Origin: Nostoc sp. DedSLP01
Lineage (GTDB): Bacteria; Cyanobacteriota; Cyanobacteriia; Cyanobacteriales; Nostocaceae
Reading direction: 5' to 3'
Length of the DNA stretch: 64,000 bases
Assembly (NCBI GenBank): GCA_034530875.2
Contig: JAVRCJ020000034.1
Location: 9,625-73,624 of the forward strand
In this document: positions 1 to 64,000 of the stretch, piece by piece
Layout of the letters: each line of letters begins with the position of its first letter
Position numbering within the stretch: the stretch's first letter is position 1
Made by a program: the position numbers and the translations under genes
Notes under the pieces: model-generated
Seen by the model: only the letters and a program-made list of their open reading frames with translations
Database searches by the model: none
What the model was told of the DNA's origin: nothing

Positions 1-6
1 GAAAAA

Positions 7-23
7 TTTCATTTAGATTTCAT
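7..23 (+). promoter_or_regulatory. OmpR-family tandem direct-repeat box TTTCAT-N5-TTTCAT upstream of the ClC gene
   Basis: TTTCAT at 7-12 and 18-23 (11-bp period); the same spacing recurs at 8167-8183 and 9362-9378. Confidence 0.55.
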
Positions 24-113
24 TATTTTAGTAAAAGCTATGGATAGGGTGAACGGCAAAACATTTCAGACTATTGTATATACCTTCACCGATGACAAGC
101 GATCGCTAAAAAT

Positions 114-2705
114 ATGTTAGTCAGGAATAAAATTCTCTGGTTGAGGCTTTGGCGTCAGTTACTTCGACCTAAACGCTTGGCTTTTTTTGAAGCTTGCCTG
201 ATTGGTCTAGTTTCTGGACTAGCGGCAGTTCTTTTAGGACAGGCAGTCGACTGGGCAGGTGCATGGCGAGTACATGTTTCTTATCTTTGGCCTGCCTACT
301 TGGTGCTACCAGCTATAGGACTTGTAGGAGGAATCTTAGCTGGTTGGTTAGTAGAGCGCTTTGCACCTGAAGCATCAGGTAGTGGAATGTCTGAAGTCAA
401 AGCAGTATTGGCTCGCGTGCCGATGCCGTTAAATCTGCGGATTGCTTTGGTCAAGCTGGTGAGCGCTACATTAGTGCTGGGTTCTGGAATGCCTTTAGGA
501 CGGGAAGGACCGACCGTGCAAATTGGGGCAGCTTTGGCAAATGGGCTGAGTAATTGGGTGCCAACTTCCCCAGAACATCGTCGCCAACTCATCGCTGCCG
601 GCGCTGGGGCTGGGTTAGCTGCGGCTTTTAATGCACCGATCGCTGGCGTACTCTTTGTAGTAGAAGAACTATTGCAAGATGTCTCAGGCATCACGCTTGG
701 CACTGCGATTTTGGCTTCCTTCATCGCTTCAGTCATCTCCCGACTCTATGGCAGTCACAGTCTGGAACTGAATCATCTGAATTTAGCACTTCCAGATACC
801 ACCTTCTTCGCTCAGGAAATTCCTTTTTACTTGATTTTGGGAGTGCTGGCCGGGTTATTAGGCATTATGTTTAATAAAGGTGTTCTTGCGAGTCTAGCAA
901 TTAATCGCCGCGTCCTACACCTGAGTTTACCTTGGCGAATTGGCATTGTTGGGTTAGTCACTGGTGTTGCTATCGCTCTATTGCCGATAACCTTTCGTAA
1001 TAATGCCGGGCTAAGAGAGATTTTACTCATAGGTGACACTAACTGGCTATTTGCAGCGATCGCTCTTGTAGTCCAATTTACTTTAATCCTTTTAACTTAC
1101 GGCTCTGGAGCGCCGGGAGGTTTACTAGTTCCTACCTTAGCGTTGGGAGCTGCCCTTGGTTATTTAGTGGGTGGTGTCGAACACAGTTTGCTGGGAATGA
1201 GTGCTGCAACAACTTATGCTCGTGTGGGTATGGCTGCCTTTTTTAGCGCCGTCTGTAAAGTACCAATTACAGCAGTCATCATTGTGTTTGAGATGACTAC
1301 AGATTTCAATCTGGTGCTACCGTTAATGATTGTGTCTGTAGTTGCCTATTTAGTAGCAGAAAAAATCGACCCGCGATCGCTCTACGACCTGCTACTAGAG
1401 TGGAAAGGGATTCACATTACAAAAGAGCCAAATACAGAGGGATTTTTAGCACAATTAACTGCCGCAGATGTGATGCAGCGGCGTGTTGAAACTCTATCTA
1501 GCCAGATGAGCGTTGATGAAGCAGTACAAGCATTTTCCCAATCTCACCATCGCAACTTCCTAATTTTAGAAAATGGCAAACTTGTTGGCATTGTCACCCA
1601 AAAAGATTTAATTAATATTGCCTCGCAACAGTTTGGTGGAGATAGAACTGTTAGCGAAATTATGACACCAGAGCCAGTAACAGTCAGCCCCACAGCTACA
1701 CTCGCTCATGTCTTGCATATACTCAATCGCTATCACCTGAGTTGCTTGCCTGTTACGGAAGGTCGCAAGCTAGTAGGAATTATCACCCGTAGCGATATTA
1801 TCCGTGTAGAAGCAGAGCGACTCAGCGGCAACACCGAACAGATAGAACCGAAATCAGCACCATCTTATGTAGTTTCCCAAACCCGCGCCCCGGCTACAGG
1901 CAAAGGCAGGCTACTAGTACCACTTTCACATCCACAGACAGCCCAGACTTTACTGGAAATGGCAGCAGCGATCGCTAAAGATCGCAATTACGAAATAGAA
2001 TGCTTACAAATAATTATCGTTCCATCCAGCCGCATCCCATCAGAAACGCCAGTAGACACCACTAAAAGCGATCGTCTTTTGCAAGGGGCAATCCTGTTAG
2101 GAGAGAAGTGGCGAATTCCCATTCACACTCAGATTCGAGTTGCCCATAATGTTGCTGGGGCAATTTTGGAAACTGTCAAAGAACGACATATTGATTTAGT
2201 ATTGATGGGTTGGAAAGGTACTACATCAACTCCTGGTAGAGTTTTCAGCCGAGTGGTGGATACTGTAATTCGCCAAGCTCCTTGTGATGTTGTCTTGGCT
2301 AAATTGGATGGTAAAAAAGCCTTTGACCGTTGGTTGCTGCCAATGGCAGGCGGCCCTAACTCCAAGCAAGCAATTAAATTATTACCTGCCCTTGCTTCTC
2401 TAAGCACATCACCCTCCATTAATCTATGTCAAGTATTCCAATCTAGTGAATCTCTACCGGATACAACATTACTAGATAAATCTGTTCGCTTTCTCCAACG
2501 CCGAGTTAAAGGTAAGGTAACGGCTACTCCAGTCCGGGCTAATTCTGTTCCTGAGGCTGTACTTGAGTGTGCCGAACAAGAGAATAGTGATGTGATTGTT
2601 TTAGGAGCTAGTCGTGAGAGTTTACTGCAACAGGTGATGCAAGGCAATATTCCAGAAAATATTTCTCGCAAGAGTAATTGCACAGTGATTATGGTGAAAA
2701 CCTAG
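114..2705 (+). CDS. ClC-family chloride channel / Cl-/H+ antiporter with a CBS pair and C-terminal USP domains
   Basis: ClC motifs GSGMS, GREGP, FVVEE, GLLVP; many TM segments; CBS motifs (LVGIVT, LVGIITRSD); USP-like tail (DLVLMG, DVIVLGAS). Confidence 0.95.
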   Translation: MLVRNKILWLRLWRQLLRPKRLAFFEACLIGLVSGLAAVLLGQAVDWAGAWRVHVSYLWPAYLVLPAIGLVGGILAGWLVERFAPEASGSGMSEVKAVLARVPMPLNLRIALVKLVSATLVLGSGMPLGREGPTVQIGAALANGLSNWVPTSPEHRRQLIAAGAGAGLAAAFNAPIAGVLFVVEELLQDVSGITLGTAILASFIASVISRLYGSHSLELNHLNLALPDTTFFAQEIPFYLILGVLAGLLGIMFNKGVLASLAINRRVLHLSLPWRIGIVGLVTGVAIALLPITFRNNAGLREILLIGDTNWLFAAIALVVQFTLILLTYGSGAPGGLLVPTLALGAALGYLVGGVEHSLLGMSAATTYARVGMAAFFSAVCKVPITAVIIVFEMTTDFNLVLPLMIVSVVAYLVAEKIDPRSLYDLLLEWKGIHITKEPNTEGFLAQLTAADVMQRRVETLSSQMSVDEAVQAFSQSHHRNFLILENGKLVGIVTQKDLINIASQQFGGDRTVSEIMTPEPVTVSPTATLAHVLHILNRYHLSCLPVTEGRKLVGIITRSDIIRVEAERLSGNTEQIEPKSAPSYVVSQTRAPATGKGRLLVPLSHPQTAQTLLEMAAAIAKDRNYEIECLQIIIVPSSRIPSETPVDTTKSDRLLQGAILLGEKWRIPIHTQIRVAHNVAGAILETVKERHIDLVLMGWKGTTSTPGRVFSRVVDTVIRQAPCDVVLAKLDGKKAFDRWLLPMAGGPNSKQAIKLLPALASLSTSPSINLCQVFQSSESLPDTTLLDKSVRFLQRRVKGKVTATPVRANSVPEAVLECAEQENSDVIVLGASRESLLQQVMQGNIPENISRKSNCTVIMVKT

Positions 2706-2708
2706 TTA

Positions 2709-2742
2709 TGGCAGGAGGCAGGAGGCAGGAGGCAGAAGGCAG
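2709..2742 (+). repeat. STRR-type heptamer tandem repeat (GGCAGGA)n
   Basis: ggcaggaggcaggaggcaggaggcagaaggcag just after the ClC stop; reverse-orientation copy near 9275-9300. Confidence 0.85.
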
Positions 2743-2886
2743 TCACAACGTCACAACGAAACAAGTTTCACAAGCCTTGAATGAAAGTGTCTTTCTCCCC
2801 TTGTCTCCCCTGCTCCCCCTGCTCTTTCAAGTCAAAAGGTAAAAGTATTACTATTCCTAGCATTTAAAGGCGAGTATACAGTAAGG

Positions 2887-3372
2887 CTACTCCATGCTTG
2901 GGGTTTTTTCAAATTGCACCATCATCAAAACAGCTGGCGCATCGCCTACTGTTCCAGATAGATGACCCTTACGGCCTTGTGCGTCCTCTTTTGTGCCTTG
3001 GTCTCCTCCAAATGAAATTTCGCCAGGGCCCATTTCTACTCGCTGACCATCCATAGTCTCTACAAACCAACGTCCCGACAGGGGAACAACCCACTGAGGC
3101 TTCGGATTCTCATGCCATTCTCCAACCCATGCAACTGGTAGGACAGTAAACGTAACTGTAGCACCAGACTGTTTCAATTGAGCTAGCCATTGAGGAGAGG
3201 TATTCGGTGCTATGCCTTTGTCAAAGAAGTCCTGAATTTGACGACGCGATTGGTGGCTTACACCGTTTTCGTCAGTCCAGACATGCCAATAGTCGATTGT
3301 TGGTGGTGTTTTCTTTTCATGAGAATCAGATGATTGAGAAGTTGTAGTTTTGTGTGATGAGTTAGTTTGCAT
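2887..3372 (-). CDS. Cupin-domain protein
   Basis: YWHVWTDENGVSH N-terminus; WHENPKPQW...LSGRW, GPGEISFGGD and GHLSG cupin-like motifs. Confidence 0.8.
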   Translation of the reverse strand: MQTNSSHKTTTSQSSDSHEKKTPPTIDYWHVWTDENGVSHQSRRQIQDFFDKGIAPNTSPQWLAQLKQSGATVTFTVLPVAWVGEWHENPKPQWVVPLSGRWFVETMDGQRVEMGPGEISFGGDQGTKEDAQGRKGHLSGTVGDAPAVLMMVQFEKTPSME

Positions 3373-3433
3373 AAATATAGTCCGATTGAAAATGAACTGT
3401 TGACTGTTCCTTTATTTGATGAGAATCTGACAG

Positions 3434-5827
3434 CTAATAAACTGTAACTATATAATTACGTTCCTCCCATTTATTGCTTTTAATCCAGAAAAAGCTAAAA
3501 ATGATTGGGTGTTGTTGTCGTTCAAAAATAGAAATATCTACATAATTCACTCCTAATTTGGTAGAGGTAGAAGGCGTATCTTTTACGGTTTGCCAATTAT
3601 CATCTGACCAATGCAACTGAAAAGATACTAAAGCTTGAATTCGCAATGTATAGCCTTTTTTAACTCTGTTTATTTGACGATTAAATTTCCAAATTTCTAA
3701 CGATTTACATTGATTTCTTTCACCTAAATATCTATTCGCTACTTCTGGAATAAAATCAAATACCTGACCTTCTTTAGTTGACCGCAGCAGCTTGATATAC
3801 TCGGCGTGCGCCCACATCAAGGGCATGGCTGAACCTGTTGGTTTTCCTAAATACATATACTCATCAGGTTTATCTGCTTCATCCCAAATTTGTTCCGGTA
3901 ACAAACAAGTGTCTGAAGCAAATCCTTCCATTGCCTTGATATATGTTTTGACGTCGCCGCCAATAGCTAATTCATAATGTCCGCGTTCTCCTGTCAAGAG
4001 AGGCCAAGCACGTCCTTTACCCCAACTTATATAAGGACTACCGTCTTCTTGCTGTCCATAGCCGTCGTGATTGTAACGATGCCAACAAGGCCCGACAGGT
4101 GTATCGACTTTCAAGACTGCATCAATTACTTTGACAGAATCAACAATAATGGGGTCATCTGGTTTACGAATTCCATAACGTACCAGTTGTAAAAACCCGC
4201 CATCGACAATTTCTTTTGCTGGAAATTCTGCTGGTTCGCCAGGTGGCTGGCTGGCGATGAAAATAGTTCCTTGGTTGGGATTTTCGTTTGGTTGAGGATT
4301 ATTAATATCTGATGGAGTAATCCGAATATAATGCCGTTTGATACCAGGAACTAAGGTTCCTTCGGTAGTAACTGTCCAGTCTTCAATGTGACATTCCAAA
4401 AAATCGGCGTATTCTTCGATGAATTTTGCTGTTGCTTCATCACCACGTTCGCGGGCAAATTGGGCAGCACAAATTAAGCCAGCAATGTTAGAAGCGAGGG
4501 TAGAAGGTGAATAACCGCTGTTTTCTTCCCAGCGTTCTTGTTGGGTAACAGGGCTATGACGAATTAAATAACCTGCTGCCCGCAAAATCATGGGATAAAT
4601 ATCAAAGTTTAGCGGTACATTTTCTTGGTGTAAAAGCCACGCTAAAAGAATGGGAAATGCGACTTCATCGAGTTGGATACCTGTCCAGTAAGGTTCGCCA
4701 TCAACCCAGAAGTTTTGAGCAAAACCTCCATCTTCCTGTTGGCTGGTGGCGAGATAAATCAGCGATCGCACTGCTGTATCTGTTTCTCCAGCTGCCACTA
4801 AACCTGCTACACTGCTCACCATGTCCCGCGTCCAAACAAGGTGATATCCTCCTTGGTCTTGGTCGTCTTTGGCTTCACCCCAAGGGATAGCTAGGGAAGC
4901 AATTAAAGCACCGGGATAAGTTTTGTCTTCATGTGCCAACAACAAACTAACGCTGTTGTGATACAACTTCCCATCATCAAAGGAAACATTTTCTAATGGT
5001 TTGATGTCGCTGCGCGATCGCTTCCATTGTTCGTTATATTGCTGCTTCTGCCGTTCAAAAGGAATATTGAGCGACTGAAACAATGTGGAAATTGCATTGT
5101 GCAGGGTTGTACCAAATGCCAGCCCTAAGGTAAATTCGTTACTCTGCTCTAGATTTAATTTTCCTGTCAGAGCTAAGTTACCATCCACAGCACTATCGAA
5201 GTGCCAGTCCATCTGGAAATCATCAGCTAAATCTGTCCAGCCATCACTCTGACCGACATAGCCACAGGAAAGATGAGTAAACGGGACTGTTGCGCCTAGT
5301 GCTAGCCAAGTTCCTCCTTTTTCTGCTACGAGAACATTTCGTCCAGCTACTTCTACTATGTAGCCGTTATTATCTCTACCGCCAACTTCCAAGTGTGGCG
5401 CACACAAAGCGTATAACTGAAGTTGGTCAATAAACTCGCGCTTTCCTGTGATTTTTGTGTACTGTAAAATACAGGATAAATGCGGGTCGGCGATCGCTTC
5501 TTTGATAATGGTATAACGCCGTTGTGGATCGGAATTAGTGATGCGGTAGCCTAAACCATAAGTCCACAGATGTTCTAGTTTTGATTGCAGATGGCGTTTT
5601 TCTTCGTGAAAAAAGCTCTTACCATCAGAAATTAGATATTGCAAATCCCGAATTTGGGGTCGGTCTACTGTAGGATGATAGACTTCAGTCACAATACCAT
5701 TCCAAACGGTAAACCAAACATGACTAGAGGTAGAGTAAGCTGTTCCGACTGCATCCTTATTAGCATGAGTCCAGCGCGGCTCAATACCTGGTGAGCCAAA
5801 AGCCTGTGTTTGACTAAGAATTTTCAT
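3434..5827 (-). CDS. Glycoside hydrolase family 15 (glucoamylase / glucodextranase type)
   Basis: GALIASLAIPWG, GGYHLVWTRD, QERWEE, LLPEQIWD, PLMWAHAEY motifs. Confidence 0.93.
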   Translation of the reverse strand: MKILSQTQAFGSPGIEPRWTHANKDAVGTAYSTSSHVWFTVWNGIVTEVYHPTVDRPQIRDLQYLISDGKSFFHEEKRHLQSKLEHLWTYGLGYRITNSDPQRRYTIIKEAIADPHLSCILQYTKITGKREFIDQLQLYALCAPHLEVGGRDNNGYIVEVAGRNVLVAEKGGTWLALGATVPFTHLSCGYVGQSDGWTDLADDFQMDWHFDSAVDGNLALTGKLNLEQSNEFTLGLAFGTTLHNAISTLFQSLNIPFERQKQQYNEQWKRSRSDIKPLENVSFDDGKLYHNSVSLLLAHEDKTYPGALIASLAIPWGEAKDDQDQGGYHLVWTRDMVSSVAGLVAAGETDTAVRSLIYLATSQQEDGGFAQNFWVDGEPYWTGIQLDEVAFPILLAWLLHQENVPLNFDIYPMILRAAGYLIRHSPVTQQERWEENSGYSPSTLASNIAGLICAAQFARERGDEATAKFIEEYADFLECHIEDWTVTTEGTLVPGIKRHYIRITPSDINNPQPNENPNQGTIFIASQPPGEPAEFPAKEIVDGGFLQLVRYGIRKPDDPIIVDSVKVIDAVLKVDTPVGPCWHRYNHDGYGQQEDGSPYISWGKGRAWPLLTGERGHYELAIGGDVKTYIKAMEGFASDTCLLPEQIWDEADKPDEYMYLGKPTGSAMPLMWAHAEYIKLLRSTKEGQVFDFIPEVANRYLGERNQCKSLEIWKFNRQINRVKKGYTLRIQALVSFQLHWSDDNWQTVKDTPSTSTKLGVNYVDISIFERQQHPIIFSFFWIKSNKWEERNYIVTVY

Positions 5828-5891
5828 AATCTAGCTTTGCTTTATACCAATTCACGAAATTACTGATACAAATCACTTCCTTTGCTCCACA

Positions 5892-6003
5892 GCAGTTGCT
5901 ACAACGGGGAGCCATTGCGTTGGACGGGTTTCCCGGCTTGTACCGCTAACGCGGAACCCGCAGGGTAGCAAGTGGCGTGGGAACCACCAAGGGCGCACTG
6001 CCT
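5892..6003. repeat. Nested small dispersed repeats (three layers)
   Basis: A 44-nt unit (5910-5940 plus 5966-5978) is interrupted by 25 nt (5941-5965) and sits inside a related outer unit; related copy in reverse orientation at 59205-59249. Confidence 0.65.
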
Positions 6004-6046
6004 CCTCTGCTTGCACGCAGACGCAGAGAGTAATATGATAGTTTTT

Positions 6047-6982
6047 TTAGGCAGTTTGAGAAGATTTACGAGTAGCTGCTAAGGATTTAGCTTCGATAAA
6101 TATTTGCTTAATTTCGGGATGTTTTTGGCGGATTTTAGCTTCTAAATTCTCGACTGTTGATGCTATTTCTTCACCTGTAAGTTTTTTGGAAAATTGAATT
6201 TCTAAGTTAAGTAATACTTCCTGTGGAGCAAGTTGCATTGTGAGTATACGTATGACTTCTTGAACTCCTGGTTCTGTTTTAGATAAAGAACGAATATTGG
6301 CTATGGTTTGAGGATTAGCACTTTCACCAACTAATAATCCTTTACTTTCTGTTGCTAATAATACTGCTACTATAGCTAAGATAACACCAATAATAATTGA
6401 GGCTACACCATCAAAATAAACATTATTAAATGTATGTCCTAAAAAAACTCCTAATAAAGCTACAATTAAACCTAAAATTGCCGCAGAATCTTCAAATAAT
6501 ACTGTGAATACTGTCGGGTCTTTACTGCTTTTAATTGCTTGCCAAAAAGTTTGATTGCCTTTAGTTGGCAGAAACTCTCTTAAAGCTACAGTCCAAGAAA
6601 AACCCTCAAATACTATGGCTACACATAGCACAATATAATTCCACATTGGGTTTTCTAATCGGCTAGGGTTAATTAAATGAGTGATTCCTTCATAAATAGA
6701 CATTCCTCCACCAATGGCAAAGATGAAGATAGCGACAATTAAAGTCCAAAAGTAAAGTTCTTGTCCGTAGCCGAAGGGATGGCTATCATCCGCTGGCTTT
6801 TGACTCATCCGGATTCCCAGCAGCAGTAATAATTGATCGGCGGTATCTACCAGTGAATGAATACCCTCAGATAGCATTGCTGAACTATTGGTAATAAAAG
6901 CAGCGATAAATTTAGTAATAGCGATCGCCAAGTTAGCACCCATCGCCGCAAAAATTGTTTTTTTAGATGAATCTGAAGCCAT
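6047..6982 (-). CDS. Cation diffusion facilitator (CDF) transporter
   Basis: SEGIHSLVD, HPFGYG and EDSAA motifs; six TM segments plus cytoplasmic C-domain. Confidence 0.93.
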   Translation of the reverse strand: MASDSSKKTIFAAMGANLAIAITKFIAAFITNSSAMLSEGIHSLVDTADQLLLLLGIRMSQKPADDSHPFGYGQELYFWTLIVAIFIFAIGGGMSIYEGITHLINPSRLENPMWNYIVLCVAIVFEGFSWTVALREFLPTKGNQTFWQAIKSSKDPTVFTVLFEDSAAILGLIVALLGVFLGHTFNNVYFDGVASIIIGVILAIVAVLLATESKGLLVGESANPQTIANIRSLSKTEPGVQEVIRILTMQLAPQEVLLNLEIQFSKKLTGEEIASTVENLEAKIRQKHPEIKQIFIEAKSLAATRKSSQTA

Positions 6983-7074
6983 GAGGGTAAATAAATAATT
7001 TTATTCTGCTTTTTGACGTAGCTTTTTGCCTTGTGCTTGTTCTCTCCACACGTCATAAATTAAAGGGCATAACT

Positions 7075-7887
7075 TCAACCGTTCCCCGTAAAACCTGGAT
7101 ACAAAGTCATACCACCGTCTACAAACAGAGTTGTACCGTTAACATAATCAGAATCATCAGAAGCTAACCAAACTGCTGCTTTGGCTATGTCTTCTACATC
7201 ACCGACTCGTTTTGCCGGAATCAATTGCAGTAACTTTGCTTCGGCTTGTGGGGTATCCCAAGCTGATTTGTTAATGGGGGTTTTGATTGCACCAGGGGCG
7301 ATGCTATTAACACGGATTTTATGGGGAGCTAGTTCTTGGGCAATACTTTGCATCATTATATGAATACCGCCTTTACTAGCAGCATAATTAACGTGACCTG
7401 CCCAAGGAATCACCTCATGGACTGAACTAATGCAGATAATCTTACCTGCGGCAGATGAAATCTGCGGTTGCACTCCTCGACGTAAGAATTCTTTGGCGGC
7501 TTCTCTAGCACATAAAAATTGTCCTGTTAAGTTTACCCCAATTACTGTATTCCATTGGTCAAGGGTCATATCTACAAAAGGTGAATCTTTTTGCAAACCT
7601 GCATTATTTACTAAGATGTCAATAGTTCCAAAGTTCTCGAGTGTTTGTTTAAACATCGCCTTTACTTGGTCTTCCTGGCTGACATCAGCTTGAATGGCAA
7701 AAGCTTCACCATTATTTGCTCTAATATCATCGACTATTTTTTGCGCTTCTTGGGCTTGCGAATGATAGTTAATAGCAACAGCTGCACCCGAGGAAGCTAA
7801 ATAACGAGCTATAGCTTCACCAATGCCAGAACTAGCACCAGTTACAAGCGCTTTTTGACCTTTGAGCAGGTAAGGGGAATAGCTCAT
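7075..7887 (-). CDS. gdh: Glucose 1-dehydrogenase (SDR family)
   Basis: TGASSGIG, NNAG, SSVHEVIPW, YAASK, DGGMTLYP. Confidence 0.88.
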   Translation of the reverse strand: MSYSPYLLKGQKALVTGASSGIGEAIARYLASSGAAVAINYHSQAQEAQKIVDDIRANNGEAFAIQADVSQEDQVKAMFKQTLENFGTIDILVNNAGLQKDSPFVDMTLDQWNTVIGVNLTGQFLCAREAAKEFLRRGVQPQISSAAGKIICISSVHEVIPWAGHVNYAASKGGIHIMMQSIAQELAPHKIRVNSIAPGAIKTPINKSAWDTPQAEAKLLQLIPAKRVGDVEDIAKAAVWLASDDSDYVNGTTLFVDGGMTLYPGFTGNG

Positions 7888-8166
7888 AATGTTTCCTTAA
7901 ATTCTTAAAATCTAGGGTTTGTTGTCAATGGTGAAACAATACGCTTTCTATTAATTTTGGGATAATTATTTATGCAATTCAACATTAATAACTGAGTCGC
8001 AAAGATGGATTTAACTTAATTGTTCAATCGGCAATCGAAATCATCAAGTATGTATTAAAGTTTCAATAGTTATTACTTCGATCCTGGGATTAGTTTAAAA
8101 CTTGGCTGTGGCGATCGCCTCCAGCTATTGGAATAATCAAGAATTATTTCAAAAGGATTAGATAAA

Positions 8167-8183
8167 TTTCATTTAATTTTCAC
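8167..8183 (+). promoter_or_regulatory. TTTCAT-N5-TTTCAC box in the divergent gdh/VOC intergenic region
   Basis: tttcatttaattttcac, 11-bp period. Confidence 0.5.
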
Positions 8184-8575
8184 AATTGTCTGAAATTATT
8201 AATTTATATAAGGTAGTAGCACTAAGTTTTTAAGTAAAAACATACATACTATTTATCTTAAAATTTTAAGAGCCTTAACAAGGTTAACTTGTTGGTTTTT
8301 ATTTTAAATCACCCTTGAGATAGTATTGTTTATTCGAGTTATTAGATATGAGTTACTAAGAATTACTTTAATGAAATAAATTTATATATGAAAACTCAAG
8401 GTAATTTTTATTCTCAGAGGTTGTTTTAAAAGTGGTTTGCTGTGACTTTAGGCACTTCTCTACTTTGGCGAGTATAAAAAATGAGTTAAGGCGATATGAT
8501 TTATGAATACTTTTAGTTGTACCAATGCAGTACAGGTACAAAAAGTTAGAGCTATTGGCTTAACGGTAACAAATT

Positions 8576-8610
8576 GCGTAGACGCGAAGCGGCTTGTCGA
8601 TAGACATCGC
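8576..8610 (-). mobile_element. 27-nt small dispersed repeat inserted in a HIP1 site
   Basis: GCG[TAGACGCGAAGCGGCTTGTCGATAGAC]ATCGC; removing the bracket restores GCGATCGC and the peptide NCDRSL. Confidence 0.8.
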
Positions 8611-9072
8611 TCTTTGAGTTTCTACACCCAAGCACTTCATTTTGAATTTGTTTCTGATATCACAGTTGCAGGAGAAGAATACAGCAATCTAGAAGATGTA
8701 CCTGGGGCAAAAATTCGCGTTATTACTTTACGGCTAGGTGATGAACTCATCGAATTAATAGAGTATCTCAATGTAGAAGGAAAACCCATTCCCAGCGATT
8801 CTCAAAGTAATGACATCTGGTTTCAACATTTGGCAATTGTAGTCAGTGATATGGATCGCGCTTATGCTCATTTAGGTTCATTTCCCATTCAATCTATATC
8901 TCCTGCACCACAAACAATACCATCCGATAATGAAACATCTGGTGGTGTCCGTGCTTTCAAATTTAAAGACCCTGATGGACACGATTTAGAGTTAATTTGG
9001 TTTCCGCCTGATAAGGGACAAGATAAATGGCATCAGAACACGAATCGCTTATTTTTGGGAATCGATCGTAGT

Positions 9073-9101
9073 GCGATGTCTACGACGGGCTACGCCTACG
9101 C
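9073..9101 (+). mobile_element. 21-nt SDR5-like repeat inserted in a HIP1 site
   Basis: GCGAT[GTCTACGACGGGCTACGCCTA]CGC; removal restores SAIAIS; near-identical unit at 59285-59334. Confidence 0.85.
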
Positions 9102-9361
9102 AATTTCCAACACCGAACAAAGTCTACACTTTTATCGCAACCTCTTGGGAATGCAAGTTGATAGTCGCAGTCTCAACTGGCGTGCTACTCAAGCTCGTAT
9201 GGATAATTTATAGCTGTAGCCACATAGGTTAGGACATTTTCAAAGCTTGAATGCTGGGAATAGTAAGACTTTCCCTCCTGCCTCCTGCCTCCTGCCTCCT
9301 TCGTTAACTGAACCAAAAAATTATGCAGATATCAGCATTTCTCTCTTAAGTAGAATTAGAA

Positions 9362-9390
9362 TTTCATAGTTGTTTCACTTTTTTGTGAAA
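9362..9390 (+). promoter_or_regulatory. TTTCAT-N5-TTTCAC box overlapping a TTTCAC-N6-GTGAAA palindrome, upstream of the response regulator
   Basis: tttcatagttgtttcacttttttgtgaaa. Confidence 0.55.
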
Positions 9391-9426
9391 GCGTATTTAA
9401 AGAAGGCTTTTAGTAGTGGGTTGATT

Positions 9427-10182
9427 ATGCGGCTGATATTAGTTGAGGATGAAGCAGATTTAGGTGCAGCAATCAAACAAGTCCTGAATCATGAGGCGTA
9501 TATAGTTGATTGGTTTCTTGATGGGACTCAGGCATGGCAATATTTAGAAATCGGCTGGACTGAGTACACGCTGGGAATTTTTGATTGGATGCTACCAGGA
9601 GTTTCGGGTGTAGAGTTGTGTAAACGGTTGCGAGCCTCCAAAGGAGGAGCTTCGCTAACGCGCTACTTTACTTTACCTGTGTTAATGCTAACTGCTAAAG
9701 ACCGAATGGAGGAAAAGATTATTGGTCTAGATAGCGGTGCAGATGATTATTTAGTTAAACCTTTTGATATGGCAGAACTGCTGGCAAGATTGCGGGCATT
9801 ACAACGCCGATCCTCCTACACAGGAACGACTGCATCCCAAGTCCAACCCCGACGCTTGCAATTAGGTTGCCTAACGCTCAATTACAGCACTCACGAACTT
9901 ACTCGCCAGGATAGCCACGGACACAAACAAGTATTCTCATTAACCGTCAAAGAATTCCAATTGTTAGAATATTTCATGCGGCATCCTAACCAAATTCTCA
10001 GCCGCGACCAGATTATTAATCAACTTTGGGAAATTGGTGCAGAACCAGTTAGCAATGTGGTAGCCGCACAAATTCGCTTATTGAGACGTAAATTAGGAGA
10101 AGAAGATAGCGAATCTTTAATTGAAACTATCTATGGTGTGGGTTATCGTCTTAATACTCAAGCTGCAAAAGTAAACTGTTAG
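9427..10182 (+). CDS. rppA: OmpR-family response regulator, RppA/NrsR-like
   Basis: MRLILVEDE, DWMLP, GADDYLVKPF; wHTH with SNVVAAQIRLLRRKL; ATG at 9427 preferred over the upstream TTG. Confidence 0.85.
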   Translation: MRLILVEDEADLGAAIKQVLNHEAYIVDWFLDGTQAWQYLEIGWTEYTLGIFDWMLPGVSGVELCKRLRASKGGASLTRYFTLPVLMLTAKDRMEEKIIGLDSGADDYLVKPFDMAELLARLRALQRRSSYTGTTASQVQPRRLQLGCLTLNYSTHELTRQDSHGHKQVFSLTVKEFQLLEYFMRHPNQILSRDQIINQLWEIGAEPVSNVVAAQIRLLRRKLGEEDSESLIETIYGVGYRLNTQAAKVNC

Positions 10183-10224
10183 TTTCTGTTAGCTGGACGA
10201 TACTTTAAGCAAGGTTCTCTAAAT

Positions 10225-11553
10225 ATGGAACGCAATCCTATTTTCCGCGAGACTCGGTTGCGGCTAGCAACTTGGTATGCCCTCGTCATGGGCGGTATTT
10301 TAGGGCTATCTGGTTTGGGTGTTTATAGTGTGGTTGCTCATGCTTATCATGAAACGATAGACCAAGGATTGCAATCAGTAACAGAGGCACTCCATAAAAC
10401 TATTGAACCTGCTTGGCAACAACCAGGACATTTAGAGCAACTTGCTAAAGAACTGTCCTTAGAATTATGTATACCTAAAACAAACTGTTTGTCTAAAACA
10501 ACTATTATTAAACATCCAATAGTCGAAGCAGCTAACTCTGTTAATTACTACATACACTTATTAGATCGTTCGGGAAAACTCTTTGCAAGTGCAGGTATAC
10601 AATTGAATAATTTATCAGTGAGATCATCATCACAAAATTGGCAAATTTTAACAGATTCTTCTGGGACTCAATACCGCCAAATCACTTTACCTTTGCATAC
10701 TCAAAACCAAGTTTCAGGTTATCTGCAAGTAGCACGGAGCCTCACTGATTTAGAGCAACATCTTGCTTATTTAAGATTAACTTTATTGCTGGGATTGCCG
10801 ATTTCGATGATTTTTGTTGCTTTGTCGAGTTGGTGGTTAGCAGGAAGGGCAATGCAGCCGATATATCATTCTTACCAACAAATGCAGCAATTTACTGCTG
10901 ATGCTGCTCATGAGTTCCGCACACCTTTAGCAGCAATGCACTCTACCATTGAAGCTGCTATTAGGTTACAGCAAAAACCAAAATTAAATGGTGAAATTTT
11001 AGATGTACTCAAACGCCAAAATCGTCGCTTATCGCAATTGGTAGGAGATTTGCTACTGTTGACAAGGATGGATCGAAAACAACTAACACAAGAATATCAA
11101 TCTTGCTGTTTAAACGATTTAATTAGCGATTTAATTGAAGAATTAGCATTTTTGGCAGTAGAAAATCAGGTCATTCTCTCGAAACAGGTGAAAGTTGCCA
11201 AAAAACTCTATGTTATGGGCAATGAAGAACAGCTTTATCGTTTAATTTCTAACTTAATTATTAATGCAATTCAAGCAACGCCTAGTGGAGGAAAAGTCAC
11301 TGTTTTTTTAGAAGATAGCGAACTTTGCGCCATTATCAAAATTCAAGATACAGGAGTTGGGATTGCTGTTGAACATCAAAACCGAATATTCGATCGCTTC
11401 TATCGAGTCGATCGCAATCGCTCTCGTAGTTCTGGCGGTTCGGGTTTGGGATTGGCCATAGCTTTGGCCATCGTTCAAGCACACGAAGGCAGTATTCACG
11501 TTCAAAGTCAACCAGGGTTGGGCAGTACATTCACAGTTCGCCTGCCTCTTTAA
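10225..11553 (+). CDS. rppB: Membrane sensor histidine kinase, RppB/NrsS-like
   Basis: Two TM segments; FTADAAHEFRTPL H-box; N, G1 (DTGVG), F and G2 (GSGLGL) boxes. Confidence 0.88.
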   Translation: MERNPIFRETRLRLATWYALVMGGILGLSGLGVYSVVAHAYHETIDQGLQSVTEALHKTIEPAWQQPGHLEQLAKELSLELCIPKTNCLSKTTIIKHPIVEAANSVNYYIHLLDRSGKLFASAGIQLNNLSVRSSSQNWQILTDSSGTQYRQITLPLHTQNQVSGYLQVARSLTDLEQHLAYLRLTLLLGLPISMIFVALSSWWLAGRAMQPIYHSYQQMQQFTADAAHEFRTPLAAMHSTIEAAIRLQQKPKLNGEILDVLKRQNRRLSQLVGDLLLLTRMDRKQLTQEYQSCCLNDLISDLIEELAFLAVENQVILSKQVKVAKKLYVMGNEEQLYRLISNLIINAIQATPSGGKVTVFLEDSELCAIIKIQDTGVGIAVEHQNRIFDRFYRVDRNRSRSSGGSGLGLAIALAIVQAHEGSIHVQSQPGLGSTFTVRLPL

Positions 11554-11636
11554 TTAAGATTTAATAATCAATTTTCACTATAAAGTGTTGGTGATTTGGG
11601 AATACTAACCCCAGAAATCACAAAAAAGTAGTCAGT

Positions 11637-14600
11637 ATGATCGGTACTCTTGTCAAGATTCCTGAATATAGCCTCACAGAAGAACTCTACAATGGTTCAA
11701 GAACTTTAGTTTATCGGGGATATCGAGAGACAGACTCATTAGCTGTGGCGATTAAACTGCTGAAAAATCCTTATCCCAGCTTCAATGAACTGGTACAGTT
11801 TCGCAATCAATATACGATTGCTAAAAATCTTAACTCACCCTTAATTATTCAAACCTACAGCCTAGAAGCTTACCAAAATGGTTATGGGCTGGTAATGGAA
11901 GACTTTGGCGGAATTTCTCTGAAACAATGGATTTCTCAAAGAAAAACTGCACTATCTATCGGGGAATTTTTACAACTAGCGATCGCTATGTGTAGCACTT
12001 TAGAAATACTCTATCATCAACGGATTATTCATAAAGATATTAAACCAAGCAATATATTAATAAATCCAGAAACTCAACAAATTAAATTAATAGACTTTAG
12101 TATTGCATCTTTGCTACCGCGAGAAACTCAAACTCTCGTTAATCCTAACGTACTAGAAGGAACGCTAGCTTATATTTCTCCAGAACAAACCGGAAGAATG
12201 AACCGAGGAGTTGACTACCGCAGTGACTTTTATTCTTTAGGTGTTACTTTTTACGAATTACTCACTGGTGAATTACCCTTCCAATCAAACGACCCGATGG
12301 AGTTGGTGCATTGCCATATTGCTAAAATGCCTACTCCTTTGGAAAATAAAAAAGAAATTCCCAAGGTAGTTTCAGATATTGTGATGAAGTTGATGGCGAA
12401 AAATGTTGAAGACCGCTATCAAAGTGCATTAGGACTGAAGTTAGATTTAGAAAATTGTTTAAATCAACTCCAGTCAACAGGCGAAATTAAGAGTTTTCCG
12501 ATTGCTCAACGAGATGCGTGCGATCGCTTTATTATCTCCGATAAACTCTATGGTCGAGAAGTAGAAATAGAAACCCTTCTACAAGCCTTTGAAAGAGTTA
12601 GCCTTGGTGCAACAGAAATTGTATTAGTTGCAGGGTTTTCTGGAATTGGAAAAACAGCAGTAGTCAACGAAGTGCATAAACCCATTGTGCGGCAACGCGG
12701 CTATTTTATCAAAGGCAAATACGACCAATTTCAACGTAATATACCCTTGAGTGCTTTTGTTGAAGCATTCCGAGATTTAATCGGGCAATTATTAACAGAA
12801 AATAATGTCAAACTTCAGGAATGGAAAAATAAGATATTAGAAGCAGTTGGCGAAAACGGACAGGTCATTATTGAAGTAATTCCAGAATTATCAAAAATTA
12901 TTGGTCAACAACCGCCCGTACCAGAATTATCAGGAATGGCGGCACAAAATCGCTTTAATTTATTATTCCAAAAATTTACCCAAGTTTTTACTAGTGCCGA
13001 ACATCCATTAGTAATATTTTTAGATGATTTGCAATGGGCAGATTCGGCATCATTGATGTTGATGCAGTTATTAATGGCTGATACCAAACATCTTCTATTA
13101 ATTGGAGCTTATCGGGATAACGAAGTTTCTCAATCGCATCCCTTAATGTTGACTTTGAATGATATTCAAACAACAAAAGCCACGATTAATACAATTACTT
13201 TAGCACCACTAGGTCAAGGTGAAGTTGAGCAATTAGTTAGCGATACACTCAAATGTCCAGAAAATTTGGCATTACCTCTGGCTCTACAGGTATATCAAGA
13301 AACTGAAGGTAATCCTTTTTTTGCTATACAATTTCTTAAAGCATTACACCAAGATGAATTAATTAAATTTAACTTGGAGTTAGGATATTGGTCATACAAC
13401 ATTACACAAACAAATCATCAAGCAATTGCAGATGATGTTGTGAAGTTTATGGTAGCTCAATTACAAAGACTGCCTCAATCAACTCAAAGAGCGTTGCAAT
13501 TAGCCGCTTGTATTGGCAATCAATTTGACTTATCAACTTTGGCAATTGTCTTGGAAGAAACAGAAATTGAAACGGCAGCTAGTTTATGGAAAGCTTTGCA
13601 AGAAGGTTTAATTTTACCGATTAGTGATGTTTATAAATTTTATCAAGGAGACGCTCCTGATACAGTAGCTCAGTCAAATGAAAATCTCGGTAAACAACTA
13701 GCTAAATATAAATTTCTACACGATCGAGTTCAACAAGCTGCTTATTCTCTAATTCCCGATCGCCAAAAACAAGCAACTCATCTCCAAATTGGACAATTGC
13801 TGTTGCAAAATTATTCCTTGGCAGAAAAAGAAGAAAAACTGTTTGATATTGTTGGGCATTTAAATCTAGGACAAGAGTTAATTACTGAATCGCAAGAGCG
13901 AGAAACCTTGGCTCAACTTAACTTAGCAGCAGGGAAAAAGGCTAAAAATTCTACTGCATACACCGCGGCCAGAGCCTATTTTCAGACTGGGATAGAACTG
14001 CTTACAACTAAATGCTGGCAAGAACAATATGAATTAACTTTAAATCTTTATGTTGCCGCCGCCGAAGCTAGCTATCTCAATGCTGACTTTGATGGGATGG
14101 AAAAAATAGCGCAACAGGTGTTGCAATCAGCCGAGAGTATTTTAGATAAAGTAAAAATTTACGAAATTCAAATTGCTGCCCAGACAGCCCAAACCAGACA
14201 TTTAGAAGCGATCGCAGTGGGTAGAGATGCACTCTTACAATTGGGAGTGGCACTACCTATCGAACCAAATGATGCTGAGATTGGTAAAGCTCTACAAATT
14301 CTCGCCAGTCAACTAGCAGGTAAACGAATTGAAGAATTGATTGACTTACCAGTAATGAGCGATCTGCAAGCGCAAGCAGCCATGCAACTGTTAGGAATGT
14401 TGTTTGCTCCTGTTTTTCAAGGAATGCCGGGTTTATTGCCATTAATTAGCTCTACAATGGTCAGTTTATCTCTACAGTTTGGTAATGCGCCCGCCTCCAC
14501 GGTGGGGTACGTGCTTCACGGTATGGTGCTGTGTGCCTTTTTAGGAGAAGTTGAGGCAGGCTATAGCTTTGGACAGTTGGCATTGCATTTACTAGAGCGT

Positions 14601-17066
14601 TTCAATCTGCCGGAATTAAAATCAACAATTTTAATTTTGTTTGGTGGTTTTATTCAGCATCGTCAAGAAAGCTTTTTGGCGACTATCCCGACGCTAAAAA
14701 ATGGTTTTGCGTCTGGTATGGAAACTGGCGATTTTTTACACGCTGGTTACAATGTATGCTGTTATAGTTATGCAGGCTTTTGGAGTGGTACGGAACTCAG
14801 CAGTTTAGAACTAGACATCGCCCCTTACAATGCTGCCTTGACTAACGCCAAGCAACATTCTGCCCAAACTTATCTAAGTTTAATGCGGCAGGCGGCAGAA
14901 AACTTTAGGGAACCCCGAATTCAGCCGGATTGTTTGAGTGGCACTATCTATGATGAAACTGCAATGTTGCCCAAGCACCGCCAAGCTAACGAACTGACGG
15001 TGATTGCCGAGCTTTATACCTACAAACTGTTGCTGGCTTATTCTTTTGGTAATTACAAAGCGGCAATAGATTATATTGACGAAGGTAAGCAGTATTTACT
15101 GGCAGTATCAGGATTAATTTTTATACCGATTTCCTATTTCTATACAGCTCTGACATACTTGGCAGTATCTCGCACTCTACCAGAAATTGAAAAAGCCGAA
15201 ATTCTCGCCCAAGTGGAAATCCATCAAAATTCTCTGCACCAATGGGCGCAATCTGCTCCTATGAATCATCTGCATAAATGGCATTTAGTTGAGGCAGAAA
15301 AACAACGAGTGTTGGGCAATAAAATCGAAGCAATTGAAAATTACGATCGCGCCATCTCCCTAGCTCATACCAACGGCTACATCCAAGAAGAAGCACTAAG
15401 CAATGAACTTTGCGCTCAATTTTACTTCGACTGGGGTAAAGAAAAGGTGGCTCAAGTATATATCCAGCAAGCATATTACTGTTATGCTCGTTGGGGAGCA
15501 AAAGCTAAAGTTGTTGAAATTGAAAAACGTTATGCCTCATTACTAGCTCCTATTATCCAGCAGGCTTCTCCTGCTTTCTCAACTAACCAAACACTCTTCA
15601 CTTTGGGGAATAATACCGCCATCACTTCCTATACTTCCAACAGTAGCAGCGTTTCTTCAGCTTTAGATTTAGGTACTATTCTCAAAGCTTCTCAAACTAT
15701 CTCCAGCGAAATTGAACTTGAAAAACTGCTATCATCATTGCTGCATATCGCGATTGAAAATGCTGGAGCAGATAAGTGCGTATTAATGTTGGTAGAGTCA
15801 GATAATTTATTGATTACGGCATTAGCCGAACTCAATGTTAGTGCTATTGAAGGCAAGGAAAATACAAAAGTCAAATTTTCTTCAATGTTGCTTAACTCAC
15901 AGCTTGTTGAAGAATCGAAGGATGTGCCAATTGGCTTAATTAACGCTGTCAAACGCACTTTAGAAGCAGTAGTAATTGTGGATGCTAACGAACATTTGCA
16001 ATTAATTAATGACCCCTATATTCAGCAACAGCAACCTAAAAGTATTTTATGCAGTCCAATACTAAATCAAGGAAAGTTGCTAGGCGTATTGTACCTAGAA
16101 AACAATGTCGCGGGTGGAGCATTTACTCACGATCGCGTTAAAGTACTTAATTTGCTGTGCGCCCAAGCCGCCATTTCATTGGAAAATGCCCGACTCTATC
16201 AACAAGCCGGGAAAGCACTAATTGATTTACAACAAGCCCAATTACAGATCATCCAAAGTGAAAAGATGTCTGCACTAGGTAATTTAGTGGCTGGGGTAGC
16301 GCACGAAATGAATAATCCCCTTGGTTTTATCGCTGCTAGCCTCAAACAAGCTAAACCTAGTATTAACGATTTGATCGAACACTTGAAACTATACGAGCAA
16401 AGTTTCCCCGCACCAGGAGATGAAATCAACGATCATGCCGAAGATATAGATTTAGAGTATACCTTAGAAGACTTACCTAAAATAATTGACTCCATGAATA
16501 TGGCGTGCGATCGCCTCAAGAATATTAGCACTAGTCTCCGCACTTTCTCTCGTGCCGATAAAGATTATAAAGTCCAGTTTAATATTCATAACGGTATTGA
16601 TAGTACAATTCTAATTCTCAAACATCGCCTAAAAGCTAACGAACAACGTCCGGCGATTGAAGTTATCGCTGAGTATGGAAATTTATCCCAGATACAATGC
16701 TTTCCCGGACAATTAAATCAGGTATTCATGAATATTCTTGCTAATGCGATTGATGCTTTAGAAGAATCAAATACTGGCAAGAACTTTACAGAAGTTCAAA
16801 GTAATCCTGGGTGCATTAAAATTACAACTTCGATTGAAGATACATCTGTAAAAATCTCAATTGCTGATAATGGAAAGGGAATGAGTGAATCCGTCAAACA
16901 GAAAATATTTGACCATCTATTTACTACCAAAGCTGTAGGAAAGGGGACTGGATTAGGACTGGCGATCGCTCGTCAAATCGTCGAAGAAACTCATGGTGGA
17001 AAACTAAGTTGTAAATCTGTTCTGGGAGCAGGTACAGAATTTACGATTGAAATACCAATTGTCTAA
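11637..17066 (+). CDS. Hybrid Ser/Thr kinase - AAA ATPase - GAF - histidine kinase (HstK/Pkn type)
   Basis: HKDIKPSN and DFS kinase motifs; Walker A GFSGIGKT; FLDDLQWAD; GAF (GVLYLEN); AHEMNNP; GTGLGL. Confidence 0.93.
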   Translation: MIGTLVKIPEYSLTEELYNGSRTLVYRGYRETDSLAVAIKLLKNPYPSFNELVQFRNQYTIAKNLNSPLIIQTYSLEAYQNGYGLVMEDFGGISLKQWISQRKTALSIGEFLQLAIAMCSTLEILYHQRIIHKDIKPSNILINPETQQIKLIDFSIASLLPRETQTLVNPNVLEGTLAYISPEQTGRMNRGVDYRSDFYSLGVTFYELLTGELPFQSNDPMELVHCHIAKMPTPLENKKEIPKVVSDIVMKLMAKNVEDRYQSALGLKLDLENCLNQLQSTGEIKSFPIAQRDACDRFIISDKLYGREVEIETLLQAFERVSLGATEIVLVAGFSGIGKTAVVNEVHKPIVRQRGYFIKGKYDQFQRNIPLSAFVEAFRDLIGQLLTENNVKLQEWKNKILEAVGENGQVIIEVIPELSKIIGQQPPVPELSGMAAQNRFNLLFQKFTQVFTSAEHPLVIFLDDLQWADSASLMLMQLLMADTKHLLLIGAYRDNEVSQSHPLMLTLNDIQTTKATINTITLAPLGQGEVEQLVSDTLKCPENLALPLALQVYQETEGNPFFAIQFLKALHQDELIKFNLELGYWSYNITQTNHQAIADDVVKFMVAQLQRLPQSTQRALQLAACIGNQFDLSTLAIVLEETEIETAASLWKALQEGLILPISDVYKFYQGDAPDTVAQSNENLGKQLAKYKFLHDRVQQAAYSLIPDRQKQATHLQIGQLLLQNYSLAEKEEKLFDIVGHLNLGQELITESQERETLAQLNLAAGKKAKNSTAYTAARAYFQTGIELLTTKCWQEQYELTLNLYVAAAEASYLNADFDGMEKIAQQVLQSAESILDKVKIYEIQIAAQTAQTRHLEAIAVGRDALLQLGVALPIEPNDAEIGKALQILASQLAGKRIEELIDLPVMSDLQAQAAMQLLGMLFAPVFQGMPGLLPLISSTMVSLSLQFGNAPASTVGYVLHGMVLCAFLGEVEAGYSFGQLALHLLERFNLPELKSTILILFGGFIQHRQESFLATIPTLKNGFASGMETGDFLHAGYNVCCYSYAGFWSGTELSSLELDIAPYNAALTNAKQHSAQTYLSLMRQAAENFREPRIQPDCLSGTIYDETAMLPKHRQANELTVIAELYTYKLLLAYSFGNYKAAIDYIDEGKQYLLAVSGLIFIPISYFYTALTYLAVSRTLPEIEKAEILAQVEIHQNSLHQWAQSAPMNHLHKWHLVEAEKQRVLGNKIEAIENYDRAISLAHTNGYIQEEALSNELCAQFYFDWGKEKVAQVYIQQAYYCYARWGAKAKVVEIEKRYASLLAPIIQQASPAFSTNQTLFTLGNNTAITSYTSNSSSVSSALDLGTILKASQTISSEIELEKLLSSLLHIAIENAGADKCVLMLVESDNLLITALAELNVSAIEGKENTKVKFSSMLLNSQLVEESKDVPIGLINAVKRTLEAVVIVDANEHLQLINDPYIQQQQPKSILCSPILNQGKLLGVLYLENNVAGGAFTHDRVKVLNLLCAQAAISLENARLYQQAGKALIDLQQAQLQIIQSEKMSALGNLVAGVAHEMNNPLGFIAASLKQAKPSINDLIEHLKLYEQSFPAPGDEINDHAEDIDLEYTLEDLPKIIDSMNMACDRLKNISTSLRTFSRADKDYKVQFNIHNGIDSTILILKHRLKANEQRPAIEVIAEYGNLSQIQCFPGQLNQVFMNILANAIDALEESNTGKNFTEVQSNPGCIKITTSIEDTSVKISIADNGKGMSESVKQKIFDHLFTTKAVGKGTGLGLAIARQIVEETHGGKLSCKSVLGAGTEFTIEIPIV

Positions 17067-17107
17067 TTCCTAAATTTTAGGGCGAATTCAACTAATTTAC
17101 TCAACAG

Positions 17108-18082
17108 TTAATTAGTTGAATTCTGTAAAACCTCAGCGATCGCTTGGGAAATTGGTAAGCCAGGACAGCGTTCTAGCCAAAAGAACTCGCCAACTGGGTT
17201 AACTTCAAGGAATACATACCGACCATCAGGCGTCAAAATGATATCAATAGCTCCGTAGTTCAAGCGAAATTCTGCCATGAGTTTGAGTAATTTATCTTCG
17301 ACATCTTCAGGCAGAGTGTATGGTTCCCAAGCATCAAGTAAAGCGATTCCTTGTTTGCGCCAATCGTAACGCGCCTTATCCAAAGCTTGAGAATCAACCG
17401 CAGCCGTCATGACGCGTTTGCCTACAATAGTTGTCCGCAATTCTAATGCCTTGGGAATTTTCTCTTGAAATGTCATTGGACAGAAACGTAAGCCATCAAG
17501 ATTGTCTAAATCCTCCGATGAGATGGGATTTGTAAATACTACTTTTTCTTCTCCTTTTTCGTCATAAATAGCAAAGGAAGAGAGCATTTTTGTAATTATT
17601 CCCTGTTGGCATTCTTGGGCAAATTTTTTCACCGCAACGGGATTATTTGTAGTTAATGTTAGTGGAGTATCTAAACCGACCTCTCGTGCTATTTGTAATT
17701 GCAATTGCTTATTGTCAGCTCGGCGAATATTTGGCACAGGGTCGAGATGAAAGCCTCTAATACTCGCAATCATTCCGTCAATGGTAACGCGAGATTCTTT
17801 GAGCGAAGCTTGTCTGAGTTGTATATCCATCGAATCGGGAATTCTTGAGCCAATGGCGATCCGGCGATACCAAACTGCTGATACTTCATTTAAATCTAAT
17901 ATTTGGTCATCGACGCTGATAGTAACTCGTTCGGTTTTCCCATAATAAACATCTAACTCGATTTCTGTAGGAAATCGGTCTGTGTCAAAACGAAATGCTT
18001 TTCCTCCTTGAGCTTCAATTGCCTGAATAACTAAAGGAATACTTTCGTTGTCTTGGCTGTGAGTAATGATTAAGACGGTCAT
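17108..18082 (-). CDS. mdnC: Microviridin ATP-grasp ligase, ester-forming (MdnC/MvdD)
   Basis: MTVLIITHSQDNESIPLVI...FRFDTDRFPTE N-terminus; VWYRR, KMLSSFAIY, FQEKIPK, FLEVNPVGEF. Confidence 0.92.
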   Translation of the reverse strand: MTVLIITHSQDNESIPLVIQAIEAQGGKAFRFDTDRFPTEIELDVYYGKTERVTISVDDQILDLNEVSAVWYRRIAIGSRIPDSMDIQLRQASLKESRVTIDGMIASIRGFHLDPVPNIRRADNKQLQLQIAREVGLDTPLTLTTNNPVAVKKFAQECQQGIITKMLSSFAIYDEKGEEKVVFTNPISSEDLDNLDGLRFCPMTFQEKIPKALELRTTIVGKRVMTAAVDSQALDKARYDWRKQGIALLDAWEPYTLPEDVEDKLLKLMAEFRLNYGAIDIILTPDGRYVFLEVNPVGEFFWLERCPGLPISQAIAEVLQNSTN

Positions 18083-18159
18083 TTTAAGATGAAATAATTT
18101 ACTTTTCAATTGGTTAAAAAGCAGTTTTATGAATAGATGATTCTGAATTATGGTTGCTC

Positions 18160-19152
18160 TTAATATTTAGGATTTTTTGCAAGTAATGCATCAGCGATCG
18201 CCTCTGCAATGGGATAATTTAAATCTCTCTCCAACATCCCCCATTCTCCGGTGGGATTAATTTCTAAAAATACATATTCTCCTGATGGCGTTTTAATAAA
18301 ATCAAATGCTCCAAATAACAATCCAAATTTTGCCATAAAAGCATCCAGACAACGGATTAATTTCTCAGGTAACTGATATGGTTGCCAGGTCACAACTTCT
18401 TGTGTCCCGCGTCGCCAATCTTGGGTAGAATCTTCATATTCAGATGCATCTAGCGCCCCAACAAACAGATTACCATTGACATAGACTGCACGTAATTCTA
18501 ATTGTTTGGGAATTTGCTCTTGAAGCACAATTGGGCAATAACGGAGTGTTTCAGCATCAATTAAATCTTCTTCTTTCACAGCGCTAGTGTACATGAAAAA
18601 AGAAGAGGCTTCCATACTATAAGAAAGAGGTCTGAGCAACTTGGCAACCATTTTTTTGTTCGCTTGTGCAAAAAACTCTCGTGCTTCTTGAGGATCGTTT
18701 GTGACGAGAGTCCGAGGTATGACAAGACCTACTTCCGATGCAATTCTCAGTTGGCGTAATTTGTTTTCCGCTGCATCGATACGCTGCAAATCATCCACCC
18801 AGTTAGCTGTTCTGAGGCTATCCCAAAAGCCATCTAAGGCTGCAAGTGACTCATTAGAACAAGCTGCTTCAAATTTTGGAGCCAATTCTTTACCTAAATC
18901 GGGTTGCCAAATACGCCGCATCCATACTGCTTGTACTTGCTCGGTATTGAGGGAAGTTTCGCCGTATTTAAGTGTATGATTACTGCCTGAGTTACTTAAA
19001 TTAGCCTGGAGTTTAACTGCGATGGGAAATTTATCGGTATCAAGGCGAAATGGTCGTGCGCCTCGTTTTGATACAGCTTCAGCAACTCTATCTATTGTAA
19101 AGTAATCACCACTGTGGGTAATTAATAAAACTACATCGCGTTCAAGGTGCAT
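18160..19152 (-). CDS. mdnB: Microviridin ATP-grasp ligase, amide-forming (MdnB/MvdC)
   Basis: VVLLITHSGDYFTIDRVAEA...FRLDTDKFP; FLEINPTGEWGMLE. Confidence 0.92.
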   Translation of the reverse strand: MHLERDVVLLITHSGDYFTIDRVAEAVSKRGARPFRLDTDKFPIAVKLQANLSNSGSNHTLKYGETSLNTEQVQAVWMRRIWQPDLGKELAPKFEAACSNESLAALDGFWDSLRTANWVDDLQRIDAAENKLRQLRIASEVGLVIPRTLVTNDPQEAREFFAQANKKMVAKLLRPLSYSMEASSFFMYTSAVKEEDLIDAETLRYCPIVLQEQIPKQLELRAVYVNGNLFVGALDASEYEDSTQDWRRGTQEVVTWQPYQLPEKLIRCLDAFMAKFGLLFGAFDFIKTPSGEYVFLEINPTGEWGMLERDLNYPIAEAIADALLAKNPKY

Positions 19153-19242
19153 AAATTATCTGAATTGGGTTTTTCGATTTTCCTTATTGTCAACTATTGA
19201 CGAAGCAAAGTATTAAAAAAACAAACTTAGTTTTAATGGGAA

Positions 19243-19265
19243 GCCAACCCCTAAATGGAGTTGGC
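19243..19265 (-). terminator. Stem-loop between the precursor gene and the ligase genes
   Basis: GCCAACCCCTAAATGGAGTTGGC, arms GCCAAC/GTTGGC. Confidence 0.4.
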
Positions 19266-19335
19266 AAAGCTAAAAGTATTTTATTATTGTGAGATTTTTT
19301 AAAATCGCACCTTTCTATGTACTTAGAAGTTGCAG

Positions 19336-19674
19336 TTAGCTTACAGCAGTTCCGCCGTCCTCATTATCCGAAGGGTATTTCAGAGTAACAAATTGCTCAT
19401 CATTATCGGATGGGTACTTTTTCGTTGCAACGACATCTTCTCGATCGGAAGGATACTTCAAAGTTTGGACAGGTTGATCGGCCTTCTTGTGAGTTTGGAT
19501 AGGTTGATCGGTCTTTTTGTTGGTTACAATGCACTTGATATCGCTAACTGATGTTCCACCGCTAATATCTTCCGATTCTTCTTCTGATAGGTCTTCAATA
19601 CCTTGCCCTTCTAAAAATCGGGCAAAGAATGGTACTGCTTGTGAATTAGCTTCTTCTGGTTTGTTTGCAGACAT
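19336..19674 (-). CDS. mdnA: Multicore microviridin precursor peptide
   Basis: PFFARFL leader motif, SGG double glycine, three TxKYPSD cores and two TxKKxD repeats. Confidence 0.95.
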   Translation of the reverse strand: MSANKPEEANSQAVPFFARFLEGQGIEDLSEEESEDISGGTSVSDIKCIVTNKKTDQPIQTHKKADQPVQTLKYPSDREDVVATKKYPSDNDEQFVTLKYPSDNEDGGTAVS

Positions 19675-20296
19675 AATTTTTTCTTAGGTAAACTAAAAGA
19701 TAAATTTACACCGGTGCAAAGCGTACTACATAGTATGTAATATATCAAGTAATAATCTCAGATAAAACTATTTTTTAATCTTACGTAAAAATACTTTGCA
19801 TTTATTTGGAAATGCAGCAATTAATTGAGTAATTCTTGTTAATTAATTTTCTACGGCAAAAGAAAAATTCTTTTTTACAGTATAGCTTAATATTACGGGA
19901 CTAATTTGCGATCGCCTGTGTTCGAGAAGCTCTCGTATCGGGGCAAAGCTATAATATTGCAAGTTTAGAACATGGCATCTAAAGCTATATATTTAATGCC
20001 ATTACAGTCAAGTCTACAAACTAATCGATAAACTACCTAAAGCACTTTTCCCCAGCATTATCTACTGAATATAAAGAATACCAAGGAGTAATTTTTACAA
20101 ATAAGTTTCCAAATCAAAGCAAATTAGTATAGGGTTTGTATACACAGTTTAACTTAATTAGCAATCATCCATAAGAATGAAATTTGAATATAGAATTTTA
20201 TTGATAATTAAGTTTAAAAAACTGTAAAATTGAAAGTTTGGCAATTTTAAAGTGTTTTAATAAAGTTATTAGCGAAAATTTTAGAGAAGCAAAAAC

Positions 20297-20749
20297 ATGA
20301 AAGGTTTCAGGAAGCTATCCTCGATAGCACTAATTCTATTTGCCTTTGTGTGTCCGCCCTCGTTAGCACAAGCGAAAGATATTTCTCTAAGTAACGGTCT
20401 TAACGAACAAACTGCGGCCTCAGAGCCTAACCTAGTTGAAAATCAAAAGCCAGAGCTTTTAATTGCTCAAAGGTATTCAGGACGATATCGTGTAATCCAA
20501 CGACGCGATCCTTTCGGACGAGTTCAGATAATCCGACAACGGGATGGTTTCAGACGATACGACAATATTCGAGGACGCGATCCTTTCGGACGATATTATG
20601 AGAATATTCGAGGACGCGATGGTTCTGAACGCTTCCAAAATAGACGACGGGAGCGTTTCGAGCGATTCCAAAATAGACGAGAACGCCAGATCAGACGCGA
20701 ACGCGAGTTGAGAAGACGACAACGAGAGTATAGGCGTCAATGGTATTAG
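20297..20749 (+). CDS. Putative secreted Arg-rich low-complexity repeat protein
   Basis: Signal-peptide-like N-terminus (…SLAQA); repeats RDPFGR, NIRGRD and ERFQNRR. Confidence 0.7.
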   Translation: MKGFRKLSSIALILFAFVCPPSLAQAKDISLSNGLNEQTAASEPNLVENQKPELLIAQRYSGRYRVIQRRDPFGRVQIIRQRDGFRRYDNIRGRDPFGRYYENIRGRDGSERFQNRRRERFERFQNRRERQIRRERELRRRQREYRRQWY

Positions 20750-20829
20750 TCATTAGTCCTTGGTCATTGGTCATTAGTATTATTGAACACAAAAAATTGT
20801 GTATAAATACTAATGACTAATGAATCGAA

Positions 20830-20854
20830 ATCCCCTGGCTGCAAGCCGGGGGAT
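20830..20854. terminator. GC-rich hairpin between convergent genes
   Basis: ATCCCCTGGCT-GCA-AGCCGGGGGAT. Confidence 0.6.
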
Positions 20855-20868
20855 GAGCTAGCTAGATT

Positions 20869-21873
20869 TTAATGACTTGCTACTACCTCTGTTTCCAGGC
20901 GAACGAGTCGGTCTGCCAAAAGTTTTTCCAGTTCTTCTAGTGCTTTGGTAAAACCTTGGATGCCTTCGTCTAGTTTTTCAAATGCCATACGGTCAGCAGC
21001 GTGCATCTTGTCAAAGGTAGCCTTATCGATGGATAGTTTTTCAATTTCTAAGTTGGCTACCTTAGCAGGATCGAGTTTGCGTGGTAGTTCTCCAATAGTT
21101 GCTTGTAATTCTGCTAAAAGCGAAGGCGAAATTGTCAATAAATCGCTACCTGCAAGTTCAGTTATTTCACCAATGTTACGGAAGCTAGCTCCCATAACTT
21201 CGGTTTTATAACCGAATTTCTTGTAGTAGTTGTAGATTGTGGTGACTGACAAAACTCCTGGATCTTCGGCTGGTGGGTAACTATCCCGACCAGTGTCTTT
21301 TTTGTACCAGTCGAGAATCCGACCGACGAAGGGAGAAATTAAGGTAACGCCAGCTTCCGCACAGGCGATCGCTTGGTGCAAACCAAACAATAAAGTAAGG
21401 TTACAATGAATACCTTCTTTCTCAAGAATTTCCGCAGCGCGAATACCTTCCCAGGTGGTGGCAATTTTAATTAAAACGCGATCGCGACCAATTCCAGCAG
21501 CTTGATACTGAGCAATCAATTCCCGTGCCTTATTAACAGTAGCTTCGGTGTTGTATGACAAACGAGCATCGACTTCTGTAGACACGCGACCGGGAATAAT
21601 TTGCAAAATCTTCAATCCAAAAGCCACCGCCAAACGGTCAAAAGCCAGAGAAACTATCTGTGCTTGGGTAGCTCCGGCTCCAGCATCTTTTTTTGCTTGA
21701 AGTAAAGTTAGATCGACAATTTCCTGATATTCTGGCATCTTTGCCGCAGCAGTAATCAGGGAAGGATTTGTGGTCGCGTCTTGGGGTTTAAACTTTTCGA
21801 TTGCTTGGATATCCCCTGTATCTGCAACCACAACAGTCATTTCTCGCAATTGTTCTAGTAAGCTTTTAGACAT
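20869..21873 (-). CDS. tal: Transaldolase
   Basis: [39 protein letters not shown]. Confidence 0.97.
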
Positions 21874-21917
21874 AAAATACTCCGTGATGTTTGTTTAGGA
21901 TTTACTTAAATTCCCAA

Positions 21918-22040
21918 GGGAGTGGGGAGTAGGGAATAGGGAGTAGGGAGTTAGGAGTTAAGAGTTATTCTCTCCCTGCCTCCCCTGCTCAAGAACTGCC
22001 CCCATCTCCCGACTCCCGACTCACCACTCCCCACTCCCCT
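21918..22040. repeat. STRR heptamer repeats forming an imperfect inverted arrangement
   Basis: (GGGAGTR/GGGAATA)n followed by (ACTCCCS)n. Confidence 0.7.
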
Positions 22041-22067
22041 CCAGAGCCACAGCCTTATTCTAGAAGC

Positions 22068-23498
22068 TTATGCAGAAATTGGCTGTCCAATGGAATGCAC
22101 TTTGATTAAGCTAGTTGTTCCTGATTTACCAATTGGGACGCCGGAGGTAATCACCACCTGATCTCCGTTCTTGGCTAGACCCCTCTCTAAGACTCTGTTC
22201 ACCACATTTGTAAACATTTCTTCAGCATGGTGGACTGGTGGAATCAGCAAAGGTTCGACGCCCCAAGAAAGTGCTAGCTGGCGGTAAGCGGTGGCATCGG
22301 AAGTTAAGGCAATAATGGGAGAAGTTGGGCGGTATTTTGACACCATTCTCGCTGTACTGCCTGAGGTTGTGTTACAGAGAATTGCCCGCGAACCGGTTTC
22401 GTAGGCGATGCGACACACTGCTTCTGCTACTGATTCGGTAACGCTGAGACTACCTGGTTCGTGACACCAAGAACGTCTGCTGCCCTCATCTAAAGCCTGT
22501 TCTGTTCGCACGGCAATGTTGTGCATCATTTGGACTGCGGCGATGGGATATTCTCCCACGGCAGTTTCACCTGAAAGCATTACCGCATCTGTGCCATCCA
22601 AGATGGAGTTAGCCACATCCGTTGCCTCAGCGCGGGTGGGATCGGGGGCGCTAATCATCGACTCTAGCATTTGCGTGGCTGTAATCACGGGCTTGCCAGC
22701 TTGATTGCAACGGCGGGTGATATCTTTTTGAATCAGAGGGACTTCATGAATAGGTACTTCTACGCCTAAATCGCCACGGGCAATCATGATGCCGTCAGCA
22801 ACTTTGAGGATCGAGTCAAATTGCTCTACTGCTTCAGCTCTTTCGATTTTGGCAATTAAGCGAATTGAAGCGCCAGCGGCTTCAATCATCCTTTGGGCGG
22901 GTTCTAAATCTTGTGGCGATCGCACAAAAGACACCGCCACCCAGTCTACACCCAACTGAATCCCAAAACGCAAATCTAGCAAGTCTTTTTCGGTGATGGA
23001 ACTCACAGGTAAAGGAGTTTGTGGCAGGTTCACTCCTTTGTGAGTGGAAATTAACCCGCCAATTTTCACCTGTGCCCGAATGCGATCGGCGTCGCGATCT
23101 GTAACAATCAGCTTGACACGACCATCATTAATTAAAATCGGTTCGCCCGGTCGCACCATTGCAAACAAAGTCGGCAATGGTAAAGGCAATTCGTCAACAC
23201 TCTCACCCTTCTCTTGCAAAACAAAGGTAACTTCACTCCCAGCTTCCACATTTAACCCTTCTGGCGGTAAGACACCCAAGCGTATCTTTGGCCCGCACAG
23301 ATCTTGCATAATAGCGATCGGCCTTTGCTGTTCAGCACTAATCTGCCTGAGATACTGAGCAGTTTGGGCGTGGAATTCATAAGCCCCGTGGGAAAAATTC
23401 AACCGCGCCACATTCATTCCGGCTTCTACTAAGGCTTGCAGCTTTTCAGGTGCAGATGTAGCAGGCCCAACAGTACAAATGATTTTGGTTCGACGCAT
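22068..23498 (-). CDS. pyk: Pyruvate kinase
   Basis: TKIICTVGPA, ARLNFSHG, IAKIE, MIARGDLGVE, ATQMLESM, MLSGETA. Confidence 0.97.
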   Translation of the reverse strand: MRRTKIICTVGPATSAPEKLQALVEAGMNVARLNFSHGAYEFHAQTAQYLRQISAEQQRPIAIMQDLCGPKIRLGVLPPEGLNVEAGSEVTFVLQEKGESVDELPLPLPTLFAMVRPGEPILINDGRVKLIVTDRDADRIRAQVKIGGLISTHKGVNLPQTPLPVSSITEKDLLDLRFGIQLGVDWVAVSFVRSPQDLEPAQRMIEAAGASIRLIAKIERAEAVEQFDSILKVADGIMIARGDLGVEVPIHEVPLIQKDITRRCNQAGKPVITATQMLESMISAPDPTRAEATDVANSILDGTDAVMLSGETAVGEYPIAAVQMMHNIAVRTEQALDEGSRRSWCHEPGSLSVTESVAEAVCRIAYETGSRAILCNTTSGSTARMVSKYRPTSPIIALTSDATAYRQLALSWGVEPLLIPPVHHAEEMFTNVVNRVLERGLAKNGDQVVITSGVPIGKSGTTSLIKVHSIGQPISA

Positions 23499-23546
23499 AG
23501 GGATTAAGGGTTGAAAGAATAACCTGCGAGATGGATGCTTGATGCC

Positions 23547-23855
23547 AATTCGTAATTCGTAATTCGTAATTCGTGATTCCTAATTAACAGACTTCAGATT
23601 TTATTTGGGTTTTCCGGTTCAAATCTTGAGCCTGCTTTTGGAAAATTGGCATTATGCGATGCCCAAGCTAACTTGTCCTAGACATCGCAACGGTATCCAA
23701 ATTCACACGTGCTTCATATCACTGGTTTGCTAAGTAAAGATACTAGATTGCGTTTTATTTTCGGGTATTTCCCATTCGACCCAAATCCCAAAAGTCAAAA
23801 GTCAAAAGTCAAAAGTTAATAACTAATGACTAATGACCAATGACTAATGACTAAT
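23547..23855. repeat. STRR tracts (AATTCGT)n, (AAAAGTC)n, (ACTAATG)n plus a HIP1-derived insertion at 23656-23688
   Basis: Visible tandem heptamers; GCGATGCCCAAGCTAACTTGTCCTAGACATCGC. Confidence 0.75.
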
Positions 23856-23861
23856 AACAAA

Positions 23862-24953
<1,092 letters not shown>

Positions 24954-25383
24954 TCAAAATAGATTGCCTTTTACTCTTTACTTTACGATCCTGACAGTCT
25001 CAGTCGGCTAAGGCATATTTACTTGGCAAATTTTAAGGTTTGGGGAATGGGGCATTGGGTATTGGGCATGGGGCATGAGTCTTTTTTGTCACTTTTTACC
25101 GATTCTCCATCAACCAAGCGCGATCGCCTGAAGAATGTCCTGTTGGCAAATCCATACATAGCAAGCTTTTTGCCTTTTTCTAACCGTCGAACTCACGTAA
25201 TATGGGGTTCAGATATGTTCTTCAATAATCTAAACATCGGTACAGTTCAATAAAGGAAAGCCACAGGAGAAAGAAACAATTATTTATCAATCAAAATTCA
25301 AGATATTTTGGAAGAATTTAATATCACTCATTCGCAATAATTATTTGTAAAGCAACTCTGCCAAGCTGTAGTGCAGAGGTACT

Positions 25384-26124
25384 ATGAGTGAGGAAATATT
25401 CATGCGTTCAGAATGGCAATTTCTTGATGTTCAAGATCCAGATATTAATCAGTACACTATTAAGCTAGAACTGCAAAAATTTAGCATCGGACGAAGCAAT
25501 GGTAATGATATTGTGCTTCCCAATCCAGAAAAGACAATCTCGCGCCAACATTGTTTTTTGGAATATGTAGTAAATTTGTGGTGGGTGGTAGATGAGTCAA
25601 GTGCGAATGGAACTTTTGTGCAACGGTACAATACTAATACTACAATAGATGTGCGTCAGCATAATAGATTACATCTCAACAATGGAGATACAATTTTAAT
25701 TCTTGGTAGGTTATTAGAGGTAGAAGAACCTGTCTTTTGGAAATTGACATTCCGAGATAATGATGAAACTGGTAGATACTTGCAGTTTCAACCCCCTGCA
25801 TACTTAGAGTACAGCCTCAGTCAACAAAAACTTTTTTTAGTCAATACTGGAAAACGAGAAGAGATTCTTCTGACTAAAAAGGAACGCAATCTCATTAATT
25901 ACATGGCACAGTGCAATCAAGCAAATGACCATAAATCTGTAGTGTGTGAATATCACGAACTGATACAGGCTATTTGGGGAGAATCTTTTGGTCATACCAG
26001 TAATGATGTTACTCGTCTGGTATGGGCTATTCGCAGTAAAGTTGAGTGTGACTCTGGAGAGCCGGAATTTTTAAAAACAGAGAAGGGAAGAGGTTACAGC
26101 TTGCAAGTTAAGTTGATGACGTGA
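25384..26124 (+). CDS. FHA domain + OmpR-type winged-helix regulator
   Basis: FHA motifs IGRS, ISRQH, SANGTFV; C-terminal LTKKE...LIQAIWG...IRSKVE...FLKTEKGRGY resembles Trans_reg_C. Confidence 0.82.
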   Translation: MSEEIFMRSEWQFLDVQDPDINQYTIKLELQKFSIGRSNGNDIVLPNPEKTISRQHCFLEYVVNLWWVVDESSANGTFVQRYNTNTTIDVRQHNRLHLNNGDTILILGRLLEVEEPVFWKLTFRDNDETGRYLQFQPPAYLEYSLSQQKLFLVNTGKREEILLTKKERNLINYMAQCNQANDHKSVVCEYHELIQAIWGESFGHTSNDVTRLVWAIRSKVECDSGEPEFLKTEKGRGYSLQVKLMT

Positions 26125-26219
26125 AGCAGAGTGAATAACTTTGCCAGAAGTTACCCTGACAAAGGTAATTTTTTACAAGTAGGTATTAGAATCTGTTTTG
26201 ATGGTTTTGGTATAACTAA

Positions 26220-26393
26220 GAGCATGTTTGAAAAGTTTTGGGCGAATATAATTCGCTACTACACAAACGAAGTTTGCCTGCGCGGACTAACGGAAAGTTA
26301 AGCTTTTTGAACCTATGAACGTGGGTTTCGTCTGTGTAGCTGCGATTTCTAATCGCCGGGTCTGGTATGAATTTAGGCTTTTCAAACAACCTC
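26220..26393. mobile_element. 174-bp MITE with 16-bp TIRs and TAA target duplication
   Basis: TAA-GAGCATGTTTGAAAAG ... CTTTTCAAACAACCTC-TAA, with a long internal imperfect inverted repeat; related single ends near 8417, 48811 and 54758. Confidence 0.8.
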
Positions 26394-26587
26394 TAAGACC
26401 TAAAAAACTTGCTAATTTGCAAAAAATGTGGCTAGTTCTTGTGATGAAAATTGCTCATCATATTAAATCCAGCTAATTGCTTACGGTATTACGCTTGATT
26501 GTTGATAATTGGTAATTGGTTTTTCACATTACCTATTACCAGCCTAGCTGGAATATCAAGCGAACACGATATTTAGTTCATTAAAGC

Positions 26588-26691
26588 TATAGCAATCCTA
26601 AATCAGTTATGAGAGATAAAATTGCTGAAAAGCCCATAAATACGTGCTTTTTATTTCCCTATTTTCTAACGTTTCAAGTCGGATTGCTATA
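26588..26691. mobile_element. Short MITE-like element with TA-flanked TIRs
   Basis: TATAGCAATCC ... GGATTGCTATA, a perfect 11-bp inverted repeat. Confidence 0.6.
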
Positions 26692-27109
26692 TCTTGATGG
26701 GCTAATAGTTAGGATGAATGCAAAATATTCTGATAATGGTACTAAAATAGCTGTTTATGATAGATTATGAGATAGAAATGTTACATTAACAACATGAGCA
26801 TTTAAAAGCAGCAAAATTCAGAATTTTCAATGTATTAATTTACTCTTTACAGGTTCAATTGTTAAAAGTGAATATGCTTGTAATCAAGCATTAGCTACTA
26901 ATCAGGTATAACTTTCTATACCAGGATTACTTAACTACAGGATTATTTAACTAATAGCTGGCTTAAGCAAGCTTTTTAGCTAAAAAATGTTTGAATTATT
27001 ACAATTTAATATTTTTCCCACAAAGTAAATAGAAACAATCTTAAAAGTCTTAAAGTTTCTATTATGGCTTTGCTAGCTCAGCATTATTAACAATATTTGA
27101 GAGAAAATT

Positions 27110-28531
27110 ATGTTACCAGAGTACTCAGAGACTCAGAACAATGGCAACTCTAGTGAGTCAACACCAAGAGTTTCAGAAGCTGAAATACAGCAATTACGAG
27201 TAAATAAAGCTGCAAATCAACGGCTGAATTGGTTCCATGGTAAGGTTTTGAAAAATGGTCGGTATGAAATTGAACGACCATTAAATCAGGGAGGATTTGC
27301 TATTGTTTATCTTGCTAAAGATACGCAAACAAAGCAACAAGTAGCTCTCAAAGTTCTTAAAATTGAGTTGCAAGAAGAGTATGAGCTTGAGAGCCTTGAA
27401 GAAAACTTTGTCAAAGAAGCGATTTACTTATCAAAGTGTGAGCATCAGTATATTGTGCAGTTTAAAGATATCTTTAAGGACTCTGATACTTGGTGCATAG
27501 TTATAGAATATATTGAGGGTGAAGACTTAAATAGTTGGGTGAAGAACAATGGTTCTTTATCAGAAAAGGAAGCGATACATTACATTAGGCAAATAGGTGA
27601 GGCATTAAAGGAACTTCATGCTCATAATTTATTGCATAGAGATGTTAAACCTAAGAATATTATTAGGAGAGCCAATGGCTCAGAAGTAGTTTTAATTGAT
27701 CTAGGGATATCTCGGAAGTTTTCTCAAAACCAAACTGATAAACATACTCCTTTATTAACACAAAATTTTGCGCCAATCGAGCAACATTTAGAAAAATATA
27801 AAAGAGGAGCTTTTACCGATGTTTATGCATTAGCAGCAACACTATATTATTTAATAACTGGAATAGAACCGAAATCTTCTCTCTCTAGAAAAGAAGGTGA
27901 AGAACTGGATACTCCTTCAGAAATTCTAGGTAAAAAGAATCTCAGTATTAGTCCACAGGTAAATAATGCTATTATTTTAGGAATGCAAATCTATCCTAAA
28001 GAACGCCCTCAGACAATCCAAGAATGGCTGAATTTACTTCCAGACTCCGAATCAGAATTGAAATCAGATGAAGACACAGAATTATCTATACTAACAGATA
28101 AAAATCATCCACTACTAAATCCCTTTTACTCACCAATTGAACCAACTAGTAATGATGCAGTTGGCTTAATAAATGCTCTAAATTGCCAGTTATATAGTTG
28201 GATTGCTACGTTCACAAGCCCCATAATTTTTTTAGTCACATTTGCTATTTTAAGTTGGTTAGGAACAACCTTAATTAGTGCTGGATTCTGGATGTTATTG
28301 GCAGTTGTTGCTATCATCAGTTTCTTTTTATTCACTAAAGAGCGGACTCAAAGGCAAAAGATAGGATTAATAATTAGTTCTTTTATCCCTACTCTAATCA
28401 TTTTTATTTTTGTTCCTGGTTTGAAAGATTGGAAAATACAAGGATGGGAATTTATAAAAATATTAATGTTAATACTATTAAATTGTTTATTAGGATTTGC
28501 TGTGATGAGCTTTTTTGAGGATGAAAGGTAA
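27110..28531 (+). CDS. Membrane-anchored Hanks-type Ser/Thr protein kinase
   Basis: QGGFAIVY, VALK, HRDVKPKN, DLG, FAPIE, TDVYALA; about four C-terminal TM helices. Confidence 0.9.
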   Translation: MLPEYSETQNNGNSSESTPRVSEAEIQQLRVNKAANQRLNWFHGKVLKNGRYEIERPLNQGGFAIVYLAKDTQTKQQVALKVLKIELQEEYELESLEENFVKEAIYLSKCEHQYIVQFKDIFKDSDTWCIVIEYIEGEDLNSWVKNNGSLSEKEAIHYIRQIGEALKELHAHNLLHRDVKPKNIIRRANGSEVVLIDLGISRKFSQNQTDKHTPLLTQNFAPIEQHLEKYKRGAFTDVYALAATLYYLITGIEPKSSLSRKEGEELDTPSEILGKKNLSISPQVNNAIILGMQIYPKERPQTIQEWLNLLPDSESELKSDEDTELSILTDKNHPLLNPFYSPIEPTSNDAVGLINALNCQLYSWIATFTSPIIFLVTFAILSWLGTTLISAGFWMLLAVVAIISFFLFTKERTQRQKIGLIISSFIPTLIIFIFVPGLKDWKIQGWEFIKILMLILLNCLLGFAVMSFFEDER

Positions 28532-29609
28532 ATTGTCAACTTTATACCAATTTATGAAAAAAAGAAAAATTATTCCATTAATAATACTTTTTGTAATTTG
28601 TCCTATTGCTTTACTAATAGTAAATTTCGTGAATCTAGAACAAATTAGAACTCCACAAAATGTAGGAAGTGCTAATTATCACAACATACCGCCTCAGACT
28701 TATGACAGAAAAACTTTTGCCGAAGTGCAAGTTCCTGAAGGAACATTTAATTATGGTGGGAGTACGACTTGGGCCACTATTCGTGGATCTATTGATCAAA
28801 AAATTCAAGATGCTACTAAACGAAAATTTAAGTTAAATTATGTAGATCATCCCAGAGGTAAAACACCAGGTTCAATTACAGGTATTAGGATGTTATTAAA
28901 TGATAAACTACACTTTTCTGTGTCTTCTCGTCCACTCGAGCCTCAAGAAAAACAAAATTTAAAAGAAATTCCAGTGGCAATTGATGGGATCGCGATCGCA
29001 GTTAATCGTAATTTACCAATAGAAAGTCTGACAATAGAGCAAATTAAAAACATTTATACAGGTCATATTAAAAATTGGAATGAAATTGTCTCTAGTCCAA
29101 ATGTACCAATCAAACCCTATATTCGCGATCCTAGAGATGGAGGTACAGTAGAATACTTTTTAAAGGAAGTCTTAAAAATAGAAAAAATAGAAGAACTAGG
29201 ATCTAGTGTTGAATTCGTCCCAGATACAACTCACGGCGTACAAAAAGTTAACCAAAAGAGTGGAGGTATCTATTTTGCCTCTGCTCCTGAGGTAATTAAA
29301 GAATGTACTGTTAAAACAGTACCACTTAAACAGAAGTTAGAGCCATCTTTTGCAATTCCGCCTTACAGACCACCGTTGTTTTCTCCTGAAGATTGCCTTA
29401 AATATAAAGATAAGATAGAAGCTAATACAGCGGCATTTCGTAACGGTACTTATCCAATTACTCGTAAATTATTTGTGATTGTCAAGCAAAATGATCCTAT
29501 AAAAAAGGAAGCTGGAGAATCTTATGCAAATTTACTGTTGACACAAGAAGGTCAAGAACTGCTAGAGAAGATTGGATTCGCTCCTATTCTAAACTCTTCT
29601 AACAATTAA
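28521..29609 (+). CDS. PstS-like periplasmic binding protein with an N-terminal membrane anchor
   Basis: NYGGSTTW, PGSITGI, VAIDGIAIAV, YPITRKLFV; overlaps the kinase stop codon. Confidence 0.85.
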   Translation: MKGKLSTLYQFMKKRKIIPLIILFVICPIALLIVNFVNLEQIRTPQNVGSANYHNIPPQTYDRKTFAEVQVPEGTFNYGGSTTWATIRGSIDQKIQDATKRKFKLNYVDHPRGKTPGSITGIRMLLNDKLHFSVSSRPLEPQEKQNLKEIPVAIDGIAIAVNRNLPIESLTIEQIKNIYTGHIKNWNEIVSSPNVPIKPYIRDPRDGGTVEYFLKEVLKIEKIEELGSSVEFVPDTTHGVQKVNQKSGGIYFASAPEVIKECTVKTVPLKQKLEPSFAIPPYRPPLFSPEDCLKYKDKIEANTAAFRNGTYPITRKLFVIVKQNDPIKKEAGESYANLLLTQEGQELLEKIGFAPILNSSNN

Positions 29610-29690
29610 TACCAAGTTGCTAATTTGGATTTTACTCAAATTATTGTTAGAGGAAATTTTTGGGTATTCGAGTGATACTCGTGAATGAGT

Positions 29691-29801
29691 CTTTAAACTC
29701 CACTTTTGTGCCCCAATGCCCAATGCCTTGTGGGATCTGCTGTTTGGAGGCAAGCAGACAGCGGCTTTAAACTCCACTTTTGTGCCCCAATGCCCAATGC
29801 C
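29691..29801. repeat. Two identical 37-nt direct repeats separated by a 37-nt hairpin-forming spacer
   Basis: CTTTAAACTCCACTTTTGTGCCCCAATGCCCAATGCC at 29691-29727 and 29765-29801. Confidence 0.9.
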
Positions 29802-29803
29802 CT

Positions 29804-30922
29804 TTAATTTTTTTGATACCGCATTCCTGGCAGTTGGGAGAGTAAACCCATAAGTTCTAACTGTAACAAGGCGCTGGAAACTGAACCGGCAGGCATACCG
29901 GTTTGTTGGACTATTAAATCAAAGGGTAAAATATCGAAGGCGATCGCATCCATTACCTGTTGCAGTTCGGGTGATAAAGTTGGCAAGCTTAACTGCTGTG
30001 GTGTTGACAATTGCTCAACTCTATCTATTTGTGGTATTGCTCCCAGCATTGTTAATAATTCGTCTAATTCTTTGAGAATCAAAGAAGCACCTTGAGTTAG
30101 CAACTTTAAACAACCTTGGGATGGATAATCGTCCACTCTTCCCGGTAATGCATAGATATCTCTACCAAATTCATTGGCGTAGGTGGCTGTAATCAGGGCG
30201 CCAGACTTTAATGGGGCTTCCATCACTAAGATAGCGCGGCTCATGCCGGCAATAATCCGGTTGCGGCGGGGAAAATGAGTCTTGTCGGGTGGAGTTTTTG
30301 CAGGATATTCACTCACGACTAACCCAGCCGTCAAAATTTGCTTGTACAAATCCCGATTTTTCTGGGGATAAATCACGTCTGTGCCAGTTCCTAAAACTGC
30401 GATGGTTCTTCCACCAGCTTTAATGGTGGCGGCGTGGCTTTCGGTGTCAATTCCCTCGGCCATGCCAGAAACCACCGTAAAGCCATTTTTCGCTAAAGCT
30501 GTGCTAATTTGACGAGTCCAACGAATCCCGTATTCTGAAGGACGGCGCGTTCCCACAATCCCAACTAGCGGTTTTTCTCCGAGATTTTCCTGGAGTTCAA
30601 CTTCACCGCGATAGTACAAAATCGGCGGCGGACTGGGGATTTCTAATAGTAAGCGGGGATAATCACTATCTGCTGGAGTCCAGAAATAAGGGTTTTCCTG
30701 TTGGTGTTTGATGAATAGTTGTTCTGGGTATAAGCGCGATCGCTGTTGTACTATTTTTTCAAGTGTTTGAAAACCAAAACCCTCTACTTCCCCTAACTCT
30801 GCCTTAGTAGCGTTCCAAGCAGTTGCCAGCGTGCCAAAATGCTGTTGCAGCCGTCGCAGTAATACCGGGCCAATTCCCGAAATTTGCGACCAAGCTACCC
30901 AATACGCACTTTCTTCTACCAC
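29804..30922 (-). CDS. dprA: DNA-processing protein DprA
   Basis: GIVGTR, VSGMAEGID, FPRRNRIIAG, SGALITA; C-terminal wHTH LLQLELMG. Confidence 0.96.
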   Translation of the reverse strand: MVEESAYWVAWSQISGIGPVLLRRLQQHFGTLATAWNATKAELGEVEGFGFQTLEKIVQQRSRLYPEQLFIKHQQENPYFWTPADSDYPRLLLEIPSPPPILYYRGEVELQENLGEKPLVGIVGTRRPSEYGIRWTRQISTALAKNGFTVVSGMAEGIDTESHAATIKAGGRTIAVLGTGTDVIYPQKNRDLYKQILTAGLVVSEYPAKTPPDKTHFPRRNRIIAGMSRAILVMEAPLKSGALITATYANEFGRDIYALPGRVDDYPSQGCLKLLTQGASLILKELDELLTMLGAIPQIDRVEQLSTPQQLSLPTLSPELQQVMDAIAFDILPFDLIVQQTGMPAGSVSSALLQLELMGLLSQLPGMRYQKN

Positions 30923-31135
30923 TTTTGTATCCTCACGCCACTGCTTTGAGTATTCCCAAAATCAAGGGATTTTGCCCATTTCTATTTATTTATCAAGATA
31001 GAATACATGCGTCAGTCGTCAGAATTCAGTATGAATAACTGGGTTTAATACCCCCACACAATCGTAGATTTGGTGGTGCAACAATTCAGTCGCGGGTCTG
31101 AATAAGAGACTTTCTTGTTCTGACACCTGAATTCT

Positions 31136-31158
31136 GTTAGCGTAGCGGGGCGTAGCCC
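31136..31158. repeat. 23-nt small dispersed repeat
   Basis: GTTAGCGTAGCGGGGCGTAGCCC, identical at 49377-49399; degenerate copy near 32694. Confidence 0.75.
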
Positions 31159-31290
31159 ATTCTGAATTCTTCTTCAAGGCAATATTAATTTTTAATTTTT
31201 AATTCTTAATTTTTAATTTGAAGGGGGTTGACTCTTGACTCTTAAACATTGAACATTAACTATTGACTATTAATTCTCCCGTTACCTTTT

Positions 31291-32430
31291 GTGATGAAAT
31301 CTTTTTATCGCCTTTTACTAAGCCTATCTGGTTACTCAATATTTCCAATACTGCATAGTATTTTTGGTGTCTTGCCTAGTGTGGCAGCCGAGAATGTTGT
31401 TGTGAGATACGGTTTGTTCGAGCAATCGATTCCTGTCGCAGATATACGCAACTATAGCGAGACGCAAAAGGTTTCTGCCGATTTGCGAACTATCTTAGGT
31501 CGTCTAAGTCCTCAAGAGAAACAGAAGTTTCAAGATGCGCTGCAAGTAAAGATGTCTCTTGATATTGTGGCTTTAGACAAGCTGATAAATACACAAACAG
31601 GCAACCAAGTTTTATCTTTTGTTTCCCGAGCGATCGCTCGACGCGATGAAGCCAGTATCCAAGCGCTACGCTCTGCTATTATCATAGGAGCAAAATCACC
31701 AGATGGTTTAGGATTGCTGACGTTTTTAGAAGCTTATCCTAGTAATGAAATAGTCATTGATGTGTCAAAAATTTCTCAAATCGTGGGCATGGCAGGTTCA
31801 TCTTCTAGTGCTGCTGATGCACCGCCAAAGGACGATGCAATTTCTTCACCTTTAGGGAGAATTGCACTGCAATATCAGACACTTGCCGCCCAAAATAAAC
31901 AATTTTCAGGTTGTTTGTTTGGCGATTCGATTTCGGCTGGACTTGGCAATACCCTCGGTAGCGGTAATATTAATTTTGGGTTAAATGGGTTAAGTTCAAC
32001 TTCATTACTAGAACAACTGAAAGCTTTAATTCCTACTAAAGCTAAATGCGAAAAAGCCATTATTGCCATAGGTGCAAATGATGCTTTGTATGGAATTAGC
32101 GATGAGTTGTTTAGCAAAAATCTACAAGAGGCGATCGCACTTGTCCGTACAATGGGAGCGAAAGAAGTTTTTCTGATTCCCGCTTTTTATTCAACAACTG
32201 AGGCTAGTTCAGATCCAACTGTTGCAGCACCTCTTTCTAAAATCGAACAAATTAATTCTCTAATTAATAAAGTTGCTGAGACAGAAAAAGTACCAGTCGA
32301 GGCAGCAGGAGTCGCACCATTGTATGAAAATAATGTTTTGAAAAAAGATTTTACCAATGATGGCGACCATTTGAATGCAGAGGGATTAAAAATTTATCGC
32401 CAAGCATTGTCACAAATTCTCACAAAGTAA
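31291..32430 (+). CDS. DUF1400-like domain fused to an SGNH/GDSL hydrolase
   Basis: Signal peptide; AAENVVVRYG...LRSAIIIGA...FLEAYP (DUF1400-like); SGNH blocks GDSIS, GAND and DGDH. Confidence 0.78.
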   Translation: MMKSFYRLLLSLSGYSIFPILHSIFGVLPSVAAENVVVRYGLFEQSIPVADIRNYSETQKVSADLRTILGRLSPQEKQKFQDALQVKMSLDIVALDKLINTQTGNQVLSFVSRAIARRDEASIQALRSAIIIGAKSPDGLGLLTFLEAYPSNEIVIDVSKISQIVGMAGSSSSAADAPPKDDAISSPLGRIALQYQTLAAQNKQFSGCLFGDSISAGLGNTLGSGNINFGLNGLSSTSLLEQLKALIPTKAKCEKAIIAIGANDALYGISDELFSKNLQEAIALVRTMGAKEVFLIPAFYSTTEASSDPTVAAPLSKIEQINSLINKVAETEKVPVEAAGVAPLYENNVLKKDFTNDGDHLNAEGLKIYRQALSQILTK

Positions 32431-32523
32431 GCATCAGGCAGAAGGTACGAGGAAAAATGCTTATCCTATTTAGTTTCTGAAAATAAGCATTTTAGATTTA
32501 ATTCTGTCTACCTACTTAATATC

Positions 32524-32577
32524 AAAAGCGATCGCTGTTTATTTTTTCCAGAAAATAATAATAGCGATCGCTTTTTT
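32524..32577 (+). terminator. HIP1-based hairpin with T-tract
   Basis: AAAAGCGATCGCTG...TAGCGATCGCTTTTTT. Confidence 0.5.
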
Positions 32578-32757
32578 GTAACCTAAGTAAAGAAATAATT
32601 GCTCCATTACGCCTGAGGATAGGAGCGCCCTTCAATTTAGCTGTCTATAATTAGCGGTAGGTTTAAATCTCTTTTTAATTGATTCTGATTGCTGTTAGTG
32701 CAGCAGGGTCTAGCGCATTCTGAATTCTTTTTCAATAAACTTTGAAATTTCTCAATT

Positions 32758-33291
32758 ATGAAACCTAACTTAGAAGATATTACCAACAGTCCTCATCGCC
32801 GTCAAATTCTCAAAACTGCTCTTATCTTTCTGGCTGGCTTAACTACAACATCAGTCACATATTTTTTCAATCCCAAATCTACAAAAAAAGCACAAGCAAT
32901 TGTTGTGCAACGGCCCAATGAGTTTGAACTCAAAGGCAAAGGTACTCAAATTAAGTATTCTATCCTGAACGAAGTTCCACAGCTTGATTACAGAACTCAA
33001 AATACTTTCGCTCATTTCAGTGGCGATGAAATTCAAAGATTAACTACTGATATTGGAACACTAGTTACGGTCATTCTCAGCAAACCGAACCCTAATGTAG
33101 GAGGAAATACGCTGAAACTCAGCTTTCTATTACCCACTATCAACTTACCTATCGGTAGTGTAGAAACTACTGTCCAAACTCAAGCAATTCTCACTACCGA
33201 AAAAACATCAGGATTAATCCGAAGACCAATATTTGGACAATTTCAATCATACGAAACTTTCATACTTAATGGAACTGCTAGATACCGTTAG
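32758..33291 (+). CDS. Putative Tat-exported beta-rich hypothetical protein
   Basis: HRRQILK twin-arginine motif, hydrophobic stretch and AQA cleavage site. Confidence 0.65.
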   Translation: MKPNLEDITNSPHRRQILKTALIFLAGLTTTSVTYFFNPKSTKKAQAIVVQRPNEFELKGKGTQIKYSILNEVPQLDYRTQNTFAHFSGDEIQRLTTDIGTLVTVILSKPNPNVGGNTLKLSFLLPTINLPIGSVETTVQTQAILTTEKTSGLIRRPIFGQFQSYETFILNGTARYR

Positions 33292-33747
33292 AGCCATCTG
33301 AATCTGAGTTCGGCAATCTTTTCCATTAAGTCACAAGTGACTTTATTTACTCGTAAGCGGCGATCGCTAGTTTCAAAGAGTCCTTCTAATGATATCCAAA
33401 TGCGCGATCGCTAATGTTAGTTTTTCCAGATAGGGCAATACTCTGCAAAACTGCTCCGCGCGCTACTTCAGCAAGAAGGGAACTCTTAACAGGGAGGAAC
33501 GGCCTGTTAAGAGTTCCCCGTTCCCTCTCTATACCAGAAGTCAGAAATCAAATTGGATTACTATTTATGAGTCGTAAATATTTTTGATAAATTTCTGCGA
33601 AAAATTTGAAATTAAGTTTGATAACTAGGTAGTAGACCCTACTTATTGATGCATGAAACATCAACTTATGAATTCGATAATTGGGACTTCAACCAGCCAA
33701 GGAAATCTCCAGAATACTTCTGGAAGTATTCACAAAGGAGATTGTTG

Positions 33748-34395
33748 ATGATAAAAATGCACGCTGTACGCGACCTGAATCAACAACTATCTCAACTTGT
33801 TGCCGAAGCCTGTTCCTATCCAGCAAAGAGTTTGATACGGCGGCAAAAGCTGAATGAGATAGTTAGAGTTGTGATGAAATCAGGCAAATTATGGAGAGAG
33901 AACACACCTTACTATAACGATGCTCTGCAACAAACTTGGTTGTTTTTCTGCCGGAATCTAGAGCAATATAATCCAGAGCGTTGTAGCGTAATCACTTGGC
34001 TCGACAATTGCCTTAAGTGGCGATTGCAAGATTTCCGCACTTGGGAAGCGAAGAATCAAGCTAAAAATGTTTCTAGTTCTACCTTAGAAATTGAGGAAAT
34101 AACAAACACCATCGAAAATTTACCAGCAGATCCAGAGATTCCGCCAATTTTAGAAGAAACTTCTCAATGGGCAATAACAGATCCAGATGGAGATTTAGCC
34201 ACTACTCACGTCAAAGGACGGCCTGAAGTAACTTGTCAAATTTTAATTCTACGACGCTTACCTCCAGAAACCCCTTGGAAGGATATTGCTCAGGAGTTTA
34301 ACTTGCCCCCATCAACCGCACCGAATTTTTATAAACGCGAATGTCTGCCTCGGTTGCGAAATTTTGCACTCAGACAGGGATATCACGAAATTTGA
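33748..34395 (+). CDS. Sigma-70/ECF-like factor of the type found next to DUF1822 genes
   Basis: Region-2-like YNDALQQTWLFFCRN...VITWLD...LKWRL; C-terminal HTH PWKDIAQEFNLP; AAGGAG RBS before ATG 33748. Confidence 0.7.
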   Translation: MIKMHAVRDLNQQLSQLVAEACSYPAKSLIRRQKLNEIVRVVMKSGKLWRENTPYYNDALQQTWLFFCRNLEQYNPERCSVITWLDNCLKWRLQDFRTWEAKNQAKNVSSSTLEIEEITNTIENLPADPEIPPILEETSQWAITDPDGDLATTHVKGRPEVTCQILILRRLPPETPWKDIAQEFNLPPSTAPNFYKRECLPRLRNFALRQGYHEI

Positions 34396-34448
34396 CATTC
34401 AAGCAGAGATAACTCAAAGAAGGAATATTTGGGAGAAGAAAAACTACT

Positions 34449-35372
34449 ATGATTCATAGTACTGAGAATATAAAAGAAAAATCTATTCCAGTGGCTATCA
34501 CTCAAGCAGCACTGAGAATAGCACGACAATTTGCCGAGGAGCAGCCAACTCTAGAAAAGAAAAAGCAGGTTTATCTTAATACCCTGGCTGTATGTATTGT
34601 GAATGACTATATGCAAATGATGGACATTGCTACTGACTTGAAAGGTAGCGACAGTTGGAATCCAGCTATGCGCCTTTATAGTGATGTTGCAGATTTGAAA
34701 TTGACTAAATTAGGCTACTTAGAATGTCGGTGTGTTAAGTCTGGTGCAGAGATTTGTTACATTCCACCAGAAGTCCCAGACGATAGAATAGGTGTAGTTG
34801 CAGTTGAGTTAGACACAGAGTTTCAAAAAGCGATTCTGGTGGGGTTTGCTAAAACAGTAAAATCTGGCGAGATGTGCATAGATCGGTTGCAAAGTATTGA
34901 CGACTTACTTACACACTTAGATCGCCTTGAAAGTAACCAAAGCGAAGTAAACCTAAGTCGATGGTTGGAGAATACTTTTGCCGTAGGTTGGCAGCCCATT
35001 GAAGAAATTTTAGCTCCAAAAGCACTACAACCAGGTTTTCGTTATGGAACTGGAGTAACGCGAAGTAAACTAATCGATTTAGGGTTAGAACTACCAGAAC
35101 AAATCGTAGCCTTAATTGTCACAGTTACGCCAATAAGTTCAGTGGAAATCCATTTGAAATTCCAGATACATTGTACCGATGAGGAAGTCTACTTACCTAA
35201 CGATCTGATTGTAAAGGTATTAGATGAAAAGGGAGTTACTGTCATGGAAGCTCATGCTAGAAGCGGTAGTACTCACATAACACTAGAATTTCAAGTTCAA
35301 ATGGGAGAACATTTTAGCGTGACCATAGAATTAGGAAATAATAGTATTATTACGGAAAAATTTTTTGTTTAA
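34449..35372 (+). CDS. DUF1822-family protein
   Basis: KKQVYLNTLAV, VADL...GYLECR, DRIGVVAVEL, VNLSRWLEN...GWQ. Confidence 0.85.
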   Translation: MIHSTENIKEKSIPVAITQAALRIARQFAEEQPTLEKKKQVYLNTLAVCIVNDYMQMMDIATDLKGSDSWNPAMRLYSDVADLKLTKLGYLECRCVKSGAEICYIPPEVPDDRIGVVAVELDTEFQKAILVGFAKTVKSGEMCIDRLQSIDDLLTHLDRLESNQSEVNLSRWLENTFAVGWQPIEEILAPKALQPGFRYGTGVTRSKLIDLGLELPEQIVALIVTVTPISSVEIHLKFQIHCTDEEVYLPNDLIVKVLDEKGVTVMEAHARSGSTHITLEFQVQMGEHFSVTIELGNNSIITEKFFV

Positions 35373-35397
35373 TTACATACATTTTCGGTTATTAATT

Positions 35398-37809
35398 ATG
35401 CAGAAATTGGTTGTTTTAAAGCTAGATGGTGATTTAGCTCAGGGGGTAAGAGTGATGTTGGAGATTGGGGCAGAAAGAGATCGCCCCACTATAGAAGTTC
35501 GAGGCTACCTTCCCCCCCAACCAGAGATTATCGCAGACTATAACCTTTGGCAGGCAACCTACCGCAGCTTGGAAAATTTTCGCATCACACCTATAAGTAT
35601 TAGTGTTGGAAATTCTCTATTTGAGCATTTGAACAAATGTCGCAAATTAGAGGAGAAGTTGAGCGAGCAAATAAATAGTTGGCTCAATTGTGAGTCTTTT
35701 CGCCCAGCTAAGGAAAAATTACTCAAACAATTAATGGCTGATGACACAATGCGGATATTAATCAAAACAGATGATATTTGGTTGCGTCGTCTTCCTTGGC
35801 AACTATGGAATTTCTTTGAAGATTACTCAAAAGCAGAAGTTGCCCTCAGCGGTATAGAGTATGAATATCTGCCAAAAACAAAAACACTCATTGCTAAATC
35901 TCACGTAAAAATTCTCGCTATTTTAGGTAACAGTCAGGGAATTTTTATTGATAAAGATAGAGAAATATTAGAAAAATTACCAAATGCAGAAATAACTTTT
36001 CTTGTAGAGCCACAACGCGATCGTATCAACGATCGCCTTTGGGAGCAAGACTGGGATATTTTATTTTTTGCAGGTCACAGTTTTAGCCAACAAGATGGGA
36101 AAAGCGGTAAAATTTATATTAACAAAACTGATTGCTTAACAATTGATGAGCTAAGGTTTGCGCTAAAGAAAGCTGTCAGTAGAGGATTGCAATTAGCTAT
36201 TTTCAATTCTTGTGATGGCTTAGGATTAGCCCATCAATTAGAAGATTTGCATATCCCTCAAATTATTGTGATGCGGGAGCCAGTGCATGATTTGGTAGCG
36301 CAGGAATTTTTAAAGAATTTTTTGGACAAATTTGCCAGTGGTGAGTCTCTACACTTAGCAGTACGAGAATCAAGAGAAAAATTACATGGTATTGCAGATA
36401 GATATCCCTGCGCGATGTGGTTACCTGTAGTCTGCCAAAATCCAGCAGCAGTACCGCCAACTTGGAAAGACTTTCTCAAAAAGCCAGAAACCGTAAATAA
36501 TAAACTTCAACGAAATAATTACATTACCGAATTCCAGTCTCGATGGTTTAAAGTTCAAAAAGTGCTTTTGTTGAGTTTAATAATCGCTATTTTAGTAATG
36601 GGATTGAGAACATTTGGCTTGTTGGAGTTATCAGAACTAAAAGCTTTTGACCAGTTCATGGGGATGCGGCCAGAGGAAAAATCAGATTCGCGTTTCTTGA
36701 TAGTTACTGTTGATGAAGCCGATATTCAGTATCAAAATCAAATGAAAATGAATATGCGATGGTCTTTATCAGATGGAGCACTAGCTCAACTGTTGAAAAA
36801 ATTGGATCGCTATCAACCAAGAACTATCGGTTTAGACGTTTACCGCGATTTTCCTGTAGACCCGAACTTTGCAGATTTAGGAGCCCGTCTCAAACAAGAT
36901 AACCGCCTTTTTGCTGTATGTAAAGTTCCTGCACCTCTTGATGGTGCCCCAGAAGGTACTCCTCCACCTCCTGAAGTCCCAGAAGAACGTTTAAGTTTTA
37001 GCGATTTTGTCGCAGATAATTATGAAATTGCTCGCCGTCAGCTTTTGCACTTGACTCCTCCTGTGACATCTCCCTGTAGTGCCAAATATTCTTTCAGCCT
37101 GCAAATCGCACTTCATTACCTAGAGGCAAAAGGTATTAAAGCAGATATTACCCCAAAGGGGCAGTTGCAGATTGGGAATGTCTTGTTTAAGCAATTAAGA
37201 ACTTACACTAGTGGCTACCAAGGAGTAGATGCAAAAGGTTACCAACTATTGCTCAATTATCGCTCTCTCCCGTCTTTAGAAAATATTGCTCAGCAAGTGT
37301 CTCTCAGAGATGTCCTTAACGAGCAGATAAACCCTCAATTACAGGAGTTATTGAAGGATCGTATTGTTTTGATTGGTGTCACTGCTCCCACTACTACTGA
37401 TTATTGGAAAACTCCTTACAGTGCTAAAGCACCACTCAATCAAAAGCAGATACCGGGTGTTTTTGTACAAGCACACGCCATCAGCCAAATTATCAGTGCT
37501 GTTCTAGACCGCAGACCTCTACTTTGGTGGTGGCCGAGGTGGGTGGAAGCGCTATGGATATGGGGATGGTCAGCTATTGGAGGAACTCTAGCATTGTTGA
37601 TTCGGCAGCCACTTTACTTAGGAGTGGCTGGAGCTACAGCGCTATTGTCACTATATGTAATTTGCTTTGGTATTTTTATACAAGCAGGATGGGTGCCACT
37701 CGTTCCTGCGGCTTTGGCGTTAGTGGCTACTCAAATAGTAATTGTATATGCGATCGCAGAGCGTTTTGGTTTTCAAGCTAGCAAAAGAAATCCGGATTAC
37801 GAATTATGA
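35398..37809 (+). CDS. CHAT (caspase-like) protease + CHASE2 membrane sensor
   Basis: LPWQLW, FFAGHS and IFNSCDGL (His/Cys dyad); TM; CHASE2 (IGLDVYRD, IVLIG, PGVFVQAH); three C-terminal TMs. Confidence 0.9.
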   Translation: MQKLVVLKLDGDLAQGVRVMLEIGAERDRPTIEVRGYLPPQPEIIADYNLWQATYRSLENFRITPISISVGNSLFEHLNKCRKLEEKLSEQINSWLNCESFRPAKEKLLKQLMADDTMRILIKTDDIWLRRLPWQLWNFFEDYSKAEVALSGIEYEYLPKTKTLIAKSHVKILAILGNSQGIFIDKDREILEKLPNAEITFLVEPQRDRINDRLWEQDWDILFFAGHSFSQQDGKSGKIYINKTDCLTIDELRFALKKAVSRGLQLAIFNSCDGLGLAHQLEDLHIPQIIVMREPVHDLVAQEFLKNFLDKFASGESLHLAVRESREKLHGIADRYPCAMWLPVVCQNPAAVPPTWKDFLKKPETVNNKLQRNNYITEFQSRWFKVQKVLLLSLIIAILVMGLRTFGLLELSELKAFDQFMGMRPEEKSDSRFLIVTVDEADIQYQNQMKMNMRWSLSDGALAQLLKKLDRYQPRTIGLDVYRDFPVDPNFADLGARLKQDNRLFAVCKVPAPLDGAPEGTPPPPEVPEERLSFSDFVADNYEIARRQLLHLTPPVTSPCSAKYSFSLQIALHYLEAKGIKADITPKGQLQIGNVLFKQLRTYTSGYQGVDAKGYQLLLNYRSLPSLENIAQQVSLRDVLNEQINPQLQELLKDRIVLIGVTAPTTTDYWKTPYSAKAPLNQKQIPGVFVQAHAISQIISAVLDRRPLLWWWPRWVEALWIWGWSAIGGTLALLIRQPLYLGVAGATALLSLYVICFGIFIQAGWVPLVPAALALVATQIVIVYAIAERFGFQASKRNPDYEL

Positions 37810-38651
37810 TCGGCAAAAAATTATTACTTTTCCCAAGGCTAAAACTTGCTTACATTGTCTTTTTAGTACTTCTTAGCTTGCCAACTTATTCTCCAACGGT
37901 ATCGGCACAGTTTACTAATTCAGCTAACAAGCCTTTTTTTGGTACACCCATCAACTCTACGCGACCGAACTTTCCAGATAACGGTATACCTACCGGCCGC
38001 CGCAAAGGAGGGACAAGCAGAGATGCTTGTTCTGTCCTCAGTATGCCTGTTACTGCCATAGTCCCTGGTGAAGAAACTTTGAGTTCAGCCCAAAAAGGAA
38101 CGTTACCTCAAACTATCTCCTCAAAATCTTTCCTAGCATTAACAGTTAGTGAATATCCAATCTTTTGGTTTTACATTCCCAATTTGCCCCCAAATTTACA
38201 CTCTGCTGAATTTGTTTTGCTCAATGAAATAGAAGATGATATTTACCGTAGTCGGCTAACCCTACCTGAAAAGCCTGGAGTTATCAGCATTAGCCTTCCG
38301 CAACAACCAAAATATTCTTTAGATGTAGATAAAAAGTATCATTGGTATTTGAAAGTTTATTGTAACGATCTACGAAAAACATCTGGGTACTTTTATATTG
38401 ATGGTTTAGTGCAACGGGTTGCGTTGACTCAGAAGCTTGAGAGCCAGTTAAAAGCAGTAAAACCAAGAGAATATATAGCTTATATTGATAATGGTATTTG
38501 GTACGATGCCATAACAAATTTAGCTAGCCTCCGGAGTAGCAATTTACAAAATGATACCCTACAAAAAGATTGGGCTAACTTATTAAAATCTGTTGGCTTG
38601 CAAGACATTGCTGAAGAACCCATTGTTCGGTACTATAAGGCTGAGGAGTGA
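37806..38651 (+). CDS. DUF928-family exported protein
   Basis: Signal peptide; GRRKGGTSRDAC, PIFWFYIP, YHWY, GIWYDA, WANLLKSVGL; ATGA overlap with the upstream gene. Confidence 0.88.
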   Translation: MIGKKLLLFPRLKLAYIVFLVLLSLPTYSPTVSAQFTNSANKPFFGTPINSTRPNFPDNGIPTGRRKGGTSRDACSVLSMPVTAIVPGEETLSSAQKGTLPQTISSKSFLALTVSEYPIFWFYIPNLPPNLHSAEFVLLNEIEDDIYRSRLTLPEKPGVISISLPQQPKYSLDVDKKYHWYLKVYCNDLRKTSGYFYIDGLVQRVALTQKLESQLKAVKPREYIAYIDNGIWYDAITNLASLRSSNLQNDTLQKDWANLLKSVGLQDIAEEPIVRYYKAEE

Positions 38652-38732
38652 TACCAATTCGCAATTAAAAAACTTAGATACAGTAAAGCTTACAGGGTTT
38701 ACATCTGTATCATGTTTTTCGTGAAATGGTAT
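38651..38732. mobile_element. Short MITE-like element
   Basis: ATACCAATTC ... GAAATGGTAT ends; related ends near 5844, at 48866-48960 and near 50875. Confidence 0.5.
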
Positions 38733-38796
38733 GATTGTAAGAATTCAGCAGATTTAACTGAGAATCTTCCCAATCAGATGAAAGCAATTTGGTAGC

Positions 38797-41478
38797 TTAT
38801 AACCAATTACCTACTAACACATAAGGTGCCCAGAAATAAGGACGTTTTTCATTATTGAGAACAGCTATTTGAGCGTGTTGGAGTGCTTGGGCTTTAGTCA
38901 CCCCAGTTTTTAGTTCTCGGTAGAAATAACTCATAAATTTGCTGCTAAACTCATCATCTACTGACCATAAGGTTGCGACGATACTGCGCGCTCCTGCTCG
39001 TACCGCCACCCCTGCTAATCCTAAAGCAGCTCGTTTATCTCCAGTTGCTGTTTGACAAGCGCTGAGGACGAGTAATTCAATGGCATTAGACTGACTAGAG
39101 CCACTTTGCCGAAATAAATTCACAAAATCTTTTACCTTAACCAGTCGATCCCAAGCCAGAATAAAGGTTTCTTCGGGGTTGGAACTAAACTTCCCGTGGG
39201 TTGCTAAGTGGACAACAGAAAAAGGAACCTTTTTTATTTGATTTTGAAGGTTAGTTTCGGTAAATGTTTGATTAAAAAGTTGTTTAGTTTTAGAGACTTC
39301 AGACTGAATAGCTTCTAATTCACGCGCTACATTTTTGAGAGGAGGAAACTCTAGATTTCCTATTTGGCGTTTCTCGCTGACTCCGCCACTTAAGACGTTT
39401 AACTTTACCTGTTGCAAAGGTTTCGGATTGGTTAGTTGTAGACCTGGAGTGAGAGCGATCGCATATTTCTCCACCAAATATTTTTGCTGTTCTTTATCGT
39501 AGAGAACTGCCATCGGAATATTCCGTAAAGATCCATCTAGTACGAATACTAAAGTTTTAATATCACTTTTGACTAACTCTGCTTCGGCTGGTCGGATTAA
39601 CCAGTCATATAACTTTTGGGACTGCTTTTTCACTTGAAAAGTTCGGGTGATATCCCGTAAATATTCTCCCAAATCTAATATGGTTTTCTCAACTGTATCT
39701 CGGTCTACAATCGTCGTATAGTGGCGAAGTTCTTGTTGGCCGGGCAACTTAATAATAATTTCTAAGCGGTCAGCCAAAATAATTGCATAAATAGTTGCTG
39801 CTGACTTATCTCGATCGACTACTCGATCTATCTCTACCTTGGCATCCAAGCAGGCCGATCCAAAAAAGTTTTCTAGTTCTGCCAATTGTAGAGATTCCAT
39901 TGTTTGACGCGCTTGCTTAAGATTTTCTTGAGTAATTTGTTGGTTGCCAGTTTGTTGCAAGCTCAACTCAAGAAACTCCCGATAGACGGGTTCTACACTT
40001 TCCTTGAAGGAAAACTGCACGTCTGGATGCATGGCAACCAAATCGCTACTCAAAGACTGGAGAATGTTTACAGCTTGACTGTAATTAGCAAGAGCTTTTG
40101 TAACATTTCCCTGAGCTTTATAAAGCCTTCCTAACTGCCATTGCCAACGATAGGCAATATCTGATGCCTCAATGGTTTCGGCTAGATTTAGGGCTTGTTG
40201 GGTGAGGTCTTGAGCATCGCTGTATTGCTGGGTCTGCTCGTAAAGTCCACCCAGATATCCTAAAGCATAAGCTAATGCACGAGTATCTTTGATATTTCTA
40301 GCTTGTTGAACAGCAGTGGCTAACACCTGACCTATTTGTGTCCGCGAAGGAGCGTTGGAGATGTCCGACTGTCTTAGCTGCATTAAATTTTGAGCAAAAT
40401 TAATTTGAGCATAAACTGCTGCTCGACTCGCTGGGAGGTTGATAATTTCAGGCTGAATTTGAGTCCACAATACCTGAGCGTCTGACCCCGATTTAGTCTC
40501 CACCGATAAGTCCAACTGATTGAGTTGTGCTTGAATTCGAGTGATTAATGAGGTGGATGTTGCTTGTGCCTGTTGATAAAACTGCAATGCACTCGGAAAG
40601 TCGTGCTGGGCTTGGGCTGTTGTGCCTAAACTCACATACGATGCAGCTATTTCCTCGGGAGATTTTAGCTTTTGAGCGAGGGTTAAAGTTTGTTGCAAAA
40701 TGCGTTGGGATTTGTCTAAATCGCCAACTACTCGCAACACATTGCCAAGGCTACGCAGTGCCGTAGCTTTGAGTAAAGAGTCTGGTTGAGTTTGGAGATT
40801 TTTTTCTAGCTGGGTTAGTGTTTCGTTAGCCCTATGGTAAAGACCTAAGTATTGCAGGGCTTGGACTTGATTGATTAGGCTGCCAGTAATTCCAGCATTA
40901 TTACCTACTTGTTTGTAAGTCGCAGTAGCTTGCTCCCAAGTAGTCAGTGCTTGCTCTGCTTGCCCTAGTGCTAATTGCAGATGTCCTTGAGTGTTTAAGA
41001 CTTGTGCGAGAATGAGTTTGGATTCTTTGGTTTGCAGTTGATTGTTTTGCAGAATTTCTAAGCTTTGTGCGATCGCAAAACTTCCCTGTTGCCATTGTCC
41101 AAGTTGCTGGAAAGCCAATGACATTAAGCTCAGCACTTTGGCTTGATTAAACTTATCCCCAAGAGATTGATAAACTTGGGCTGCTTGTTGCCAAACCTTA
41201 GCTGCATCAGCAAACTTTTCTTCTTGATATAAACTTTTACCTTGTTGCGCTAGTTGTGAAGGGTCTGGCAGACTTTGGACAATAGGAGCATTTTCTGGAA
41301 CTTTCGCTAAAACAGGCGCTTGCATAGTCCCGATTACCAACAAGTTGAGCAATTGTCCCCATAAAATTACCAGTACACTTGCTCCCACGTATGAGGGTTT
41401 CCAAAACCAACGGATACTACGAAAAAAACCGGGATGTTTTCTGGCTATATCAACATAAAAGTAACGTTTACGGGACAT
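38797..41478 (-). CDS. TPR-repeat + CHAT-domain protease, N-terminally anchored or exported
   Basis: N-terminal hydrophobic segment; TPR-like repeats; VHLATHG, VLSACQTA, ATLWSVDD, PYFWAPYVLVGNW. Confidence 0.93.
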   Translation of the reverse strand: MSRKRYFYVDIARKHPGFFRSIRWFWKPSYVGASVLVILWGQLLNLLVIGTMQAPVLAKVPENAPIVQSLPDPSQLAQQGKSLYQEEKFADAAKVWQQAAQVYQSLGDKFNQAKVLSLMSLAFQQLGQWQQGSFAIAQSLEILQNNQLQTKESKLILAQVLNTQGHLQLALGQAEQALTTWEQATATYKQVGNNAGITGSLINQVQALQYLGLYHRANETLTQLEKNLQTQPDSLLKATALRSLGNVLRVVGDLDKSQRILQQTLTLAQKLKSPEEIAASYVSLGTTAQAQHDFPSALQFYQQAQATSTSLITRIQAQLNQLDLSVETKSGSDAQVLWTQIQPEIINLPASRAAVYAQINFAQNLMQLRQSDISNAPSRTQIGQVLATAVQQARNIKDTRALAYALGYLGGLYEQTQQYSDAQDLTQQALNLAETIEASDIAYRWQWQLGRLYKAQGNVTKALANYSQAVNILQSLSSDLVAMHPDVQFSFKESVEPVYREFLELSLQQTGNQQITQENLKQARQTMESLQLAELENFFGSACLDAKVEIDRVVDRDKSAATIYAIILADRLEIIIKLPGQQELRHYTTIVDRDTVEKTILDLGEYLRDITRTFQVKKQSQKLYDWLIRPAEAELVKSDIKTLVFVLDGSLRNIPMAVLYDKEQQKYLVEKYAIALTPGLQLTNPKPLQQVKLNVLSGGVSEKRQIGNLEFPPLKNVARELEAIQSEVSKTKQLFNQTFTETNLQNQIKKVPFSVVHLATHGKFSSNPEETFILAWDRLVKVKDFVNLFRQSGSSQSNAIELLVLSACQTATGDKRAALGLAGVAVRAGARSIVATLWSVDDEFSSKFMSYFYRELKTGVTKAQALQHAQIAVLNNEKRPYFWAPYVLVGNWL

Positions 41479-43585
41479 GGCACTTGGCTGATATCAAGGC
41501 TGGATTATGGGGTGTAGTAGTTAATGTAGAAGCTGTTAGGACTACCTCACCCTTATCATTAGTTGCCCATTCAGTAGCTTCCACAATTTGAGTAGGTGGA
41601 CTAACTTTTATCGGATTTGGAAAAGAGGTAGTAGTAGGAGGGTTATTTTCGCCTGAAATAGGCGTATCTAAATCCATCCAAACTGCATCATTGTTTAGGG
41701 GAGCGTTGGGGTTGGGTGGCAAACCACCTCGTCCAATGACTACAAACTTGCTTTGAGCAGAACTTGAACTGTTGCAGGCTTGAGCGATTTCGGGAGCTGG
41801 TGATATTGTTGGTAAATTTATTAAACCACTGTTGAGGTCGATATCAGGTGTGTTGATTTCCACAGTTCCATTAAGCTCAGGACTTCCGCCAGTAGCAGTG
41901 ATGTCACTAAAATCTGTTCGATTCTGGCGGCGTTGAATACCATAGATACCGGAAGTACGTATGTCAACTCTTCCACCTTTTCCTTGAGATGCATTAGCAG
42001 TTATATCACTATTCTCTCTTGGTATAGCTACAATCAAGCCCGACCGTGCATTAATTATGATATTACCGCCGTTTCCGCGTGCGTTGGTAGAAATTTCGCT
42101 GTTGCGACGCAGTGACAATAACTTTTGCAAGTTCAATTTTATATTGCCACCATCACCGGAGTTAGCTCGACCACTGAGCTTGCCTTTGTTATCCAAATTA
42201 ATAGAACGAGCAGTAATTTCCAAATCACCTGCTTGGTTTGTGCCTAGACTGCTCACAGTTATGTCAGCGCCATTTAAGACATTTAATTCTTCAGCTTTAA
42301 TTATGATGCTTCCCCCCTTTGTAGTAGACTCTCTAAAACGGGAAGCCGAAATGCTTGCTCCATCCTGAACAATCAACTGCCTAGTTTCAATCCTCAATTC
42401 TCCGGCCTTTCCAATGCCTTGTGTGAAAGCAAACAAGCCACTGGGGTTACCTTGTCGTGAGGTTCCAATGAGTTTGATCGAGTCTGTTGCGGTTACGGAT
42501 AACTTTCCTCCATTTCCTTGACTAAGAGCGGAAGCTGAAATATACGCCCCATCTTGAACAATCAACTGTCCAGTTTCAATCTTCACTTCTCCAGCATTTC
42601 CAGATGCTACGGTATCACTTAACAGATAGCTTCCTCCCAGAAGTTTTACTGACTCCGATGCCTTCACCAGTAATGTTGCTCCCGATTTTGAGCCTACCGT
42701 ATTAACCGTAATAGCTGAATCATCGGCGAGTGTAACGCGCTTGCCTTGTATTTGAATAGCACCACTGCCTTGACCACTAACAGTTACTGTAGTAGTTTGG
42801 GTAAGAGATACATTTGCTCGCGCTACATTATCAGGAAAACTTAAGCGGAAATTGTTGTTATCAATGTTCAATCCTACCGTTCCTGTTCCTGCTAATCCTC
42901 CTAATTCGATTCGACCGTTTGGAGCTTGCAGTGTTGCTCCTTCTAAATTCACATCGCCTCCCAGTAGAACTAAACTCCGACTTGCAGGAACGGATAGTGC
43001 AATTGGTCCTGTATTAACTTGAATCGGGCTAATAGGCTCAGATGCAATTTGATTAAATAGAAATGCAGAAGGATTGACACTCAGCAAGGGGTTAAGCGGA
43101 TTGACGGGTGAAGTCATGGAAAATTCTGCACCGCCCGAAAACTGGATCGCACTGGCTGTTGTTCCGATAAACGAACCGCCAAGATTTAATTTGGCATTTT
43201 TTCCAAATATGATGCCCTTGGGATTAATTAAAAAGAGATTAGCTTGGGCTTGAAGTGTTCCCTGGATATCAGAGGGGTTTGCTCCTGTAACTCGCACCAA
43301 AATATTGTTGATACCAGAGGCGCTATGAAAATTTACTATCTCTTGATTTTTAACACTAAAGTTGCTGAAACTATGGAAGAGATTTGTATTCCCAACGGTT
43401 GTACCGCCTGTAATTTGATAATTTTTGCCGTCGGTTAACTCCACTTTAGTTCCCAAAGAGGGATCGGCAGTGACCTCCTGAGCATATGTGCGATCGCCTC
43501 CTTCTATGCCAATCTCACCCGCTAAAATCACCAAGCCCGATAACCCTAAATGGTAACTGCAACTCAAGCAACTTCTTAAACTCAC
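41468..43585 (-). CDS. Filamentous haemagglutinin N-terminal (TPS) domain exoprotein
   Basis: NLFHSF, LFLINPKGIIFG, beta-helix-like repeats, C-terminal GRGGLPPNP...IVEATEW. Confidence 0.9.
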   Translation of the reverse strand: MSLRSCLSCSYHLGLSGLVILAGEIGIEGGDRTYAQEVTADPSLGTKVELTDGKNYQITGGTTVGNTNLFHSFSNFSVKNQEIVNFHSASGINNILVRVTGANPSDIQGTLQAQANLFLINPKGIIFGKNAKLNLGGSFIGTTASAIQFSGGAEFSMTSPVNPLNPLLSVNPSAFLFNQIASEPISPIQVNTGPIALSVPASRSLVLLGGDVNLEGATLQAPNGRIELGGLAGTGTVGLNIDNNNFRLSFPDNVARANVSLTQTTTVTVSGQGSGAIQIQGKRVTLADDSAITVNTVGSKSGATLLVKASESVKLLGGSYLLSDTVASGNAGEVKIETGQLIVQDGAYISASALSQGNGGKLSVTATDSIKLIGTSRQGNPSGLFAFTQGIGKAGELRIETRQLIVQDGASISASRFRESTTKGGSIIIKAEELNVLNGADITVSSLGTNQAGDLEITARSINLDNKGKLSGRANSGDGGNIKLNLQKLLSLRRNSEISTNARGNGGNIIINARSGLIVAIPRENSDITANASQGKGGRVDIRTSGIYGIQRRQNRTDFSDITATGGSPELNGTVEINTPDIDLNSGLINLPTISPAPEIAQACNSSSSAQSKFVVIGRGGLPPNPNAPLNNDAVWMDLDTPISGENNPPTTTSFPNPIKVSPPTQIVEATEWATNDKGEVVLTASTLTTTPHNPALISAKCHVP

Positions 43586-43722
43586 AAAACTTCTCTCCTA
43601 ACCTTTGAAAGTTACTTAATTGGAAGCTAGAACACGACTTTAGTAATACTTGTGGAAATCTTCTACCCCTGTGTTTATAAGAAACTCTGCTAGCGGGGTT
43701 AGGTTTTTGATTATTACTTGTT

Positions 43723-44385
43723 TCAAGCCAACACTCGATAAACTTGACTCCAGTCAAGGCCAGGGGCTAGCGAAGCTATTTGCTGTCCATTGCTAAAAAG
43801 ATTACCAGTATTTGAATCGTAGCTCAAAGGATCAAAATCGGAATTAAAAGTTTCGTAAGCTGATATATTGTAATTTTTTACAGTATAATTTTTTCCGATA
43901 CCAGAGGTAAGTTTGAAATCTTTGCTGGGTTGAGCAACAGCAGGGGTAAGTTTTAAGTCTTTGCTAGATCGACCAAGAGCAGGAGTAAGTTGGAAATCTC
44001 TGCGGGATTGAGTAAGAGCAGGGGTAAGTTTTAAATATTTGCTCGATAGAGCGCGAGCAGCCGATTTCAACTCAGCGATACTTATATTAAAAATACCTTG
44101 CAAAACAACAGTATCAGACGATCCAGGAGGAAGGGTAGTAACTAAAAGTATATCTTCGCTAACTGAGAAGTCTGTAATTCGATCGATACCTCCACTTAAG
44201 TAATTCAGGACAAAGGTATCTCTACCACCACCACCAGTAAGAATGTCATTATCAGCTCCTCCCACTAAACGGTCTTCACCCGAACTGCCTATTAAAGTGT
44301 CATCACCTCGATAACCGTATATTTGATTACCTCCATCCGAAACTGCTAGCCAGTCGTTTCCAGAGGTGCCGTCAATCTTTGCCAC
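43723..44385 (-). CDS. Small RTX-type Ca2+-binding protein with internal 13-aa repeats
   Basis: GGxGxD-like nonapeptides, DRITDF; about four LTPA-containing repeats. Confidence 0.8.
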   Translation of the reverse strand: MAKIDGTSGNDWLAVSDGGNQIYGYRGDDTLIGSSGEDRLVGGADNDILTGGGGRDTFVLNYLSGGIDRITDFSVSEDILLVTTLPPGSSDTVVLQGIFNISIAELKSAARALSSKYLKLTPALTQSRRDFQLTPALGRSSKDLKLTPAVAQPSKDFKLTSGIGKNYTVKNYNISAYETFNSDFDPLSYDSNTGNLFSNGQQIASLAPGLDWSQVYRVLA

Positions 44386-44915
44386 TTTCTTTACTCCCTA
44401 AGAAATTAGTGATTTGACTGTTTACCTTGATTAGCGTCGGAGGTGAGCTAAATTTAGTTCAAGGTATAAAATAAGCCACTCCTATAACCACAAATTTCCT
44501 AACACTAACCTCTAGCATTCATAATGCTAGCATCAGGCTACTTCAAGTATACTACACGTCTCGAAAGTAATAATTGTCAACTTTTATATTTACCTCATTG
44601 GATGAATATTTATAGGAATAGTATTTGAGTTGTGAAGACTATTAGCAGTGGCTATTTACTATAAACAACCAACAGCTTATATGCAAGATTTCAGGAATTA
44701 TTTAGAACTGCTCTCGGATTTATCACAAAGGTTTAGACCATAAGCCCAAAATGCTTATAAAGCTTAGGCTTGAGATAAAATACTTTGCTAACTTACTGTC
44801 ACGATTTGCACAGCCTCCTAAGAGCTTAAACTCTAAGCTAGATAAAAATTTTAGCGATAACAACAGCAAAGCTTGCGATAAACCAGGTACAATATGTAGA
44901 AAATATAGCTGAAAT

Positions 44916-44947
44916 TATTTAGTACTTATTTAGTTAAGTACTAAATA
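44916..44947. promoter_or_regulatory. 13-bp perfect inverted repeat with a 6-nt spacer
   Basis: TATTTAGTACTTA-TTTAGT-TAAGTACTAAATA. Confidence 0.4.
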
Positions 44948-45858
44948 GAAAACAACAAGGTTAAATATTTTTAACCTGATACTGGGTAGCGATCGCTCAT
45001 CATTTTCGTAATCTTAAATTTGAAAATTTAGGAATTTTTTTGTTATTTTTTTTTAGTTGATTACGCAAGTGAAAATCGATCGGTTGAAAAATCGCTTATT
45101 TGGTTATTTACCAAATAATTGTCTTTTATCTAACCTAAATAAATATTTATCACTATTCTTAGTCTAGGTGACCTTCTTTACCCAATCTTAAAAATGTAAC
45201 TTTATGTAATATATTATATATCATTAAGCCTAATAAACTAAAGTTTTCTTTTTAAGAAAAATAATTTAGTTTATTTATTAAATAATTTGTGTACAAATTG
45301 ATTCGTGGCATCAATTCACGAAAATACATTGTTTTGGGCTTTTATCGCTTGTTCTTTGATGATAGACAAACCTGCGTCGTAGGTGTGCAGCAATGCTCAG
45401 AGGCGCTTGCATGATATTAGTTTGACGTTAAGTTGACACAGGTGAGCAATAATGTCAGCCTATGAAATATGTGGTTTTCAAGCTCCGCATATTTTGTATT
45501 TTGTGTTAATGCGTAAGTCCTAATACTTTGTTAACTTTCGCTCGTTTCTTGATGAAAACGCAATTTCTTATTGTGTCAGTAAAAATTTTGGGATATTATT
45601 TAGTATAAACTATAAGTTATTTTTATAAATTCAGCTAAGGATATCTTCGCTACAAGCAAGCATCAAGTTTATAAAATATTCATATAATGTTGTTAGTTGT
45701 AGGAAGCAGGAATAACAAACGCTCCGGTCTGCATACAGGTTCCTGTGTAAAAATGTCTATTTGTCATATCTTTTTTATTTAGTATATTTTTATACATGTA
45801 AGATCAAAAATTTCTAACAAAATCTATTGAGCTAGAAATTAACTATATTTTGGTTCGT

Positions 45859-46227
45859 CTAAGATTCACCGTATTCCATACCATTGGACTCGGCATAACG
45901 CTGCATAAATCGCATGAACCGTTCCCAATGTTCGTCGCGCTCGATTTCAAATTCACAGTCTACCCGCTGTAATTCATCCCCTTCTGGCCCGCCAAAAATA
46001 AATTTTGTCGAAGAAGGAGTGACACTAATTTCACCTTCTTCATCAGTTAATAGCAAGGAATTTAAAGCTTGTTTGGTAAAGCTATTGAAACCTTCCAAAG
46101 CTTGCAATTTATTAAATCTCATCAACACGGTACGTTTACCAGAAATGCGTCCGCGCCGCAAACTGACATTACTTAATTCTTCATAAATTCCAGCAAAAAA
46201 TTGGATTGATGGGTTGGTAGATGTCAT
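45859..46227 (-). CDS. psb28: Photosystem II assembly factor Psb28 (Psb28-2-like)
   Basis: SIQFF, LTDEEGEI, WERFMRFMQRYAESNG. Confidence 0.92.
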   Translation of the reverse strand: MTSTNPSIQFFAGIYEELSNVSLRRGRISGKRTVLMRFNKLQALEGFNSFTKQALNSLLLTDEEGEISVTPSSTKFIFGGPEGDELQRVDCEFEIERDEHWERFMRFMQRYAESNGMEYGES

Positions 46228-46262
46228 GATAAATACAAAATTAAAAATTCAAAAATCTCAAA

Positions 46263-47831
46263 TTATCTGGGAGGGTAATACTGGGGATTTATAATAGGAG
46301 TTTGATAATTATTTGCAGGTAAAGTACTTCCCATACCATTGGGTACAGGGCTAATAAAAGGAGTTTGATAGCTAGTCATAGGTACAGTGTTTGTATTACC
46401 GTTGGGTAAAACAGGATTAACAATTTGGGGTTGATAACCGCTGGTAGGCACTGTGGTTGAAGTATTGCTTGGGGTTACAGAATTTTGGCTAAACTCTTGG
46501 TAGGCAGCACGAGAAATTGAGCTAATCAGTTTTTCGGCGCTCGGGTCATTATTGGGGCGTTGTACCATGACAGCAGCTATGTAGCGCTTACCAGTGGGAA
46601 CGATAATTAAACCTGCATCTGCCAGCATTGTGCCAATGTCGCCAGTTTTGTGATATACTCTTGCTCCAGTTCCCACGCCTGATGGTAATAGTGAGTCTCG
46701 CTGGGTGCGGCGCAAAATATCGAGCATTAAATCGCGTGATGGCATACTGACTAAATTTCCCTGGCTGACAATTGCCATCAAATTCCCTAATTCTTTGGGA
46801 CTAGTAGTGTTTGTCCCTTCCAAGTCTGGTAGCTTATTGCGAATGGCTGTGGTTCTCAATCCCCAACTGCGAAAACGCTGGTTTAAAGCATCTATGCCTC
46901 CGAGTCGGGCAATCAGCATATTTGTGGCTGTGTTGTCGCTGATGGTAATCATTTTGGTGGCGACTTCCAAAGCTGCGTACTGGGTGCCGGCTGGTTTGTA
47001 CTGGAGATTTCCCGAACCGCCTGCGATCGCATCTTGCTGCATAGTCAGCATTTCATCGAGGCGAATTTTCCCGGTATCGACATCTTGGAAAAAGGCAATC
47101 AAAATCGGTATTTTGATTGTGCTAGCCGCAGGAAAACTGGTTGAGGCACTGATATCTACATAATTACCCGTATCCAAATCTACTAAAAAAACTCCTGACG
47201 TGAGATTTGGGTAGCTAGCGGTCAAATTTTGCACCGCATTTTTTAAGGAGGTCATTTCTTGAGATAACAATAGGCCGGAAGATGCAGCTGGTGCTGTAGT
47301 GGTGGGTTGCGGCTGCGATCGCGTCACATTAGTATTACTAGATTGAGGTGCGGAATTTGTGGTGATGCGATTAGCCGGGTCTAATATAGACAAGGCTGTA
47401 CCCACAATTGCACCCATGCCAACACCCACAATCAACAACCGGAGTAAATACAATATGGTTTTGGCCATTGGCTTTAACCGCGTTTTCCGCGATGAACGCC
47501 TGCCGATTTTTGGCTTTTCCATCCGCACTGTTTTAACTGTTGCAGCACCAGGTTGTAAGGGAGGAGTTTTTCCTTTGACAGTCGGTATTGGTTTGACTGC
47601 TGCTGGCATGACTAACTCCGATTTTACCCTGCGTGTAGCCGCTGGTATGGGCGCAGGAGTAATGCGATTTTTTGGGCGTGTTAGCGCCGTTTGTTTGCCA
47701 GTGGCAACTTGCTGCTGACCGTTAGCTTTTAGTTTCTTGGATACCACTTTTTGAACCTTTTGTGGACGCTGGCGGCGGTTTAGGGGTTGACGCCGCGAGA
47801 AAGCTGTTAGTTCGTCACTCGACTCTGACAC
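46263..47831 (-). CDS. Class A beta-lactamase-like serine hydrolase (cyanobacterial PBP-A type), membrane-anchored
   Basis: STIK, SDN and KTG motifs; short omega loop RNKLPDLEGTNTTSP; basic N-terminus plus TM; GTG start with GGAG RBS. Confidence 0.85.
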   Translation of the reverse strand: MSESSDELTAFSRRQPLNRRQRPQKVQKVVSKKLKANGQQQVATGKQTALTRPKNRITPAPIPAATRRVKSELVMPAAVKPIPTVKGKTPPLQPGAATVKTVRMEKPKIGRRSSRKTRLKPMAKTILYLLRLLIVGVGMGAIVGTALSILDPANRITTNSAPQSSNTNVTRSQPQPTTTAPAASSGLLLSQEMTSLKNAVQNLTASYPNLTSGVFLVDLDTGNYVDISASTSFPAASTIKIPILIAFFQDVDTGKIRLDEMLTMQQDAIAGGSGNLQYKPAGTQYAALEVATKMITISDNTATNMLIARLGGIDALNQRFRSWGLRTTAIRNKLPDLEGTNTTSPKELGNLMAIVSQGNLVSMPSRDLMLDILRRTQRDSLLPSGVGTGARVYHKTGDIGTMLADAGLIIVPTGKRYIAAVMVQRPNNDPSAEKLISSISRAAYQEFSQNSVTPSNTSTTVPTSGYQPQIVNPVLPNGNTNTVPMTSYQTPFISPVPNGMGSTLPANNYQTPIINPQYYPPR

Positions 47832-48004
47832 TGATACTCCTTGTGACCCACTGGACTGTTTTCTTGCAGACTCCTGACCCAAAACTTAACCTTCGAGCGA
47901 TGCGAACGCTCAAATTCCACTTTGCTACTACTAAGTAGCATTTTTGCGTTTAGTTTAATATTAAATATTTTGGGGGGATGATTGGGTATATATTAAACGA
48001 ATTA

Positions 48005-48745
48005 TTACAAGTTTTCACCATCCCTCTGGTTTTTCAGTGCCCATTCTACCTGGCGCAAAATTCCTCGTAGCATTGCTAATTCTCCAGTTTGCAGCCCAGC
48101 GCGATTATATAATTGGCGAAATTTTTCCATGCGACTAGCTGCGGTATGTGGATACAGATAACCAATTTTCAATAGTAATGATTCTAGTTGCTGGTAGTAT
48201 GTTTCCACAAGATCTAAAGACGCGAGTTCGGTTTGGGGAAAAGCTTGAGTTTGAGCCTGCTGGGAAGATTGTGACAATTCATAACAGCAGATTGCTACTG
48301 CCGTAGCTAAATTCAAGGATAGATAATTTTGACTTGTGGGAATGAAAACAAATCTTTGAGCATAATTTAGTTCTTCATTGCTTAATCCCCGGTCTTCTCT
48401 GCCAAAAATTAAAGCTGTGGGTTTTTCTGGTTCTTCTAGCAGCCAAGGTAGTGCGGTGCGGGGGTTTTCTAAAGGGATTTCCCAACTACGAACGCGACCT
48501 GTAGTAGCGATCGCTCTCACACATCCATACAATGCTTCTGGTAAGGTTGGCACTATAACCGCAGATTCTAAAATTTCTTTGGCATGGACAGCCATCATTA
48601 AAGCTTCAGCCGATAGCCGATCGCATTGGGGATTTACTAATACTAAATTATCTAGTCCGAAATTTTTCATTACCCTGGCGATCGCTCCGAGGTTTATAGG
48701 CCCGGCTGGCTCTACCAACACAATTCTTAATCCAGCCAAGCTCAT
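48005..48745 (-). CDS. trmJ: SPOUT RNA methyltransferase, TrmJ/LasT family
   Basis: IVLVEP...NLGAIARVMKNFG, FGREDRGLSNEEL, SLNLA. Confidence 0.88.
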   Translation of the reverse strand: MSLAGLRIVLVEPAGPINLGAIARVMKNFGLDNLVLVNPQCDRLSAEALMMAVHAKEILESAVIVPTLPEALYGCVRAIATTGRVRSWEIPLENPRTALPWLLEEPEKPTALIFGREDRGLSNEELNYAQRFVFIPTSQNYLSLNLATAVAICCYELSQSSQQAQTQAFPQTELASLDLVETYYQQLESLLLKIGYLYPHTAASRMEKFRQLYNRAGLQTGELAMLRGILRQVEWALKNQRDGENL

Positions 48746-48987
48746 TTTTTCCCTCCAGCGATCGTACTTGCAATTCCATAATTATGATATGGTGATTGTC
48801 ACTTCACTGAGAGGTTGTTTGAAAAGTAGTTGCTTGTGATTTTACTCACTTCTAGATCCCCCCTAATACCGTTTCACTTTAAGATTGATAGATTCAGGCA
48901 AGCAGGGGAAGCAGGGGAGCAAGAAGAATGATTTGTATCAATAATTTCGTGAAATAGTATGATCCCTTAGACTTTTCCCCTTTTTAA

Positions 48988-49157
48988 GGCTACGGTGTAC
49001 ACACATCTGTGTAGGAAACCAAAATCCTCGTAGATCCGTCATTATCCTCCTTAAAAAGGAAGACTTTGAGAAGTTTTTGCCCCCTAATTTATCGGGGGGT
49101 TGGGGGGATCGAAAGTCTAGGAGGCAACTTTAGAAGACTTGTGTGTACACCGTAGCT
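48988..49157. mobile_element. 170-bp MITE with 17-bp perfect TIRs and an 8-bp target duplication
   Basis: GCTACGGTGTACACACA ... TGTGTGTACACCGTAGC; CTTTTTAA at 48980-48987 and 49158-49165. Confidence 0.85.
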
Positions 49158-49586
49158 CTTTTTAAGGGCGCTAGGGGGATCGAGGTTTCAAGCTTCAATG
49201 GGTAAGTCCTATCAGCGATGTCTGCGTTTCAAAGCGTTCGCAACAAGTATACGACTTTACCAAGAAAGGCAGAAGTACGAAGGCAGAGGGCAGAAGGAAA
49301 GAATTATCAATAAAAACTTCAGTTGTGGGTATAAAGCCTACTTAAAAACAATAATTATACCGAGACTGCTTGCAGCGTTAGCGTAGCGGGGCGTAGCCCG
49401 GTATAAAGCGTCGTTGTTTCAATCCTACTCTTTTAAGGGTGGGTTGCCTTCTACCGGGAGCAATGCGATTTTGTGGGATGACCCCACCGGGAGAGCGATC
49501 GCTAAATCAATATTAAATATTTTAAAATAAATTGCTACACAATAAGTAGTAATATTACATAAAAAGTATAGGTCATATAAAAAGTC

Positions 49587-50371
49587 GGCGTTGCTGAATC
49601 CAAGTATGAATCATGCGATCGCCTCAAGCTTGCGGGCGCGTAGCGCCCGCAGCGCCACGGAACCGTACTTGAGATAATGTATGAGCAATCGAATAGATAG
49701 TTTAAGCATTTCCTCGGACTTGGAATAACAAAAGGTTTTACGATGAAGCCTAGCTAAATAATGTCTAAAACGGCTATTTTCGCCTTCTACTCTTGTCATA
49801 TAAGTTTTGCTTACAATCCGATCCTCATTGCTAATAAAACAAGGGTAAACTGGATAGCCATCTGTGACGTAAAAATAAGAATGCCAACAGTTTATTATCT
49901 GCCACAAAAGCTTAAAAGTGTCTTTACTTCTGTCTCCTAAAACCCAGACTATAACTCCTGAGACATGCTATGCTTATTTACTGCTGTCCACAACCAAACT
50001 TTGTTTTTTTTTACCTACAAAAGTTTCAAGTTCATCAACTTGAGTAATTTCTGGTATTTCATTATATTCAGGCGAATTAGGTAGGGTATTTCCCATCTCT
50101 CTAACCCAATTAATTACAGTCGTATGATGAACTTTATTTACTCGTTGAATTGCACGAAATCCTGAACCATTCACATACATCTCTAAACACTCTTTTTTTA
50201 TTTCTTCAGGGTAACCCTGCTTTTCATAAGAATCTATAAACTGACGCTCACAATTAACACATATGTGATTTTGTTTACTAAGCTTTTTACCATTCTTGCG
50301 GATATGAGTGGATGCACACCTTGGACATTTCATCGCGATCGCTCAAATTCATACTTCAATTATGCAACGCC
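49587..50371 (-). mobile_element. IS1-family element, probably inactivated
   Basis: TIRs GGCGTTGC-N6-AAGTATGAAT; InsA zinc finger (CPRC...CVNC) at 49974-50333; A9 slippery site; InsB motifs TDGYPVY and RHYLARLHRKT; extra 5-nt duplication at 49965-49974. Confidence 0.9.
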
Positions 50372-50483
50372 CAAAATTTTATTTGCCTGTTGCCTGCAAG
50401 CTCTGTAATTTCGTTAACTTTTGGTCAACTTATGGTTCATAATTTGGCCATTTTTTGGGGAAAAGCATACTATGATAGGCGAT

Positions 50484-50860
50484 CGCTACTCATTCCACCT
50501 GAGCAGCGTCCCATCCACACACGAGATACCCTAGTGCGGATACTTCGCCACCAGTTTCTCGATCGCAATCCGCACTCGCTGGATCGTCTGCCTAACATTC
50601 CATCAGAAAAACATCCCCAGGATTTTCGCGCAACTGTTCTGCCATCTTGAGCTTCTCCATTCTCCAAGACCGCACTTTCGATCCAATTTTTAACTTTTTC
50701 ATCCGCCAGGGTCACGCCTTTGTTTGACTGTGCTGCGATTGCCCCTCACTTGTGGTATTACTCCCGCACCGGATACCGCCGCATCATTTCGTGCAATCCT
50801 ACTGGTTCGCCATCCGGGGTATACACAATTTCCCCCGACATTGCAATCACAATCTGTAAG
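50484..50860 (-). pseudogene. Degraded 3' fragment of an unknown gene
   Basis: Protein-like segments on the minus strand (IAMSGEIVYTPDGEPVGLHE; MAEQLRENPGDVFLMEC; IAIEKLVAKYPH) broken by stops and frameshifts. Confidence 0.4.
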
Positions 50861-51123
50861 TACTATCACATTTTCGTGAAATGGTATGAGCGATCGCAGT
50901 TCAACTCTTGCCTTTAGTCACGTTATTGCAAGAGCTTAACCCAAGGTTTAATCAAACACAACGAGTCGTTAAATATTAATTTTTAAATTAACTCTAAACC
51001 AACAATGAAATGATATGAGCCAATTTTTTCTAAGCTTTATTTAAAAGTATAAATATTTTTAATATTAAATATTTTAAAGAAATTGTAAATTACTTTACTG
51101 TCCATTTATTTGCTAAGTAAACC

Positions 51124-52137
51124 ATGACTCGAAAATTCTGTCTCCACAACAAAACAATAGCTTTATACTTAGTAGTTCCATGCTCTTTGGTTCTAGCAGT
51201 AGTTAAACCACTGATTAGTAATGCTAATCAAGAATCAAAGCAAAAGTACGAGTATTATTCGTATTCTCTTCCTTTAGGAAAAGGTAATCTAAAAGAATCA
51301 CGGGTATCGAAACAGATAGCACCCGGTGTTACCCATACAGTTATTGTTAGAGGCGAACAATCAAAGAATGAAGTATACACAGTTGATGTCATATTTCAAG
51401 CTACTCAACAAGCGGCTCAAAATACTGCTAATCTATTGAAATCCCAAGGATACCAACCTTACATAAAACCAATATTACAAAGAGTACCAGATGATCCTGA
51501 ATCTAGTGTACTTGGTTATTTAGTCCGTGTTGGTGCTTTTAATACTGAAGCTCTTGCTGTGAATTTACGAGATCGACTGGCAACTATTGGATATTCAGGA
51601 CTGCGAGTTGTGAATACGGCAGAAGACGACGACCACACAACTGGCCCTTGGGTCGTGAATGTACTGGAAATAGACCTCCATCAGCCTCATTTAAAGATTA
51701 TTCCCGCACTCGCTAGCCCAATTGTCCCTGATAATGAACGTTTGACGCAGCTTTCTACTAGAACATCAGCTTTAGCAGCAGTGAATGGCGGATATTTTGT
51801 TATTGGAGCAAACGATGGTACTCCAGGGGACTTAGCAGGTATTTCGATTATTGACGGTAAACTGGTCAGTGAAGCAGTTAATGGTAGAACAAGCCTAATT
51901 CTTCCTGACAGTCTTGGTCGAGATGCTCGTATAACTGCTCTTAGCTCCAAAATTGTGGCAACTGCAAAAAATGGTGTAACAAGAGAGATAGATGGATTAA
52001 ACCGCAAGCCAGGATTAATTCGAGGTTGTGGTGGTGTAGGTGGAGACTTACCAACAGCAAAACCTAAGCATGACTTTACTTGCACAGATAGTAGCGAAAT
52101 GATTCAATTTAGTCTGTTACTTCATCGTGATTACTGA
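51124..52137 (+). pseudogene. Phosphodiester glycosidase (NAGPA/DUF2233-like) with a SPOR-like segment, 3'-truncated
   Basis: Signal peptide; YLVRVGAF; GPWVVNVLEID; AAVNGGYF; ends abruptly overlapping a convergent fragment. Confidence 0.7.
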
Positions 52138-52526
52138 ATCGGTGTTCTAGGGAAGGGATTTTCTTCAAGTGCGATCGCAACAGCAGCGTTTAGTTTTTCT
52201 GGTTCCTTGAGCAAGCGCAACAGTGAACGGGCTTGACGCTCGTTTTTGATGTGTTCCCCCAATTCATCAGCTGCGTCCCTAACTTTTTTAGCCCCTAGCA
52301 GTTGATTGATTCTGCGGTAGTCACCCCAGGCGGATAATTCAGCTTGGCAGTATTGCTCGAAGGTTTTGTAATCAGCTTCACGATAAAGTTGTTTTTCCCG
52401 CATTTGGAGTATTTCATCAACTGCTTGCCACTCAAAGCGGTCGATGGCAGTGAAGGTTTCTTTGATGCTGTCGTTAAGAATGCTATAGCTGGGTGCTGAT
52501 GTTGTTTCGCGGTCTAGTGTCAGCAT
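52131..52526 (-). pseudogene. Truncated plasmid/phage-type hypothetical protein
   Basis: QLYREADYKTFEQYC motif typical of mobile-element proteins; abuts other fragments on both sides. Confidence 0.55.
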
Positions 52527-52907
52527 GGCATTACCTGTATATGCTGCATTGGGGCAGGATGGCGTTATATTCTCTTACCAAACAAGAATACCGAAGAAGA
52601 AGAAACTCGACTTGAAGATGAAATCACACTGCTCTCACCACAGGAATTAAAGACAGTTTTAGAAGCAGAAATTAACAACCATCTGCGCCAAATTCAATTA
52701 CTGAAGCACGAATTAAAAGCAGTTGGAGTAGGTTTTGTAGCGGCTAACTCTACTAATGCAGAGACTACAGAACAGCCTGTAGAGCAGCCTTATCCATCTT
52801 TGTATGATTTATACGACTTCCAAAATTCTCTAAAATTAGACGAATCTAAAACTATAAACCAAATAGCTTCATCAAAAACATCAACCAGGGAACGCAACCT
52901 TGTATAG
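52527..52907 (+). pseudogene. Start-less 3' gene fragment (coiled-coil-like), absent from the ORF track
   Basis: 127 codons including the stop (GITCICCIGAGWRY...EEEETRLEDEI...RERNLV*); in-frame stop at 52515 upstream and no start codon. Confidence 0.55.
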
Positions 52908-52955
52908 CGATCGCTCGTCATGTTCGGAGTGCGAGCGTAAACTTCCAAACTCAAG

Positions 52956-54452
52956 TCAGGCTATGGCATTGTGGTAGAAAGCTTTCATCTGAGCTAACCA
53001 ACAAGAGCGCGATTCATCCCAAGTGTAAAACATATGCCCACCTAGAAAATGTTTTACAGTCAGATTCGGGCGGATTTGAGGATCTAATTTCATCATATCT
53101 GCTAGATGCTTTGAGGCAAAATAAGGAGTGACCAAATCGAACAATCCATGAGCAATGTACACTTGCATACAGGGGTTCAAAGCCATACCTACGCGCAGAT
53201 CGTCCATTGAACCTAAAAAACCCTGCTTGAATTCGCCTTTGAGATCGAATTTCCAAGCTTTGAATGTTTCCAAATTCAGCAGATGGTAAGACAAGTCGGT
53301 TTCAACACCTAACGTGTCCCGCAAGTGGCTATTGATTGCCCCGGTAAACAAGCGATCTAATCCATCAAGAGTCGGATCGCTGCCCTCATAATTTACGCGA
53401 GCAGGAAAAGGATCGATAGCGGTAATTGATGCGTCGTAAAGTCCTACAATTCGCTGTCGATCTCGCAGCAGTTCCCTGGCAAAGACTTCAATGCCAATCC
53501 TTCCTGCAAGTCTCTCAACCAGTTCTACGGGCAAGCCGATTAACCCTGCCATCTGCTGATAAGCAATTTGGCGCTCATCGGGTGTCATGGTATCTCCCAT
53601 TGCCAGAAGTGGAATCAAGGTTGTGCGAGCAAATTGTTCTGCTGCTGCTATGTGAGCTTGTAAATTCCCTTGTTCTGCTGCCCATTGGACGCGGTTGTGA
53701 TGAGCCGCACTAGCCGCAAAGGAAGGAATCAGGGTTGCCCAAGCGGTAAGGTTGTAATCGCTACCAGCCAGCAGGCTGAACTCCAAAGCAGGAGAGATTG
53801 CAATAGCACCGCAAAGACCGACACCAAACTCCTGTTGCAGCTTGCGGGCTAACCTAGCAACCCGAAAGCCACCATAACTTTCTCCAGCAATAAAGATCGG
53901 GGACAGCCATCGCTGATGACGAGACAGAAATCGTCCAATGAATTCTCCCAGTGCTTTCAAGTCTCGCTCAACTTCCCAAAATTCCGTCTCCTTGGGTTTG
54001 TCTGCCTCACCAGAATTAGCTTTCTCGCTCTGTTTGGTATCCTTATCATCTTGAGGTAAACTACGACTAAAGCCTGTGCCAATCGGGTCGATGAACACTA
54101 GGTCTGTAAAGCTTAACCAACTTTCAACATTGTCCACTACCCGAACTGGAGGTTTGGGTAGGCTACCATCAGCTCCGAAATAAACGCGCTTTGGCCCTAA
54201 TGCTCCCATGTGCAAATAAGCAGAAGCCGCTCCTGGACCGCCATTGAAGACGAAAGTAAGCGGTCGGAGCGTAGCTTTTTCAACCTCAGTTAAATAAGCC
54301 ACATGGAAAATTTCTGCAACTGGTTTTTCATGCTCAAACAAGGTCTGCCATTCGGCAAAAGCAGTGTAGGGAATCTGGCGATCGTCAAGCGATAGGGTTT
54401 GCTCAGTTACACTAGACTTCCGATTTCTGGGTGAGTTAGGAGTATCAGACAT
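52956..54452 (-). CDS. Peptidase S10 serine carboxypeptidase
   Basis: FNGGPGAAS, FIDPIGTGFS, GESYGG, DLVTP, GGHMFY. Confidence 0.92.
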   Translation of the reverse strand: MSDTPNSPRNRKSSVTEQTLSLDDRQIPYTAFAEWQTLFEHEKPVAEIFHVAYLTEVEKATLRPLTFVFNGGPGAASAYLHMGALGPKRVYFGADGSLPKPPVRVVDNVESWLSFTDLVFIDPIGTGFSRSLPQDDKDTKQSEKANSGEADKPKETEFWEVERDLKALGEFIGRFLSRHQRWLSPIFIAGESYGGFRVARLARKLQQEFGVGLCGAIAISPALEFSLLAGSDYNLTAWATLIPSFAASAAHHNRVQWAAEQGNLQAHIAAAEQFARTTLIPLLAMGDTMTPDERQIAYQQMAGLIGLPVELVERLAGRIGIEVFARELLRDRQRIVGLYDASITAIDPFPARVNYEGSDPTLDGLDRLFTGAINSHLRDTLGVETDLSYHLLNLETFKAWKFDLKGEFKQGFLGSMDDLRVGMALNPCMQVYIAHGLFDLVTPYFASKHLADMMKLDPQIRPNLTVKHFLGGHMFYTWDESRSCWLAQMKAFYHNAIA

Positions 54453-54826
54453 CTTATAATACTTTGTTTACGGGCAATGCAGACTGGTAGTAATGTAATC
54501 TTTTGGATAAGTTTATTGTGTTTTCAAATCTGAATCATTTTTGCAATATTTCATCAGAGTTTGCAATTATTTGTAGAAATTTAATTTCGGCAACGGCCTG
54601 ATTCGAGTTAGCTTTAATTGAATACAACGCTGTCAGGTAAAGCGGAATTGTGGAGTGTTCTAACTCTATCGCCGCCCGGAGATGTCTGTAAAGATCTGAA
54701 GCTTGTTTGGCGTTATGGATTTCTTGAAACCGAGAGAGATTTTTTACAACCTGCCGGACTTTTCAAACAACCTTTAAGATTGTCAATTTTACCACCACTG
54801 GTTTACTTATTTTTGAGCTATTTATA

Positions 54827-54842
54827 TAGTACATTAATACTA
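54827..54842. promoter_or_regulatory. LexA-box-like site
   Basis: TAGTACATTAATACTA, 22 nt upstream of ATG 54865. Confidence 0.5.
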
Positions 54843-54864
54843 TATACTTTCAGCCGTCTCAAAG

Positions 54865-55581
54865 ATGAAACAAGTAGTTAGACAAATTAAAGAACGCAGC
54901 AGAGTTCAACTCCAACGAAAAGATATTAAATACGAACTTTGGCGTTTAGATGATACTGAATTTAGGAAGTTGAGGCGAAAAAGTCTTCCTATCAAAGATG
55001 ATTCTATGTTTTATATGAATTTTTATTTATCAGAACGAGATAATAAAAATAAGCTTAATTTGGCTGAATTATTCGTTAGCTTAACAAATTTATTGGGTAA
55101 AAGTGGTGATTGGATTGATGATTGGAAAGGCTCTTTTTCTTTTCCAGTATTATTGGTTTTAGAAAAAGAGCGAGGTAAATTTTTTTATTTGATGGATATA
55201 TATGACAATCGCGGTACGCTCTACTTTAGTATCTACAGAGTTTTAGAATCTGATGTAGAAGGCTACGAGCATCAAATGGCTCGTGAACCTTTTGAGCTAG
55301 AATTTTCTCGTCAAGAGATCGACTATTTTATTAGCTATTTTTATGGATATCTCGAAGGGCATTTTCATAGCATAAAATCCTTAATACAATCTGAGCAATT
55401 TTTTAGAACAATCGGCTCAAATCACATTATATATGGGTATAATAATGGAAAATATTTTGAAGAATGTCATGAAGCTCAAGAAGCTTATCAAGCAGCTATT
55501 GAACATCTAAAATCGATGGGAATATGCTCTAATACATCACAAGATGTCAACAGTATTTTGCAGACAATAACTAGCGAATAG
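54865..55581 (+). CDS. Hypothetical protein
   Basis: 238-aa ORF, aromatic-rich globular composition (DDWKGSFSFP). Confidence 0.7.
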   Translation: MKQVVRQIKERSRVQLQRKDIKYELWRLDDTEFRKLRRKSLPIKDDSMFYMNFYLSERDNKNKLNLAELFVSLTNLLGKSGDWIDDWKGSFSFPVLLVLEKERGKFFYLMDIYDNRGTLYFSIYRVLESDVEGYEHQMAREPFELEFSRQEIDYFISYFYGYLEGHFHSIKSLIQSEQFFRTIGSNHIIYGYNNGKYFEECHEAQEAYQAAIEHLKSMGICSNTSQDVNSILQTITSE

Positions 55582-55596
55582 TCTAGAAAGAACTGT

Positions 55597-55983
55597 CTAA
55601 CTTTGCTCAAAAACTGATGATCTTTCAATAATGAACCATTCATGGTATACGATTGCTAAGAAAAATTCTTTACCTTTGAGACGATCGCACACTGCCATAA
55701 ATCCCGAAAAAAATGGATCGTTTTCATAGGTACTATCAGATAAGAATAGTGTTACGGAATTGTTATCTCTACTCCATATAGAACGTATTATACTGATATT
55801 AAGATGATGTGATTTATCCACAGGCAATAATACGGAACATCCTTCAATTTCAATGAATTCCGGCTCCTCACATTTCAAAACAGATTCCCAATCTTCTGGG
55901 CCTTCGTGCTTTTCAATAATTCTGTCCCACCTAACTGACTTAATTTTTTCTCTAGTCCGGGCTGATAAATCCGCAATTTTCAT
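55597..55983 (-). CDS. Hypothetical protein
   Basis: 128-aa ORF with RWDRIIEKHEGPEDW and AIVYHEW segments. Confidence 0.7.
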   Translation of the reverse strand: MKIADLSARTREKIKSVRWDRIIEKHEGPEDWESVLKCEEPEFIEIEGCSVLLPVDKSHHLNISIIRSIWSRDNNSVTLFLSDSTYENDPFFSGFMAVCDRLKGKEFFLAIVYHEWFIIERSSVFEQS

Positions 55984-56136
55984 TTTTGGCTACCCTAAAT
56001 AATTTTTAATAATTCCTCAATATTCCTTGTTATTCAAATTTATTGCAATACTAAATTACTCAAATTTTAATTAATATTAATAGGTATTGATGTATCATCA
56101 TTTAGGTATTTTAGCCGAAAAAATCATAAAACTGCT

Positions 56137-57186
56137 ATGCCTCGACGAACCACCATACCTTCATCTGGGTCTACTGTTGCAAACGGGCTGGCTCTTTCCG
56201 ATTTTCATCTACGCTTACAATTTTTAGAGAAAGAACATCAATCTATCCTCAAGCAGATTAAGAAAAAGCGAACTGAACTAAATAACTTTGTTGAAAGGAC
56301 ACGAACTCTTGCCACAGAAGTTCTGCATCGGGCTAATCCCAGCTTCCAAAAAATGGCTCAACTCGACCAGGAAATTCACGCTTTGTTTGAAACTATCTTT
56401 ACTACTAGAAAATTTGGTAAACAAACTCTCAAAAAGATACAAGCAGTTTATCATCAACTACAGTTTGCCGGAATTATCAGCATCAAACCCGACACAAGCC
56501 AATTAGAAAAAGAGCCGAACGAAGAGTTTGCCCCTATGGAAGAAGATTTCTCCAGCCAATCTGCCCAAGATGCCCATCAACATCAATACTGGCAAGCACA
56601 AGAAACTACCTCATTTGGGGCTGGGGCTAGAACCGAGACACAGCAAAAAATTCGTTCCACATTTTTGCGGTTAGCTGAAATCTTTCACCCGGATAAGGTA
56701 CAAGATAGCGAAACACAAAAATATCATACCGAAATTATGCAAGAAATAAATATTGCCTACCAACAAGGAGATTTGGCAAGGCTGCTAGAAATTGAGTCTC
56801 GTCAACGAGCGGGGGAAGCTATCGATCCTAATAGTGAAGATGATTTAACTCGCAAATGTCGCAATCTAGAACAGCAAAATCAAATTCTGCTGACTCAATA
56901 TGAAAACTTAAAACAGGAACTACGTTTAGCTAAAAATACTCCAGAAGGAGCAATGCTTTCTAGTTCTCGCAAAGCTGCAAAGCAAGGTATTGATGCTGTA
57001 GCCGTGATGGTCGAAGCAATCGAATCTCAAATCCAAGTTATTTCTCAAATTCGAGATTTTGTTAAGGATTTTCAACAGCATCAACTGACTATTCAGGAAT
57101 TCCTTGCTGGGCCAGTTTCTCTTTATCCCTCAGAGTCAGAATTACTCCAAGATATTCTAGAACAGATGATCTCAGAATTAATCTGA
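56137..57186 (+). CDS. Coiled-coil protein with a central J-domain-like segment
   Basis: IRSTFLRLAEIFHPDK...MQEINIAY, HPD motif. Confidence 0.8.
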   Translation: MPRRTTIPSSGSTVANGLALSDFHLRLQFLEKEHQSILKQIKKKRTELNNFVERTRTLATEVLHRANPSFQKMAQLDQEIHALFETIFTTRKFGKQTLKKIQAVYHQLQFAGIISIKPDTSQLEKEPNEEFAPMEEDFSSQSAQDAHQHQYWQAQETTSFGAGARTETQQKIRSTFLRLAEIFHPDKVQDSETQKYHTEIMQEINIAYQQGDLARLLEIESRQRAGEAIDPNSEDDLTRKCRNLEQQNQILLTQYENLKQELRLAKNTPEGAMLSSSRKAAKQGIDAVAVMVEAIESQIQVISQIRDFVKDFQQHQLTIQEFLAGPVSLYPSESELLQDILEQMISELI

Positions 57187-57216
57187 TAAGAAATTGTTGA
57201 TAATTTAGCTTTCTTA

Positions 57217-57246
57217 ATTGCGAATTGCGAATTGCGAATTGCGATT
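57217..57246. repeat. STRR (AATTGCG)n
   Basis: aattgcgaattgcgaattgcgaattgcga between convergent stops. Confidence 0.8.
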
Positions 57247-58525
57247 AGTCTGGTAGCAACTTAGAATCCCAAATGTAAAGTCCTTTTTCCTCTGGCACTC
57301 TAGAGAATCGTCCTGTGCGATAACCCCGCGATAATTCGTTCAGTACGCTTGGTCTAACTTGTTGCACCTGTTCTGGTTTGAGTTTTCCATATAATTGGTT
57401 GATAACTTCAGGCACATCAAAAACTTTTGTGGGATTCTTTTGCAGGACTGAAGTAATCGCATCAATCAAAAATTTGCCGTCAAACTCTGCTTTCATAGGA
57501 ATGCTATTAGCTTTGGCGTGTGGGTCTGGTTTTTTGGATTGAGTTGGACTCGGCTTTGAAGAACTATTTTTGCGCGACGAGTTGAGTAATTTCAAATCTT
57601 TGGTATAGTAACCAGGTTTACCCGGAACGAGCGACCATTTACCGCTTTCTTTTCCTTGAGTTAGCGTTGATTGAACTCTACCTTTGACTACCTTAGTTGC
57701 TTTTGGCTCTAACTCTCCATAGAGCGATCGCACAATAAAATCTATATGGCATACATTACCAATATGTTCCTGTAGTAGCTTTTCAACCGCTTCGATGCGT
57801 CTTAGAGATTGATACTCACCCACCATTGCAATGTCCTGCCCCAACAATGATTTGTTTGGCGCAGTGGTAGCTTGTTCTAAGCTGGTAGACTCTGCTGCTG
57901 CTGGTTCATCTTCAAGGAGGGATGAGGAAGTAGTACTGGGTTGAATTGTTACACTTGCAGCTTCTACAATGTTTTCACTGTCGTCTGTAACGTGGCTTTG
58001 TTGGGTAGCAGTAGCTTCTTGGATTGTGTCTGGCAGTTGAGCAGCATAAAAAGACTCATCAGATTGGGTTTGACTTTCCGGAATCTCAAAGCTTTCAGCA
58101 TTAGACAAGCTTTCTACCACACCAGAAGCAGGCTGGTTTTCTTCTAGTGGTAAGTTGATATCTTCTTGATTTTGAGAAGATAGATTTTCTGCGGCTAAAT
58201 CGCTTACTTGTGGTAGGTTAGTCGAGTTTGCTTCCCCTAATTCTGGTTCGGTTTCCAACACCTCAGGGGAAGTGCTATTCAAGCTTTTTTGAGCAGGTAA
58301 AGTAAATATTTCTTCTTTTACTTCCTCAGATAAGCCATTAGTGTCCGCTTCCTCTTTCAAAGCCCAGTTAGATAACAAAGCTTCTACATGAGTTAGGTTC
58401 TCTAAAGCTTCTGTGTACAATTTTCCATAGGTTTCTACAAGCGGAGCGTAATAATCTCGAATTTCTAATAGTGTTGCGAGAAATTTTGATGGGGGAGGCT
58501 GTAATGGCATTTGACTATTTATCAA
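57245..58525 (-). CDS. Hypothetical protein with an acidic linker and two repeated winged-helix-like domains
   Basis: Paired segments ...SLYGELEP...STLTQG...GKWSLVP...GYY and ...QLYGKLKP...NELSRG...GRFSRVP...GLY; ATG alternative at 58510. Confidence 0.7.
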   Translation of the reverse strand: MINSQMPLQPPPSKFLATLLEIRDYYAPLVETYGKLYTEALENLTHVEALLSNWALKEEADTNGLSEEVKEEIFTLPAQKSLNSTSPEVLETEPELGEANSTNLPQVSDLAAENLSSQNQEDINLPLEENQPASGVVESLSNAESFEIPESQTQSDESFYAAQLPDTIQEATATQQSHVTDDSENIVEAASVTIQPSTTSSSLLEDEPAAAESTSLEQATTAPNKSLLGQDIAMVGEYQSLRRIEAVEKLLQEHIGNVCHIDFIVRSLYGELEPKATKVVKGRVQSTLTQGKESGKWSLVPGKPGYYTKDLKLLNSSRKNSSSKPSPTQSKKPDPHAKANSIPMKAEFDGKFLIDAITSVLQKNPTKVFDVPEVINQLYGKLKPEQVQQVRPSVLNELSRGYRTGRFSRVPEEKGLYIWDSKLLPD

Positions 58526-59027
58526 ACTTGAGATTTTCTATTATAGAAAATAATTTCTTTGTTCAACGTAAAATTGTCTGACAACAGGAATTGAGCCAAT
58601 TTTCAAAGCATCGCTAACTACTTTTGAAAATTCACGTCGCTGTTGTAAGTCTTAGCCCTGGGCTTACCCTTGTTAGAGGCAGCAGATTTCTTGGGAGATG
58701 CGACAGGACGGCAAGTTTGGCAATATAGAGAGCGTGTACTCTCGAACATAAATTTTTTTTGCTTGCTATTGTTTAGCTGACTGCGGCTTAAATAATTGAA
58801 TGTTGTTAACCACTTTACTTGAATCTTAGCCTTATAAAGCCTACTTTTAAGCCTTGAGGTCGAGTTCTCACTACAGCTTTTTTGGGCAATTTTTCTCTTC
58901 GTACACTCCAATTTTTGAAAAAGCGTTTGAATTACAACAATCAAATTCTTCACAACCAAAATTGTACCTAGATATTTCTACTAGTTTCTAAATTCTATAT
59001 AACCATACTTTTTAAACGCCTCGCGAA

Positions 59028-59357
59028 TCAGGGCAAATGCATCTAGATATAGTACATGTATACTAAATAGCTAAGAAAGGTAGCGATCGCTGATGGGATA
59101 GAGGTTGAGCAATGAGGCTGTGATGATAAAGTCATTCTAGAAGTAGAAGAAAGCCCCAAAAAAAGCGTGAAGCTCAAGCCCAAAATTACGATTGCTGACC
59201 GCCCCGCCAGTCGCTACAAGTCGGGCATTGCCCGCCCAAGGCACTGGCTCCTTTTTTTCCGTTGTCTTGAGCGATTGAGAATCGGCGATGTCTTCTCTAC
59301 GAGACGCTACGCGAACGACGGGCTGCGCCTACGCAACAGTCGAATGCTCCTCCTTAC
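59028..59357 (+). mobile_element. ISAs1-family remnant with small-repeat insertions
   Basis: CAGGGCAAATGCA left end; ORF start MKLKPKITIAD resembling cyanobacterial ISAs1 transposases as I recall them; interrupted at 59205-59249 and 59285-59334. Confidence 0.6.
59050..59065. promoter_or_regulatory. LexA-box-like site inside the IS left end
   Basis: TAGTACATGTATACTA. Confidence 0.5.
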
Positions 59358-59756
59358 CTAATTGTGTTCGTAGTTGTTGGCGAACTTGGTCGTGCATTTG
59401 TTGCCAGATGCCTTTACGTTGCCAATGCGTGAAAGTAGCCATACACCGTCGTGTATGGCGCTAGTTCGTGGGGTAGCATTTCCCATTGGCATCCGGTTGG
59501 TTGTACATAAAATATCGCCCAATCGAATTTCCCGAAAATCGACTTCCACTGGATGACCAAATCCTTTTGATGCCGGGATGAGCGGTTTCAATATCTCCCA
59601 CTCACCATCACTGAGGTCGCTGGGGTAAGGTTTTGTTTGGGGATCGGCAATCTCTGGCAGGCGAGTCATTTTTAGTACAATTATGCAACTCGATCTAGCT
59701 TAAAATCCACTCCCACTCATCCACTGTCTCTTGAGATTTTCTTTACGAATCAGCTC
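59358..59756 (-). mobile_element. IS5-family transposase remnant (5' part, frameshifted)
   Basis: YPSDLSDGEWEILKPLIP...GHPVEVDFREI; putative end GAGCTGATTCGTAAAG at 59756. Confidence 0.8.
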
Positions 59757-59923
59757 TTAGAGCGGAAATATTAAACTAAAGATTGCTTTTATTTGCTATT
59801 CTACAGCCGCTTGAGGGCAATGCAAAGGAACTGTTTACAAATGCGATTGCCAGAATGAATTACTATACACCAAAGATCGGGGATTACCGCAAAACGCAGA
59901 ATACGGTAACTGTAAGCAAAATT

Positions 59924-60286
59924 TTAGGCGGATTCGGACAATAACCCTGACATATCTAACACTTGCTCTGACCAAGCACTAGCTTGCTCGGACATATTTT
60001 TACGTTCGCTCTCATTAGACCAAAGACTATCAAATTTTAATTTCCACCTAGCTAGTTGAACTTGAATGTTCACTAATTCTTCGGCATATTCTGGTTCAAT
60101 TTCTGCTGCTGTCCATTCGATAAAACATATAGTTTCATCTGCCACACTTTCGACCGCTTCCGGGTAAGCAGTGTCACAAAATGTTCTCAGTCTAGCTAAA
60201 TTAGAAGCTATATGCCCTAAACGATTTGATGTATTTTCGCCTTGAAACCGTGCTTGCTTTTCATCCAATTTCTGGTTCATATCCAC
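59924..60286 (-). CDS. Small helical hypothetical protein overlapping the upstream gene
   Basis: RLGHIASNLAR...FIEWTA...QLARW; helical pattern. Confidence 0.75.
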   Translation of the reverse strand: MDMNQKLDEKQARFQGENTSNRLGHIASNLARLRTFCDTAYPEAVESVADETICFIEWTAAEIEPEYAEELVNIQVQLARWKLKFDSLWSNESERKNMSEQASAWSEQVLDMSGLLSESA

Positions 60287-60611
60287 CTATTAACTCCTGA
60301 GCGATTTGCTTAACACGTTCTCGAATCTCTGGATTTTGAATTACCATTGAGCGATTATTCTGGCTGGGACGTATGTTAATAATCGATTCATAAGCTATTG
60401 ATTGAGTAAATGGAATCCAATCTGCACCCCAAATATCTCGCTGTCTACTACCATCTTCAAGTAATACTGCTTCACAATAAGCGTGTTTTTCTCCTCCCCC
60501 TGCTAATATTCCTCTTTCTATATCTACTGCTATTTTGATATATAGTTCTAAAGTTTGCAGCATTTGATAAAATTCTTCTAATGTTGCTCTTTGCTTGATA
60601 ATGAGCACCAA
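60261..60611 (-). CDS. DUF5674-like protein
   Basis: YIKIAVDIERGILAGGGEKH, DIWGADW, ESIINIRPSQNN. Confidence 0.75.
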   Translation of the reverse strand: MVLIIKQRATLEEFYQMLQTLELYIKIAVDIERGILAGGGEKHAYCEAVLLEDGSRQRDIWGADWIPFTQSIAYESIINIRPSQNNRSMVIQNPEIRERVKQIAQELIGGYEPEIG

Positions 60612-60851
60612 AATGTTACTCCTAACACTCTAAACACGTAACTGCTACAAGTTTTATTTTTGTGGAACCCCCAAATAAATCTCTGCATTGAACAATTAAA
60701 TAAATTCCAGTTCATTTGGAAAAATAAATTCACACTCAACAGGTGATAACCAAATATGACAATGTAATTTGTCATATTCTTCTGCTTCAACTATTACTCC
60801 TGCTTCACAATACTTTTTTCCAACAAAATCAGAGTTTCTTAAGTAAAAAAT

Positions 60852-61166
60852 CTAAGGCACTAATAATTTGGCTAACTTTAATTTACCTTCTTGTTTAGCT
60901 TGGTAATAGGCTTTAGCCAGTTCTTCATTACTAGGATGATGACGCACATAGCTCATCAAAGATCCCCACTTTTGGGAGCTGAGTCTATCTCTTAAACTCT
61001 CAGATAAACTTGTATCACTTTGTTTTTGCTGTTCGGCTTCCCATTTTTCCCATTTCATCCTTTGAAGATATAACTGAGCAGCTTCTTTAACAGTAATTCC
61101 ATGCGTTCTCGCAATTGTCAAGACATGAACCGCTATTTCTAGGTCTTTAATTGAGTCGGAATCCAT
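60852..61166 (-). CDS. Small hypothetical protein
   Basis: 104-aa ATG ORF with plausible composition. Confidence 0.5.
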   Translation of the reverse strand: MDSDSIKDLEIAVHVLTIARTHGITVKEAAQLYLQRMKWEKWEAEQQKQSDTSLSESLRDRLSSQKWGSLMSYVRHHPSNEELAKAYYQAKQEGKLKLAKLLVP

Positions 61167-61504
61167 TGATAGTAATTACAATTTTCAGATAGTAAATCAG
61201 TTGAGACTCCTATATTTACAACAAAGGAGTCTACTTAACTCTTGCGTTAACAATTTAAATTGCGATTACACGACCAAATATACTACCCTTGGCTCAAAAA
61301 ATTATTTTTATATTGGCTTGTGCTGTGGAACTTTGTTAAAAATGCGCTCAGTGCGATCGTCTTACTACTGCACTACCGCCCACCACAGCCCTCAAGCGAC
61401 CCCAACAGTTTCGTTGAAAGACCTTTCTCAAAAGACTAAATCGGCATTGGTCAGTGGAAGGTTACGTTTGAGGAACGATCGCACGCAAGGCGATTGATTA
61501 GTAG

Positions 61505-62257
61505 TCACAGGGTAGTGTAACCACCATCTATCAGGTGGAAGCTGCCAGTGACGAAAGAGGCTTGCTCCGACAAGAGGAAGCTAACCATGTCCGCAACTTC
61601 CTCGGTTCGTGCGAGGCGACCTAAAGGGTGCAACTGAGCCATCTGCTTTCGCGCTGACTCTGGCAACTCTTGCATCTGAGGTGTATCAACATAACCCGGC
61701 CCGATTGCAGTCACCCGGATGCCCTGGTTTGCATATTCCAATGCTGCCGCCTTTGTCAGACCGATAATGCCGTGCTTGGCAGTGACATAGGGAGCAATAC
61801 CCGCCACTCCGACCGCACCAGCGGCAGATGACATATTCACAATTGCCCCACCACCACTTTGGAGCATTGCTGGAATTTCGTATTTCAGTCCAAAGAAAAT
61901 GCCGTTAAGATTAGTCGCAATCACACGATGCCACCATTCAATCTCATAATCGGCAGTACTAATCCCATGCGGCCCGGTAAAGCCAGCATTATTGACTGCT
62001 AGGTTCAACCCGCCAAATCGCTCCACCGTTTCGGCTACCATTGCCTCCACAGCGCGATGGTCAGACACATCAGTTTCAATAACGTGTGTCCGCTTGCCAG
62101 ATGAATCCAACCGCCTAGCTACTTCCTGCGCTCGTTCGGCATTGATGTCTGCCAGAACGACCCGCGCACCGTTTTTGTACAGGTTGACGGCAATGGCTTC
62201 GCCAAGACCTCTAGCTGCACCAGTGACAATAGCTATCTTGTTTGCGAACTCGGTCAC
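61505..62257 (-). CDS. SDR-family oxidoreductase
   Basis: TGAARGLG, NNAG, YVTAK, IDGGY; GTG start preceded by AGGGG. Confidence 0.92.
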   Translation of the reverse strand: MTEFANKIAIVTGAARGLGEAIAVNLYKNGARVVLADINAERAQEVARRLDSSGKRTHVIETDVSDHRAVEAMVAETVERFGGLNLAVNNAGFTGPHGISTADYEIEWWHRVIATNLNGIFFGLKYEIPAMLQSGGGAIVNMSSAAGAVGVAGIAPYVTAKHGIIGLTKAAALEYANQGIRVTAIGPGYVDTPQMQELPESARKQMAQLHPLGRLARTEEVADMVSFLLSEQASFVTGSFHLIDGGYTTL

Positions 62258-62620
62258 TGGCTTATCCCCTCGGCGAGTATTGCTAAAATAACACAATTAC
62301 AACTCAAGCAATATGCTTAAACTTAACCCTACTTGAGGAAGAACTGCTCAAGATTGGGTTAGCTAGAACAGTACAAGGCGGGATGGTATGCCCGAATCAA
62401 ATAGCTTTCGAGAATGCGATCGCTTAGTGGCATTGGAGCCGTATCACCATCTTACCGAAGAACAAGATAAGCTAATCAGCATTTAAGTTGCATAAAAGCA
62501 GGGCTGATGCTCTTACTACGAGCGAATCATTCTGGAAAAATAAATGACGATTAGCTGAGCAACTTTACTAGTCATTGGCTGTTGCTTGCGTAGTGCCTGC
62601 CTTTATGGTCTAGCATTTTA

Positions 62621-63136
62621 TTACTGCTTCCGTCGAGAGTTTACGGTCATAAACTGATGCCACTGCCCGTCATCGCCCAGCACATAAGATGTCATCACTC
62701 GATGATTGTCACTCTTGAACTCGATTACATCTCTGTAAGTTGCCATCTTATCATCGCCCGTCATCGCGGGGCCGTCAGAATTGAGCGTTAGCATGTTTTT
62801 AGCCGCGTCTAATTCACCGTCGTACAACCATAGATAAGTCATCATTGACCCAATCCAGGTGCCTACATAGCGTTGCTTGTGCGGGTCATATCCGAGGGTT
62901 ATTATCATTGTTGCCGCACCACCACAGGGCATTTCGCCCTGTCCTTCACCTACAACCCAGAGTCCACCAATCGAACGCACACTTTCCGTTCCTGTTGCTC
63001 TTTGGGGCGGCCGATCTGGACTGATCATTGCCTCTGTTTCATAAGTCCACTCACCGACGAGTTTCTGTAGCCACTGATGTTCCTTTTGTGGCCCAGTATT
63101 CATTGTTGGCTCCTGTTGTGTTTTGGCTGTCTCCAT
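62621..63136 (-). CDS. DUF1579-family protein
   Basis: EHQWLQKLVGEW, LGYDP...YVGTWIGSM; AAAGGAG RBS before ATG 63136. Confidence 0.85.
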   Translation of the reverse strand: METAKTQQEPTMNTGPQKEHQWLQKLVGEWTYETEAMISPDRPPQRATGTESVRSIGGLWVVGEGQGEMPCGGAATMIITLGYDPHKQRYVGTWIGSMMTYLWLYDGELDAAKNMLTLNSDGPAMTGDDKMATYRDVIEFKSDNHRVMTSYVLGDDGQWHQFMTVNSRRKQ

Positions 63137-63256
63137 TGCTTTAGCTCCTTTTGATGAATCATTGAAGAATGTAATTAGCGCGAAGCCCAACTCTGTACGC
63201 GAAGCTGCCCCAAAGGGCTAGGAACCGCGTGAAATGATGAAAAATCAAGACCATGA

Positions 63257-63272
63257 TAGTACAAATATACTA
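63257..63272. promoter_or_regulatory. LexA-box-like site
   Basis: TAGTACAAATATACTA. Confidence 0.5.
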
Positions 63273-63502
63273 TTATAGCTCAACTGATTAAGGTTACCTT
63301 TATGTGTCTATCTGAAACATTGTTTTGGAACTTGTGCGGGTATCGGTTCTCTTTGAAAGGTTTGAGTGACGGTTCCCGTCGCTCAAACTTTCCGCTTGCA
63401 CACTAACCGTATTAGCGTTATCTATTGGAGTGAAAGGTTATCTGCGGTGGGTGAAGCGAGTCGTTAGCCTGCTGCACGCTGCATTGTTTCGGCGGAGGAA
63501 GT

Positions 63503-63949
63503 ATGATTCTCAACATGAGTGAACATAGTGTATGGCGGATTTTTTTGGCTCACAAAATCGCTCCTGCTTTCACTGCTAACTCCAAAGTTGTAGCGTGTTT
63601 TGTATTTGGGTCGGCAGCATTAGGTATTTCAGATCGATATTCTGACCTGGAATTAGCCTTTATCTAATTACAAGCCACAGCACAAAAGGTTGGTGTCAAA
63701 GGTTGGGAAATTGAGCCGTATGGGGAAGCAAAACAGGGATGGTTGGAGCAATTCTACCTATACGGCATGAAAGTCGAAGCAAATCATTGGGCGCGAGATA
63801 CAATGGACAACATCATTATGGATGTGATTGAGCGTTACGATGTGTCGCAAAACGGGCTTGTGTTTGAGAAGCAAGTCATAGCCTCTCATATTCAACGCGG
63901 GGTTATTTTTTACGGCGAGGATATTAGACCTCTTGCAAAAGTCACTTAG
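63503..63949 (+). pseudogene. Pol-beta-type nucleotidyltransferase pseudogene
   Basis: GGAGG RBS, ATG 63503, FVFGSAALGISDRYSDLE motif, in-frame TAA at 63665-63667, then the same frame continues into ORF 63743-63949. Confidence 0.7.
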
Positions 63950-64000
63950 GTAAATTCGGTTTGGGAGAGATGAAGCTCGTAATTGTAGAGAGCAGCAATC

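Follow-up and report, generated by a model that had tools for sequence, protein, structure and literature searches.

A candidate receptor-protease/anti-sigma/sigma switch built on CHAT-CHASE2 and DUF1822 proteins in Nostoc sp. DedSLP01

We suggest that a gene cluster of Nostoc sp. DedSLP01, at 32758–44385 of the analysed 64,000-nucleotide stretch (the window), encodes a receptor-protease/anti-sigma/sigma switch. On balance, this reading is reasonably probable: a CHASE2-gated CHAT protease would cut the DUF1822 protein after R198, the N-terminal fragment would be degraded and the sigma factor would be freed. By analogy, the cluster's mode of action probably resembles that of the heterocyst switch HetF-PatU3-HetZ, with extracellular signals as the input. 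The set of genes has been published: Kaur, Iyer, Burroughs and Aravind (2021, PMC8195603) described an ECF-like sigma, DUF1822 and EACC2-CHAT-CHASE2 computationally as an EACC2 system, and rows of their supplement also list a 'TM+beta_rich+TPRs' (DUF928-like) gene and a TPR-caspase downstream. The lack of precedent assumed in the first-pass annotation of this DNA therefore does not hold. New here are the sigma fold and the predicted sigma:DUF1822 complex, the DUF1822 fold, the linker Arg, the separate halves of DUF1822 and the tracking of CHASE2 by DUF928; the cut at Arg198 is a prediction.

All eight ORFs were found at the coordinates given by the first-pass annotation, and the tight gene overlaps (37806–37809 and 41468–41478) were as described there. 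Neighbourhoods were counted in 89 DUF1822 loci, with random 12-kb windows of this genome as the chance baseline. A sigma-like gene lay immediately 5′ of DUF1822 on the same strand in 82/89 loci, and a CHAT gene immediately 3′ in 56/89, compared with a CHAT gene in 5% of the random windows; 21 of the 89 loci had no CHAT gene nearby. The association exceeds chance. As in the EACC2 systems of Kaur et al., a constant N-terminal module precedes the caspase-like CHAT domain, a TM-CHASE2-TM sensor follows it, and ECF sigma and DUF1822 genes adjoin, in the TRADD-N-independent form. TRADD-N had no match in this genome, but the search matched nothing anywhere, so its absence is not proven. The supposed independence from CRISPR also stood: the window held no CRISPR-like repeat family, no Cas match occurred among 28 proteins scanned with Pfam or 17 with PADLOC, and PADLOC reported no defence system among these 17 window proteins. 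The type III-E CRISPR Craspase system was rejected as an identity for the cluster, since no CRISPR array or Cas7-11 lies beside the TPR-CHAT gene.

The sigma-like gene (33748–34395, + strand; 215 aa, short type) likely starts at 33748, where AGGAG stands upstream and which agrees with homologues of about 215–222 aa. Neither the 33646/33748 ORF nor the 32758 ORF matched any Pfam or NCBIfam family; the sigma-like family comprises 803 homologues. In the AlphaFold2 model (pLDDT 84), residues 6–98 matched region 2 of SigC (Z 10.0, rmsd 1.9, 83 aligned), the next five rows were also ECF sigmas, and the family profile matched R. sphaeroides SigE (E 6e-4). Sigma factors topped the Foldseek rows for the whole model, none of them at E ≤ 0.001. 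In the sigma-4 region, helices 163–209 were modelled with high confidence in the whole protein, with no Pfam sigma-4 match and a whole-length Foldseek E above 0.001. The protein models as an ECF-like sigma, and the sigma fold on which the first-pass annotation had made its scheme depend is present in the model. Upstream, a candidate ECF-type, self-activated promoter, GCG(A/T)AA-N19-TA(A/C)(C/G) (33597–33625, + strand), forms a block kept in 5/5 close orthologues. The strict pattern precedes 8/52 short-sigma genes, 0/37 long-sigma genes and 0.1% of 2000 random upstream regions, counts that are partly circular because the pattern was derived from the same sequences.

The next gene (34449–35372, + strand; PF08852) encodes a DUF1822 protein of 307 aa, the predicted anti-sigma and CHAT substrate. 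No solved structure related to it by sequence was found. Its model (pLDDT 91) reads as a PD-(D/E)xK-nuclease-fold domain followed by an Ig-like domain. The predicted N-domain (about residues 10–166; 34476–34946) matched I-Ssp6803I (Z 10.1, rmsd 2.8, 114 aligned) and Holliday-junction resolvases (Z 8.2 and 7.2). The C-domain (about 202–307; 35052–35369), an Ig-like beta-sandwich with generic matches (Z 6–7.5), is likely a protease-docking module. We therefore rejected the reading of DUF1822 as a TPR protein by Kaur et al., who also proposed self-cleavage; the model here has the two folds just named, joined by a linker with a conserved Arg.

Structure prediction gave a confident sigma:DUF1822 complex, with a score of 0.86 against 0.02 for the best of 3 controls; the mark for this score was passed by 116/157 solved complexes and 2/215 mismatches. 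The runs had at least 82% of contacts in common and a partner pLDDT of at least 82. DUF1822 residues 10–158 form the predicted interface, clamping the sigma-2 and sigma-4 regions, and this prediction supports the earlier proposal of DUF1822 as a sigma-binding protein. The canonical catalytic motif of PD-(D/E)xK nucleases is D..(D/E)xK. It occurred in 0/89 DUF1822 homologues, 70/89 having Arg in place of Lys. The site N44-D82-E92-R94, which lies outside the predicted sigma interface, reads N-D-E-R in 41/48 short-sigma partners and 0/35 long-sigma partners, and N-D-D-R in 3/3 distant small-genome relatives; these residues were paired with the catalytic motif by secondary-structure order and not from a printed alignment.

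The receptor protease, EACC2-CHAT-TM-CHASE2-TM-TM (35398–37809, + strand), likely starts at 35398 within an ORF opening at 35365, since homologues start MxKLVVL. Pfam places CHAT at residues 130–352 and CHASE2 (PF05226) at 407–740, and hydropathy fits a cytoplasmic CHAT, a helix at 393–411, a periplasmic CHASE2 and helices at 749–786. The two analyses agree with the predicted cytoplasmic CHAT joined to a CHASE2 sensor. Residues 12–135 are a module conserved ahead of CHAT in 54 distinct proteins, which we infer to be EACC2, named from the description by Kaur et al. Its dyad comprises AGHS at 236 (H238, 36076) and NSC at 281 (C283, 36211). Both residues are invariant in 40/40 CHAT-CHASE2 proteins, and a GH..NSC-type pattern occurs in 54/54 EACC2-CHAT proteins, some homologues of which bear C-termini other than CHASE2. 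The exported TPR-CHAT protein described below carries ATHG at 759 (H761) and SAC at 806 (C808), so both dyads are intact, as first noted. The receptor matched HetF weakly (E 5.8e-5; HetF model score 21.6 against a cut-off of 1200). In the tree, cytoplasmic EACC2-CHATs clustered with HetF at 97/95 on a long EACC2-CHAT branch, and exported TPR-CHATs fell in a CHAT clade apart from the cytoplasmic ones; by profile-profile score, EACC2-CHAT was closer to exported TPR-CHAT (263) than to HetF (188). EACC2-CHAT genes are also present without an adjoining DUF1822 gene (C7).

The predicted cut site, Arg198 (35040–35042, + strand), lies in the flexible linker LQPGFR↓YG; the linker block 191–200 has a pLDDT of 55, and Arg198 is outside the predicted sigma interface. 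The Arg is found in 78/89 DUF1822 homologues, followed here, as in 7/78, by Tyr and elsewhere mostly by Ser or Gly. An alignment-free linker motif occurred in 61/80 sequences against 22.3 in shuffles (Lys control, 8 against 7.8), and a strict motif in 40 against 6.9. Seventeen loci where no CHAT gene is seen still have the Arg, and 7 loci that do have a CHAT gene lack it at the aligned position. The halves of DUF1822 assort apart, the N-half with sigma genes and the C-half with CHAT genes. Proteins with the C-half only stand immediately 5′ of EACC2-CHAT genes in 5/7 loci fetched, fused to TRADD-N, PIN or nothing, with one fused to sigma (L148). In each of the 3 distant relatives with small genomes that were fetched, a fusion of the N-half with a membrane helix and a TonB-C-like domain is encoded directly 5′ of a sigma gene. 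The conserved Arg and the company of the C-half suggest, at the level of sequence, that DUF1822 is the CHAT substrate, as proposed earlier.

A CHAT/likely anti-sigma/ECF sigma chain has been shown experimentally in cyanobacteria, contrary to the first-pass annotation, which knew of no demonstrated mechanism. In Anabaena PCC 7120, HetF cleaves PatU3 after R117 (PMC9457339), and PatU3 in turn inhibits the ECF sigma HetZ (PMC13342950). This is a closer precedent than type III-E CRISPR. Both systems have a membrane-anchored cytoplasmic CHAT with a GHS/NSC dyad, an Arg-specific cut (predicted for DUF1822) in the protein encoded behind the ECF sigma gene, an inhibitor touching sigma-4 (likewise predicted here) and similar cut sites, Y-R↓S in PatU3 and, by prediction, F-R↓(S/G/Y) in DUF1822. 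However, hetF lies at an unlinked site and its product carries periplasmic TPRs where the receptor has CHASE2, HetZ (400 aa) and the 215-aa sigma align at 20% probability, and PatU3 is without the nuclease-fold domain modelled in DUF1822. Orthology was rejected, as true orthologues of hetF/patU/hetZ lie elsewhere in this genome (C28 and C6). Homology of PatU3 and DUF1822 is weakly supported. Their hhalign probabilities were 22.9%, 3.8% and, with a deeper PatU profile, 1.5–2.8%; in one profile alignment, R117, present in 45/53 PatU sequences, falls on R198. In an Atlas feature search, the nearest other family to PatU3 was the DUF1822 C-half and vice versa (0.85 and 0.80); scores below 0.9 serve as leads only. 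A PatU homologue (hhalign 66–73%) with an invariant A-[YF]-A-M-R↓[SG] follows a CHAT-FHA gene in 21/25 genomes; this bridge family had no profile link to DUF1822 (0.3–0.5%).

Other systems resemble parts of the cluster. In CalpL-CalpT-CalpS (bioRxiv 2024.05.08.593097), the anti-sigma also pairs an N-domain of nuclease/toxin fold with a small C-domain and is cut in the linker, after which the N-fragment remains bound and needs further degradation. That type III CRISPR system differs in its Lon protease, cA4 signal, MazF fold and Ala-Ala degron, and no sequence or fold link to it was found here. In the Craspase of type III-E CRISPR (Csx29-Csx30-CASP-sigma), Csx29 (TPR-CHAT) cuts the sigma-binding protein Csx30, as predicted for DUF1822, but the protease is RNA-triggered, CRISPR-linked and cytoplasmic; Csx30 was not among the DUF1822 fold matches. 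DdvA-DdvS of Myxococcus xanthus (PMC11506125) is likewise reported to combine an ECF sigma with an anti-sigma that grips sigma-2 and sigma-4 and with a TPR-CHAT part lying outside the membrane; there, a single membrane protein contains both anti-sigma and CHAT, and its active site is incomplete, whereas here the two are separate proteins with complete dyads.

Three other explanations were weighed. DUF1822 might be a latent nuclease, its N-domain active or activatable but held by the sigma-like protein and the C-domain and freed by the CHAT cut, for defence or cell death alongside transcription. The nuclease fold (Z 10.1 and 8.2), the tetrad retained by most short-sigma partners outside the interface, the C-halves joined elsewhere to PIN or TRADD-N, and the grouping of EACC2 systems with conflict systems (PMC8195603) speak for it. 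Yet the canonical motif is missing from all 89 homologues and the tetrad from all 35 long-sigma partners, the residue-to-motif pairing is itself inferred, PADLOC reported no system, and an anti-sigma with a toxin fold is already known in CalpT, which leaves the idea unlikely. The polarity could instead be reversed, CHAT cutting DUF1822 constitutively until a ligand at CHASE2, or DUF928 binding, stops the protease and silences sigma. Since HetF pressure keeps PatU3 permanently low, to the point of being undetectable in the wild type, a signal could switch the protease off instead of on; the CHAT part of HetF also retains activity when the membrane and periplasmic parts are removed. We judge this improbable to a similar degree: other protease/anti-sigma/sigma chains are signal-activated, and the candidate self-activated promoter suits, weakly, an inducible switch.

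Least probable is the autoproteolysis put forward in PMC8195603, in which CHAT cleaves its own chain or that of a second receptor, with DUF1822 as an uncleaved adaptor. Self-cleavage of DdvA is suggested in PMC11506125, and the EACC2-CHAT genes without DUF1822 would fit. However, in residues 338–414 of the receptor, between CHAT and the membrane, no Arg reaches 60% conservation, the conserved linker Arg being that of DUF1822, and HetF CHAT on its own cleaves another protein (PMC9457339).

For the favoured cleavage of DUF1822, we propose the following course. The dyad, membrane topology and gene order of the receptor can be read from the sequence. By prediction, the nuclease-fold domain of DUF1822 clamps sigma-2 and sigma-4 and thereby keeps the ECF-like sigma silent, and the linker Arg with the Ig-like domain may form the module recognized by CHAT. 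The CHAT of the receptor would then cut after Arg198. Because this cut spares the sigma interface, the N-fragment must next be degraded or lose its grip before sigma is released, as the analogy to PatU3 and CalpT suggests. The freed sigma would fire its own promoter (33597–33625) and a small regulon. The weakest steps concern the input: periplasmic CHASE2, with DUF928 as co-receptor, may gate the protease, and in some loci a TpsA/exported TPR-CHAT pair may feed this input, perhaps cutting DUF928 at R72.

DUF928 tracks CHASE2, not CHAT. The gene (37806–38651, + strand; PF06051) encodes a predicted exported protein with a signal-like hydrophobic stretch at residues 5–23 and a GGxxR..C motif (R72, 38019, in 92% and C75 in 95% of 40 sequences). 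DUF928 occurs in 31/43 DUF1822 loci with CHAT-CHASE2 and 0/46 without; in this genome, a CHASE2 gene lies no more than 1 kb from 9/12 copies, and four of those CHASE2 proteins are without CHAT. DUF928 is likely a CHASE2 co-receptor or ligand. On the reverse strand follow the predicted exported TPR-CHAT protease (38797–41478; Pfam TPR and CHAT, 618–891), whose hydrophobic signal-like stretch at 30–48 agrees with the export or anchor segment described earlier, and a TpsA-type exoprotein with a filamentous haemagglutinin domain (41468–43585; PF05860, TIGR01901). TPS genes lie near 15/89 DUF1822 loci, 13 of these 15 with CHAT-CHASE2, and in 2.5% of random windows; TPS and TPR-CHAT appear to be optional input-side genes. 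For signalling to CHASE2 by TPS, DUF928 or TPR-CHAT, as first proposed, the support found was co-occurrence.

Of the flanking secreted genes in the first-pass annotation, TPS and RTX recur, though not constantly. The small RTX-repeat gene (43723–44385, − strand; PF00353) is loosely linked and probably no core part, an RTX gene of some kind lying near 14/89 DUF1822 loci against 6.6% of random windows. The gene for a Tat-signal-like protein (32758–33291, + strand) is incidental and was left out of the system because a homologue lies near DUF1822 in 1/89 loci, the present one. A 16-bp inverted repeat (33478–33518) and the candidate promoter part it from the sigma gene.

The locus at 32758–44385 contains eight open reading frames, two gene overlaps and two CHAT proteases with His/Cys dyads, as the first-pass annotation had stated; sequence, Pfam and motif checks agree with it. 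A Tat-signal gene (32758–33291), the sigma gene (33748–34395), the DUF1822 gene (34449–35372), the CHAT-CHASE2 receptor gene (35398–37809) and the DUF928 gene (37806–38651) lie on the plus strand, with 33748 and 35398 as the likely starts of the sigma and receptor genes. The minus strand carries genes for an exported TPR-CHAT (38797–41478), a TpsA-type TPS protein (41468–43585) and an RTX protein (43723–44385); a gene for a TpsB translocator was not found in the locus. The host is a cyanobacterium with an 8.6-Mb genome, and close homologues of the sigma bear the name Nostoc. Iterated searches of this genome yielded 7 DUF1822, 6 CHAT-CHASE2 and 12 DUF928 genes and 36 CHAT proteins, while hetZ, patU and hetF were located on contigs other than that of the window.

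PF08852 was searched in 101 genomes of the phylum, and 80 regions were fetched; 24 larger genomes supplied 76 of them, and distant genomes the other 4. Five genomes whose genus was already represented (G032, G044, G056, G065 and G091) were omitted, and weak DUF1822 half-matches were left out of the first fetch, 7 of them being fetched later. The set of 89 loci consists of the fetched regions, 7 further loci and 7 loci of the strain's own genome, minus 5 duplicate or split rows and 4 distant rows. Filamentous cyanobacteria have 1–9 DUF1822 matches per genome. A sigma-like gene had been said to precede DUF1822 directly, and it lies immediately upstream on the same strand in 82/89 loci (47 short sigmas of the window type and 35 of the longer type, labelled by iterated search); since kin are not independent, this and the following neighbourhood counts are descriptive. 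The next gene downstream of DUF1822 encodes a CHAT protein in 56 of the 89 loci, a CHAT gene is in view in 68, and 43 contain a CHAT-CHASE2 gene. DUF928 was found in 31 of these 43 loci versus none of the remaining 46, and stands directly behind CHAT-CHASE2 in 28/39 cases versus 0/16 behind a CHASE2-less CHAT with the N-terminal EACC2 module. In the own genome, 9 of the 12 DUF928 copies lie at most 1 kb from a CHASE2 gene, four of these receptors being without CHAT, and TPS genes often adjoin those for exported TPR-CHATs. TPS and RTX genes occur at 15/89 and 14/89 DUF1822 loci; in roughly matched random 12-kb windows of the own genome, the background was 5% for CHAT, 2.5% for TPS and 6.6% for RTX. 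These counts therefore suggest an input module of DUF928 and CHASE2, optionally with TpsA and TPR-CHAT, and an output module of CHAT, DUF1822 and sigma. The Tat-signal gene, near DUF1822 in 1/89 loci, was rejected as a member of the system.

The sigma fold of the 33748 product was borne out by its model (pLDDT 84), which matches ECF sigma region 2 at Z 10.0 with ECF sigmas in all six best rows, and by the family profile, which matches SigE (E 6e-4). Pfam and NCBIfam returned no family match for this protein, and the best Foldseek rows were sigmas, none reaching E 0.001. Ahead of the gene, a two-part motif (33597–33625) is kept in 5/5 close orthologues and 3 further loci (8/52 in all; background 0.1%), and is a candidate promoter only, because the pattern was drawn from the same sequences. 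With a 37-base weight matrix, the own genome yielded no other strong site. The strict pattern has 99 matches genome-wide and is therefore too loose for calling a regulon; it is absent ahead of the TPS, RTX and Tat genes. Scans for sigma-70 promoters and terminators stayed at chance level (28 vs 32.1 and 13 vs 10.3). The candidate pattern also occurs about 100 bases ahead of another DUF928 gene of this genome (C36:66804). A perfect 16-bp inverted repeat (33478–33518) has the Tat-signal gene on one side and the sigma gene on the other.

The contigs of four RNA runs from one sample belong to a relative, mostly 90–95% alike, and thus give no proof of expression. Those of two runs skip 872 bases in frame (34080 to 34953), joining sigma residues 1–111 to DUF1822 residues 169–307, so that sigma-4 and the sigma-binding domain are lost together; either a deletion or a misassembly may explain this.

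In Kaur et al. 2021 (PMC8195603), DUF1822 is called a TPR protein. This assignment was rejected based on the DUF1822 model (pLDDT 91), which is devoid of TPRs. In the model, residues 35–166 match PD-(D/E)xK nucleases (I-Ssp6803I, Z 10.1; resolvases, 8.2 and 7.2), residues 202–307 resemble a generic Ig-like sandwich, and the linker between the domains is flexible. Foldseek found no match to the model at E ≤ 0.001, and Csx30 and CalpT were not among the listed fold matches, which excludes nothing. Binding of the sigma by DUF1822, as proposed for an anti-sigma, gained support from the predicted sigma:DUF1822 complex, which scored 0.86 versus 0.02 for the best control. The score mark was reached by 116/157 solved and 2/215 mismatched pairs, counts that hold roughly because own alignments were used. 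Contacts agreed by at least 82% between runs, with a partner pLDDT of at least 82, and the predicted interface places DUF1822 residues 10–158 against sigma residues 26–69 and 131–213, i.e., both sigma domains. Alternatively, the N-terminal domain may be a latent nuclease: N44-D82-E92-R94 is present in 41/48 short-sigma partners and, as N-D-D-R, in 3 distant relatives, but in 0/35 long-sigma partners, and the canonical Lys catalytic motif occurs in 0/89 DUF1822 proteins. We consider this alternative unlikely.

The linker contains an Arg (R198 in the window) in 78/89 DUF1822 proteins, with the consensus A-aromatic-A-F-R|S/G. Located without alignment, a hydrophobic-R-small site lies 5–30 residues past the conserved Trp in 61/80 proteins versus 22.3 after shuffling; with Lys in place of Arg, the count matches the chance level (8 vs 7.8). 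The two halves of DUF1822 are also found apart, the N-half accompanying sigma and the Arg-Ig half accompanying CHAT. C-half-only proteins lie directly upstream of EACC2-CHAT in 5/7 loci; in one further locus another gene intervenes, and the remaining locus has a fusion of sigma and DUF1822C. Two such proteins carry TRADD-N or PIN in front. The N-half opens a long acidic protein in 3/3 small-genome distant relatives; this protein contains a membrane helix, ends in a TonB-C-like region and is encoded immediately ahead of a 190-aa sigma-like gene, a classical anti-sigma layout. The fusions of N-half, acidic linker, membrane helix and TonB-C-like end (L088:6959-10427, L089 and L090) are from phylum members of 1.7–2.3 Mb, a family in which 31/35 genomes have one match. 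A natural fusion at L148:5014-7146 (710 aa) combines a sigma-like region with the C-half.

The window cluster probably works like HetF-PatU3-HetZ but is not orthologous to it. According to PMC9457339, the CHAT part of HetF cleaves PatU3 at R117/S118, and the fragments are then degraded. Cryo-EM identifies HetZ as an ECF sigma, and PatU3 is likely its anti-sigma (PMC13342950; the text covered mentions neither DUF nor HetF). The PatU of the own genome carries Y116-R117-S118. In one PatU-DUF1822 profile alignment of 165 columns, both Args coincide (22.9%, E 9e-4; controls ≤2.5%); other builds gave 3.8% and 1.5–2.8%, and a 150-protein PatU search made the link no better. Iterated HMM searches gave zero matches common to PatU and DUF1822 or to HetZ and the sigmas. 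In the Atlas feature search, the named cluster nearest to PatU was DUF1822 (0.85), and, with DUF1822 clusters excluded, the best three for the C-half were PatU-type (0.80); these reciprocal matches are leads and together one kind of evidence. The homology of the DUF1822 C-half with PatU is thus plausible but unproven.

A PatU homologue (66–73%) at C4:205474 has its Arg in 26/26 cases within P-x-A-[YF]-A-M-R|[SG], a DUF1822-type motif, and its family shows no profile link to DUF1822. Such a gene follows a CHAT-FHA gene in 21/25 genomes, likely a second HetF/PatU-like protease-substrate pair. This pair, with a PatU homologue of 215 aa, is found at L153:5749-8122, which is C4:203748-206121 of the own genome, here with a PP2C phosphatase gene ahead. 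A tree built from 36 catalytic cores places the six CHAT-CHASE2 proteins, this CHAT-FHA and HetF in one group (97/95), separate from exported TPR-CHATs, on a long branch; profile scores favour the opposite grouping. The first 130 residues of HetF alone did not match the EACC2 module (0.25%). PatU domains stand behind P-loop NTPase-like or pentapeptide-repeat-like regions in P0176, P0263 and P0250 (sequence reading). At L067:2906-5716, the gene directly ahead of a short sigma-DUF1822 pair encodes a 936-aa fusion of the HetZ N-part with an unrelated C-terminal region, a rearrangement or misassembly.

Based on the above, we suggest that the window cluster probably acts as a receptor-protease, anti-sigma and sigma switch. 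In the resting state, sigma would be clamped by DUF1822, as predicted. A signal at CHASE2/DUF928 would alter CHAT activity, and CHAT would cleave DUF1822 after R198. Since R198 is outside the predicted sigma interface, release likely requires degradation of the N-fragment; this was shown to be needed for CalpT (bioRxiv 2024.05.08.593097) and is stated for PatU3, whereas here it is likely by analogy. The freed sigma would then drive its own promoter. An opposite polarity, in which an outside signal shuts CHAT off and silences sigma, is as unlikely as the latent nuclease. Autoproteolysis was proposed by Kaur et al. (PMC8195603), and self-cleavage of the receptor CHAT is, in our estimate, very improbable. 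DUF928 has its own conserved GGxxR..C motif (R72, 92%), speculatively a site for the exported TPR-CHAT, with perhaps a modest chance of being so. PDB sequence searches returned nothing for PatU, DUF1822, DUF928 or the CHAT part of TPR-CHAT; for the EACC2-CHAT part, the matches did not rise above noise.

A broader reading would join all parts into a bacterial receptor-caspase-nuclease pathway, and taken whole it is decidedly unlikely. The Arg-linker and Ig domain would be a portable CHAT cleavage tag on many N-terminal payloads (the sigma-binding nuclease fold, PIN, TRADD-N and a sigma itself), with PatU3 a derived member. In the short-sigma class, the released N-domain would act as an anti-sigma and also be a live nuclease whose N-D-E-R site is unusual. 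The two-protease cascade would cross the membrane, DUF928 being cut by the exported TPR-CHAT and the inner CHAT switched on by CHASE2.

The window cluster is real and belongs to the EACC2 systems. EACC2-caspase-CHASE2 with ECF sigma and DUF1822 was described by Kaur et al. 2021 (PMC8195603), and CHASE2 next to DUF928 was noted in PMC5587647; surprise is limited because the gene set was already published. What appears new is the putative receptor-gated switch, its two-module substrate and a named predicted cut site. Outside subscription journals, no paper was found that connects DUF1822 with PatU3, with a cut site or with a nuclease fold, and nothing on CHASE2, CHAT and hemagglutinin combined. 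If the proposed switch is true, one cut-site rule would account for the large orphan family DUF1822, HetF-PatU3-HetZ would fall within a wider class of protease, anti-sigma and sigma modules, and this would be the first CHAT protease directly gated by a membrane sensor domain.

Elsewhere in the window, two copies of a 66-nt element (31127–31192 and 32685–32750) each precede one of two neighbouring genes, and the RTX-repeat gene contains three 39-nt tandem repeats (43895–44050). Two short minus-strand ORFs at 49611–50333 resemble IS1-type transposase pieces. Consecutive genes at 25384–29609 encode an FHA and winged-helix regulator, a membrane Ser/Thr kinase and a PstS-like binding protein. At 17108–20749, genes for two MvdD-type ATP-grasp ligases accompany a 150-aa ORF that contains internal repeats, likely a peptide cluster of the microviridin type that has a multi-core precursor.
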